NCBI GenBank assembly: GCA_032718475.1
Contig: JAUCBJ010001582.1
Span: 62,001-126,000, forward strand
Length of the DNA: 64,000 nt
DNA from: Nemertoderma westbladi
Taxonomy: Eukaryota > Animalia > Xenacoelomorpha
Reading direction: 5' to 3'
The notes under the pieces are model-generated. The model saw only the letters and a list, made by a program, of their open reading frames with translations. It ran no database searches and was not told the DNA's origin. The position numbers were made by a program, and so were the translations under genes. The first letter of the stretch is position 1, and every line of letters begins with the position of its first letter. This document shows, piece by piece, positions 1 to 64,000 of the stretch.

Positions 1-690
1 GGTTGCCCTTCTTGGGAACTGGCACCAACTTATTTGTTTTCATTTCTTGTGGGACTCTTGTTGTTCGGTACATGTCTACTATGATGGGATAGATGAGCTT
101 TAAACACTCAGGTATTTTAAAGACCTCAGGGGGAACACCATCTACTCCACTGGCACGATTGGTCTTAATGCTCTTTGCAGCAGCCTTCATTTATGCAAAG
201 GAGATATCGCCAATGGGAATATCTGGGAGTACAGACTCAGACACTTTTACTTCTATAAAGTTATCAGGCAATACCCTGTCATTATTGAGGAGCTTTACAA
301 AGTGGGCCTTCCAACCATTGAGGCGATCGGCTGATGATTCAGCCTTAACCTTGGTGCTTGGTTGGCTTTTCCGCCCAGTAAGCAAGTTGATCAATTTCCA
401 TGCCTGGGATGATTGCCTGCTGTCCTCAGCATCATTGATGGCATCAACCTGTTGGTTTATTAGCCCCTTTAGATTAACAGAGTACTGCCTATTCAGGGAC
501 CTAGATGCAGCCTTAACTGCATTCTTGGCCGTTGTAGTCTGTTTGAGTCGGGACTCTTTCTGGCCTTATAGAGGTCATTTCGGCACTTCTGAATTTTGTT
601 GTCAGTCTAGGGGGGCCCTTTTCCTGTTTCGAGGATATACAGTTGGGAAATATATAGAGTTGGGAAAGTGTTATCAATTTCCATCCAGTA
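1..690 (-). mobile_element. Degenerate RTE-clade LINE fragment (region N-terminal to and entering RT), runs off window start
   Basis: Minus-strand translation WKAHFVKLLN...GDISFA*...NRASGVDGVPPEVLK...LVPVPKKG parallels the RTE copy at 1659-3385 (NKASGLDEIPAEVWK...LKPLPKKG); in-frame stops. Confidence 0.75.
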
Positions 691-697
691 ATATTTA

Positions 698-1600
698 ACG
701 GCATCAATGGTGACACAGTGCTCCAAGCAACACGCCGCACACATGGCTCAGCCGGCCCCTCTGGAGCCGATGCCGAGGCATGGCGGCGTATGTTGACGGC
801 GTTCGAGAACACATCGGTTGCCCAGGAATGCTGTTGCAATGGATGCATTCAATGCTGGTCGTCTGATACCACTGGACAAATCCCCTGGGGTACGTCCCAT
901 AGGAGTTGGGGAATGTTTGAGAAGAATCATAGGTAAATCAATTATGTCTTGTATCATGGCCGACCTCGAGGAGCTAGGCGGCAACACGCAGCTGTGTCTT
1001 GGGCCACTCGCGGGGATCGATCATGCCATACATTCGTTACGAGATTGTTATGATACAAATGACTGTGAGGCTATACTACTCCTAGATGCTACAAATGCCT
1101 TTAACGCCCTGAACAGATCATTAACATTGCATAATGTGCAGGTAATTTGCCCCACTTTGGCAACAGTTCTTATAAACACCTATCGTAATCCAGTACGCAT
1201 GTTTGTTGAAGGTGAAACAATTTGGTCATATGAAGGAACCATACAGGGGGACCCTTTGGCCCTCGCCATATACGCCATAGGAATACTTCCAATGATCAAA
1301 CGCCTAAATACAGCCAGCAGTACCCATCCCGTTGAGGTGTCAGCACTACCAATAGCTCAGACAATCTTGTAAACTCCAGAATTCCAGTGCATGTTGGCGA
1401 TCATATGGAGGTTTGCTTGTGTGTAAGAATAGCAGTGCGATTTCAGAGAAATGGTATAGGGCAGAGCGGAAAGGGAACTACTTTCTTTGCCAGTGAGGGA
1501 AAGGCCATCTCACAGCCATCAGACTTCAATGACTGTTACGAACATTCTCTCAAGTTATCACAGCCTCTGCAACTGCTAATACCTGGGGGTGATCCCCCTC
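698..1600 (+). mobile_element. CRE/SLACS-like non-LTR retrotransposon RT fragment
   Basis: GRLIPLDKSPGVRPIGVGECLRRIIGK, LLLDATNAFN, EGTIQGDPLALAIY are RT motifs typical of CRE-like elements; frameshifted and truncated. Confidence 0.75.
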
Positions 1601-1658
1601 GCCGGTCCCAGATTACTATTCTTACTATAGGTACATACAATAGTCCTACAGTAATGTG

Positions 1659-3385
1659 CTACTACTACTAGGTCGAGCGAACTCGGACATTGGAAATGAG
1701 ATCATTCCAGGCTTCCCGATTCTCCATAGTTGTCGCAATTTCGTTTCTCCCCAGTTCAGTATCCCTTTCAAGTTGATCTATATATGTTATGGCCGGTCGT
1801 CCACGACTACGCTTTCCATGAGTTGGTTGCCAGAAAAGTAGATCTGGTATGACCTCGTCTTTACTTCGCCAGCAGTGCCCACTGAATCTTAATCTGCGTT
1901 CACGGAGGGTGGTTGATGCAGGTGGTATTGTACCATAAAGCTCGGTGTTTGTCATGTGTTGTCTCCAGCTGATCTTTAGGGCTGCCCTTAGTAGTCTTGT
2001 GTAGCAACCAACAATTATCAATTCGTTGCTCAAGTGATTTAGTCAGTGTCCAGGTCTCACCCCCGTATAAAAATACACTTTCCACTGTGGCTCGAAAGAA
2101 CTTAGTCTTCAGGTGCCTGGAGAGATCTGATTTCCAGATGGTATCCATTTTTGATAGAGCTACCCAAGCCTTTGCTTTACTAACTTCTATGTCCCTTTTA
2201 ACTACTCTCTATCCATGATCCAAGGTACTGGAAGTCGTCGACCTTCCTTAGTTGATTATTATCAATGGTTGTCAAGTTTCCATCAACATTAAAGGTCATG
2301 AATTCGGTCTTGGTAGCATTTATATGCAATCCAACCTCCTTAGCAGGCCTCTCCACTTTATTTAGTAGAAGCTGTGCATCTGCTAGTGTATTAGAGAGCA
2401 GGGCGATGTCATTCGCAAAGTCGGTGTCTGTGACTGTAGTTGCCAGATATCTACTACTTCTGCGTTCTTGAAGGGTGAATCCCAGATCTTCACCCTTTGT
2501 GGCCGTCCTCATTGCGTAATCCAGCACAATTTCAAATAGTAATGGTGCTAATGTGTCACCTTGCAGTACGCCAGCCAGGATTGAGAAAAACGCAGTTTCA
2601 CCATCTGGTGAGAGTACTTGCGCTTCTGTGTCACAATATAACAATCCAATGCCAGCGACAATTACTTCTGGTATTCCACAAGCTCTTAGGATTTCAAGCA
2701 TTTTACCTCTATGGATGGAGTCGAATGCCTTCTTGAAGTCCACAAAAGTCATGACTGCGGGGAGATTCTTTGACTTAATTCCTTCAATCAGTCTCCGTAG
2801 TGCAAGTATCTGAGCTATTGTTGATCTATTTGGTCGAAATCCGTTTTGGCTCTTACGCAGTAGTTTCTCTATGTGAGGCCTAATCCTATATAGAATCATT
2901 TTATTGTATATTTTGGCAGCTACCACAAGCAGACAGATCCCACGATAGTTTGTTGGTATACCGAGGTCTCCTTTCTTGGGGAGAGGCTTTAGTTGACCTT
3001 TAGTCCAAATTGGTGGTAGCTTTTCTCCTTTTAACATAATCAATAACATTTTTACATTTTTACATTTTTACTTTTAACATATCAATAATGGTCTGTTTAG
3101 CACTCCTGTTTTCCATACCTCCGCTGGAATTTCATCTAATCCACTCGCTTTATTATTGGACATGCTTTTAATGCTTCTTTGGAGTTCGGCAGGTGTGAAG
3201 TCCCCTGTTTCTATAGGTAATGTCTTGTCATATATTTTCCTTGTAGGGCTGACCTCGATATTTGGTGGCTGCCCAAGCAAGTTGCTGAAGGGATTTTTCT
3301 ACTTCCCAACGCGTTCTTCAGGACTATCGGCTTTGAGGCGCCCCTTTGCACAACTTTTCCTACCAGATACCTCATTTACAGTTTG
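1659..3385 (-). mobile_element. 5'-truncated RTE-clade LINE (RT plus C-terminus), frameshifted, with (TAG)4 tail
   Basis: NYRGICLL, QNGFRPNRST, FVDFKKAFDSI, GVLQGDTLAP, DFANDI (FADD degenerate), FQYLGS, LYGGETW, RLRFSGHCWR, RGRP; stop codon is the first unit of a (TAG)4 tail at 1659-1670. Confidence 0.9.
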
Positions 3386-3500
3386 CCAGGTAAGAGGAAT
3401 TCCCCTTACCCAGAAACCATAAATTTGTTGCGCACCCGTTTAAGCTTCGCCCTTTTGCGGTCTGCCAGCGGGTGTATCCGAGGATCGAGGTCCCACAGGA
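3386..3500 (+). mobile_element. C-terminal tail of CRE-like element (probably the same element as 698-1600, split by the RTE insertion)
   Basis: YPETINLLRTRLSFALLRSASGCIRGSR resembles the conserved C-terminus after the restriction-like endonuclease of CRE-like elements; same strand as 698-1600. Confidence 0.6.
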
Positions 3501-3752
3501 CGAGAGTAGCACGATTGGCGGACACGGGAATCCGATCGGTAGTCTCCTCGGCCGGCCTGGAGTCAGGGTAGCTCGTGAGGATCTTGAGTCTCTGGGAGAA
3601 GGATTACGAGGAGGTCGGAGTTGATAGTGGCGGAGTCGAAGATGAGGAAGGAGAGGAGGAATACTAGATGGAACCTTTACAACTACTACACTACTTTTTA
3701 ATATTTTTAATTTTATTACTGATTAATGTGCGAGTTCATATAATAATCTCAC

Positions 3753-3783
<31 letters not shown>

Positions 3784-3784
3784 A

Positions 3785-4080
3785 GTTTAACAGTACTGTA
3801 CGATCAACTGTATCGAACGCAGCGCTCAAATCGAGTAGAACAAATAGGGTAAGTTTCTGTTTAACCATTGCTATTGGAATGTCAGAATGGACACGAATGA
3901 GGGTTGTTTCAGTACTGGGGTAATGTCTGTATGCTGATTGGTTGTATGGAAGTTGGGGCGTGATATTATGCATAGTTCCTTCGGAAACCGCACGTTCTGT
4001 TAGTTAAGACAAAAAAAATGATAGACCACCAACGGGTCGGAAGTTAGGGAATAGTTTCGGATCGAGTTTCTTAAGAAGTT
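3785..4080 (-). mobile_element. L2/CR1-type LINE RT fragment
   Basis: NFRPV, NQSAYRHYPSTETTLIRVHSDI, VLLDLSAAFDTVD. Confidence 0.75.
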
Positions 4081-4476
4081 GTGTATCCGTGCTATCATTA
4101 CATAGGCACAGTGTAGACGTGTATCAGCTGTCAGCTGTGGTTATTTTACGAAGTGATGACTAATAACTTGTAGACCCCGCAGTATGACGCAACTTTATAT
4201 ACCGCTAATAAAATCGATTTCTATGGGTCCCTTAATTTGTATATAATGGTTTTATAGTTCTTTGTGGTCCAGTACAGATCGAACATATTAAATAAAACAA
4301 ATAAATAAACAATCATTACCTACAAACACTCTTTTACTCAGTTGACATCAAATGCAAATAACAACAATAAAATGAAACAAAACCCTTTAAAATAAATAAA
4401 ACATCCGGAAGTACAAAACTGCGTGCGGCTGTCTGTCCATAACTGAGTTAGTATAGAGTGTCCATCACACAGTCGC

Positions 4477-5427
4477 TCATTGCTTGATTGCCTTTCTCGG
4501 GGGGCCGTTGATAGAGTCTGTACCGTAACCTTCCCATCCACTAGACGCATCGTAACTGTGCTTACCGGTTACTGAGTTCCCATAGTAACCATCGGCGGCG
4601 CTCGCTGGCGTCTGCTGATTGGCTACTGTGCCGTCGCCGTAAGAGTTGTTGTACATCGAGGGGTCCCACGCGTAGGAAGCAGCCGGTTGGCTCGCTGGCT
4701 CCTGGTACGTTGCCGTGGTATCCGTCGCCGTTTCCTGGCTGCTAGCGGTCGTGGTGGCAACGCCCCCTTGCTGCTGCTGCTGCATCCAGTAGGCCCAATA
4801 CTGGTTGTAGTCGCCCCAACTCGGGTCCCAGTACTGTCCGTAACCCGCGGTCTGCGTCGCCGGGTTGCCCGTTTGGGTATCGCCGGCCCACTGCGTCGCC
4901 TGCGTCGTGGTCTGCTGGGCGGCGGCCCCCTGCTGCGCCCCCCACTGGTAGCCCTGGGCGGCCCCCCACTGCCCCCAGTCCGTGGCGGCGCCCCCTCCCT
5001 GCTGGTAGTCCCCCCACTGCCCTCCTGCCCCCCCGGTGGTGGCTGCGGCAGCCCCCCACTGTTGCTGAACGCCGCCGCCCCACTGCGCCCCTCCCTGGGT
5101 GGCCGCCCAGCCCCCCGCCGTGGGCTGACCTCGTCCCGCCCCCACCGCCCCCTTCCCCCCTACCGCTACCCCCATATGATAGTTCTCCTTCCCCCAGCCG
5201 CACCGTAGCAGACTGTCGTTGATCTTGGCGCCGTGCATAGTAACTATGGCTGTGACGGCGTCCGCGTGGTTCATAAACTTAATAAACGCGTAGCCTCGGT
5301 CCTTGAGCAGCCGAATATCGACGATGGGTCCGAACTGAAGGAACTCCTGGCGAATCTGTTCGTTCTCCACCCCCATCGCGCCCCCAACGTAAACCGTTCG
5401 GTTCATCTCAGTGGATTCGTTCTCCAC
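4477..5427 (-). CDS. TIA1/TIAL1: TIA-1/TIAR-like protein, last exon (RRM3 plus Q/G/W/Y-rich prion-like tail)
   Basis: ttttttcag acceptor; NRTVYVGG, RGYAFIKF, AVTAIVTMHG, RCGWGKE; low-complexity tail; joined CDS is 1653 nt = 550 aa. Confidence 0.92.
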   Translation of the reverse strand: MENESTEMNRTVYVGGAMGVENEQIRQEFLQFGPIVDIRLLKDRGYAFIKFMNHADAVTAIVTMHGAKINDSLLRCGWGKENYHMGVAVGGKGAVGAGRGQPTAGGWAATQGGAQWGGGVQQQWGAAAATTGGAGGQWGDYQQGGGAATDWGQWGAAQGYQWGAQQGAAAQQTTTQATQWAGDTQTGNPATQTAGYGQYWDPSWGDYNQYWAYWMQQQQQGGVATTTASSQETATDTTATYQEPASQPAASYAWDPSMYNNSYGDGTVANQQTPASAADGYYGNSVTGKHSYDASSGWEGYGTDSINGPPRKAIKQ

Positions 5428-5456
5428 CTGAAAAAATATTACGGCGATTAATTACG

Positions 5457-6130
5457 CAACGGGTTACTAACGGGATACAATCGGGTTACAAACGGGTTAC
5501 AATCGGGTTATAAACGGGTTACAAACGGGTTACAATCGGGTTACAAACGGGTTATAAACGGGTTACAAACGGGCTACAATCTGGTTACAATCGGGTTACA
5601 AACGGGTTATAAACGGGATACAATCGGGTTACAAACGGGTTAGAAACGGGTTACAATCGGGTTACCATCAGGTTACAAACGGGTTACAATCGGGTTACAA
5701 GCGGGTTACAAACGGGTTATAAATGGGTTACAAACGGGTTACAATAGGGTTACAAACGGGTTACAAACGGGTTAAATCGGGTTACAAACGGGTTACAAAC
5801 GGGTTACAGTCGGGTTACAAACGGGTTACAATCTGGTTACAATCGGGTTACAATCTGGTTACAAATGGGTTACAATCGGGTTAAAAACGGGTTACAATCG
5901 GGTTACAAACGGGTTACAATCGGGTTACAAACGAGTTATAAACGGGTTACAAACGGGTTACAATCGGGTTACAATCGGGTTATAAACGGGTTACAAACGG
6001 GTTACAATCGGGTTACAAACGGGTTAGAAACGGGTTACAATCGAGTTACAATCTGGTTACAAAAGGGTTACATTCGGGTTACAAACAGGTTACAATCGTG
6101 TTACAAACGGGTTACAATCGGGTTACAATC
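5457..6130 (+). repeat. Intronic 11-bp minisatellite (AAACGGGTTAC/AATCGGGTTAC), about 60 copies
   Basis: Directly visible tandem array. Confidence 0.97.
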
Positions 6131-6495
6131 CATCTTTGGATCATCCGAAAATTAAAACTTTACTCACTATATTGTTTTTATTCCGCAAAACTTCCTTTTT
6201 AACATTTTAACCTTAAACTTATTAACCTTTTAGGAATAAATAGGAATAAAAAATGCACTTTTTTCTACAATACATGGATAATAGTGAAACAAATACAACA
6301 AATTTACCTAAAATTTACCCATGTAAGTATCATGTCAGTGCTTATTTTGTATATTTGTATGGATTATTACCAATATAATAATAATCAATAAATGATCAAT
6401 TATTCTTAATTAAAGGTTTTAGGATTAGGGTTAAAGGTCTCGAGTTATATATTATATTATAGATATTAATATTTCGTCTGGTAGATCTAACTAAC

Positions 6496-6665
6496 CTCCT
6501 GTTTACTTTTCGGTTTAATATCCGACGGGTTTAACTTAGCTCCAGTACCAGGCCTCCTAGCAGCCCAGTTTGTACGAATGGCTTTGCCCGCCAATATCTC
6601 GCCTCGCATTCCATTCATAGCCGTTTCAGCATCCACTTCGTTCAGAAAAGAAACGAATCCGTAGC
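6496..6665 (-). CDS. TIA1/TIAL1: TIA-1/TIAR-like protein, coding exon 3 (GYGFVSF...AIRTNWAARRP)
   Basis: RNP1 KGYGFVSF spans the junction; IRTNWA motif; tag acceptor and GAG|gttagt donor; phase-consistent. Confidence 0.9.
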
Positions 6666-6799
6666 CTAAAGATATTCATATGTCAATATAACAAAACTTA
6701 TTTAGTGCCAGCCTATACTGTAGATTAATAATAACTATACAACAGATATTTGTTTGTCTGACGGTCGCAGCAAAAACATTGACATTGTTGGTGAGCTGA

Positions 6800-8500
6800 C
6801 AAGATCACTCAACTTTAGGTAAGTTAGTGGTGACATCTCTGACCACTAGGGGGTCACTCACCTTTAGATAAGTTAGTGGTGACATCTCTGACCACTAGGT
6901 GGTCTCTCACCTTTAGATAAGTTAGTGGTGACATCTCTGACCACTAGGGGGTCACTCACCTTTAGATAAGTTAGTTGTGACATCTATGACCACTAGGGGG
7001 TCTCTCACGTTTAGATAAGTTAGTGGTGACATCTCTGACCACTAGGGGGTCACTCACCTTTAGATAAGTTAGTGGTGACATCTCTGACCACTAGGGGGTC
7101 ACTCACCTTTAGATAAGTTAATGGTGATATCTCTGACCACTAGGGGGTCACTCACCTTTAGATAAGTTAGTTGTGAGATCTATGACCACTAGGGGGTCTC
7201 TCACGTTTAGATAAGTTAGTTGTGACATCTCTGACCACTAGGGGGTCACTCACCTTTAGATAAGTTAGTGGTGACATCTCTGACCACTAGGGGGTCACTC
7301 ACCTTTAGATAAGTTAGTGGTGACATCTCTGACCACTAGGGGGTCACTCACCTTTAGATAAGTTAGTGGTGACATCTCTGACCACTAGGGGGTCACTCAT
7401 CTTTAGATAAGTTAGTGGTGACATCTCTGACAACTAGGGGGTCTCTCACCTTTAGATAAGTTAGTTGTGACATCTCTGACCACTAGGGGTCACTCACCTT
7501 TAGATAAGTTAGTTGTGACATCTCTGACCACTAGGGGGTCTCTCACCTTTAGATAAGTTAGTTGTGACATCTCTGACCACTAGGGGGTCACTCACCTTTA
7601 GATAAGTTAGTTGTGACATCTCTGACCACTAGGGGGTCTCTCACATTTAGATAAGTTAGTTGTGACATCTCTGACCACTAGGGGGTCTATCACCTTTAGA
7701 TAAGTTAGTTGTGACATCTCTGACCACTAGGGGGTCTCTCATCTTTAGATAAGTTAGTTGTGACATCTCTGACCACTAGGTGGTCTCTCACCTTTAGATA
7801 AGTTAGTGGTGACATCTCTGACCACTAGGGGGTCTCTCACCTTTAGATAAGTTAGTTGTGACATCTCTGACCACTAGGGGGTCTCTCATCTTTAGATAAG
7901 TTAGTTGTGACATCTCTGACCACTAGGTGGTCTCTCACCTTTAGATAAGTTAGTGGTGACATCTCTGACCACTAGGGGGTCTCTCACATTTAGATAAGTT
8001 AGTTGTGACATCTCTGACCACTAGGGGGTCTCTCACCTTTAGATAAGTTAGTTGTGACATCTCTGACCACTAGGGGGTCACTCATCTTTAGATAAGTTAG
8101 TGGTGACATCTCTGACCACTAGGTGGTCTCTCACCTTTAGATAAGTTAGTGGTGACATCTCTGACCACTAGGGGGTCTCTCACATTTAGATAAGTTAGTT
8201 GTGACATCTCTGACCACTAGGGGGTCTCTCACCTTTAGATAAGTTAGTTGTGACATCTCTGACCACTAGGGGGTCACTCATCTTTAGATAAGTTAGTTGT
8301 GACATCTCTGACCACTAGGGGGTCACTCATCTTTAGATAAGTTAGTTGTGACATATCTGACCACTATGGGGACACTCACCTTTAGATAAGTTATTTGTGA
8401 CATCTCTGACCACTATGGGGTCACTCACCTTTAAGTTAGTTGTGACACCTCTGACCACTATGGGGTCACTCACCTTTAGATAAGTTAGTTGTGACATCTC
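6800..8500. repeat. Intronic 49-bp minisatellite, about 35 copies, derived from the exon 2 end plus donor
   Basis: Period 49 (GACCACTAGG at 6841 and 6890); the last unit overlaps exon 2. Confidence 0.97.
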
Positions 8501-8584
8501 TAACGACTCTAACCGAAGTTATCTGACCGTAGGGTTCGAATGCGGTCTTGAGTTTATTGTTGTCTATCTCCTCCGCTAAATCAC
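8474..8584 (-). CDS. TIA1/TIAL1: TIA-1/TIAR-like protein, coding exon 2 (RRM2, GDLAEEIDNNKLKTAFEPYGQITSVRVVRDVTTNLSKG)
   Basis: 111-nt phase 1-1 exon absent from the ORF track; tag acceptor and AAG|gtgagt donor; continues RRM2 in frame. Confidence 0.9.
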
Positions 8585-9573
8585 CTACGACAATATCAAA
8601 TATATAACACATCAAATTTTTTTTTTGGGAATGATCAGCTGTTATTGTATAAAAATTTCATTCCAGTGGTATTAAATGTGCGGCCATTGCTGTCAGTTGT
8701 TGGTTGACGTTTGTTGGCTATCATCCCCTTTTAATATTCTTTACTTTGTACACGGCGACATGAAAAGCATAGTTTTTATCATAAGATTCATAAAAGTAAG
8801 CGATAAGATGGATTAATATTGTCTCGAGAGGGGCCTGTAGGCCGGACATATTCCGATAAGAGGGGGAGGAGGGTGGTTGCATGAGAGGATGCATATAAAT
8901 TAATTCAATGTACTGCACTAAAATGTCATATCTATGTACTTGAACGAATATCGGAAAGATAAGGGAGCGGGTGGGTGGTGAATTCGATTGGATATGATCG
9001 AGGAGGCTAGATTGTGATTGAACTACAATGTACCGGTACATTGATGAGAACAACTCCCTTGTTACGAATGGGTCGCAATAAAAAATAATGGAATGTAACA
9101 TGTAGTGCACGACGACCTTCTCAAGTGATAATGTGTAGTGGGTAGGAAGTACTGGCACTACTACAGTGTGTGTGTGAGGTTGAAAAAGTATGTCCTCAAG
9201 CCAAGAAATATAAATTAACTGAGATCAAATATATAATTTTCTTATATAGTCACAGATAATTTATGTTGTACTACTTAACCAGAAAAATGCGACACACTGT
9301 GTCAAACACGCTTTCTATACCGGTACACTGCTGCTGCAATGGAAACAATTTATCATGTATTTAGATATACCTCCAAACCATTAGGAAAAAAATATGAAAT
9401 TAACTTTCCTGTCACATTTTCATGGTTAACTTGAATAATAAAATAATCTCAGTTTTTCGTCCCGGAAAGATAAAGATATAACAAAATTTTAAGAGGTTTT
9501 AGATAAAGGATGCCGATTACACGTGACAGTATTTAAAGGATTTGTGAGGGTTAAGTTAATAATAATTACTTAC

Positions 9574-9994
9574 CAATGAATATATGGAAGTGAGTGCTGG
9601 TATCTGTGAGGTTTATCCCTTTGTCCTGGTTCGTGGATGACAGCGTCTGTGCAGGTCGGGCCCACTGACCAGCAGTGCCAGACTGATGCGGAACACCCGT
9701 TGTCTTGGCACCGACCGTTGGATTCATCTCGGAAAGCGCCCAATTTACTTTGATATTGGACTCGAATATATTGCGCCCATCCATGGTGGCCTTGGCGGCT
9801 ACGGCGTGGTCGTGGTTAACAAACTCTACGAAGCAGTACGGGGGGGCGGTACCGGTGGGATCCGATATGATCTTACAGCCCTTGCACGGGCCGATCTTCG
9901 AGAATATGTCGAGAATTAATTCCCGAGTGGCCTGTAGAGGTAGACACCCTATGTATAGAGTGCTGTGTCCGCCGGTTTGTGATGTCCCGTCCAT
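9574..9994 (-). CDS. TIA1/TIAL1: TIA-1/TIAR-like protein, coding exon 1 (RRM1 and start of RRM2)
   Basis: TLYIGCL, CKIISD, PYCFVEF, IKVNWA, DTSTHFHIFIG match TIA-1 RRM1/RRM2; G|gtaagt donor at 9573; in-frame TAG just upstream of ATG; likely acceptor at 10024-10025. Confidence 0.92.
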
Positions 9995-10439
9995 AGTTAG
10001 AATATGACAGCTCTACTGGGAACCTTTGGGAAAATATAAATATTATAAAACAATTTAAATTCCGAAGAAGTTAGAATGAGGCTACAACAAATTTAGGAAT
10101 TCCGACTTCTTGGATTACGGGTGAAAATAAACACGTAGTAACGATAAATTTTAAAATCTAATTTATTCGGTTGAATAATTTGTTCAATTCAGGGTTAGTT
10201 TGTTTGTAAGATTAAGGAAGCAATGGGAAACATACGTGAGGAATGTCACTAATTGTATTAATTAATTGTTAGTCACAGACACAGACTGCTATGTAATTAC
10301 GTAAAACAACAGTATTACATTTTTTTCAAAATACCAACATTACTTTTAATAATGCCGTTGGAATTGAAAGTGATTTGTTACGTCTCATACATGATATTAT
10401 AACTTTAGAGGAGAACATATTATTATAATAGTGAAGTAA

Positions 10440-11423
10440 TGCAGAGTTTACAGTTCTAATCCACTTCTCTACAATGAGCCTGATCCTGGAAGCAGAGTTT
10501 ACAGTTCTAATCCACTTCTCTACAATGAGCCTGATCCGGGATGCAGAGTTTACAGTTCTAATCCACTTCTCTACAATGAGTCTGATCCTGGATGCAGAGT
10601 TTACAGTTCTAATCCACTTCTCTACAATGAGCCTGATCCTGGATGCAGAGTTTACAGTTCTAATCCACTTCTCTACAATGAGCCTGATCCTGGATGCAGA
10701 GTTTACAGTTCTAATCCACTTCTCTACAATGAGCCTGATCCTGGATGCAGAGTTTACAGATCTTATCCACTTCTCTACAATGAGCCTGATCCGGGATGCA
10801 GAGTTTACAGTTCTAATCCACTTCTCTACAATGAGTCTGATCCTGGGTGCTGAGTTTACAGTTCTAATCCACTTCTCTACAATGAGCCTGATCCTGGATG
10901 CAGAGTTTACAGATCGAATCCACTTCTCTACAATGAGCCTGATCCTGGATGCAGAGTTTACAGTTATAATCCACTTCTCTACAATAAGCCTGATCCTGGA
11001 TGCAGAGTTTACAGTTCTAATCCACTTCTCTACAATGAGCCTGATCCTGGATGCAGAGTTTACAGATCTAATCCACTTCTCTACAATGAGCCTGATCCTG
11101 GATGCAGAGTTTTCAGTTCTAATCCACTTCTCTACAATGAGCCTGATCCTGGATGCAGAGTTTACATTTCTAATCCACTTCTCTACAATGAGCCTGATCC
11201 TGGATGCAGAGTTTACAGTTCTAATCCACTTCTCTACAATGAGCCTGATCCTGGATGCAGAGTTTACAGTTCTAATCCACTTCTCTACAATGAGCCTGAT
11301 CCTACAATGAGCCTGATCCTGGATGCAGAGTTTACAGTTCTAATCCACTTCTCTACAATGAGCCTGATCCTGGATGCAGAGTTTACAGTTCTAATCCACT
11401 TCTCTACAATGAGCCTGATCCTG
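10440..11423. repeat. 51-bp minisatellite, about 19 copies
   Basis: Unit GCAGAGTTTACAGTTCTAATCCACTTCTCTACAATGAGCCTGATCCTGGAT. Confidence 0.97.
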
Positions 11424-11501
11424 GCACTTGAAATTGTCCAAGTTACGCCACAAACGCCGCTGATTATCAATTGTGGATTGGCAGACAGACATATAGTCGT
11501 G

Positions 11502-11610
11502 ATATCTACAAGTAGCGCTAAGCGTCACATGGTTTCTAATATCTACAAGTAGCGCTAAGCGTCACATGGTTTCTAATATCTACAAGTAGCGCTAAGAGTC
11601 ACATGGTTTC
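11502..11610. repeat. 37-bp tandem repeat, 3 copies
   Basis: ATATCTACAAGTAGCGCTAAG at 11502, 11539 and 11576. Confidence 0.9.
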
Positions 11611-12528
11611 ACTTCACTAATTAAACAATTTTGCATTCACTGTCCTGTCAGTCAGCAAACCACTAGAAAATTGTGATACTTTTTATAGTTGGTAGTAAGT
11701 CATATTATACATACTATGTAACTACAATTTTATCACCATTAAGTTGATGCATTGCTAAACAACTTCGGACACCATACATCTGTTTGACGCATTACGGGAT
11801 CAGGCAGTTCGTTAGAATCCCCTCTCCTTCCGATAGAAGATGAAACCAAAGCAGATCGGGATATACTATCTAATCTTATGGGTTGTCTGTCTCGTCTTCA
11901 TTTACCGCAATCACAAACGTTTTAGCCAAAAATGTTTAATTTATATCATCAACAAACTGCAGCGCGATGGTACTAACTAATGTTAAATTATCTTTTCAAA
12001 GTATGTGTGGTTGACTTTATGAATGTGTATGTGTTAATGTTAATCAGATACGCGGGGAACAGAACGCAATGAAAATGCGGGGAAATTCGAATAGGGGGAG
12101 AATAGGGGAAATTCGACGCAAATAACAGCTGATTACTCTCAAAAATAAAACTGTAACCTGTTCTATTGTGCTTAATTTGTTGTTTTGGTTAAAATAACGT
12201 GCCACTGTAACCTGCTTGCTCCTTTCCCTAAATTGAGAATTTAACATTGAGGCGGGATATTAATTCGCAAAGGCGGGTTTTGCGTCCAGTTCCCCCCCCC
12301 CCCCCCCCCCCCTGTCTCCCTTTAAATAGTTTTATAATTCAGTGACATGGACCCTAACAGAGATAATTTGACCTCCAAATGTTTATTGGGTGAGTGATAG
12401 TTATTATTTTCGTTTTAATTTTTTGGCTAGATTTTTTGTTTTTAGATTTTAGATTTTATTTTTTGTTTGAAAGTCCCCTGAATTATTAAGGAAACAGCTC
12501 CGGTCATGGCGCGGATACATATATGTAC

Positions 12529-12632
12529 GGGAGGAACTCTACAAACAAAAGTTAGGCACGGGAGGAACTCTACAAACAAAAGTTAGGCATGGGAGGAACT
12601 CTACAAACAAAAGGTATGCATGGGAGGAACTA
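12529..12632. repeat. 31-bp tandem repeat, about 3.4 copies
   Basis: GGGAGGAACTCTACAAACAAAAG repeated. Confidence 0.85.
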
Positions 12633-13084
12633 TATAAGAACAAAATATAACTCCGAGTAAAAATATCCCAATTTGGATAAAGTGTGGGTGATAAGAGCGT
12701 TCAAAACTATTGCGCGAAGATAAAACACTTTATATTACATAAAAATTATGTTCCAGAATGTTTTGTACATAAATAGAGCCGAGCCGGGTAGTATCTAAAG
12801 GGGTTGGAAGCGAAAATAACACTAAATTACAGGACATGATGTATTCCAATGCTATACAAACATGATAAATCGACGATTTGTTTGAATAACTATATGGAAT
12901 AATTATTAATTCCTTGGGCCGGGCTTACTTTATTGTTGCCGTGACTAAAATATAATAATTATTTATCAGAAACGAAGAAAACAAGAGATGGCAAGCAAGA
13001 ATTGAAAGGGGATATTAATATCATATTATATTACACACACACATCCAACGGCCGGCCGGCCCCACAACGCAACACCCCCACTTT

Positions 13085-13210
13085 CATTTCCTCTTCTCCG
13101 TTTCCGGCTCCCGTAGTACAAGATCAACCATAGAGTCATCAGTTCTACGATAACAGTGGCCGGTAAGTCTCATCCACAGGGCCTGCAGGGTGTTGCTGGG
13201 TTTTGGAAAT
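13085..13210 (-). mobile_element. Old RTE-like 3' fragment
   Basis: MRLTGHCYRRTDD..VDLVLREP resembles LRFSGHCWRSKDE..DLLFWQP of the RTE copy at 1668-2033. Confidence 0.5.
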
Positions 13211-16200
13211 TCTCGGCCGCTACCGAGATTGTAGTGACCGGTAATTATATACAAACATTCATTGTAAATATTAACAAAATAGTGGGAAGAGTTACGTATG
13301 TATCTATACATGTTTATTATAAGTAAAATTCTGCTGATTTTATTGAAAATGTTCTAGAATATCTTTATTTAATTTCAAATTAGTATTCTAGAACAATTAT
13401 AACTTTTGAATAATAGCCACTTTTTTCTCTGAAACAAAGGGAACTAGTGTAGATACATACGAAACTAGTGTAAGAAGATGTATAGCGAGTATAATAGTAC
13501 ATAAGGAACTGATAAACCTAAAACTTTACAGGAATGATGGGATGAATAATTGATAAAATATATTATTAGTTGAAGATACGAACACCGCGGACTGGACCTG
13601 AAATGCAACATCATTATAAAAGATAGCCAATATGCTCTGCTGTGTTTCCGGGTGGTTCTGTGATTTATTATAAATTAAGTTAATTTAATCATAAAGTAAG
13701 TTATTTATTATAAATAAAGTTATTATAACGTTATAAAATTGATATGTGTGATAAATAATAAATACATATTGAAATAAAATATAAGTCTCGAAGAAAAAGA
13801 AAAGTACTTCATGACATGATAAATAACAAGAAGGGTGATTGGTTTGGCAAATAATTTAAGACCTATAGACTATATAAAAATAATAATATAATATGGTATA
13901 GTCTTAAATAATAAGTTATATATTGTAGTGTGATATAAAGATAGGTAATATATAATATATATTAAAATTAGGGAATATTATAAATATATTTATGCGATAT
14001 ACCATATCATGGTGGCTCCTTGTAATGGGTACAGATAGTGGGAGGAAGTTGAGACATGCTAACAAACTAACAAACCACGCCTGTGAAGAAAAAAACACCA
14101 CCTTCTCTTAATAATTAACATAATTAAGCAACGAATTAATTACTATGACTGTCATATAAATATTTTATAAAATGTGATAAAAAAATATTGTGTTAAGTAT
14201 ATTAAAAGTGTATAATAAATATGTGTAATATATATTTATATACCTCACTACGGGTTATGAAAAGTAATAAAATACTGTATAGTAATTAATAAATAATATA
14301 ACGAAATTATACGTATAAATAATTCCAAATACTTAGGACTTACTGATGTTGTCTTTACAATATTAAAACAGGAAGGACACCACGGCAATGAATCTCTTGT
14401 AAGAAACGCTATAAACACAATATAGGTTGCATTTATTAATATCTTTAGATGTATGAGCTATATATATTACTAATAACAATTCAGTTTAGTTAATGATTTA
14501 TAGCCACCGGCAATATTAATTATGTGACACACATATGTACTGTACAGTGCACAGATCACACAGGAGTTAAACTACTTTACCCCAGCCTATGTATTAACTG
14601 TAGGCACGGTAAACAATAATAACTACCAGCTACAGCTAGTTGAACATAACTAGTGTTCGGGAACAACAACGCTTTATTTTTCTATGGAAACAATCTCGCC
14701 TGCAAACATATTTGAAATATAAGTATAATTGATTTGCTCGAGTAAAAACATCTGGTTGCGATAGTTGAGCTTGGGTTATATTTCTTGGTTAATTGTCTTT
14801 CCTTACACTACTGCGCGGTAGCAAAGACGAGTTGGAAGGCTCAGTTAGTCAATAATGTGTTACTAGAAAATAGCCTGATTAATTGCAGCCAGAACCGGAA
14901 GAGAAAGGGACTCCATTTTCCTGATGAATTACCTATGATGGTTGGATCGGATACGGGGGTGACCCCAGGCAGTATCAGTTGCCGAGCCTCGCATTAGGGT
15001 TGGACGTACCGATTAGCGTAATAGTTCGGTGCCTATAACGATAACTAGAAAATTAAAAGGCTTTAATTTATACCACTTTCTAAGGCCAATCCATTAGGGA
15101 TGGTGCCCGAGGAAGCACTAAATTACATAGGGTAGGTTCCGGTAATTATGCACAACATTTAGCTAATGGAAAACCATCGATAGGAGGAATATTGTGGTTG
15201 AGACCGCAGGGGTGGAGGTGAAGATATATAACCTTTCAATCCAACTGCACGCCACGTCATTTTGAGAAAAAGTATCTCTTTAATGTTGTTCTTAATTATA
15301 AACGGTTTTTTCCAATAGATATGAGCCTAAAAATAAATAAATAAAGCCCACCTATATTTCCAAGGTTGAAATATTTCAAGAAAATTAAAAAAACGTTTCA
15401 CTCGGTATATTTATGTATGTGAAACTGTATAAATATATTCTATGGAAACTGCTCAATTTATTGACAATATATTGTAATGTTTATGTCATTTGTGTTAGAA
15501 ACTAAGACGATGGGATATTTAGCGCCACCTAGCGGCGGAGCGTGAAATTGCACGACGCGAAAAACTGTCCCAATTAATTGAGAACATTCCATAACTCAGT
15601 CTGTGATAATATCGTCAAAATTAATGTACAGTGGTTCAATTGTTAAGCATAGACAAAGTTATATCGCCCCTCAATAGAATAGTACAATTTATTTCCACTG
15701 TAGCTGTTGCTGTGTGTCACGCAACACTTTGGATAGCAGCAACATGCTAGGCACTTACTACCGGAATAAGTCTCAGGAATTCTTAGCCCGCGGGTATTCT
15801 TAGCCCGCAAAACAATAACGTTTATTGTTTTGGTTCCCCCAATATGCCTCTGAAATCTGCTCCTTTGCAAACTTGATCCTTTAATATTGCTAAGAATACC
15901 CGCGGGATAAGAATTCACCCAAACCCGGAATATGAGACATGAGCTTATAAATTCATTAGGAAATTTCCCCCGGCAAATGTATTATTATGATGAATGGCAA
16001 AATTAAGTGCGAATCCGAAAGGATTATCTTTACCACAAAATATGAGGGACACAGCAAAAAGCCAAGAACAACTACCAACCAACGCTGCAATAATCCGGTT
16101 TACTATACCGCAGCTGGGGAAGCCGCATCCTTTCATACAATGATGTCCGAATTTCGAATGTAAATTAAATACTCTAATACATCATCTCACGGAATAATGC

Positions 16201-16693
16201 GAGTAGTAGGGTCTTGATCCTCTCGGCGACAATTAGACCCAACTCATGACTCATCACTTAGGAATGTGACACCTAGAATGTCATTGGCGCCAGACTGTCT
16301 GGGTGACACCTCCCAATTAGGCTAATTAGACCCTAATTGACGGCTGTTATAAATTAATTAGTACATTTAAACCCTAATAGATGTCTTACGACTCCTATTT
16401 AGGGTTTAATTGATTATCCTAATTAATCAGACCGATTAGCACCCTGAAGGGGCGAGCCATGAGGCAAGATGTTTGAGACTTATTTAGATATATTATTACA
16501 TAATTTTGACCCCTCAGTCGGTATCTATTACAATATAGGCTATATATTTTAAGGAGTAGTAGAGTAGTCTGAAGTTCCCCAGTCTGCCGCTAGAGGGCGA
16601 AATGTCTCAAAGTGAAAACCTGATCTCATTTGATTGTATTTAATCCATTTAGGCTGAAACTTGGTAGGCATCTACTATGGCATTGGCTATCTT

Positions 16694-16920
16694 CAGACTA
16701 TGCCTCACTGAGGCACAGACTATGCCTCACTGAGGCACAGACTATGCCTCACTGAGGAACTGAGGCACATACTATGCCTCACTGAGGCACAGACTATGCC
16801 TCACCGAGGCACAGACTATGCCTCACTGAGGCAGGCTATGCCTCACTGAGGCACTGAGGCAAGACTAAGCCTCACTGAGGCATTGAGGTACAGACTATGC
16901 CTCACTAAGGCACTGAGGCT
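16694..16920. repeat. 22-bp tandem repeat with palindromic core TGCCTCA-C-TGAGGCA
   Basis: Directly visible, about 9 units with 8-bp slippage variants. Confidence 0.9.
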
Positions 16921-16959
16921 CATATTAAGGGTCTAAGGCCTTCAAGCTGATCATTTGCT

Positions 16960-17100
16960 TAGTATTCTAATTAGAAGGTCGTGAGTTCGAACCCTAGAAG
17001 AGCATCCTTCTTTTTCCTAGCTCTTGGCTGACTCTAGTGTACACTAGCTTTGACTCTCCCAGCTATAGTGATAGTATGCAACCTTGGGAGTTAATGCGCT
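16960..17100 (+). mobile_element. Putative tRNA-derived SINE fragment
   Basis: AAGGTCGTGAGTTCGA (B box) and CAACCTTGGGAGTTAATG are both shared with 24580-24680. Confidence 0.5.
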
Positions 17101-17392
17101 GTTTTATGAGTAAAGGCCAAGAGATTAGACTTCAGGTTGCCTCTGTTTGTTCACTCTTCTCAACTTTACAAAAGAGTTTGCAAGCGCAGGTTCAAATCCA
17201 ACTAAAGCTCTATATATTTTGCACTGAAGTGGAATACATTAGATGCTGGGTGAATCTGGTTTGCGAGGGATATTTGAATGGTGAGTATAACTATCCTTGG
17301 GAGTCAGTGTGATGTTATCTCACCATGGATGGGCTTTACAACTGAAACGAAAAACGGGAAAAGAAATTAAGTGTGTACTCGCATCTTCTCCC

Positions 17393-17490
17393 ATTGGCTG
17401 CCTAACTTTCCTCCCTCGAGCCCTGATTGGCTGCCTAACTCACCCTCGAGCTCTGATTGGATAATCCATTCTAGCCTCCCTCTATAATAG
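17393..17490 (+). promoter_or_regulatory. Putative Pol II promoter: three ATTGG (CCAAT) boxes plus TATAA
   Basis: ATTGG at 17393, 17426 and 17456 (about 30-bp spacing); TATAA at 17483; ATG at 17640. Confidence 0.5.
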
Positions 17491-17639
17491 CCCCCCCCCC
17501 CCCCGCTCACCGCATTCCCATTCATTCTCTAATTTTTATTTTTAAAAGTTTTATTTATTTTCATAAAAGTTTTATTTATTTAAAATTTTGTAAAATCATT
17601 TAGCGAAAATTCAATACTATCAACTGACATTGCTATATA

Positions 17640-18369
17640 ATGCGACATGAAAGTTGTTTGGTTTGTAATAAAGAAATGAGACAAGACAATCTATCTCGTC
17701 ATATGGAAACACATGAAAAGGATAATCTAATGGATCCGTTACCAAAGAAATCTAAAAAATCCGAAGATATTTTTAGTGAAGATGAAAAGAAAAAAAGAGA
17801 TGAGCGTGATATACTAAAGATAAAACAGACAATGGAAATTAAATTTCATAAAGTTATGAATATTTTGAAAGGGATACAAAAACAGTTACCTTTAGAAAAT
17901 GAAGAAAATTTGAGTGAGAAAGATGAAGAAGAAGAGGACGATGAGTTGGAGAATGAAAATAGTGAGGGTCAGGATGAAGTTGAAGAGAGCGAGGTTGAGA
18001 ACAAAGAAAGTGAAAGTCATGAAGAGGACGAAGAAAGTGAAGGTCAGGAAGAGGGTGAAGAAAGCGAAGATCAGGAAGGGGATGAAGAAAGTGAAGAACA
18101 GGAAGGGGATGAAGAAAGTGAAGAACAGGAAGAGGATGAAGAAAGTAAAGAAGAGGAAAGAGAATGAAGGAAGTGAAGGTGGGGAAGAGGATGAAGAAAG
18201 TGAAGATCAGGAAAGTGAAGAAGAGGATGAAAATGATGATAATGAGGAAATATTGAGACAATTACTCGGAAATAAGAATAAATTGTGGAAAATTATTAAA
18301 TATTTGAAGGAAAATGAAGAAAATAAAGCGGCAGACTGGGGAACTTCAGACTACTCTGTGACTCCATAA
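17640..18369 (+). pseudogene. C2H2 Zn-finger plus long Glu/Asp-rich protein; one frameshift near 18160; 3' end runs into the inner TIR
   Basis: CLVCNKEMRQDNLSRHMETH; PKKSKK; more than 100-aa acidic tract that continues in the 17914-18369 frame (ENEGSEGGEEDEESED...). Confidence 0.7.
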
Positions 18370-19704
18370 AAGATATAGCATATATTGTAGTAGATACCGA
18401 CTGGGGGGTCAAAATTAAGTAATAATATATCTAAATAAGTCTCAAACATCTTGCCTCATGGCTCGCCCCTCAGAACTCTTAAAGGAAAACTGGTAAACGA
18501 GATTTGTTAATTACGCATACTTAAGACTTAAGTAATTAATTATATAGTAGGTTAGATCGTTTTGAGAATAGGACCATTGGAAACAGAGCCCTCGAAAACC
18601 TCAGTACAAAGAAAATTAATAAAGATTAACAAGATATAGCTTGTTATAATAAAACATAAATTATTATACAGTAGAACAATTAGGGTTGTAAATAAAAACA
18701 AATTAAATAAATTGAAGATAAACTGTATATAACTTATGTATTAAAAGAGGGCCCTATTTAATTATACAGTATACTGAAAATGGTTAGCGATACCATAATT
18801 AGATTATCGATAGGGATGCGGCTTCCTTAAATGAGGCAATCCTGACGCCTACAATCCCGACTACTCAGGTTGCAATTGAATGGTTTTAAATCTAAAAACT
18901 ATTTATTGGTAATTCTAAAACTATAAATCAATTAAATAAATAAAAGTAATACAATTAAATAAATGAGGTGTCACTTATGATACCCTCTTGGTCCTCTAGG
19001 CGATGGTTAGACAACACTCATGACTCATTGGGTGTTAGGGTGCTAATCGGTCTAATTAATTAGGATAATCAATTAAACCCTAAATAGGAGTCATAAGACA
19101 TCTAATAGGGTTTAAATGTACTAATTAATTGCTGATATCCGTCAATTAGGGTCTAATTAGCCTAATTGGGAGGTGTCACCCAGACAGTCCAGCGTCAATG
19201 ACACCCTAGGTGTCACATTCCTAAGCGATGAGTCATGAGTTGGGTTTAAGTGTCGCTGAGAGGATCAAAACCCTACTACTACTGCGGTATAGTGTTATAT
19301 GTTTTTTTTACATTTTATACTATAAAATTTTGTTTATGACGAATATCTACGCACTATTATTATTACATACTGTGTATTATAATATTACACCGTGTCCTGG
19401 AATATAGTGTCGTAGTTCAGTGACACCCCCCCCCCCCCCCCCCCCCCCCTGCCCCCAACTATTTCTACAAATATAAATGAGATTGCATGAAATTTGAAAC
19501 AGAGATAGTTTCCCCTCCCTCCTCCTTGTTGGGAGAGCCAGAATTTCTATTTTCGCTTTCAATCTTTCGCTACAAGCGTTTAAAAAAAGTTTCCCCGTCG
19601 ATATTGCACCAGTCGTACTGCAATTATTCTTTAACGTTATAGTGATTTGTAGCACTGGAAAGCTGACTGTGTGCAAGAATTCCAAACTTTTTATGTTAAA
19701 ATAT

Positions 19705-20480
19705 ATATACGGCCAAAGTCGCAAAAACAGGCAGGAGCCTATACGGTCAAAGTCACAAAAACAGGCAGCCTATACGGTCAAAGTCACAAAAACAGGCAGC
19801 CTATACGGTCAAAAGTCACAAAAACAGGCAGCCTATACGGTCAAAGTCACAAAAACAGGCAGCCTATACGGTCAAAGTCACAAAAACAGGCAGCCTAGCC
19901 TATACGGTCAAAGTCACAAAAACAGGCAGCCTATACGGTCAAAGTCGCAAAAACAGGCAGCCTATACAGTCAAAGTCACAAAAACAGGCAGCCTATACGG
20001 TCAAAGTCGCAAAAACAGGCAGCCTATACGGTCAAAGTCGCAAAAACAGGCAGCCTATACGGTCAAAGTCACAAAAACAGGCAGCCAATACGGTCAAAGT
20101 CGCAAAAACAGGCAGCCTATATGGTCAAAGTCACAAAAACAGGCAGCCAATACGGTCAAAGTCGCAAAAACAGGCAGCCTATACGGTCAAAGTCGCAAAA
20201 ACAGGCAGCCTATACGGTCAAAGTCACAAAAACAGGCAGCATATACGGTCAAAGTCGCAAAAACAGGCAGCCTATACAGTCAAAGTCACAAAAACAGGCA
20301 GCCTATACGGTCAAAGTCGCAAAAACAGGCAGCCTATACGGTCAAAGTCGCAAAAACAGGCAGCCTATACGGTCAAAGTCACAAAAACAGGCAGCAATAC
20401 GGTCAAAGTCGCAAAAACAGGCACCCTATACGGTTAAAGTCACAAAAACAGGTAGCCATAAGGTCAAAGTCGCAAAAACA
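19705..20480. repeat. 31-bp minisatellite, about 25 copies
   Basis: Unit CCTATACGGTCAAAGTCRCAAAAACAGGCAG. Confidence 0.97.
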
Positions 20481-21453
20481 GTGTCCACGTTGTACAATAT
20501 TACAATTCATTTCAGCCCTTGGCGATTCTCAACGGGCCTCGTTTCCAGAGCGATGTAGAAAGCATAATGGACAGGACAGGTGGATGAACTTTGTAGCTCT
20601 CCACAACATCACGAGATAGTTTAATAAATAAATTAATACAATGAAATAAATAAAGCGCACCTACTTCATCTCCAAGTACTCCGTAAGGCACAAAGAATAG
20701 TTCCGGGTTTAATCAGGAGCCGGTAATTTACTTACATCACAATTTTACAAGGTTTATTAATAATATAGAGGCAATGTCCCTGCTGCATTGTTTGGATGTT
20801 GTGTTTATTATATTCAGGTTGGATGCAGAAAAATAAATTGACTGTGAATCTCGTAAAGTGCATAGCCGATCAGCAGCACCACCACCGGGTAGCTAGCCGA
20901 TTTCATCAACTCGCTCCCCAGCCTACACCGGCTAACTGGTGCACTTCATATTGCCTACACTCGCTGCGTAAACTAGTTATATGTTTCGACTCTTAAGTAA
21001 TGGAAACCTGCACTGGGCCTCATTGCGGAAGAAAGTAGCACTTTCTTCCCGCCATAAGGGAATATTCCTTTGCGAGATGCAGATCCACTAACTAGCGGTA
21101 CCTGGGGGGATTTAGATAGCTCCACTCCTCAGAAATATCATCCCATGCTGATCGCATCTAATTCGATCGACAATGGGAATGGTTTATCAGAAAATTAAAT
21201 TTAATATTAAATTTATCATGTTTTAAATAACGAATGTTTATCACTTTTATTGTACAGGTAGTTAATATTTTATTTATTTCACGTGCTGCGCAAAGGCCGC
21301 ACTTTTGTTTATTATATGTACCAGAGTAGGTAAACATCGGACAGCTATTACATATACTTATTAATATTACTTGGTTCTCCCTCCGGATCGTGTAATAACA
21401 TGGCGCAGTGTGTAGAATAATCCTAAACTGTAGTAAATTTTCCTCTAGCAGAT

Positions 21454-22760
21454 AATTACATATTGCATGCACCCTACATAATTACATATTAGATGCACCA
21501 TACATAATTACATATTGCATGCACCAGCACCATACATAATTACATGTTGCATGCACCATACATAATTATATATTGCATGCACCATACATAATTACATATT
21601 GCATGCACCATACATAATTGCATATTAGATGAACCATACATAATTACATATTGCATGCACCATACATAATTACATATTACATGCACCATACATAATTACA
21701 TATTGCATGCACCATACATAATTGCATATTAGATGAACCATACATAATTACATATTGCATGCACCATACATAATTACATATTACATGCAACATACATAAT
21801 TACATATTAGATGCACCATACATAATTACATATTACATGCACCAGCACCATACATAATTACATGTTGCATGCACCATACATAATTATATATTGCATGCAC
21901 CATACATAATTACATATTGCATGCACCATACATAATTGCATATTAGATGAACCATACATAATTACATATTGCATGCACCATACATAATTACATATTACAT
22001 GCACCATACATAATTACATATTGCATGCACCATACATAATTACATATTTCATGCACCATACATAATTACATATTGCATGCACCATACATAATTACATATT
22101 GCATGCACCATACATAATTGCATATTAGATGAACCATACATAATTACATATTGCATGCACCATACATAATTACATATTTCATGCACCATACATAATTACA
22201 TATTGCATGTACCATACATAATTACATATTGCATGCACCATACATAATTACATATTAGATGCACCATACATAATTACATATTGCATGCACCATACATAAT
22301 TACATATTGCACGCACCATACATAATTACATATTGCATGCACCATACATAATTACATATTGCATGCACCATACATAATTACATATTGCATGCACCATACA
22401 TAATTACATATTGCATGCACCATACATAATTGCATATTAGATGAACCATACATAATTACATATTGCATGCACCATACATAATTACATATTTCATGCACCA
22501 TACATAATTACATATTGCATGTACCATACATAATTACATATTGCATGCACCATACATAATTACATATTAGATGCACCATACATAATTACATATCTCATGC
22601 ACCATACATACTTACATATTCCATGCACCATACATAATTACATATTGCATGCACCATACATAATTACATATTAGATGCACCATACATAATTACATATTAG
22701 ATGCACCATACATAATTACATATTAGATACACCATACATAATTACATATTGCAAGGCACC
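21454..22760. repeat. 26-bp minisatellite, about 50 copies
   Basis: Unit CATACATAATTACATATTGCATGCAC with recurring variant blocks. Confidence 0.97.
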
Positions 22761-24559
22761 ACCAAAGCTCCAAGATGCCACTGAAGGTCTACAACTCTTT
22801 AAATAAATTAAATTACTGGGTTTTGTTGTTAAGACTTCCGGTTCCGTTACGACTTCGGGATCTGATGCTGAAGGTAAATTCTACGACATGGCACTGTCTG
22901 TCACTCCTTCGTGACTCACTCAGACTCTATTGGAGCACCAGGATGTATTACATATCTTGAAAAAGGTACTTCCTGTGCTAAGGGACAACGCGATACGTCC
23001 CCCCCCCCCCCCCCCCCACTCCTCTGAAAGTTTGCCTGAGATAACAGCACCCAGCGGAGGACCCACAATATGTATCAGCTCTTTTGGGTTTCTTTGTCCA
23101 TAGAATATTAGCGATCTGTGTTCCCTTTTTGGTTTAGTAAACCAACTCACCGATTCCCCGCAGAAATATACAAAGCAGCGCACCACCATTGCTTCAAAGG
23201 TAATTGAAACGCACAAAGCGCCGACTCGGTAAATAGTTTATTGGCCTGGAATATATTCTGCCATAAATAACATAAGAATAACAGCGATATGTGCCAAAAT
23301 CACCAACGGAGAGAGTCCCGTGAGGAACTTATATCAACAACCTGCCAACTAGGGCTAAGATTTCTCCCGGGCGATGGTTGCTTTCCGAGACGAAGATTTC
23401 CCTGGTCCAAGTCGACCGAGATGGGAACCGGCATCCATCCACCCCTACAGGTTGAAATAAGTTTAGTTGTCTCTCTCTGTCCTGCACATTTGTGGGAACA
23501 CGAGCGGTCTTTTCAAATATAAAGATATTTTTTCCAAAGTTTTGGTACTTTTATTCGCTCTCTAAATGTGCACATTTTTGGATTTAGCGTAAAATTTCCA
23601 ACTTGCTGAAGCTATTTTATTCAATAGTAGCAAATTTTATCGCCGTCGGCTCCAATCTGTGTTAAAGTAAATTAAATCGATTGTATTATCTTGATTATTT
23701 TAATTTATTTTTATTTATCTTGAATATTTATTATTATTTTACGTGATTAAATTGTACTGATGGTGGTGGTCTTAGTTTTGAAAAACCTAATAAATTTTCT
23801 AAATTTGATAAAACTTTCTAACGCCGTCCCATGCAGTTCAGTTAGTAGAGACTAAATTCAATATGCTCCGCTCCATAATTAGCCTATAAAGAATGTCTGC
23901 GTTGTGTTCCCGAGCTATACGATCCACTAGCAGTATAATTTAGTAGCTCTAATTATTTGGGGTATCGAGGGAACCAACAAAGATTTATGCTGTCACTGTG
24001 TTACCGGGGTAACACCGGTAAACCGCCAGTAATTATCTCATCCCGGAGAGATGGAATTTAAGATCCAAAGGTATAAAGTTGGAACAATCACTATGATCCT
24101 GTGATTATTTGAAATAGGCTAGGGATTACGCACGCAGTCTGACAACTTATTTACAGTGAGGTCCCCCCTGAACTATACTCCCCAATAGAGGAAACTTCAG
24201 TACTCATGCAAGGCAGAGATGGGCCCTGGAATTTGTGTATTTATTAAATATAATAAATTAAAAATATAATATTACGCAATTACGCAACATACACTTTTTA
24301 AACGCTTATAAAAAATTTAAAGGCAAAATCGAAAAAATTCCGGCTTCATGTGGACAATGACGGTGAGTTGAACTAGTTGTGTCTCAGATTTCAAGCAATA
24401 TGATAAATATTTGTAGAAAAATCTGGGGGGGGGGGGGGGGGGGGAATTACACTATATTACTGTTGACGGAGTATAATATATTGAATACAAAAAATAGGAA
24501 AATTAGTTTTATATTTTGGCTACAAGTGACGTTCAGATTGTCCCGGTGCTTACATCGTT

Positions 24560-24680
24560 AAGTAAGCACCTGGACCAATGTTAAGGTCGTGAGTTCGAGC
24601 TCACCACATATACAGCCCAGAACTTCAGCACACCCATGGATCGTGAGAGTATTGTATTCAACCTTGGGAGTTAATGTCGA
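24560..24680 (+). mobile_element. Putative tRNA-derived SINE fragment, second copy
   Basis: Same two blocks as 16960-17100. Confidence 0.5.
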
Positions 24681-24765
24681 GCCATCTCTGACTTACAGGT
24701 AACAGGCCCCCAATATTGCTTAATGGTTCACTCTATGGGTTTGTGTTAGCGGAATTGGATAAGCT

Positions 24766-24890
24766 AACAATGTTATACAAATAGATATGGTAAGTGCAAA
24801 TGAGGACTTAATGTAATCTTTATATAAAGTTAATTCGAACAAAATAAAATTTTGAAAATTCACGGGTTTTATGAGGATATAGTTCTATAC
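24766..24890. repeat. 125-bp direct repeat, left copy (possible 3' LTR remnant of BEL element 1)
   Basis: About 5 mismatches versus 40134-40258. Confidence 0.85.
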
Positions 24891-25704
24891 CGCTCCATGA
24901 AAACAGGATATTATCGTGCATAAAATATACGGTTTTCACCAATACTAAATCAAACTATGGAATACTTAGGGCGTACTTACATATTTACAAATTAAATCTA
25001 TACAATACAATAAATAAATCAAAACAAAATAATTACAGATTCAAACTTTACGTATTTAAGGCTTTATTAAGTAAGTACAATATAAATCTAAATTAAATTC
25101 ACCAAAATAAATCTATTGCATCTCAAATATTGCATAAATTCAAACAATTACAAATACTAATACTACTGAAATATAAAACAAATTGCATAAGTTCGGAATA
25201 ATTTCAAATAAGTCACAAGAAAGGCTCACAAGTCTTCCGTCTGCTCTTGCCTTTTATTTACTGCGAATACAAGTACTGCTTCTTTATAAAATATAAATTG
25301 CATAATATTTGAAATAATAAATTGCGTAAGTTTGGAATGACTACAAATATAGCACTTTCTAAATATAAATCTTTCTAAATATAAATATAAACTGCATAGG
25401 TTTAGAACAATATAAACTGCATAAGTTTAGAACAATGTAAACTGCATAAGTTTAGAACAATATAAACTCTTTAGGCATCTCTAATATAAAATATAAATCT
25501 TTCAAATATAAATTCCTTCTAAATATAAAACTTTCTGAATTTCAAAATTGGAACAATACAAATTACATAAACAATACAAATAATAAACAATACATAAGAT
25601 AAAATAAGAAAGGCTCACGAGTCTTCCGTCCACTCTTTCTTTCCCGCTTTATACGAGTTCTTGTGAGTTCGGAATAATTAGTCCTTTCAAATATAACACC
25701 TTAT

Positions 25705-28327
25705 TTATCGTTTAGCTGATCTCGCCCTGCCGCGTCCTCGAAAACTGCGTACAGGTGACTTTGCTCGTGATATGGGACTTGTGGGGCGAGTCACTAGTTT
25801 ACTTTGGACGTTGAGAGATGGTGCGACCGTTTCCTCACATATTCGTCTCTTAGTTAACCCAAATCCTCGTCCGATTCCTCGTGACCGATCGGTTGTGTCT
25901 ACCGCTGGTAAAACGTCTGGGAACGCGTGGAAAGCGGATGACCCAGACCCAAGAGAAGCTTGCGCCCCCTTTTGATCAGCTGGTATGTGTCCCGATCCTC
26001 CTTGCGGTTCTCTGGGAAGTGACACTGTGTCTCGAGTAATTCGAATAGTCGGTTCGTATCCCTTTCGTTCTTCAACATTTATAGTTTTCTTTAATTGTTG
26101 GCCCACTTTCTGGACCCTTATGATCCTATTCTGTCCGTCCTCCCGAGGGTGACGTGCAGACGGCGCAACCGGAGTAGCAGGGTTCAAGAAATCGTCTTAA
26201 CACATCGGTATGAATTCTCCCTTCCGCGTAGAATGTATGATCTTCTCCGAGACAAAGTGGATGTCTTTTAAGAGTCCGAGACACAATGTCGGCGACTAGG
26301 CAAACATTCACTGATGACTCTATCGCTAAATAATATTGTAGTACTGCTCTTGGAGGCGAAGTGATAGCCCAATATACGCATCCTCTCCATTTAAGCTGTG
26401 ATTCAAACTCATTTATATCCGGAGTATCACCCTCTCCATACGTTTCGATATACTTGGTTCTTTTACTTTCCTTGTAATCCCAATTGAACAACAGGTAGGA
26501 AATGTATCCAGTTCCAGTCTTCTGGGTATCATACTCACGGAAATATCCTTGTTCTATAGACCATAGTATAAGAGGTCGAGTGTCGACGTAAGGTGTCGGT
26601 AATCGGTCGTCACTGTCCGACATGCCGGCGAAGTCGCTAATTAAATCCTCTCTCACTCCTAATCCAATCTTTACAACGGTTTTATCTAAAATGCTATTTC
26701 TCACCATCTTTGGTAACATTCTAGCGTCGATATTGCAAGCCTGGTCCATCTTCTTTACTATATTAGTGATGAGATGGTGCCGCTTGGTAGTTCCTGGTGG
26801 TATCGGCATTCGCTTGTCGCTCCTTTGTCTACTGAAAACGTGCAAAACTCCGTCTGCCACTCTAATTTGTATAGTCTTGGAAGTCAGACTCTGCTGATGG
26901 CTGCCGCCCTCGTTGTCATAAAACATGTAACCATTTTCTTGAAACGATCTAAACGTCCTATTCCATTCGTCCAGTAATTCTTCCGAAGGTTGCCAAATCT
27001 TCTCGATGTCCTTTTCGTCCTCGAAACGAATGACTTTACCTTGCCAGTCCGCAGCGATATCTGTATCCGACTCAAAGGTTCCTGTTCCAATCCATAAGCG
27101 AATTGTTCTGGTTAAATATCCTTTCAGGTTACTCGGAGCTATATCAGCGCCAGCTCTATCCAGTTCCCTAAAGTCTTGAATATGAGGCGGAACGTTATGC
27201 ACGACCTTTTGCGTAATATGTCTACGTAAATCATATATCTTAACCATATCGCTTGGAACAACTGCAGGAAGAAACTCTAAGTTCGAAATGATTTCCGGAT
27301 GATCCACAATAGGTATTTCATACGTCGTATCTTGTCGAATTGGTATACTAATAGGGAAATTGAGTGTCGTACTCAATGGTTTCGTAGTCGAAATACTATA
27401 CGGTTGCATTTCTCTTATCCTTTCCGGAGATGCAATCTGTAGTCTCTGAATAACATTTTGAGCAAAGTTTATACTTTCGAAAACTTCCGGTGTCATCTCC
27501 TTAGCTGAAGTTTGATCATGTGACATCCAATGGTAAGGTAGGCTCGCGAGTCTTCCGCCCCATTCTTCCATCTCACCTTTCTCGAAAGCCTTGTAGGCTC
27601 TGTATAGGCTAAGAGCTTCTTTCTTTTCGCGGGTTGACTGAGTCGCCTCGTCCAGCGTAAGTTCAAATGCATCGGGTTCAACAACCTTAGGTGGGTAAAC
27701 GACAATTTATCCTGCCTTTGGTCCAGTCATAGCGAATGAATGATATGGATTCGATAAAGGATACCCTCCTTCCTGGTAGCGTAGTTGTTGATGGTTCGAA
27801 CACCTCGCCAATATCGGTTCGGGATTTTCCTTATTCAAACGCATCGGAATCGCATTTCGTTGTTTGCGCATACAAGCACCACATTGATAATAAAGTTTAT
27901 AAACTGAAAATGCTTCCTTCGTTTCTCTATCGTCCCCTCGAGTTCGTCTGTAAAGATGCATTCCATCGAATTCATCGCGTACCGCAGGCATAGGTTCATG
28001 CGCCTTCAGGTATTGCATGGTATGATACAAACGACTAATTTCGGTATCGGGGTCTTCGCTAATATCTCCCGTATCACATAAAGCGTCGTACGGGTAAAGT
28101 TCGTTGAAGGTTTTGCGTAAACTTTCGATTCTTTCATTCAATGCGTTTTGCCTTCTCTTTAATACATTCGAGTCATATTTAGTCTTTGCGAGTTTCGCTG
28201 TACTCTCTGATAATTCCTTTATACTAAATATAGTGTAATCCTTAGCTCCAAATCGCTCAAATGGCGCTGCTGCTTCCTCTTGGATATCATATCCCCATCT
28301 CGGCTCTCCATGTATCCCCTTCGCCAT
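25705..28327 (-). pseudogene. Accessory ORF of element 1: Cys/His domain, DEDDy-type 3'-5' exonuclease, basic tail
   Basis: ORFs 27707-28327 and 26126-27571 are in the same frame, separated by one TAA and an open 45-codon linker; FYDNEG (ExoI), LPKMVRNSILDKTVVKIGLGVREDL (ExoII), YVDTRPL, YLAIE (ExoIII); probable tail in 25705-26187. Confidence 0.8.
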
Positions 28328-28989
28328 TATTGGAGTATGGTTACATAATCATTGCTACTAGAGGGAATACAACAGAGTTTATTGTTAGTTGTGAGGAGAT
28401 GTGAGAGTTTTCGTCTGCCCTTTTGGCTCGACAACGCTCTAACCTCCTACCCATAGCCTAAGATCTAGGGTTTCTTTAATGACACACTGTTTCTTATCTA
28501 AAATTTTTTGCCGAAATAAAAACGATTTTGGGCTAAACTGGCTGTGAGTCTAAAATACTCACCTTTTGATCCCAAACTATTATCAGAAAATAAGCAGTCA
28601 AGAGTTAGTAATAAATATAGGGAAGTCTATTTTTTGACGTAACTTATTGAAACAAGACCGTGTAAATTTTATTAAAATTTAGAAAGGCTCGCGAGTCTTC
28701 CGTTCTCTTGTTTCTCTAATTTTTAAGTTCCACCCGACTGTACCCTGAAATCTATTCACTGGAGAAAATTTTAAATATTTTTCAAATCCAAAATGGATTG
28801 TCTAAAATTTCGAAAATGTCTCAATATTGTGAGTTCCAAGTAGAATTCCATTTCTTATACCTACAAATCCCGCTCCTATGTGACACATAAGGGTACTACC
28901 CTCAATGTTCACATATAAAGACAATGGAATTCTACCGCTGTCTTTACTACAGTGTACAGGTACGTGGAAATCTATTTGTAAACTCCTAA

Positions 28990-31900
28990 TTATTTACTAA
29001 CATTAGTTGGAGATTTGTAGTCTCCAGACTCGTTACGAGTCTCTTCTAGAAGTACGAGACGTTGAGTTGGTCTGTCTACTGTACGACCATCAATTGTCCG
29101 TACCGTTACAGTTCTTGTCACTCCATCCATAGATGGATGTGTGGCTGAAATTACACCTGTTATCCAGAAGCGTCTTTTTAGATTCACTTCTGCTAACAGC
29201 ACATGATCTCCCGGCTTTAAAGCGCGAGTATTCTTGTACCAAGTAGTTCTGGCAGAAATAGAGGGCAAATAATGGTGTTGCCATATTTCCCAGAATTTGT
29301 TAGCCAGTAGTTGCGTGATTTTCCACGCTTTTCTACCGTAGCTATCGCCTTCTATTGGAATAGAAATAGGCGTCAATGTAGTCGGTGCCTGCATCAGCAG
29401 GTGTGCCGGTGTTAAAGCAAATTGGGATTGTTTGTCATCAGGTACTAATACTATTGGTCTAGTATTTAGTATTGCCTCGATTTCAACAAACAATGTTGTC
29501 AGTTGGTCGTCTGTCAAGATGTGGTTTACTGGAATTACTTTCGCCATGGCTGTTTTTATAGATCTAATCAATCTCTCCCAGACTCCGCCTCTCCATGGAC
29601 TATCTGGAGGATTAAACTTCCAAACAATCTTGTAAGGACGTAGTTCATTTGAGATTTGATCGTGATCTAATTTCTTAAAGGCTCTAGCAATTTCATTTCG
29701 AGCACCAACAAAGTTTGTACCTTGGTCTGAGTACAAGCATGTTACTAGTCCGCGTCTAGCGATACATCGCTGTAATGCTAGTATAAAGGCGTTGGTGGAA
29801 AGATCCATCACACGTTCAATATGAACTGCCCTACTGGACATGCATGTGAAAATCAGTCCCCAGCGTTTTACTAGTATACGTCCACGTTTCGTATGTATGG
29901 GACCAAAGCAGTCAATTCCAGTCTCTGTGAAAGGTGGTCTGAATGCTTGTAGTCGTGCTTGTGGAAGTTCACTCATTTCTTGGGTACCTATTCTAGAATG
30001 TACCTTTTTACAAATAATACACGTAATCACTGAACTTAACGCTTTACTGGGTCTAATTAATACAAATCTTGTACGTAAATAGGAAAGACAGTGATGTCTT
30101 CCAGCGTGTTTCAGATGTAAATGTGCGTCCAGTATCATTGCACGTTGTAATTCGTGATGTTGCGGTATTATTATTGGGTATCTAAAATCAGTATTAAAGT
30201 CGATGTTTTGAAGCCGAGATTTATGACAAATTAAGCCATTATAAATTATCGGACTCCAACTCAGTATTGGTGACGACTTGATTGGTTGACCTTGACTTAT
30301 AGATGTGAATTCGCGTGCGAAATATCGCAATTGGTAGTGGCGAATTAATTTAATTTCACATCTGTCAATCTCAGTCAATGTAAGTCGACGTGTAAAGTCG
30401 CGTTTGCCTTTAACGTATTGTACAAAACATACAATCCACGCTAATTTTCGGCACGCGTTTGTCCAAGAATCTGTTAGATCTACAATACGGTCGACGTAAG
30501 TATTTGTGACGTCATCAGGTAAGTCAATGGTCAATTTTGAAGGTTTTGTTTTACTAGATGGGCACACGGGTCCGCCGGTAAGTATTCCCTTGTTGACTGT
30601 TGATCCGTCCGGGTCTACGAGTAATTTGTCCTTCTTTGTTTTCTTACCTTGATTGTCGGTACTTTGTGTGTCGATCCCAGGTCTCACTGTAGGTTGTAAG
30701 GTTGGTATGTCTCTTGAGCGTAAAGTAACACCTGTATTTACATTTGCGTAGGTACTACCCACATCTGTAATACATGAGGTTTCACTGTACTTATGGTTAC
30801 TCAAGGGTGTCAAGTTTGGTAGTTTGTCAATAGAAGGCCGCTCCAATAGGGAAACTGCGGCTTTACTATGTGTTACTACGTTACTAGTGTCTAGTAGAAC
30901 ATCTTGTGAAATGTCTCGTAAAATGTTTCGCGGAACATCCGGCGAAACGTCTAGTGACATGTCTGGCAAAATGTCAGGTTGACCGTCTGGTGACGTGTCT
31001 GGTTGACCGTCTGGTAACGTGTCTGGTTGACCGTCTGGGGATACGTCTGGTTGAGAAAGGCTCACAAGTCTTCCTACCTTAACTTTGAGAGTTATATTTT
31101 TCCATTTCGCCTTTGGTTTCTTCTTAAGTTTCGCCGTTGTCTTTTTCTTTGCCTTACCTTTCTTTGGTTTTCTAATTTCGGCGTCCTTAGGAATAGTATT
31201 AGACTTGTTATCGTATAGTGGCGGCCAATGTTGTGTTGCTCTTTGCAAGAATTGTGGTCCGTGTTGCCAAAATTCCTTGTTTTCCGGTTTACAGAATTCC
31301 TCAGGCATCATTCCTCGCGATGCAATATCAGCTGGATTTTGTGGCCCGGGACAATGTCACCAATCTTCTTTTATTGAACGGTCTAGAATTTCTGCGCGAC
31401 GGTTAGCTACAAACGTCTTGAATTCAAGTGTGTCGTTATTTATGTAAAATAAAACTAACGCCGCGTCAGTCCAATAAAATATATGTAAACTTGACTGTAG
31501 TTCCGTCTGTATGAGGTTTACAATGGTAGTTGACAGAGTTGTGGCTTGTAGCTCAGCGCGTGGTGTCGTCATGTACTTAGTAGGCATTGTTTTAGCCTTA
31601 GAAGTAATGAGCGAAACATCAAACTTGTCTGAGTCTACTTGTCTGCGCAAATACGCTGTCACTCTAAAGCCGTTGTCACTGGCGTCGGAAAAACAATGTA
31701 ATTCTAAGTTGTCAGGAAATGTCGTCTGTAATGGAAAATATACCCGGGGTATGGAATAATCTTCTAGTGAAGACAATTGCGCCTCCCAAGTTTTACATAA
31801 GTCCACTTGTTCTGATGAGGTCGGTTCGTCCCATGTCAGCCCATCTTTCCAAATACTGCGCATGTATATTCTTGCTTGCAGTATTATTGGGCTGATGAAA

Positions 31901-33021
31901 CCTAATGGATCGAACAGTCTACTTAGTTTCGACAAACAGGACCTCTTAGTCAGAGAGTCTCCTTGAGCGTCCAGTTTTACCTTCACTCGAAAGTTGTCTG
32001 TGTTCGGGTCCCAAAATAGTCCCAACACCTTTGTCTTCGGTAGTGGTTCGAATTCCAAGTCAATGTCACCACCCCCACGTTCAGTCGTTTCGAATGAATT
32101 TACTAATTCGGCACTGTTTGAGGCAAACTTGGTGAGGTTAAAACCTCCGCCTGCTAAACAGTCCCGTAATTGATGTGCTACTGTGATAGCACTTTCTACT
32201 GTGTCACAACTTTGTAATCCATCGTCAACATAAAAGTCTCGTTCTACGATCTGGATTACCTCTGGGTCATATTTATGTTTCTGGTCCCTAGCGGTCTGCT
32301 TTAGGGCGTACATAGTGCAATTTGGGCTGTCTCTGGCACCGAAAACGCGAACTTGCATTTGGTAAGTCGCCGGTGGTTGACTTAAGTCTCCATCCGGGTA
32401 CCAGAGGAACCTCAAACTGTCTCTGTCTGGCTCTAATGCTCGCACTTGGTGAAACATGGCTTCGACGTCGCAAGTAAATGCTACTTGGCGTTGACGGAAG
32501 CGCATAATCACCCCCATGAGATAATTATTCATGTTTGGTCCATCCATCAGCTCACTATTGAGAGACGTTCCCTCAAACAGAGCCGCGCAGTCATTAACTA
32601 CACGTACTTTGTCTGGTTTATTGGGGTGTTTCACGTAGTGATGTGGCAAGTAGTATGTCTGGTCTGTCACAATCTCTGGGTTTGTCATTCTGATAACGTA
32701 CCCTTTTGTCAAATACGTCTCCATCTGGGTATTATACTGCAGATGGGCTTTCTCGTCCTTTAATAGACGTTGTCTTATCGAGTTTAAACGTCTTAAGGCT
32801 AGCGGATAATTGTTTATTAGTTTAGGACGTTGGTTGCGCCATAGCATCCCTACCTCATAATGTCCGTCTTTCGTCTGGCGGATAGTATCTTCCATGATCT
32901 TCAAAGATTGTTTCTCTTGTTCCGACATACATGGTTCGTAACTACCGGGTTCTGCTGTATCTTGTTCTAACCACCTGATAGTTTTCTCTGTTAATTCTTT
33001 GTCTAGTGCGGCTTGTTCCAC
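28990..33021 (-). pseudogene. Element 1 pol: RT, RNase H, integrase (one in-frame TGA at 31357)
   Basis: YYLPHH, RVVNDC, DVEAMFHQV, FGARDSP, FYVDD, FDPLG, HCFSDAS, PRAELQA, WTDA, NPADIASRG, HxxxxH..CxxC, GIDCFGP, SDQGTNF, WRGGVWER. Confidence 0.93.
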
Positions 33022-33293
33022 TTGATGATTCCTTAACGCGTCGTCATCGACGGGCGTTGCTGAGGTTATTGGTTGAGGTAGACTCGCAAGCCTTCCGGCG
33101 TTATCATCTATCGTTGATGGAACCTTTGCCTGACTCCGTTCCTTCTCAATCTCTACACTAACCTTGTGGATTGGCTGCTCTTTGTGACTTATCGTACTCG
33201 CTACACACGTCGTACTTGTAACGTTGTTGTGTTTTGTCGAACGTAGTGTAGTATAGTCCTTGTCGTGTGAAAAGGAATGAGTTGAAGTTGTAG

Positions 33294-36200
33294 TTAATAA
33301 ACTACATGTATTTGTACATCGTCTTCCTCATCACTTATATCTAGTGTGCGCACAGGCGCTCGAGTATACCAACCTATCGGAGTTCGACAAGCATATGCAT
33401 TTCTTGCTACGACTACCAATGGTCTGGTTTCCCACACTTGATGTAAGTTGAATTGGTCTGTCCCGATCAGCATTGCTACCGACCGATAATTAACAGGACA
33501 TTCAGGTACACCAAGGTGTCTGAAATACTTACGGTCCTCTAAGGATTGTTCCGGCACTGGACCCAGTAAATTACTAAAGTCCTTTGTGGCTGCAAAAGTC
33601 AAATCCTTAAAGGGTAACAAAGACCTCTCCTTTTCGCTATGTTGCGATTTCGGAAGAAGAGTGTCTAAGTTTAACTTAACTCGTGTCACTGGTATTGCAC
33701 GTTGGCCATGCATACTACTTACGGTATATCGGACGTGCTTACCTTGTCGAAGATCTGTCACGACATCAGCTATCTTCTCGCCCACATAGCTGTGGGATGA
33801 GGCTGAATCTAGGATAGCGTAGATCCTCTTGCTCCCTTTGGTGCCAGTAATCTTAATAGGAATTACGCTGAATCCTTTTAGTTGGTCAGGCGTCAGAAGC
33901 GCAATCGATGGTTGTTCGTCTCCGTCTGAGTATATGTCATCGTCTTCGTATTCTTCATCAGAAGACCCAGACTGCTCTGGGAAACAATCCCGTATATGTG
34001 TCACAAAAGTTGGTGTTGTTCTCGATTCTCGATTCTTATATGCCGTGTTACATTTCACTGCAGCTTCCGGGTGTTCCCTGATGAAGCGTTTGGTCGGCGT
34101 ATGGCTGTCTGTATGGAGCAAACCGTCGTGGTTGCGTCCACAGGAAGGACAGGTGTCCGTATTTGGGCAATCCTTTCGAACATGTCCGTGTTGCGTACAC
34201 CGCCAACAAGAGTCCAATGGCCATATCTGCAGCCGTCGTTCTTCCGAGTTTAACTCGTGAAACAGCCGACAACCTTTTAACTTGTGAGTAGTATGCCGCT
34301 TGCCTAGCTGCTCGCAGTATTGGCAACCGCTAAAGTCTGCACTCAGTTGTTGTCTGGTCTGTTTGATCCCAATAGGTGCGGATACTTTACTACCGTCCGA
34401 AAATCTTCGAGTTTCCGTCGGTGTGGCGTAAGTGGCCGTCTTGGTGGATGTCGTCGGTTGTTTTTGTCGGTTGTAGGATGGTAAGGAGATTCCTTCTGCT
34501 ACGATGTGTTGGTCAGTGTAGTTGGATCGAGTCTCTACTACTGCTTACCTGGATATTAGCAGGTACACGTCCTCCAACTTCAAAAATCCACCTCGTTCTT
34601 CCCGCTGGTACTCGATCTTCCTCCACTCCCGACGAAGTCGATGGTGGAGTCTTCCTATGATCATTAATAGGACTGTAGGGGTGTTCCCGTAGTCCAGTTG
34701 TCCAATAGATTTTAATGTAGTAATAGCGTTTTTAATTTCGTCAGCCAGTTTTAGTAAGTCGACGGGTTTGGTAATAGCCCCCCCCCCCCCTTACAAAGTT
34801 CCTCTATCACTGACTTGGCCATGCTGACTGTACCTCCGTAGATTGAAGTTAAGCGATCGTATGCTAACTCGAAGGCATCTGGTACACCAACGAAAGTTTC
34901 TGCTAAACGCTTGGGTTCTCCCGTCAATGTTTGAAGCAGGTAGTTGAACTTTTCCCTTGATGTAAAAGCGCACGCCGCAATTTGAGATTCAATGTAGTCT
35001 ATGAACGTGTGCCAATGCTTGGAGTTTCCGGAGAACTTAGGTGGTTGTTACGCCGGTAGTCCTTGTCTGGCTGCGTATTTAGCTATCTCCTCAGCTACGT
35101 TCAAAGTTTCGCGTCCTTGGTTGGCAATCGAGTTGATGTTTTCCCGTCTTGGCGCTTTCCTTTGATACGAGGTGTTTCTTGAAGGTCGCTCCCTTTGTTG
35201 AATCTTCGGGTGTCTAGAGTGTTCGAATTCAGTATTTCGCGAACTATCGGTTTGAGTTTCCTCTAAACGTTCCTCAATCTGGGCCAACTTGTTGACAACT
35301 GGTCGCATTAGGTCGGCGAATTGTTGCGTGCTAATCGCGTTCGTAGGTTGTAACGCTTTCTGTGTTGGTGTATTTTGTGGAGGATTGTCTATAAAGGAAT
35401 TGTCTGAACGCTCGCGTTTGCATTCATCGGCCGCTCCTGTTCTAAACACTTCGCGTTCCGGGTAATCCGATTCACTTGAAGTACTACTATCACCTGGATA
35501 TGGTGGCCGACGTGCTCACGTCCGTTGGGTTGTCCGGATTCTAACATTCCGTTTCGGAACATCGTCTACTGGTCTCCGTTGTTCGGTAGGCTCGCAGGTC
35601 TTCCTCGAAGTCGTAGATTGCGATGTAAACTGGTTAAGCGGTCGCGTATCCACTGGTCTCCGTTGTTCGGTAGGCTCGCAGGTCTTCCTCGAAGTCGTAG
35701 ATTGCGATGTAAACTGGATTTGTGGTCGTGTTTTGGCGTTTGAGTCTAACGGCCTTGGAGGTCTAAACACGATTGGGTTTGCGTAGTGTGTCACAGGTTT
35801 GGGTGTCGAAGGTTGACTCACCTGTTTAGTCGTCATTAATGTAGGTCCGACTAATAAACTACTACAATCCGTTATTGGCGGATTACTTACCTTGACCTTT
35901 GGAATAGGCGATGACGTTGCTCTTGGCGGTATAAACATGTCCGAAATAACAAACCTGTGCTCCGTCGCATCATGGATAGGAGAAATATTACTACTACCCG
36001 CAATCGAAACAGGTTTTTTGGTCGTAATTGGTGCAAACATAGGAGTTACTTGAGGGAATCGTTGACATAAGTCTTTAACCAATTCTCTTCCTCGCTCAGG
36101 TGCTCCTACACTTCCTTCCGTTATTCGTTCCTGAATTTGGCGGTGCCTTACCTCTATCCGGTCTAGATCATGTCTGTCTCGAGATCTCATCGATCGATCG

Positions 36201-37558
36201 CGGGCTTGTAGATCCAGATCTTCCTTAGCGTTGGCTAATTCCCTCGCCTTCTTTTCGAGTTCGAAATGAAGTTTAACTTCCTTCTCGCGTTGTTCCGTCT
36301 GTTGTTGTTGTGCCTCGAACTCCGCTACTCGTATAGCTGATTGAGCCTTTATTTGTCATTTTTTCAACTCAGCTCTCGCTTCCGAAACTCGCTTGTGTTC
36401 TTCCAACTCCGCTGCTCGTCGCTCCAACTCAGCTGCTGCTGCTCGTCGTTCCAACTCAGCTGCTGCCGCTTGTCGTTCCAACTCAGCTGCTGCCGCTTGT
36501 CGTTCCAACTCAGCTGCTGCCGCTTGTTGCGCTAACTCAGCTGCCGCTGTTCGCCGTGCTATTTCTAGCTCTAACCTTTCCATCTCAGCCGCTTCCAGTT
36601 CGGCTGCTTCTTGTAAATGAGAAATCCTTGCGACATTTGCGACGCGTAGTTTCTCTTCCTCTACAGCTGCTTGTACAGTTAATAATTGAGTTTGTTCCTC
36701 AATTTCTCGTTGTTGTCTGTAGTACTGTTGTTGCTGTCGAGAAATCTCTGACTTCACTATACTTACCTCGCCAATTTCGCTGCGAATACTCACCAATGAT
36801 TGATCCATTATGCCCGGTGCCGGTTCGATTTGTACGGGTGAAGTTTCCCTCGTATATTCCGGCACGGTTTCCAAATCTCCAACGTCTTCGCCGCACATAC
36901 GTAAGTGATCTGTCAGATGTTTCAATTGTCCATCTAGTCTATACAGTTCCTGTTCTTCCTCGGGCTGTAATAACTCGTCAGAAACCGACTCACCTAGCAA
37001 CTGGTCCGCTTGTTCCTGTTGTATCTGTCTAACGGTCGTCTTAAACTGAATCAGTTTCTCTCTAGCAATCATTAATTTCTCGAGGATTCTAAACTGTGTG
37101 TCCATATCCTGTCTCTGTCTAGCTAGATCTTGTAGACCAATTAGATTATCTACGGACTTATGTACTTTACTCTCTACTCTTACCTGTAGGGTGTAGAACT
37201 CAAACCGAGACATCGGAGCGGTCAACTCGTCTAATATGCGTTGACCTTCTCCAATACTCCTGGTAATATGCGCCATGTATCCTCTGACGCTTCTAACTAC
37301 GCTCTCTTGGCTTCCTACTGAACTTACCATGTCCGTTTCCCTATGTCTAGGTTGCGGGACCGTTAGAAAATCCTCAGTCCTGCCGTCGCCTCGTACTACG
37401 GCATCCGGTACTCCCGTTGGATGTACTGGTGACGCGCATGGTGTAGGTTCGGTAGGCTCGCGAGTCTTCCCCTGTGGTTCTTCCGCTACTGACTTATCCG
37501 CGTCACATGAGTCATAGTCGGTAGGTGTATTCTTCGTATAGTCTTGTTTGTCAGTCAT
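33294..37558 (-). pseudogene. Element 1 gag plus protease, broken by stops and frameshifts
   Basis: Coiled-coil (AAAAELERQ)n; CWRCTQHGHVRKDC and CPSCGRNHDGLLH knuckles; AILDSASSHSY protease motif; LIGTD. Confidence 0.85.
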
Positions 37559-39740
37559 TTCGGTAGTTGTAAGTCAAGTAAAGTGAGTGTCAAAGTATCA
37601 AATTTACCGTATTTATATCTAACGGTACTAATTACAGTCATATAAAATTAGCCTACCGGCCGATTTTATAGCCAATGGATAAAATTAGCCTAGCGGCCAA
37701 TTTTACAGCAAATGAATGTCACGGAGTAAGTATATAATAAAATTAGCCTGGCGGCCAATTTTATAACAAATAAATCGGATAACGATATACGTTATCAAAA
37801 GTAAATCAAACACAAATAATTACGGACTAATTCAGCAATAAACAAAGAAATCGTACGGAATGCATAAATACTTGAAACAGTGGAACCCACAATAATTTTA
37901 ACTAATACGGTAATGCCTAACTGATTTATGCAACTTTTCGAACTCACCCCCTCCAATGATTCTCCAGAAAAACAGATTCCCAGATACAAACTGGACGTGA
38001 ACCTTTCCGTTTCCAGCGTTGCGGACGAAGTGCGATTTTCCCAACCAAAGTTGTTGAGTTATCTATCTCCCAAACTTGCTAAACACGGTCTTGCTCTCGT
38101 TACAGTCTAGAAATTAGCTCTGAATCCTGAAAAACAAAAGAGTTAGGTTTTACTTTTACGAAAATTTTGTACCGGTACAATATGGTATTTAAACCCTTTT
38201 AAACACCGGTATTCAATTCCAAATATTTTACACGCGGTTCAAATCAAATTTTATTTCAAAAAATTAGCACTTAGCTAATCAAATACAAATTTTTACCTCA
38301 AAATACAAAATTTTCAAATAACTTTAGTCCTACTGAACCGTAGTTCAGTAAAACACATTCCTACTATTCTAGGAAATATGTTAAATAATACACATTCCTA
38401 CTATTGGAAGAGACGGCAACGTACCCTGCAATATCCTACTGTAAAGTATGTGAATCAAAACATAATCCGACCTTCTCACCAAAACAGTAAACTCTAAGTA
38501 AGCGAATATATTGCAGTATCGGTCTCTTATAACCGGTGAGGCAGAAAACAGTCTACGAACGGACAAACTTCGATAAAACAAAATCCCGCACAGCGAATCC
38601 TAGAATCGGGCTACTCACTGACGGACTAAGGGCGCTCGTATACTTTGCCGCGGTGTGATTTATATGCGGGTGAGAGATAGAGAGGCGCTAGCTAAATGTC
38701 TAACTAGCGGGCAAAATGCAGTACGGACAAAAATTATTTTATATATTTTGAGGTGTAAATAATTTCTAACGCGCGTGTGTATTGATTCTAACGGTCAAAA
38801 TCGGTTTCAGATCCTTCACGTATATAATTACTGGGTCCAGTGTACATTTTACAAATATTCTAATTTTGTAGCTTGTAGGTCCAATACTCACGAATGATAA
38901 GGCTCCTTCCCCTTTTGTGTATTTCCAGGACTCAAATTCAGGCATAAGGTTAATACTACGCCCAGAATTCGGCAATTTAATTTACCAGTTCCCTAATACT
39001 AAGAAGAAATGTGTTAGTTTACTACAGTAGGCGTACAGTTACAAATAGCTGGCCTGGCGTCCTATCTAGAATTTTGGTTGCCAAGGTGGGCACGGCAACT
39101 TCCTAACAGGATGTCGGCGGGGACACGGTAGATGTTAGTATCCCTAATAGCCTTAATTTATTTGCGCCTAGTGATAAACTGCCCTACCGCCTGAACGGTA
39201 CAATCCTAATTCAGGTAAAACACAGTAACCCTTCCTGGCCTACAAGTTCCAACGCAAATGGACACCGTTGTTCTACAAACAGTCACCGACGCACCCATAC
39301 CTAGCAAGAGTTAGGCGTACAGTTTGCTGCACCCTACCAATGTGTATGCTTTGTACCGGTGTGCCTGCGTCCTATCTGTGTACTAGTATCTCTCTGCCTG
39401 ATCTCCTCTCCTTTCCCCCCGTAGGAATGTGAAGGTCTACTGTGGGTTTTCTCTGAATTAAGACAGTACAGTCCCTAGATGTAATTTTTAGCGTACAGCG
39501 TGTCACTACCTCTACCTTCGATCTTTGGTCTTACACTTAGATAGCAAGGCATTGAATGCTGTCTAACCTTTCAGGCGATGGGCGAAGAACTAAGAATGAT
39601 ATTGTGGGTTGTCTCCTCCTACATTCCCCCGATGTTCCCATCTATTGCTGCAGTCCGCTATCTAGCCAGCCATCTGTCCCTCAGTTGGGTTCACCGTGGT
39701 GAAGCATAGTAAAAAACAGATGCAACAAGTATTTCTAACT

Positions 39741-39977
39741 TTTATTACAAAACTAATATACAATAAACTAATGCTAAGATAGAAGAAAGAATAATAAGTG
39801 TATACTCTGGTTTGTGAATAACTAATGAACAAATTGCACCTTTTTATAGCAGATTTGTGCTGCAAACAATCGAGAATATTCCATGAGTTATTTTGGGTTT
39901 TTAAAGATAATCATTGGTCCAGCAAACACGCATGTTACACGACATTGGTTACTATCTAATAACTGCAATCTTATTGG
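39741..39977 (-). promoter_or_regulatory. LTR-like U3-R signals of element 1: three CCAAT boxes, TATAAA, AATAAA
   Basis: Minus-strand CCAAT at 39973, 39944 and 39913; TATAAA 39843-39848; AATAAA 39741-39746; order and orientation fit a 5' LTR. Confidence 0.55.
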
Positions 39978-40044
39978 TTAATCTACTTTGAGCAAATGCA
40001 ATTTAATTCGTAGCGGTTAATTTAAATGAGTTGAAACTTAGCAC

Positions 40045-40128
40045 AAAAAATAATTCACAATTACTAGGATTCGAACTCGATACCTACTACACGAATTTCC
40101 AACGCTTAACCGACTGAGCTACTGAACC
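40045..40128 (-). pseudogene. tRNA-like Pol III unit (pseudo-tRNA or SINE head)
   Basis: A box TAGCTCAGTCGG, B box GTTCGAATCC, downstream T6; acceptor stem does not pair. Confidence 0.6.
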
Positions 40129-40133
40129 ACTTG

Positions 40134-40258
40134 AACAATGTTATACAAATAGATATGGTAAATGCAAATGAGGACTTAATGTAATCTTTATATAAAGTTA
40201 ATTCGAACAAAATAAAATTTTGAAAATCCTCGGCTTTTATGAGGATATAATTCTATAC
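40134..40258. repeat. 125-bp direct repeat, right copy
   Basis: Matches 24766-24890. Confidence 0.85.
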
Positions 40259-40440
40259 TATTATCTCCAGCTGTGTTACATCTGATTGTATATATTTCTC
40301 CCCATTGCGACGCTTTTGGATGACTGAATTACATATTAATTTTAAATTGTCGAAGCTGTTATATATTAATTCCGTTAAGGCCTTATTCTGGTAAATAACG
40401 GTTACATTTATTGGTTGTTTGGTGATGGTGGTGTAGTAAT

Positions 40441-41013
40441 TGTGAGCGGATTCAATTCCACGTCACCAAACCCCCATAAAGTGGGAAAGCGCGCCTCTAA
40501 GCAATATTGGGAGCACGAGGTTGATTACCAATCAACCTCGTGTCATCCCAGTAAACGGGGACAATAGGCCCCAGAGAACACACACACAATAGGGGTCAGG
40601 GGTTACACCCCTGAGAGAGAGAGAATAGCAGGGGCAAAGGGAAACACTTCAGGGGAGGTAAAAGGGCGACAACAGGGTTATTAGCCAATGGGGGGAAGGC
40701 ATCGGTTGAGTAATGTAATGCGGCCAACCGTGCAATATATATTATCAGTACAGCAATCATTTAGTCAGTGCATAGTTAAGTCAGTTTAGCTAGGGTAGTA
40801 CCGGAACTTTAGTTACCGTCTTCGTCTTTGTGTTCCGTGTACTGTCAATACTGTATCTTATATCTTGTGTTATATATTATAATCTATCTTATACTATTAT
40901 ACCCGGAGAACTATATTCAGCGATCAATAACTCTTTCACCTTTCACACACACACGGCGGGGACGCGTAGACTAAAAACCGGATAAACCGTGATCCTCCGT
41001 GGATCCCGTCACA
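40441..41013 (+). mobile_element. Solo LTR (573 bp) with 5-bp TSD
   Basis: TGTGAGCGGATTC...GGATCCCGTCACA imperfect inverted ends; GTAAT duplicated at 40436-40440 and 41014-41018; internal CCAAT and TATATA. Confidence 0.85.
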
Positions 41014-42771
41014 GTAATAAAAAATTAATAATGTTATGGTGCAAAGTGGACTTCGTGTTCAGAATATACAATATACATAGGATTCACTGGGAAGGGCTAT
41101 TCATCTGGTGGGGTAATACTTTATACAAACTTACAGTTGATGTTTGCTTACTGTCTGGGTTAGAGTGATTTAGTAATAAATTTGGCAAGTAATATACTTC
41201 TCTGCAGTTTTGGGCTATCTATTCAATAAATAGTAGTAGCTTACTAGGCCCACATGAGTACCAGCAGCTGGTGTTTCTATCGTTGAGTTGATGGCAATTA
41301 TCATGTTTTCATTTTCGCTCACTCATGGTACTGGTTTGATGGGCAGGTTCGTTTAAAGCCAGCTTGCTGGCTTTCTAGTGAAACCTAAGTTCACTGGTAC
41401 GAAATCCAATATTGACCATTCTTATTTTTTTGCAAAAAAAAATTATTTTTATTTTTTCACTAAAATCGCTCTAACTTCGGTTCTAATGGTCCAAATTCAA
41501 TATAATTGGTATATTCTTTGCCGTTATATATATAATTGGTATATTCTTTTTGTTCCCAAAAAAAATTAAAAAAAGGGCCAAAATGACGCGATATTTTTCG
41601 ACCCTTAAAATTCGTAATTTTAATTATAAATGTTAAGAAAAAAGATAGCGGAGTTAATTTTCTACATTTTACAGGTAGTTTTGGCGCAAAAAGCTAAATT
41701 ATAATAGAACAGGGAATTATTAAGAAAAACACTTTTTTCGTCTCTTTTTTATAAATATTATATTTCACACGATCGATTGCCGCTCCATTTGTATAGTACC
41801 TTCGGCGCTGCAATTAACGCTGTTAGATAGATAATTTAACGCACTATAAGTCTGTGTAAACAAATCTCCCGTAAGTTAGGTAGTTTTCGAGCAGGACGAG
41901 TTCCCGTGCAGCAAGTTTGAAGCGCGAAATTTTAATATTGGCCCTCATTTTTTTAATATCGTTTGCGCAGCAAAATATTTGGATTCCCCGTATCGATATG
42001 AACCGTATAAAATGTACCTTAACCTTCTAGGATTAAAAATAAAAACGTTATTAGTTATAAACTTTTTATAAATTTCTGGCCCTTTTTGGACCCTTTTGCC
42101 GACTTATTTTTTGTACCCCCATTCGAAAGGAAAGTAGACTCTGCGGTCTTTTACGCGTTCCGAAAAAGAATTGGCAGTATCCTATTCGCGTTGTCGAATT
42201 AAAAATTTCGAAAATATTAATTATGTAAAAAAGATGGAAAAAACGGACAAAGTTACAGCCCCTTTTTCCACCCGAAATATTAATAAATATCTTACCCCTA
42301 TTCGATACGAATATATTTATAAATTACCAAGGCACTCATGTTGACTTGTGACAGACTTAACATGTTCTGCAATATGTCAAGAACTATTCGCTCTGCGCTC
42401 TGCGCTTGTTTTGATGGCCGCCACTAAAACGGTCATTGCGGTTCTAATGAGCATAATATTAATGCAGTAGGAGAACTAAAAGAATCTAAATTTTGGTATC
42501 TAACTAAGTTTGGACCCATTTGATGACATAGGATGCATACAGGAAGTTCTTTCTTGAGTCATTGATCTTTTATCAATGTGTTATATTGTTATAAATTTCA
42601 TTATGGTGCATCGCGATGGCTCACAATTTTAACACTCTTGCAATCCGTAAAAATATAGACGAAATTCACAGAAATTTATTTTGCCATATTTTTTTTTAAC
42701 CATTTGGCAACTTTTGTGCACCGGTAAAAGAATGAAATCGAAAAAAAGTAAAAAACGCACCGCCCTTGTAG

Positions 42772-42870
42772 TGATGGATCAATGCCTATTATTCCACCCC
42801 GGGAAGTGATGGATCAGGGTCTATTATTCCACCCCATGAAGTGATGGACCAGGGTCTATTATTCCACCCG
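42772..42870. repeat. 35-bp tandem repeat, 3 copies
   Basis: AGTGATGGA..AGGGTCTATTATTCCACCC repeated. Confidence 0.85.
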
Positions 42871-43155
42871 ATGGCCTTGAATTTGGGTTGCCCTGGTCCC
42901 GAGACATCCGTCTTCCTCCAGGAGATCGGGAGCTGGCTCCACACTTCCACCCACAAACCAACAGTTCCTGTTGAGTTGTGTGCTGATGTTGTCACTCGCC
43001 ATTATGATGGAAACGCTGCTCCATTATGGCGACATCTGACTCAGCCCAAGAAGCCCAAGGAGGACTGTTTGATCCCATTTCCGAATAAGCATATTTCTGA
43101 GATGTATAGCCTAGCCCTATGCCGCAATGTGGCCACTGTCCATACTCGTAGGTAG
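42870..43155 (+). mobile_element. Possible 3' fragment of a CRE-like non-LTR element
   Basis: GPETSVFLQEIGSWL...SLALCRNVATV resembles the REL-endonuclease C-terminus (GxEAxxFLxELG...SLAIQRGNA). Confidence 0.45.
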
Positions 43156-44727
43156 CAGTTCTCCACAGACGGTAATTCACCGCCTTTAGTTGTTGAAAAT
43201 TGTTTGGTACTATAATAAAATTATAACTACCTGTATTACGCTTAAGAATGAAAACAATTATTGGAATATGAATATGATATATATTGTTCCAAAACATTTG
43301 GAAATAAAATGGCATGCCCAATATAAATAAAATTATTAGTCTAAAAGGTCGCGCGTAAAATTAATTAAATACATGGCGTAACGTAGGTCGGAGGTGCAGC
43401 TAGGGATGGCTGGGCACGAGGTGTAGTGGTCGGCGGAGTTGGCTGGCTGGTCGAATTATTAATTGATTATTGGAATATTGTTCATAAAAAATTTAAATTA
43501 ATAATTTATTGTAATTTTAATTTGCACATTTGACGTAACTTATAGAACGATGTACAGGTACTTACTTTTGCATTTTTGAATCAATATATGCAATGCACTT
43601 TCTATGCAAACGCATTTCAGATATGTGATTGATATAGTTGTCGGTGAACATGACCTAGATGCCACCAGTGGATCTGAACAAACAATACGTGTATCTGAAG
43701 TTAGTATTCATCATTTCATAAACGCAATAAATTAAATATTTGGTATTTTAGTGTTTTCCCGATCAGTTGTTCGTTACAACAGCTGTATAGCTTGAATGAC
43801 TCTGGATTATGTTTTCCAGTAAATATTATATATATATATATATATATATAATAAAAATAAAATAATAGGAAGGCATTTTATACAACCATGTTCAGCATGA
43901 TCCGGTCTCTTAAATATAATTTTGAGTTGAACAAAGTATATTTTTGACAGACCAATATCAAGCAATTAAAATAAAGTATGTTTTTTAATACGATATTCCG
44001 AGTCAACGTGACTCTTATCCATGTATTCAAAAATAATTGACATTTTATTCGATAGACCACTTCACATTTAAATGCATTTAATAATTACAGTACCTTGCTT
44101 ATTAAACGTTATCAATTAACCGTCAAATGTTATCAATATGAAATATATCATAGGTGTTCGTAGACAATTAAATTGGTTAAATTTTAATATTGGCAATATT
44201 TCAATTAAATTGTAATAATGTATTATATTATACTTACATAAAAACATCCCTTATGTAAGGTTTAATTTAACAAACAGATAATACAAAGATGCAGTTGTTA
44301 TTGTTGGTGCGCCGGGGAAATATTATCTGTTCTGTTCTTAATTAATAAAGCTTTGTAGCCCCTTACTGTACATTCTCAGTATTTTATTTATTGTCAGTGA
44401 CTTTTTTTTGTAGACAGTTGGTCTTGTTCTGAGTCTCCAAATCCCCTGGTGAGTCCCCTGTTTGACTCCTTAATATCATTGGTTTTCTCTTGTCAGTATT
44501 AACAGATTTTTGGACAACTATTACATCAGAAATATTCACCATTAAACAAAAATCCAAATTGCATGGACGAATCTGAACAGTCAAATAATGTTGACATATT
44601 TAAAAAATGTAATTTACCCTTAAACGCAACAGCACTTAGGTATTAATTAATTTAAAGGCTATTTTGTATAAAAATATTAATAAATTATAAAAAATAAAAA
44701 TAAAACACTACATTCCCTACAGCCGAG

Positions 44728-44958
44728 TATCCTTGTTTCAGAAGTACATGGATCCTTGTTTCAGAAGTACATGGATCCTTGTTTCAGAAGTACATGGATC
44801 CTTGTTTTAGAAGTATACATGGATTCTTGTTTCAGAAGTACATAGATCCTTGTTTCAGAAGTACATGGATTCTTGTTTCAGAAGTACATGGATCCTTGTT
44901 TCAGAAGTACATGGATTCTTGTTTCAGAAGTACATGGATCCTTGTTTCAGAAGTACAT
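44728..44958. repeat. 23-bp minisatellite, about 10 copies
   Basis: Unit TCCTTGTTTCAGAAGTACATGGA. Confidence 0.95.
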
Positions 44959-44964
44959 TGTAAA

Positions 44965-47005
44965 AGCTTTTGCGGACATAACAAGTCATTTTTCCCCGCA
45001 ATGCGCAGTGTAGGTGCTTTTGCGGACATAACAAGTCATTTTTGCCGCAATGCGCATAATACTCTAAAGGACTGGAGCTCAGATGACGAAATCTGTCAGC
45101 TGATTTCCTGTAGAAGTGGAACCTCTTTGTTCTGCCTATTTAGCCAATCAGAGCGATTTTCACTTTATGTTGTCCAGGAGCCTACGGGAATCCGCGCAAT
45201 GCATTACGGTCTTTGTTTTACTTTTCTGAGCCTCAGAACACCGGCTTGGAATTCTTCTGTGCTTCTGTTTGGAAGTTTCAGACTTTGGCCAAAACATTAG
45301 ATGGCTTTGATTATAAGAACGTAAATCTATTATCATACCACTCCGGTCATATTATTTCATGGAACACTGCATAAGCAACACATACTGACTGTTCACCGCA
45401 TTATTTTACTTCTGTTTACGGTCTGTTATTAATTGTCGTTATATTGATGTATATTGCTGATATATTTGGAGAATACCAATAAATAATCATAAAACCCCCA
45501 ATCTTCTTGATTACTGAAGGTAAGAGGAATCGGTTACCGGTAGCAATTGCGACTTACATTATAGTGGTTTTTTGTGTGAATTAAATGCTATTTCATAATC
45601 CCTACATGTGTCAGTTGCGATCCTCCTTATATATGATCAAATTCAGTGATAGTCGGCAGATCAGTGTGAAGTAGTGTGAAGTCGTGTGACAGATAATAAA
45701 GCATCTCCTAAAGAATGCGCTATTTACGAAACTCTGTGGCCATCTCGTTGTGATTAGTATAAGTCATAACTCTGTTTTATATACTTAAAGCGCCACGTCC
45801 TAAAGGAACTGTTAATATTTCCCCGAAAGTAAATATATTGTCAGAGATTGTACGCGCTTTTGGAAGACCTTTAGCAGTTTAACCTGCCAAAATTTATATG
45901 TCTTTTGGTTTATAAATCGACTCTAGAAGATGACAATATTTAATACCAATAAACACAACATTAGCAGAAGCCAGCCTAGTGCGCGTCCATTCACCCGCTG
46001 GATAATCCCGGGAGACTGGATTCTGAGGGCTTAGATTATTATTGCAGTGAAGCTTACGGTATTGTATTATTCGATTGATCGTTAATAAATAATTTCTGAC
46101 TAATATTATTCACTTTCGGGAAATATTAACAGTTCCTTTAGGACGTGGCGCTCTATCTAGATAGACAGAGATATGACTTACACTAATCACAACGGTAAGT
46201 CGGTAAGGCTTATGATTCACGTATGAGGCGCATTCTTTAGGAAATGCTTAGTTATCAGCCACAATCATGTACGCTACCGGTAACACACAATACTGCTCAC
46301 TAACTTGCCGACCGTCAATGAATTTTATCATATATAAAGAAAATAGCAACAGACCAATGTAGTGCTTATCAAATAGCATTAAATTCAATACACACCACAA
46401 TAATATAAGTCGCAATCGCTATATATAACCCGTCTTTCTAACCTGTAGTGTATCAAGAGAATTGGGAAATTTGGGTTCTTTATAAATGTTCTCCAGATAA
46501 TATTCAATCAACTGATATAAAATATGACAACAGTAAAAACATTAAGACGGTAGGTTAAGATATAATATGAACAGATATGTACAGTGATATATTAAGAATT
46601 GTGCCGCCGATTTGATTTGATATATGAATTGTTGATTTGATAACAGTCATACGCTCTATAATCTTAAGCCTACTAATGTTTCTTTTTAGAGCCGTTGTTT
46701 CTGGCTTAGACAGCAATAACAACAAAGTATCAGTAAAAAACTGTAAGACTGAACAATCCCAGTATCATCGTCTCAAAGCTCCACATCGACAGAGAGAATC
46801 GCTCTGATTGGCTGAAGCCAAACAAAGAACCATGCGTCCAATGGCTGTTTCCATTTAAGCAACCAGCTGTTAGATGTCGTAATCTGAATCATCACGGCTA
46901 AGCTGTGTAAAAGTATTGCCGTATTGCGGGTTTTTTGCCTTACCATGTCCGCTAAAACACGTATATAGAAGAATGACTTTTATGTCCGTTAAAAACACCT
47001 GTAAC
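44965..47005. repeat. About 2-kb imperfect fold-back (diverged arms about 44965-45848 and 46090-47005)
   Basis: Colinear reverse-complement blocks: AGCGCCACGTCCTAAAGGAACTGTTAATATTTCCC (about 45790 / 46118-46152), TTGCGACTTA (45547 / 46406), AGCCAATCAGAGCGATT (45142 / 46797), CGGACATAA (44973 / 46979). Confidence 0.85.
45847..46412. repeat. Long direct repeat, left copy (at least 566 bp)
   Basis: Nearly identical to 63432-64000 (two substitutions and a 3-bp indel seen). Confidence 0.95.
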
Positions 47006-47206
47006 GGTACCTTGCGGGCAAGGGGAATATATATACAGTTAGAGAACCCCTTTAGAGTATTTCAGCGCCTAGGGGGAAACTGGATTGCGAAGCAAAGGGG
47101 CCAGTTATATCCCACAGAAGCTTTTACACCGCTCCCAGAAAATGGGATTTGAGTCTATTAATATACAAAAATCACGGTTTCTAATATACGTAAATACTCT
47201 AAACAG

Positions 47207-49912
47207 TTAGTCTTTCTTGCGCGGACGGCGTTTACGCAGTTTTTTAAAGCTAGCAAGAGTCCTTTTCTCTTTGGGGCGAGCCACTTTACAAGGAGGGCTA
47301 TAACTCCTGGGTGAAGGGTGCAATATGATTGCATCAGAGGGTGTAGGATTATGGTCTGTGTATCCGCCAGTCGAAGTACCGGGTTGATTGACATCGACAT
47401 CAGGTGAGAGGGGTCTAATGGCTTTGAGAGCTCGTTTCAAGACAGCCGCTCTGACGGGTCCTTTACGCGTGGTCTGAACAAGGGCCGTGGGTGGACCATA
47501 GGCGGTCAGAAACTTCCGAGGTTTAATGGTCCTTTCCAACTCGCGTTCGCGGGCTCGGTATTCGTAAGGCCGTCGATATACTTCCTGTAACTCAGGGTGT
47601 GAGTTAACAAACAAGTCTCCATAGTCCGGATCCTGACGGATATAATTGATTAAGTTATAGGAATGAAGGTCGCTAGGATTAACACTCCTGAGAAATTTGC
47701 GTACGAATTTGGTTGAAATACATTCTCCGACGCGCTTTATTAGCTCGTAACTCGATATGCGTGATTTCTGTTCGACCGAGGCGAAGAGATAAGGATGGAA
47801 CGCATAAACTCCTTCATAAGCGCGTCCGGGATAATAGCGATGGCGCGAATCACAATGTAAATCAGCGTTCGCTTCCCAAGCTCTGATGTAACGTAGTGTG
47901 ATCATTTCATCTACGCTTTCCAAGTCGTGATTAAAAGGGCAATCGAAACTGGCATGTCCCTTTAGTTGACAATGGTGACATTGAGTCATAAATTGAGGGC
48001 AAACGGCAAAGATATGCAAGTTATTGAGTCTGCAATATGCGCAATAAATTTCCATAGTTGGTTGTTCTTGGAAATAGGAACAGCGGACGTTGGTATCCAT
48101 GGGCGTATCGTGGTCTCTCGATGCGCATAACCGACAACGTTGCCTAGAAACATATTTGGCATGGCGATAATCGTACGCAGTGAGACACTGTGGACCTTGA
48201 TACCATTCGATGATATAGTCGTTGTCGCTGTTCCGGGGCGTGATAGGCTGAATCTCCTCAGATTCTAGACATATTGGTTCGTCTTCTAAGTGCATAGATG
48301 AGGTGGGCGTGTCTGTCTCCTTGGGTGGACCTATTGTCTGAATTTCTACGACAGAATAACCGGTGGGGATTCGAGGTCTTTGTAGAACAGAGGAGTGCAG
48401 GTTCGATGTACAAATCTCCTGGAAAATGGCGAATCCAGCGCTATCCAACTTCTCTGCAGCTGAGTCTCTTAGGCTGATCTTGGTTAAAGCGCGGTCTTTA
48501 AATTGGCTATCCACGTTGCGGAACGGGGTTAAAAATCGCCGGAAACATTCGAAACGAATGAATTTATTATGTTCATCTAGTTTAGCGAGTTTGGTCCCAA
48601 GTATTAATGGATGGGCGCGTATGGTACGACTGCACACATCGGCTAGCCAACCGGCAAGTGCGGTGTTTTCAAAGATCGTGTATATAGCTAAGGAGGGACG
48701 GAGTGGAACACTCATGAAGCTATACACGGCGCCAGGTGCGGTCAATGGTCCATCAAAGTATAATCGAGAATAATGGTCTCCGTATACTTGTTGATAGTTA
48801 ATGGGATTTCCGACTTTGAAATTCCATCCGTATTCCTGAAAGGCAAGATGCCCGATGGAAGTCCGTTGCACCTTGGTAATGTTGCTAGACGTATTAGCAT
48901 ACATGGTGCGGAAGAAACCTCGACCTTCTGCCCAGGGGGCAATCAGCTGAGTATCAACGAAAGGGTATGGAATGTCCTCCATATTCCGAAAGTCGTTTTG
49001 GAGATCTCCATAAACAGCTGAGCCGATTTTAAGGATTCTTTCGTTGAACAACATCTCGAGTACGGGCTGGGGTAACATCGATCCATCGATGCCCATGGCC
49101 GGTTTGCGTTCGGTGTCAATGACGTAACGCTGCGCGAGTTCGAATTGTCCATGTCGGAGATTCTTTTGTAACTCGGTAAGAGTTTCAAAAGAATAATCAA
49201 TCAAGTCGGAACAAGCTCGAGTAAACATGTGGGTAGAACCAGCTAATCCGCGGATGTGGATCATGCGCGTAGTTCCTAGCTCTCCGACCGGAACGCTACC
49301 TTCATTATCGTAGGTGACAACTCCATACATCTCGATAACATTAAGAGTTTCATTCCACTCCTTGGTGGCGTTCTCTAGGGTCATCCCTACTGGATGCCAC
49401 AAGGTGGCGCATTGGTTAGCGTCAGGGAGATCACTATACTTCATATGCCGAGTGGTATACGTCTCCACAGTTCCATATCTTTGTATTTTCTCTTCTTCAA
49501 ATAATACATCTAGATTCCAATGGACTAATCGAATTTTAATAAATCCATCGAGGTTATAAGGAGTTTCTATATCTTTCTCGATTCGCGAAATGTTATATGG
49601 TTTTCTAAATGAGTTTACTTTTACTAACTGATCCAGATGTTTCTGCAATTGTTCGAGTTCGACAATGTCTAGAGGATTTATTAGTGGTAGAAACTTTAAA
49701 TCATGTGCCGGGTCTTCTGGTTTTACCATATAATATTGAGTCGGATTAACGTAATAAGGGTGGTCTTTAATCCCGTAAAACGAGTTCTGCAAAGGTCTAG
49801 CGCGTATGTTGACATCGTGTACCATACGACGGACAAGATCCGCTCGATTGTCCGGAGGTTCAACGAGTATACCGTCAACACGAGCGGCCTCGATCGGCGG
49901 ACGCTGTAACAT
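47207..49912 (-). CDS. Element 2 accessory ORF, C-terminal part: DEDDy-type exonuclease, CCHC knuckle array, basic tail (901 aa open)
   Basis: VTYDNEG, LPQPVLEMLFNERILKIGSAVYGDL, FVDTQLIA, YTIFE; CRLC..H..C, CAYC..H..CP, CHHCQLKGHASFDCP; KKLRKRRPRKK. Confidence 0.85.
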   Translation of the reverse strand: MLQRPPIEAARVDGILVEPPDNRADLVRRMVHDVNIRARPLQNSFYGIKDHPYYVNPTQYYMVKPEDPAHDLKFLPLINPLDIVELEQLQKHLDQLVKVNSFRKPYNISRIEKDIETPYNLDGFIKIRLVHWNLDVLFEEEKIQRYGTVETYTTRHMKYSDLPDANQCATLWHPVGMTLENATKEWNETLNVIEMYGVVTYDNEGSVPVGELGTTRMIHIRGLAGSTHMFTRACSDLIDYSFETLTELQKNLRHGQFELAQRYVIDTERKPAMGIDGSMLPQPVLEMLFNERILKIGSAVYGDLQNDFRNMEDIPYPFVDTQLIAPWAEGRGFFRTMYANTSSNITKVQRTSIGHLAFQEYGWNFKVGNPINYQQVYGDHYSRLYFDGPLTAPGAVYSFMSVPLRPSLAIYTIFENTALAGWLADVCSRTIRAHPLILGTKLAKLDEHNKFIRFECFRRFLTPFRNVDSQFKDRALTKISLRDSAAEKLDSAGFAIFQEICTSNLHSSVLQRPRIPTGYSVVEIQTIGPPKETDTPTSSMHLEDEPICLESEEIQPITPRNSDNDYIIEWYQGPQCLTAYDYRHAKYVSRQRCRLCASRDHDTPMDTNVRCSYFQEQPTMEIYCAYCRLNNLHIFAVCPQFMTQCHHCQLKGHASFDCPFNHDLESVDEMITLRYIRAWEANADLHCDSRHRYYPGRAYEGVYAFHPYLFASVEQKSRISSYELIKRVGECISTKFVRKFLRSVNPSDLHSYNLINYIRQDPDYGDLFVNSHPELQEVYRRPYEYRARERELERTIKPRKFLTAYGPPTALVQTTRKGPVRAAVLKRALKAIRPLSPDVDVNQPGTSTGGYTDHNPTPSDAIILHPSPRSYSPPCKVARPKEKRTLASFKKLRKRRPRKKD

Positions 49913-51457
49913 AGGGGCGTCAGCGATAAGATTTTGCGATCCTGTACTGATATCAACCGGTTGAGGTTGTATCGTCGCGAAGAGCTTGTCTCATGTGGAA
50001 TCATAGAGGGATGACGAATGGTTTTAGAGTAGAGATCCGTCATGAGGATTTGAGCTTCAGGCTGAGCTAAAGCGGCTTCTTCTCTCTCTTCCAGTTTCGT
50101 ATGTTTCTCCTCGAGTAGAATTTCTTCCGCTTGTCTCTGTAAGCGTTCATCTAAGAATTCTTGGAGAGAATACGTGCGTCCAAGCTCGATGTCTTCCTCG
50201 AGGTTTCGGATTTCTCTATCGAACTGGGGTAAGGCTAACTCCTTCACCGCTTGGACTTGTTGTTGTAATTTACGTTTCTCTAAACAATCTTGTGTTCCCT
50301 TTCCGATTTTCTGTCGAATGGCATCTAAAGCGTTTCTTATAACGCTCTCCTCGACTTCCGTGGCGGGTTGTATCGGGTTTAATCCTGGACGATTGTAAGG
50401 ATCAAAGGGCGATATTAACTGCCCGCGTCCCAATCCGGCTAAGTAGGATGGGCGGATGTCTAACGAACCTACTACCGGAGCACCACCGATTAGTTGTTCG
50501 GGTAACACTAAGTCTTTGAACAGGGAATATAGTTCGGGAGGATCAGTGATACTGTTAGGATCAAGAGTTTGAGGTCTCACTAGGGAATGAGGAGGCCTGA
50601 CCGAGTATTCCAGAACTCTGATCATGGGTTTATTCAGTGATCGTTTAAGACGAGCGATCGTGGGCGGTACGTCGAACAGGTTTCGCTCAAAACTCCCGTA
50701 AGTGTGACGCGTAAAAACTATGTTTGGCGCAACGTCTCCGTGGATGTTTATGTCTTTCAATTTGTTGGTTGGGTCTAGGGCATTCGTCGCAATAATACCA
50801 AAGACGCACATCCTGTAGAGGAAACGCGGGTGATCGTTCTCCAGTTTTGCAGTATTCTTCCATTTGTTCAAAACTGTCTGGGATAACAGGTAGCGGACGA
50901 TCGGCGGTAAGATACATCATAGTGAAATAGAGCCGTTTGAGTTCTACCATAGGGTCGTGATGTATACCTTGAGGATATCGAGTCTCTAAGTTCTGCTGAC
51001 TAGCGACGTTGAGATAGATTTCTCTCAAAAACTCTAAGTATTCGTTGAAGTCGATGCGTTTATCCGGTTCTTCAACGTTTTCTCTTTCCAGTCTATTACG
51101 AATAGAATTTTCGTGATCTATTCTCGGTTTATCGTTACGACTCCGCTGGGTATGATATTTAAATAGAACCATTTCTCTTTCTGTATCTATATCGTCCGTA
51201 TCATGTAAATCGATAGGATGGCCGGTCGTTAGGAAGTCCATATACGTACCATTACGATTCGTATAGCGAGTGGTGAATTTTCGATAGTCCAATTCACGCG
51301 CAAGTTGCTCTTGGGACATCGGCGGTTCGATATAACGACCATCGTACTCCGTAATGGTTGGATCGGCTTCACCGCGTATTAAGCTATCCACAAATGCTTG
51401 CAAAGGTAGAGTATATCGCTCCCTAATACCGAGATCATCTTCTATTAACTCCGTCAT
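49723..51457 (-). pseudogene. Element 2 accessory ORF, N-terminal part (Cys/His domain plus coiled coil), in two overlapping frames
   Basis: DPMVELKRLYFTMMYL..P.P..DSF..M..Y..YYCDEC..RCAKH aligns with element 1 ORF 27707-28327; 51457 and 49912 are in the same frame and the middle piece is shifted. Confidence 0.7.
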
Positions 51458-53087
51458 ATCTGCTATCTGAGTTTATCAATATCAAATAAGTTTGTATTTA
51501 GGCAAGCGGGCGTCGCTGCCTACTTTCTTTGCCCCCGGACAGTGGGATTCTCAGCGCCGATGTACCGTCGTCGCGGTGTTTACGCCAACATGTAGCAACA
51601 GCACGACGACGATAACCGGCACAAGTCACACCACTGTCCGTCCCAAAGGCTTGGATCCACTTAGGTTCTTTCTATAGGAAAGTTGGATTATTTTTACAAT
51701 TGCGACTAGCTACTGTAAACATACTTTAGTAGTAACATTCACCTACAAACGCACAAATTCAACACAACTGCAACAAACCGCACACATTCGGGCCATTTGT
51801 CCGTTAGTCAGTACCTTCCAGAATGTCACTGTATTTATTATGTATCCTTGGATACTATCGGTGCGCTATTTATTCCCTATGTTATTCAATGGGGTATGTC
51901 TTCTATTGTTCTTTTAACTCAATTCTAATTCTAGCGTGGGTGTTGCTATGGTGACATTATGGAAAGCTAGCGGTAGAATTAGGGTAATTCTCATGCATAC
52001 AGATCTGGGATGCTATTTAATAGTAATTCTTTAATTGTCAATATCCTCTTTATGCATGATTTTATTAATTTTATCGGCTATTGACTATATGTGGGAGATT
52101 CTCGCACTCTAGTACACTCAATAGGATGAATCTCCGCTCCCATGATCTATTAATTAATGGAATTTTGGGAATGTTATAAATTGCACAAAACGACAATTTA
52201 TGAAATTCATTTAAAATATGAATTTAAATTTATTCCCATGAATTTTATTATTTGATGTTAAAATTGACACAATTTGATTCCAGAGAAGGTCTGGGGACAT
52301 AAGATCCTTAATTCTATGAGATTGTCTTTTAAGAGTATCGGTAAGTGCTACGATATCTTAATAGACTAGAATTGTTAACGGATCTGAATTTTACAGATTT
52401 TAATAAATATTAAATTAATATTTAAGAATTTAAGATGGGCACCGATTTATTCCAGAACTTGTCTGGGGACGTTAACCACTGATTCTAGAATTTGTCTTTC
52501 AAGTATATCGGTGGGTGCCGCGATATCTTAATCGACTAGAATTACAGATGGTCAAAGTTTAACAGATTTATTTGCGTTTTACGCTACTGTTATATGGACA
52601 TCACGCTACTATATGTATTATTTAATATAAGGTAGAAGAGCAATATCGCACGAAGCAATGTCAGTGTGAAGAGGCAAGTCGTTTCCAAGGTCTACCCAGA
52701 GCTTGGTTTAGCCGAGACACGAGGATCTGAACTTTGCATTCCTAATACTCTGCCTACCAATAATACTTGAATATAGTAGTGGCTTTATTGTACTTTAAGA
52801 AGTACGGACATTTCATCTTACTGTAGTCACGTATTTATAATATGATACGGACAGTAAGGGAAGAGAAAAATAATTATTTCTCGCCGTCGCACTAAATATA
52901 TATTATAAGTAATTACGTACGTAATAAACACTAATATATTGCACTAATCTACTAAATAATCCCTAAAATAACATTCTACTAAATAAAAATTGAATAAAAA
53001 CGATTATAATAAAGTACATAATAAAGTTCGCATATAAAATGTAATAAAATGGATAAATAACATAGTCATACACCCACTCCAGACGTG

Positions 53088-56000
53088 TCACATTTGGGAG
53101 TCCCTAGATGTTTGAGGAATTAGGGAGGTGGTCGTGGGAAGAGTGTCTTGTCTTCCATAGTTTCCAGAGAGTTCTCTGTCTCTTTCCAGTAAACATAAAC
53201 GACCAACTGGGCGGTTGAGTTGTTGCGTCTCAAAGATTATGCCGGGCTTCTTGAAGTTACGCCGCATAACGATGAGTTCTACTGAACGCACTAAACCATC
53301 CTCCGAGATATGGGTCTCGATGATACGACCTGTCTGCCACCGTTTACGTGGGAGGTCTGGATCTACAATAAGTACCATATCTCCGGCGCTGACGTTTTCT
53401 TGCTGCGCAAACCACTTAGTTCGAAGTTGTAGTGTGGGCAGGTAATGTTTCTCGAAATGGTCAGCGAAACGACGGGATAGCAACTGCATAAGTTGCCAAG
53501 TTCGACGGCAGTATTCGTCTCCGTCGGCAATCTCCGATCGTGGGAGCATGGCTACCGGTTTCTTCAGTAGGAAGTGCGCAGGTGTTAGCGCTTCCAGGGA
53601 ATCGGGACTCGATGAGACTGGCATAAGCGGTCTCTCGTTGAGATAGACAGCTATTTCCTCCATTAACGTCCGCAAAAGTTCGTCGGTGAGATACGCACGG
53701 CATGGCACTATAAAGTGAAATGCGGTCTTAACACTTCTAATTAATCTCTCCCAACTTCCTCCCCACCAAGGGGCGTCGGCGGCGTTGAAGGTCCAGCTAG
53801 ACGCTGTTATCTTTAGCTGGTCATCCACCTGTCTTTGGTTCCAGTCCTTTACGTAAGCCTGTATTTCGTTGTTGGCACCAATGAAGTTCGTTCCCTTGTC
53901 CGATCTCATGGTATTACTCGTACCGAAGCGAGCGATCTGTCGTCGTAAACTTAAGACGAAACTGTTGGTAGATAGATCGTTCACCATATCGAGATGGATG
54001 GCTCTGCAAGTCATGCACACGAAGATGACACACCATCTCTTGACTATAGTCCTCGCACGATATACTTCAATAGGGCCAAATAAATCTACACCAGTATTAG
54101 TAAAAGGTGGTTCATAGAAGCTTACTCGTTCCCTAGGTAATTCTGCCTCTCGCTGTGTTAAAGGCCTACTGAATGCTTTCCTACAGGGTATGCAGTTCCT
54201 AAGAACTTGGTTCAGAGCTCTACGGGGTTTATCAAAATAATAGCGAGTTCGAATTTCGCTAAGAACTCGTTCTCTTCCAGCATGATAAAGCTTACTGTGA
54301 ACATCTACAATCATCTTGATTTGTACTTCAAGATTTCTAATGAGTATGGGGAATTTAGTGTCAAAGGATAAGGGTGCATTGGTGAGCCTTCCTCCAACAC
54401 GTATTAACCCATCTATCATTGTGCTAGAGAATCGATCCCTTAAGCGCATCTGCGGATTTCTCAACAACAGGAAATACTTTTCGGAATCCTCATAGCATTG
54501 CAGGAGTCTCAGTATCTGTTTATTGGTCTCTTCATGCTCCTGGTGACTAATTTTCTCCTTTAGAAAACTGTCAGATACCTTATATTTAGGTAAGTTTTTA
54601 ATAACATGAACTTGTGCAGATGTCAATGGAGCGTTATCACTAGTGGTCTTCGCCCTGGAGTATTGATGATGAAAGCATCTCTTTAAATATGTGACGGCTT
54701 TACAGAGCCCATTCCAGGAACTGTAGTGATGCATCGCTCTCTGCAGCAGGGGTGAGATTCCTTGCGAGACGTCTGGTATTCCAGATTTCCAATCTCTATC
54801 TCGAATTTCCGCAACAGACTTATTTATAGCGAGGGATTGTGGATCCAAGTCATCGTTTCCGGAAACATGTAATACAGATAGATCGATAGTCGGTTTAAAT
54901 AACTTCGATTTACTCGCCCGGGTTTTAGGTTTGACGGTCTCCGCTCCCTTGGCTTGTCTAATTTCCGCCGTAGTAAGGTGAGGAGGCCATTCGTCCTCTT
55001 CCTTGCTCAGGAAGTCGGGTCCACCCAACCAATCTGGAGTATCTATCAGTTCTTATGGAGTTGCTCCCCTGGAGGCGATATCGGCTGGATTAATCGTACC
55101 AGGGCAATGTCTCCATTGATCTATCTTTGTGCGACTAAGAATAATAGCTACCCTGTTAGTAACAAAAACGCTGAACTGACAGACTTCATTGGTTAGATAT
55201 TCCAACACGAGTAAAGCGTCGGTCCAATAAACCGTTTTCTCCAGTGGGTAATCGATTTGTTCCGTTACGTTCCGGCCGATGGCTGTAGCGTATAAAGCCG
55301 CTTTTAACTCCGCTCGAGGAACCTTTAACTTGTTGTTAATCAGTGCCTTAGAGGTAACCAAGGCGACTTTGATCCCATCCGGAGTTTCGACTCGCAGATA
55401 TGCTACTATACCTATTCCCATGTCGCTGGCGTCTCCAAACACATGGAGTTGATAGGAATACGTCGGAAGAACATGTCCAAAATATGCACGGGAAATTATA
55501 AAGTTCTCGATGGCAGGTAGAGAATCTTCCCATTTCATCCATTTCTTCAACAGTTCTCCCTTAAGCGGATCATCCCATGAGTGGTTTTCAAGCCACATCT
55601 GTTGTACTAAACTCCGAGCAATCAATATAACTGGGCTAATAAATCCCAATGGGTCGAAATAAGTGCTCAGGATACTTAAACAAATCCGTTTGGTCCTGAC
55701 TGGATTATCTCGCTGTTTTAACTGAAAAAACAGGATGTCTCTTTCAGTGTCCCACTTCAAGCCTAGCGTCTTGGTTTCAGGAAGATCGTCCTTTATTAAG
55801 TCTAGGTCTTTCGCTCCGCGATCCTCTACCGGTATGGCTTCCAGAAACTCACGGGAGTTACTAGTGAATTTCGTCAGTCGAAATCCACCTCTTTTCAAAC
55901 ACTCTACCGTTCCTTTCGCGACAGCTATGGCTTCTTCTACTGATGGAAGGGACCTTAAATTGTCGTCCATGTATATATTGCGTTTTATGTTGTCTATCAC

Positions 56001-57377
56001 TTCTTTGGAGAAGGAGTCTCGGTTGTCATTCGCAGTGGTTCGCACCACGGAGCAGGCGTTGGAAGGGCTAGATATGATCCCAAAAGCCTGGATGGTCATC
56101 CAGTACTCCACCGGTTTCTGGTTGAGGTCTCCTTCAGGCCACCACAGAAATCTCAGGCTGTCTCTATCTCTCTCCAGCGCCTTGACTTGTAAGAACATTC
56201 CTTCGATATCGGAAGCGAACGCGATGGAATATTGTCTTAATCTTAAAAGTATTCCCAATAAAGATTGGAGTAAATTGGGTCCTGGTAACAACTCGGAATT
56301 AAGGGATTGGCCCATATATAGAGCAGAGCCATCGAATACGACTCGTACTTCATGGGGCTTACCGGGTTTGGGAACGTAATGATGTGTTAAGTAATACGTT
56401 CTCTCAGTCACTGGTGTTCCTTCCGGTACTCGCTCCGCGTATCCCTTTGTTATAAATTTCTTCAGCTGAGTTTGGTACATTTCTTTCGCTGAAGCATTAT
56501 CTGTAAGGCGTCGATGTAATTGAGCGATTCTTTTCTCGGCCAAGGGTCTGTTATTTATAAATCTAGGTTCTTGTTTTCGAAATGGCAGGCAGATTTCATA
56601 CCTACCTTGGTCTTTTAAAAAACGTGTAGTTGTTTCCTGGATTTGCTTGGCTCTTTCTTCTTCTATCGATAGAGCCTTATCATACGAATTGGGCTCTACA
56701 AGTTCCTGAGTAAAGAATCGTACGGCTAGTTCGTCCCGAGTTCTAGCGTTGCAGCGCTCTATCTCATCGTTGAGTTCATCATTGTAAGTGATGGGTTCCG
56801 ATGGGTGAATCAGTTGACATAGGTTCACCTGATCTTTCCAAGTTTGGTTTTCTGTAAGTAAGTCTATGGTGTTCTCCTCATCGAAGAGTTGATAAGTGTA
56901 ATCGTTATCTGAGGAGTATGGTGTTCCCTCAGTTAGTTCGTCCACCTCACTGCTCTCCTCGCTCCAATCGCTCACATGATCTACTCGTTCTTGTGGCATT
57001 CTCTCTTCGAGAGTCCTGCGGGAAGGGCCAGTAAAGTACCAACCTACTCTAGTTCTTACCGCATAGGTTTGCAGTGGCTGCGGTTGAGCAGGTCGTTTCT
57101 CTAATGTTTCAAGCGCCTCATGCGCGTTTTGGCCGATAAGGATTTGCACTCCAGGATAATCTGTCTGGAACCGAGGTATCTTAAGATGTTGGATGCTCTC
57201 ATCTTCGTCCCAATTATAAAGGTCTGCTTGAGTAGTAGCGAAGTTCTTTATAGCCACCATTTTTACCGACCTTATACCTTGTGTTCCTAACTTATCCTGG
57301 GGAGTGGACAACACACCTACGTAGTAATCTGCCGTTAGGGTAGATTTCCAAACCTGCATAATTCCTGACATATTCAA
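53088..57377 (-). pseudogene. Element 2 pol: protease C-half, RT, RNase H, integrase (break at about 55050)
   Basis: YYLTHH, RVVFDGS, DIEGMFLQV, IYMDD, FDPLG, HVFGDAS, PRAELKA, NPADIASRG, GLIRVGGRL, GVDLFGP, SDKGTNF, WWGGSWER. Confidence 0.93.
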
Positions 57378-57425
57378 TTTTGTCCGGAATTTGGGTTGTC
57401 CAGCAAAGATGTCTTCGGCTAATTC

Positions 57426-60400
57426 TTAATCTATGAATGTTCCTGTGCTGCTGGAATCAAGGAGTGCGTTCACTATGTAACTGTGGTGAGTACCATGAAT
57501 TCTTACTTGCACTACAGGAAATTCTCTGATTCCTACGTTGGAAGTTGGCGTTTTCCAAGATGGTTGTTTGGCAAAAGTAGTTAGGGGAAACTCATTGTTG
57601 GTGTCCTTTTCATAAGTAAGTGCTCGATACACGGAGGTATTGATTAGATAACAGGATTCGTTGGCGTCGGAGAATTCGTCAGTATAGAATCCTTCCATCT
57701 CAGACTCCTGATCAGTGTCGTTTACATCACTGAATTGGACATGTAGTTCGGACTCACTTACCTGACTCTGCTTGTCTCGTTCGAACTCACTATGTAACAA
57801 GATGTGATGTTTCGCACCACACTTTTCACACTTTATGTCGGAGTAACAGGTTCGCCGTTGGTGTCCTGGTCTGAGGCAATTATAGCATAACCGCTTGTCC
57901 CACACAACTGTACGTCTGTCTACAAGGGATTTCTTTAGAAATTCCGCACACGCACTCAAACGGTGGGTCCCGTCGCACAGCGCACAGTTAGGTTTTATGT
58001 TACTTACTTTACCTTGGGTAATCTGATGCACTCTCGTTCTTTCTTCGGGCTTTCTTCCGCGCATTCTGCTAGGAGACTGAGGAGGGGTCTTAGCAACCTG
58101 TTCTCTCCTATTGTTGGTTTGAGCCTTGTATTTACTTACGTCCTTGGAGGTTTTGTCAACATAGTAAGATCGTTCGGTGTCTTTCCCGCTGTCTTCTTCT
58201 TGAGAAGCTTGGCTTTCGCCGTCGTCAGTGTAACACACCGGTGTTACTCTTCTCCTAGAAGCGGGTTTCTCACTTACCTTATTTTCCGATGTTTTCTCTC
58301 TGGACTGCTTGATGAGTTGTAGTTTTACCTCACCATCTAAGAAGGACATGAGATCAGCCATGGTAGGACTTCGTCATTGTTGTTCATTCATGTACAACAC
58401 TTTCTTGTCCCAGCGTGTACATACTCCACCCTTTGGTAAAGTAGAGACTACTGCTCCAATAACCATGGAACTCTGATATTCATGAGACTTACCTAACCAG
58501 TCCAGTTGTCTACAGATTTCCTGAATTTCATCCGAAAACTCTATAATCCCGCTACTAAGGAAGTGTCGAGGGGCTACTAATTTCGCATACAAATACTTAG
58601 CTATGTTGTCCTTGTTACCATACCTGATGTTTAATGTATCCCAAACTTGTCTTAATCCTTCTGGATGTCCAATAAACTTTAACGCCATTAACTTGGGAGG
58701 TCCTTCCAAGCACTTGATGAGGAACCTAAGTTTCTCTCCGTTAGATAGCACAGAGTTCTGTATGCTGTCTTTGTAATATTCGTTGAAAGGTAACCATTTC
58801 ATTTCGTCTCCATTGAATTTGACGATCTCTCCCACTTTGACCGCTTGGCGGGCTTCTGTTCTAGCCATCTGCCGCGTAAAGCTTTCTTGGGCCATCGTGT
58901 TATTTAATATAGAATTATCGGCATATAAATTTCTTGGATCATTATCAGGTCTATAGGGAATATCATTAATAACAGGTCTATAATCACCCTTAATAGGGTT
59001 TGTTATAGGAGTTTCAACTTCACTAGCAGTATAGATGCGTGTAGGCTCCACACCTTGCGCATGTAATACTTCAGACCTAACAGGTTGACACAATGTTACA
59101 GGGGGTATTGGTATGCCCTTTTGTATATTGACTAATTTATCGCGTTCTAGTGCGATACTTTGCTGCACTTCTTGTAATTCTGCCCTACTTTCCCTTACTG
59201 TTCCCTTAAGCTGGTGGACAGTCTCCTGCATCTGTCTGAGCAGGAGGTTCATCCCCCGCCGTCCCTCCTCTACCCACTCAACCGCCGAAGCGGGAGTCGC
59301 CAACATTGTAGCGGGTTGATGCGGGACGACGGGAGACAAATCTTTGCTTCCTCTCCCAATGCTCAGGACAGGGGTATTTGCATGGACTGTTCCACCGGGT
59401 ACAGGCAGTGTGGTACTATGTAAAGGGAATTTAGAGTTAAGCTCTGGAAGTGCAGGGGTCTCTAGCACAGAAGTGACTTTGGGAACGACAGGCCTAATTA
59501 TTTCAGGTTCATCGACTATAGTAGGGAGTCTTTTGACCTGGATAAATTGTTCTATGGGTTCTGCACTACCTAAGTCTGTGCTAGTTAGTTGTCTTTTAAC
59601 AGCTGGGGGCAAATCAGGCAATTTGTGACGGTAAGATGTTTTTCTACGCCTGCTTAGACGAGATCTATTTCCTCCGCCTTCAGGATCGGTGGTTTCGCTT
59701 TCCTCCGATGAAGTATAGCCCTAGCGTTTGGGAGTAGATTTTCTCATCATTTGCATGTGACTAGCAGTTAACTGTTTATTTATGTTGTCTTGCGTCTCTT
59801 GCAGCCTCTCCAACTCCAGTTGGGTAGTCTGCTCAGACGCTCTCCGTTCTGCTTCCGCTACTGCCTTTTCCGCCCTTGCTTCTGTTTCTGCCATGGCCGC
59901 CTTTGCTTCTGCCGCCGCCGCCTTTCTTTGTATTTCTGCTTCTGCCATGGCTGCCTTTCTTTGTATTTCTGCTTCTGCCCTTGCCGCTGCCTCCTTTCTT
60001 TCTGCTTCGGCTTCTGCGATTGCCGCTGCCCTTTGGTCCTCTATCCTCCTTTTCTTTACTCGTTCTTCTTGAACTCTAGTGAGGCGGAGTTTTTCATCAA
60101 ATTCAGCTTGATTAGCCGCCAACATTTCAGCGTCGATTGAGTCTAACACCCGCTGGGTTCCTTCCCTATTAGGGGAAAGTCCAGACAGTCGTCTCCTCAA
60201 CTCTTCGTCTCCTAGGAATCGCTGATAGTCGGATAGGTAAATGTCGATGGCGTCTCTCGTTCGTGGTCTTTCTGCAGTCTCTTCGCTTTCCACTTTAGAA
60301 AGGGTGGCATCGGTTGGTTTTTCATAAGTTAGTCTCTCAGACAGCTGGGATTTCCACTGGTCCGTTTCTTGCACTTTGCGACCTACCCTCTGGAACCAAG

Positions 60401-61224
60401 TCTTAACAGAAACCTGCAGCGACGTGTCCTGTCTTCTTTTGGAAGTTTCCTCAAAGGCTGACAGAATTAGTCTAATGCGTAGGGTTCTTTCGCGCACTTG
60501 ATATAGCAGCTCTTCCTGCAGAACAACTGTTTCGACAACCCCAAGGACCTCAACCTTGGGGTTGTCGAAACAGTTGTTCTTCTAATCGCTCTAATGAGCC
60601 GAAGAACCCTTGCACATATCCTGCTGCCGACCTCTTCCAAACAGCTGGATCCATTGTATCTTTAGTCACTCCCATCCGATGTATATCTTCCCAAGTAGCT
60701 TCGGACAGATCTAACGGGAGTCCAGGTCCGGGAAAGTTCCATTGTGACTCGACAATAGACATCAATTCTTCCCTGGCGTATCCCGCATAATTATCTTGGG
60801 TCGCTTTCTTATTCCTCGCCCAATCTGCTTGATGTTCCACCGCAATCAGTATAGTGGTTAGCACTGCGGCAGGAAGGGTGAGAAGAGGGTCCGAGTAGGC
60901 TGTAGCCGCCATCTGCAATCCGCGTTCGGGGGTCAGCTCGACAGTATCCGAACTACTGGAGCTATCGGATCGCTGGGAACTAGGTTCTTGACCAAGATGT
61001 TGCTGCGATAGGACAGCTGCCTCTTGGTTCCGTTTGACCTGGGCCCGAGTACCTATGATGGACCTATGGTGGATTAGCCTAGGGTCTGATACTACTGGAG
61101 GGATGACCTTTCTTGCAGTAGGAGGTGAACTGAACTCCTTTCTTAATCGCTCTACACTCCTATCTGTGTCACAGATGGTTGTATCGATTAGACTGTCTGA
61201 CAGGTTTTGCTGAGTGTCAGACAT
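57426..61224 (-). pseudogene. Element 2 gag plus protease N-half, broken into four ORFs
   Basis: Ala/Glu coiled-coil repeats; KFNGDEMKWLPF..EKLRFL..RYGN capsid-like segment; three BEL-type knuckles CALC..H, CYNC..GH..C, CEKC..HHILLH; ALLDSSSTGTFI. Confidence 0.88.
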
Positions 61225-62544
61225 GTTTAGCTATACAGTTGAATGCTTACTGCTATAGTTACAGTTAAAGCAAGTCCAGTAATTCAGTATGACCGTTGGC
61301 CTAGTACCGGTAATTTATTGCAGTATATTAGAATACCGGTATACACTTATAGTATATATAAGTATTGTAAACTAGGTTTGTCACAGAGTACCGGTATATA
61401 AATTTAGCACAAATATATATAAATATATAATAGGCTTATCGTGAATACCGGTATACAGCTTACACTTATAGTATATATAAGTATAATTATGAACTAGAAT
61501 TAATTACAGAGTACCGGTATGATTTCAGCTCAAATTTATAGGAATAAATATAATAAGCCTATGGTAAATACCGGTATGTCAATTATTTTAGAATAATCGA
61601 ACCTCTGAATATTTAGGTTACTTGGTTACTCTAACTTACTTTGTTACCGTTATTTAAGCAGTAGTCCAACTGATTTTGAGACCTAGTTGTTGTATGGCAG
61701 GCCTACTACTTATAAATCGTTTGAGTTGATTTATAATATATATATATACCCGTTTAAAAGGGTTATGTCAATATTTGAAATAAATGTTATTATTTCTGGG
61801 GGGTCACTACACAGAAGCTGTGCGCTCTCAGTGAAGTGCTATTTATGGGACACTAAAACTGATAATTCTAATTTACCTAAGTTACTTAATACTACAAATT
61901 ACTTACGATACGGGTGAGATTAAATCTCTAGTTAAACACAACAAAAATATTACGTACGAATTTTTAGGGTAATTTTACAGGAAGTCTACAAACCAGCCTA
62001 ACAAAGGGTTAGAATTCTGGACAGGGTACTACGGTATTTGAAAATAATAAGTAGTAGTAAATATACTGTACTGTCCAGATAGGAAAATACCACCGCCTGA
62101 CGACCTATAACCGTATCGCTATAGGTACTACGTTATGTATCACGGATTGTTCCTACCCAGAAGTTAATAGAGCTAACGAATGTGCCTATCAACCACTTTA
62201 CAACACAAATATACTGCCTACACACTAATTACTTCGGAAAGCACTGTACACTAAACCCTAAATTAGGTACAAGTACTGGTATAACAAATAATCAGCAGTT
62301 AAATATACTTGAACAGTTAAAAGAACCACGGCATCTGCTGGAGTGACCGAAGCACAAAGTCACCAGTCTTGTCCTACGCCAAGCAGCCCGTGTAGTACCG
62401 AGGTTAATTTAACTATAACGGTATGTGTAACAAACACAATTACTGTAGGAATAAACTTGGGGACATGAATGTTGCGAATAATCGCATAAACTCTGAATAA
62501 TAAATATTACGCTACCCGTACAGAATACTCAAACAAAATACAAA

Positions 62545-63075
62545 CCAAACGCTGGCAGACTACCACCAAGCCTAAATAAACTACTGTATGTGCAGATTCC
62601 AAAACGGTTAGTTAGTATGCGTTCTAACACGGTAGTACGACTTATTCTTTAAGAGGGGATTGACCTTACAGTTATGACTGCCCCAACTTACTAACTGGCA
62701 CTTTATCAGACAAACTCTACACAAGCAGCAATCTCTTTAGACCTAATAATAGCTAGACAACAATCCAGCCTACAAAATATCTGAGTAATAACTATTACGG
62801 TACCTGAACAGACCACACAAACAAACACAAGCCAAAACGCTGGCAGAATACTGTCAAGCCTAAATAAACTACAGTATGTGCAGATTCCAAAATTGTTAGT
62901 TAGTATGCGTTCTAACACGGTAGTACGACTTATTCTTTAAGAGGGGGTTGACCTTACACTCAAGTTGCCCCAACTTACTAACTGGCACTCTATCGGACAA
63001 ACTCCACACACGCCGTAATCTCTCCAAACCCAACAACAATCCGACAACAGTCTGGCCTACAGTTATCTGAACAAT
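62545..63075. repeat. Tandem duplication in the element 2 leader, period about 288 bp
   Basis: AAACGCTGGCAGA...TTAGTTAGTATGCGTTCTAACACGGTAGTACGACTTATTCTTTAAGAGGGG occurs twice. Confidence 0.9.
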
Positions 63076-63242
63076 CTGAGCAGACTTACACGTCTTCAGC
63101 TCAATATTTACTTACTAGGAAATAAAACCGACAGAAATAAGTAAAATCTCAGTAAAAACCAGGGTGGCCGTTCCCTGATTAAATACTAAGACCTACCGGT
63201 ATACTATAATCAAATCGAATAATACTAATGTACTTATACTGG

Positions 63243-63370
63243 AAGTACCGGTTAGGACAGTTGGGCCTACGGACCTACAGAAGTGCCGGTTCTGGCAGTT
63301 GGACCTACGGACCTACAGCAGTACCGGTTCTGGCAGTTGGGCCTACTGACCTACAGAAGTACCGGTTCAG
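63243..63370. repeat. 37-38-bp tandem repeat, about 3.3 copies
   Basis: AGTACCGGTTCTGGCAGTTGGRCCTACGGACCTACAG. Confidence 0.85.
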
Positions 63371-63431
63371 GTTTACCGGTCGATCGGTACTTTCAACTTT
63401 ATTGCTTACTGCAATAAAGTCAATGACTGTT

Positions 63432-64000
63432 ATTGTACGCGCTTTTGGAAGACCTTTAGCAGTTTAACCTGCCAAAATTTATATGTCTTTTGGTTTATAA
63501 ATCGACTCTAGAAGATGACAATATTTAATACCAATAAACACAACATTAGCAGAAGCCAGCCTAGTGCGCGTCCATTCACCCGCTGGATAATCCCAGGAGA
63601 CTGGATTCTGAGGGCTTAGATTATTATTGCAGTGAAGCTTACGGTATTGTATTATTCGATTGATCGTTAATAAATAATTTCTGACTAATATTATTCACTT
63701 TCGGGAAATATTAACAGTTCCTTTAGGACGTGGCGCTCTATCTAGATAGACAGAGATATGACTTACACTAATCACAATGGTAAGTCGGTAAGGCTTATGA
63801 TTCACGTATGAGGCGCATTCTTTAGGAAATGCTTAGTTATCAGCCACAATCATGTACGCTACCGGTAACACACAATACTGCAGCTCACTAACTTGCCGAC
63901 CGTCAATGAATTTTATCATATATAAAGAAAATAGCAACAGACCAATGTAGTGCTTATCAAATAGCATTAAATTCAATACACACCACAATAATATAAGTCG
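63432..64000. repeat. Long direct repeat, right copy (runs off window end)
   Basis: Matches 45847-46412. Confidence 0.95.

Follow-up and report, generated by a model that had tools for sequence, protein, structure and literature searches.

The window, the whole 64,000-nucleotide stretch of DNA analysed here, contains two BEL/Pao retrotransposons, elements A and B, which carry downstream of the integrase a third open reading frame (ORF3) whose core very probably adopts the fold of a DEDDy-type (PF01612) 3'-5' exonuclease. We regard ORF3 as a putative separate accessory gene in the envelope position of one BEL/Pao lineage and, with scarcely less confidence than we attach to the fold, as cargo of this lineage that is under selection. 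Our tentative reading of its role is that a diverged DEDDy 3'-5' exonuclease in the env position, likely active on single-stranded RNA, would act in trans against host small-RNA silencing. Outside ORF3, the two elements comprise the following features.

28990..37573, minus strand: element A gag-pol (BEL/Pao), with several stops
24766..24890, minus strand: 125-bp direct repeat bounding element A, 96% match to 40134-40258, possible LTR remnant
63428..64000, minus strand: element B 5' LTR, incomplete because the window ends within it; 99.1% identity with the 3' copy
57426..61230, minus strand: element B gag region (DUF1759, weak zinc knuckle), interrupted by stops and a frame change
53088..57425, minus strand: element B pol (RT, RNase H region, integrase), with a stop at 55053
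~46429-46439, minus strand: purine tract preceding the element B 3' LTR
45847..46428, minus strand: element B 3' LTR, ~580 bp
45550-45849: inverted LTR fragment, 72% similar, adjoining the far end of the element B 3' LTR

Membership of both elements in BEL/Pao (Belpaoviridae), proposed in a preliminary description of this DNA, was confirmed by their predicted gag and pol domains and by the placement of the integrase after RT/RNase H. Pfam assigns Peptidase_A17 and DUF5641 in both elements and DUF1759 in element B, the element A gag matches the element B gag by tblastn, and the two pol proteins are 42% identical. The likeness to the Belpaoviridae ICTV profile (PMC8742986) extends to a DUF1759 gag, a Pao-type pol, an integrase after RT, LTRs and a purine tract, the ~580-bp repeats of element B lying within the 0.2-1.2 kb of BEL/Pao LTRs. 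In contrast to that profile, which gives only gag, pol and env, a genome of 4.2-10 kb and a tRNA primer site (tRNA-Arg or tRNA-Gly), the ORF3 found here is nuclease-like, element B is at least 18 kb long, and no tRNA site was seen in it. A size of 4.2-10 kb and an env-like third gene are typical Belpaoviridae traits and not the basis of classification. Element A measures ~15.5 kb between 125-bp repeats of uncertain LTR status, and element B, at least 18.1 kb with its 5' LTR cut by the window end, exceeds the genome size of about 15 kb suggested earlier. A tRNA-like stretch near 40130-40060 received no call from ARAGORN or Rfam. Many reading frames of element B are broken although its LTRs are nearly identical, and neither ORF3 copy is intact. 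TAA, TAG and TGA all occur among the internal stops, and an alternative genetic code was dismissed on this ground.

Element B ORF3 runs on the minus strand from an ATG at 51457 to a stop at 47207, a span of 1417 codons in three stop-free pieces. The features of the two ORF3s are listed here.

50687..51457, minus strand: element B ORF3 piece 1, carrying the N-terminal block common to element A (50774-50965), of no known family
49993..50686, minus strand: element B ORF3 piece 2
47207..49990, minus strand: element B ORF3 piece 3, an uninterrupted 927 aa, with linker, exonuclease-like domain, zinc knuckles and basic tail KKLRKRRPRKKD
48596..49390, minus strand: element B DEDDy-like domain, with ExoI D at 49309 and E at 49303, ExoII D at 49006, ExoIII Y at 48682 and E at 48670
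47939..48136, minus strand: three C-x2-C...H...C knuckle-like motifs (aa 619-684 of element B piece 3)
25705..28327, minus strand: element A ORF3, ~874 codons, interrupted in frame by a stop codon (27707-27709) and changing frame around 26130-26200
27866-28063, minus strand: element A ORF3 N-terminal block
26243-26998, minus strand: element A exonuclease-like domain, with D at 26917, E at 26911, D at 26647, Y at 26332 and E at 26320

The preliminary description had placed homologous same-strand ORFs after the integrase at 25705-28327 and 47207-51457; its coordinates, strand and spacing (663 nt, or 0.66 kb, from the integrase stop in element A and 1631 nt, or 1.63 kb, in element B) were correct, and every sequence block that it quoted is present. 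Its term giant ORF suits element B, with 1417 codons and CCHC knuckles, and does not suit element A, with ~874 codons and no CCHC array. The ORF3 cores share 28% identity across 408 aa (E 1e-37), and the N-terminal blocks, which had not been listed, are 40% identical over 68 aa (E 5e-11); there is no real nucleotide similarity between the two ORF3s, the best blastn match being 18 nt. Piece 2 of element B has no BLASTP match in the element A piece 27706-26129 and belongs to no Pfam family. The CCHC knuckles, absent from element A ORF3, are present in the homologue P0001 (see below), and a basic tail closes all three proteins, element A ORF3 included. No 19-mer of ORF3 exceeds a hydrophobicity of 1.4, and ORF3 is therefore not env-like. 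Splice-acceptor-like AG sites, judged by eye, lie upstream of both ORF3 start codons, near 51713 in element B and near 28358 in element A.

ORF3 marks one BEL/Pao lineage: in a tree of 81 integrases elements A and B are sisters (FastTree support 0.997), and ORF3 is present in none of the 79 other BEL loci, of which only 13 have at least 3 kb of downstream sequence. Contigs of the family leave none of the 30 bins uncovered, either in the element or in ORF3, and family differences are synonymous in 19 of 34 cases against an expected proportion of 0.30 (P 0.001; of 983 sites, the 40 with the best support were used). Homology, the integrase tree and the excess of synonymous differences agree with the earlier proposal that ORF3 is cargo of a BEL/Pao lineage under selection.

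The assignment of the ORF3 core to the DEDDy/PF01612 fold draws on three unguided profile or feature tests. Among the 18,950 models of NCBIfam, the element B domain matches only two, both RNase D models (E 0.0038 and 0.029), and when an RNase D HMM was run over 1036 window frames the element B ORF came first at E 2.6e-4, the next frame following at E 0.87. In the ESM Atlas 24 of 30 matches fall in the PF01612 set (score 0.92), and the hhalign score is 43.8 vs at most 19.9 for 39 shuffles. Aligned with bacterial members, ExoI D-x-E and ExoII D are invariant in 30 of 30 rows, and the ExoII K..D, a later K and the ExoIII Y are invariant too. On its own, the element A domain escaped both NCBIfam and the RNase D profile, which gave it E 18 across the window frames, and bacterial NrnC and WRN-like HMMs run over the same frames did not single out the ORF3s. 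Pfam PF01612 gave no match for either ORF3 and 11.9 bits for P0001, under the cut-off of 23.6, and a PDB sequence search returned no convincing match for either ORF3. AlphaFold without guidance reached a pLDDT of 29.6; a guided structure model, with a pLDDT of 65 and VIA Z of 10-13, is circular because its alignment was padded with 27 bacterial DEDDy proteins, and Foldseek with this model found nothing at E <= 0.001. The DnaQ/DEDDy fold is upheld by profiles and language-model features, and not by Foldseek or by unaided folding.

The earlier assignment of the ExoI, ExoII and ExoIII motifs stands for ExoI D-x-E and ExoII D. ADxxSRT was rejected as ExoIII, since the canonical Y-x3-D column lies 9-13 residues upstream of it and reads Y-x3-E in A, B and P0001 in a joint alignment. 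ExoIII is most likely this Y-x3-E, with D replaced by E; the predicted site is therefore non-canonical, and catalysis is predicted at most. YGEGD/YGD, an alternative ExoIII, was also discarded, its spacing being unequal in A vs B and no acid standing there in P0001. The ExoIII register differs in single-sequence and hhalign alignments, and its position in element B (Y 48682, E 48670) is less certain than those of the other motifs. A literature search on the ExoIII D-to-E change found nothing.

The label WRN/EXD/Mut-7-like was right as to a DEDDy/PF01612-type fold and too specific as to subgroup: judged by its motifs and profiles, ORF3 is not assignable to a WRN, EXD or Mut-7 sub-family. The ExoII K-[IV]-G pattern is like a bacterial set labelled WRN-like, the next block (P.vDT) is RNase D-like, as is the best profile, and hhalign, with non-eukaryotic reference alignments, gives a probability of 73% vs RNase D and 9% vs the bacterial WRN-like set; a match to EXD2 has E 1.3. 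Cellular PF01612 exonucleases (RNase D, NrnC, WRN, EXD2, Nibbler/Mut-7, EXD1, Egalitarian, Rrp6) are 13-19% identical to ORF3, which differs from them in insertions of ~30-45 residues after ExoI and before ExoIII, in the ExoIII D to E and in receiving no Pfam call. No cellular subfamily stands out, many giving VIA Z of 13.2-10 with the guided model.

A HMMER search of 1.84 billion representatives returned two matches. P0001, the one outside homologue of ORF3 (E 2.5e-7), is encoded on a 9.4-kb contig, has the exonuclease-plus-CCHC layout of element B and maps to a PF01612 + zf-CCHC Atlas cluster (score 0.86, a lead only); this top match is commonest in Euglenozoa. P0002 was rejected as a repeat protein whose match is limited to 41 columns outside the nuclease motifs. 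A word-indexed search with element B aa 90-500 yielded 0 of 2241 candidates, a three-sequence alignment search (7988 scored) recovered P0001 itself and no other, and a search for the N-terminal block among longer proteins yielded 0 of 4859. Metagenome and viral contigs scanned by pattern, phages and plasmids searched by tblastn, and PHROGs gave no useful match, nor did the ORF3 profile match E. coli.

Juno and Vesta are retrotransposons of the Ty3/gypsy type. DEDDy ORF3s in these bdelloid rotifer LTR retrotransposons and in Athena/Terminon retroelements, a precedent already named in the preliminary description, are published in Rodriguez et al. 2017 (PMC5408684), and the available text of that paper describes, as here, a DEDDy-type exonuclease in a separate ORF after pol, without transmembrane segments. 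The host elements are the Juno and Vesta clades there and BEL/Pao here, and the rotifer motif is given as DEED, whereas the fourth acid here is E. The ORF3s of the window have 870-1420 codons, a common N-terminal block and, in element B, a CCHC array, the rotifer ORF3s being compared by description. With the enzyme class and its slot already published, the BEL/Pao host is a variant of the rotifer DEDDy-ORF3 theme; the available text shows no function for the exonuclease cargo in the env slot of rotifer LTR elements and Terminons. Among the papers listed by literature searches that covered few subscription journals, none describes a DEDD nuclease in a BEL/Pao element; the databases Repbase, GyDB and Dfam lay outside these searches. 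In Trypanosoma brucei RNase D (TbRND, PDB 7C42; PMC7797062), too, tandem CCHC knuckles come after a DEDD exonuclease domain, and the accessible part of its description reports that the CCHC domain raises RNA binding and cleavage. TbRND is, however, a cellular guide-RNA trimmer with no direct sequence link to the window ORFs, and element A is without knuckles.

In the reading that we tentatively prefer, ORF3 protein would be made from its own, probably spliced, message, its basic tail would direct it to the nucleus or RNA granules, and there it would trim or destroy silencing RNAs or their precursors; each step is our best single guess, the small-RNA link being drawn by analogy. Conservation of D-E-D and of Y, the fourth acid being E, suggests that the protein probably still cuts. 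It is rather more likely that its substrate would be RNA, bound in those proteins that have CCHC knuckles by these knuckles, in the manner of trypanosome RNase D; the knuckles are not essential, because element A is without them. A more specific version, in which a deep, high-copy lineage of oversized BEL/Pao elements has an active non-canonical (D-E-D-E-y) knuckle exonuclease serving as a piRNA/siRNA silencing suppressor or in maturation of a self-made primer, is less likely.

The foremost rival, itself unlikely, retains the DEDDy fold without need for catalysis: as an Egalitarian/EXD1-like adaptor and envelope stand-in, ORF3 would bind, route, export or shield element RNA. Such a role would accord with E as the fourth acid in all three proteins, with the long insertions and large non-nuclease part, and with the appearance of Egalitarian bound to I-factor transposon RNA (9rw6) among the fold neighbours of the guided model; the available text of Rodriguez et al. 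2017 (PMC5408684) further treats Maelstrom and EXD1 as inactive DEDD derivatives that retain RNA binding. Yet the three proteins, at only 26-34% identity, have all retained D and E of ExoI, D of ExoII and Y of ExoIII, and the change of D to E retains a carboxylate.

Somewhat less probable still is an active nuclease on the element's own nucleic acid, by which the genomic RNA 3' end or the reverse-transcription primer would be trimmed; element B may be self-primed, in which case an enzyme trimming 3'-5' would remove an unpaired tail as far as the duplex. Inspection of the sequence after the 5' LTR of element B, a copy unlike most family contigs, showed no primer-binding site for a tRNA of the TGG type, but a match to the LTR lies there.

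63408..63417, minus strand: candidate self-priming site, 10 nt complementary to the element B LTR itself (63633-63624)

This 10-nt match, which reaches 14 bp if one bulge is allowed (-17.7 kcal/mol; P 0.0125 vs shuffled LTRs), hints, from a single copy, that element B may be self-primed, and 3'-end processing is proposed in the available text of Rodriguez et al. 2017 (PMC5408684). Against this, the same post-LTR bases also fold into a local hairpin, a length of 13 nt was attained by one of 84 control 25-mers taken from the 5' leader, element A yielded no comparable match, and it is not evident how a separate ORF3 product would enter the particle.

That ORF3 is not DEDDy at all, or is a neutral passenger, we consider very improbable: the profile scores are weak and come mainly from one 45-residue block, and one of 24 shuffled sequences had four of the five motif columns matched by MAFFT, but independent tools agree on one fold, D-E-D arose in 0 of 24 shuffles, and both the conservation of the protein without DNA similarity and the synonymous excess argue against a passenger.

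ExoN proofreads in large nidoviruses. Proofreading of reverse transcription that permits a 15-18 kb genome, also raised in the preliminary description, found no support in the analysis and is the least probable role, for although the length of element B (at least 18.1 kb vs 4.2-10 kb for Belpaoviridae; PMC8742986) and a fold common to DnaQ-type proofreading domains would suit it, ORF3 is not fused to pol and itself makes up about a quarter of element B, the accessible account of the 25-30 kb Burro elements gives no exonuclease, and element B combines near-identical LTRs with many broken frames.

Deep conservation and selection of exonuclease cargo in a second LTR superfamily argue for a general benefit of nucleases to retroelements. 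If the ORF3 enzyme does act on silencing RNAs, it would be a transposon-encoded enzyme countering small-RNA defence in animals, of which, to our knowledge, examples are rare. The unbroken 290-aa domain is available in two divergent versions.

Two minus-strand BEL/Pao elements, A and B, each carry an accessory reading frame, ORF3, after integrase. The window contains the following features.

797-1372, plus strand: reverse-transcriptase fragment (RVT_1)
2198-3067, minus strand: reverse-transcriptase fragment (RVT_1)
4477-5451 and 9566-10012, minus strand: RRM-domain coding pieces
37573-28990, minus strand: element A gag-pol, pol domains as in B
about 45847-46428, minus strand: element B 3' LTR
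truncated by the window end, minus strand: element B 5' LTR

The RVT_1 fragments probably represent other retroelements, and the RRM pieces, which lie among minisatellite arrays of 11, 49, 51, 31 and 26 nt, probably belong, as exons, to a host gene for an RNA-binding protein. Element B is at least 18.1 kb long, encodes DUF1759, Peptidase_A17 and DUF5641 in its gag and pol, and was recently inserted, as its LTR copies are 99.1% identical across 569 bp. These LTRs flank gag/pol frames interrupted by four stops and one frame change, suggesting that B is a defective copy mobilised in trans. An inverted fragment (45550-45849), 72% similar to the B LTR, adjoins the end of the 3' LTR and suggests that B inserted into a related element lying in the opposite orientation. 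Element A is bounded by 125-bp repeats and is 42% identical to B in RT/RNase H and 43% in integrase. Both possess long 5' leaders (2.2-2.5 kb; 61230-63400 in B, 37573-40130 in A), with internal repeats visible by eye in that of B.

ORF3 starts 663 nt past the integrase stop in A, spanning about 874 codons, and 1631 nt past it in B, where 1417 codons of span fall in three pieces. Nucleotide-level similarity between the two has been lost; the proteins are homologous in a core (28% over 408 aa, E 1e-37) and an N-terminal block (40% over 68 aa, E 5e-11). This block (50774-50965 in B, 27866-28063 in A; pattern LY.TM.YL.A..P.P...D.F..M ... Y.C..C) matched no family and no database homologue. Each protein has a basic C-terminal tail, and hydropathy over 19 residues peaks at 1.36, with no transmembrane-like segment in any ORF3 piece. 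The B protein has three additional knuckle-like C-x2-C..H..C motifs (zf-CCHC_3 match only E 0.058), which are absent from A.

ORF3 is a conserved cargo of these elements and exhibits a synonymous excess. Family contigs from four public runs, in many variants, cover 30 of 30 bins of B and 30 of 30 bins of ORF3, so ORF3 is part of a multi-copy family. In some of these contigs small indels occur at or close to both frame breaks of B ORF3, consistent with breaks specific to a copy or subfamily. From the 40 best-supported of 983 family differences, 38 fell inside the ORF; exclusion of 4 next to a break left 34, of which 19 were synonymous (0.30 expected, P 0.001). A and B group as sisters (support 0.997) in a midpoint-rooted FastTree phylogeny of 81 integrases; the 79 other BEL loci in it were taken from the 80 best of 257 matches. 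ORF3 profiles scored in none of the 79 (best E 0.65), only 13 of which extend at least 3 kb downstream. A single acquisition in the common ancestor of A and B is the simplest reading. At seven metagenome loci (L124, L137, L143, L149, L156, L158 and L185) the gag of a second same-strand BEL element, with pol in two cases, starts 0.6-2.3 kb past integrase; such starts account for 9 of the 13 long downstream ORFs scanned, and these loci are possibly tandem elements with a common LTR.

The ORF3 core is predicted to adopt the fold of DEDDy 3'-5' exonucleases (PF01612), and the unguided tests agree. Pfam and PDB sequence searches with the window ORFs gave no match, and searching 1.84 billion representatives with a profile returned a single genuine homologue, P0001 (648 aa, E 2.5e-7). 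Its core aligns with that of B (29%, E 4e-14), its knuckles do so weakly (E 4e-4), and its PF01612 match stays below threshold. P0001 lies on a 9.4-kb contig and shares with B ORF3 the layout of exonuclease (D-E-D-Y-E) plus CCHC, and the basic tail. RNase D models alone matched the B domain in NCBIfam (E 0.0038 and 0.029). By Atlas features, 24 of 30 matches to the B domain belonged to the PF01612 set (score 0.92), with unnamed clusters in the three highest rows, and P0001 fell in a PF01612 plus zf-CCHC cluster (0.86). An HMM built from seven bacterial RNase D proteins ranked B ORF3 first of 1036 stop-free window stretches (E 2.6e-4; next 0.87), with A ORF3 at just E 18. In hhalign, A, B and P0001 matched 28 bacterial PF01612 proteins with probability 84.5% and score 43.8 (reversed, 12.9; 39 shuffles, at most 19.9), and A plus B only with 68% (38.2 versus 21.2); the ExoII-to-DTQ block is the secure portion. 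The WRN-like and NrnC-like labels of the bacterial sets are our own, motif-based, and imply no subfamily for ORF3. An unaided structure model failed (pLDDT 29.6). A guided model scored pLDDT 65, its core confidently predicted, and resembled DEDDy structures (Foldseek best E 0.002; VIA Z 13.2, rmsd 4.0, 178 residues); since its alignment was padded with 27 bacterial DEDDy proteins, this match is circular and indicates compatibility with the fold, not independent proof.

The preliminary description had proposed a DEDDy exonuclease with ADxxSRT as ExoIII; the profile and feature tests support a DEDDy-type fold, but the aspartate of ADxxSRT lies ten residues past the ExoIII register described below, along the same predicted helix. 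The ExoI D and E, the ExoII K and D, the ExoIII Y and a K after ExoII are invariant across a 30-row alignment. At the position of the fourth acid all 27 bacterial rows have D, and A, B and P0001 have E. The canonical W-x-K-P-L...Q-L-Y lead-in of P0001 supports this register, with E as fourth acid. Aligned singly, all three proteins recovered D-E-D, with differing ExoIII placements for A and B; shuffles gave D-E-D in 0 of 24 and matched four of five columns in one. Three acids are thus secure, and the fourth is altered and less certain; catalysis is likely.

ORF3 is a real feature, a DEDDy-like BEL/Pao cargo whose fourth acid is altered and which has, in the B branch though not in A, a knuckle array like that of Trypanosoma brucei RNase D (TbRND). 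The word "exonuclease" is absent from the main text of a BEL/Pao survey (PMC3118150); Repbase or GyDB could hold this layout. We tentatively favor an RNA exonuclease that would act in trans against host small-RNA silencing. The knuckles and the TbRND precedent (PMC7797062) suggest RNA as substrate, and acceptor-like sites seen by eye suggest separate expression. A separate product, the basic tail and the lack of a membrane anchor would favor action in the cell rather than in the particle, and the trans anti-silencing reading draws on unrelated LTR lineages reported to have taken up DEDDy-type 3'-5' nucleases in this slot (PMC5408684). A non-cutting RNA adaptor is a credible but unlikely alternative. 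An enzyme that trims the element's own RNA or primer, somewhat less likely again, gains from a weak self-priming signal in B: no TGG-type primer site was found there, and post-LTR sequence (63408-63417) pairs with the element's own LTR (63624-63633) over 10 exact nt, or 14 bp including one bulge (P 0.0125). The post-LTR sequence can fold into a local hairpin as well. B is possibly a self-priming element. Absence of a DEDDy fold, or a neutral passenger, is improbable, and proofreading slightly more so.

Just inside the 5' repeat of A, minus-strand 40060-40130 contains, by eye, what we take to be A-box-like and B-box-like pol III motifs; neither ARAGORN nor Rfam made a call in this interval, which may belong to the leader or be the head of a tRNA-derived SINE.
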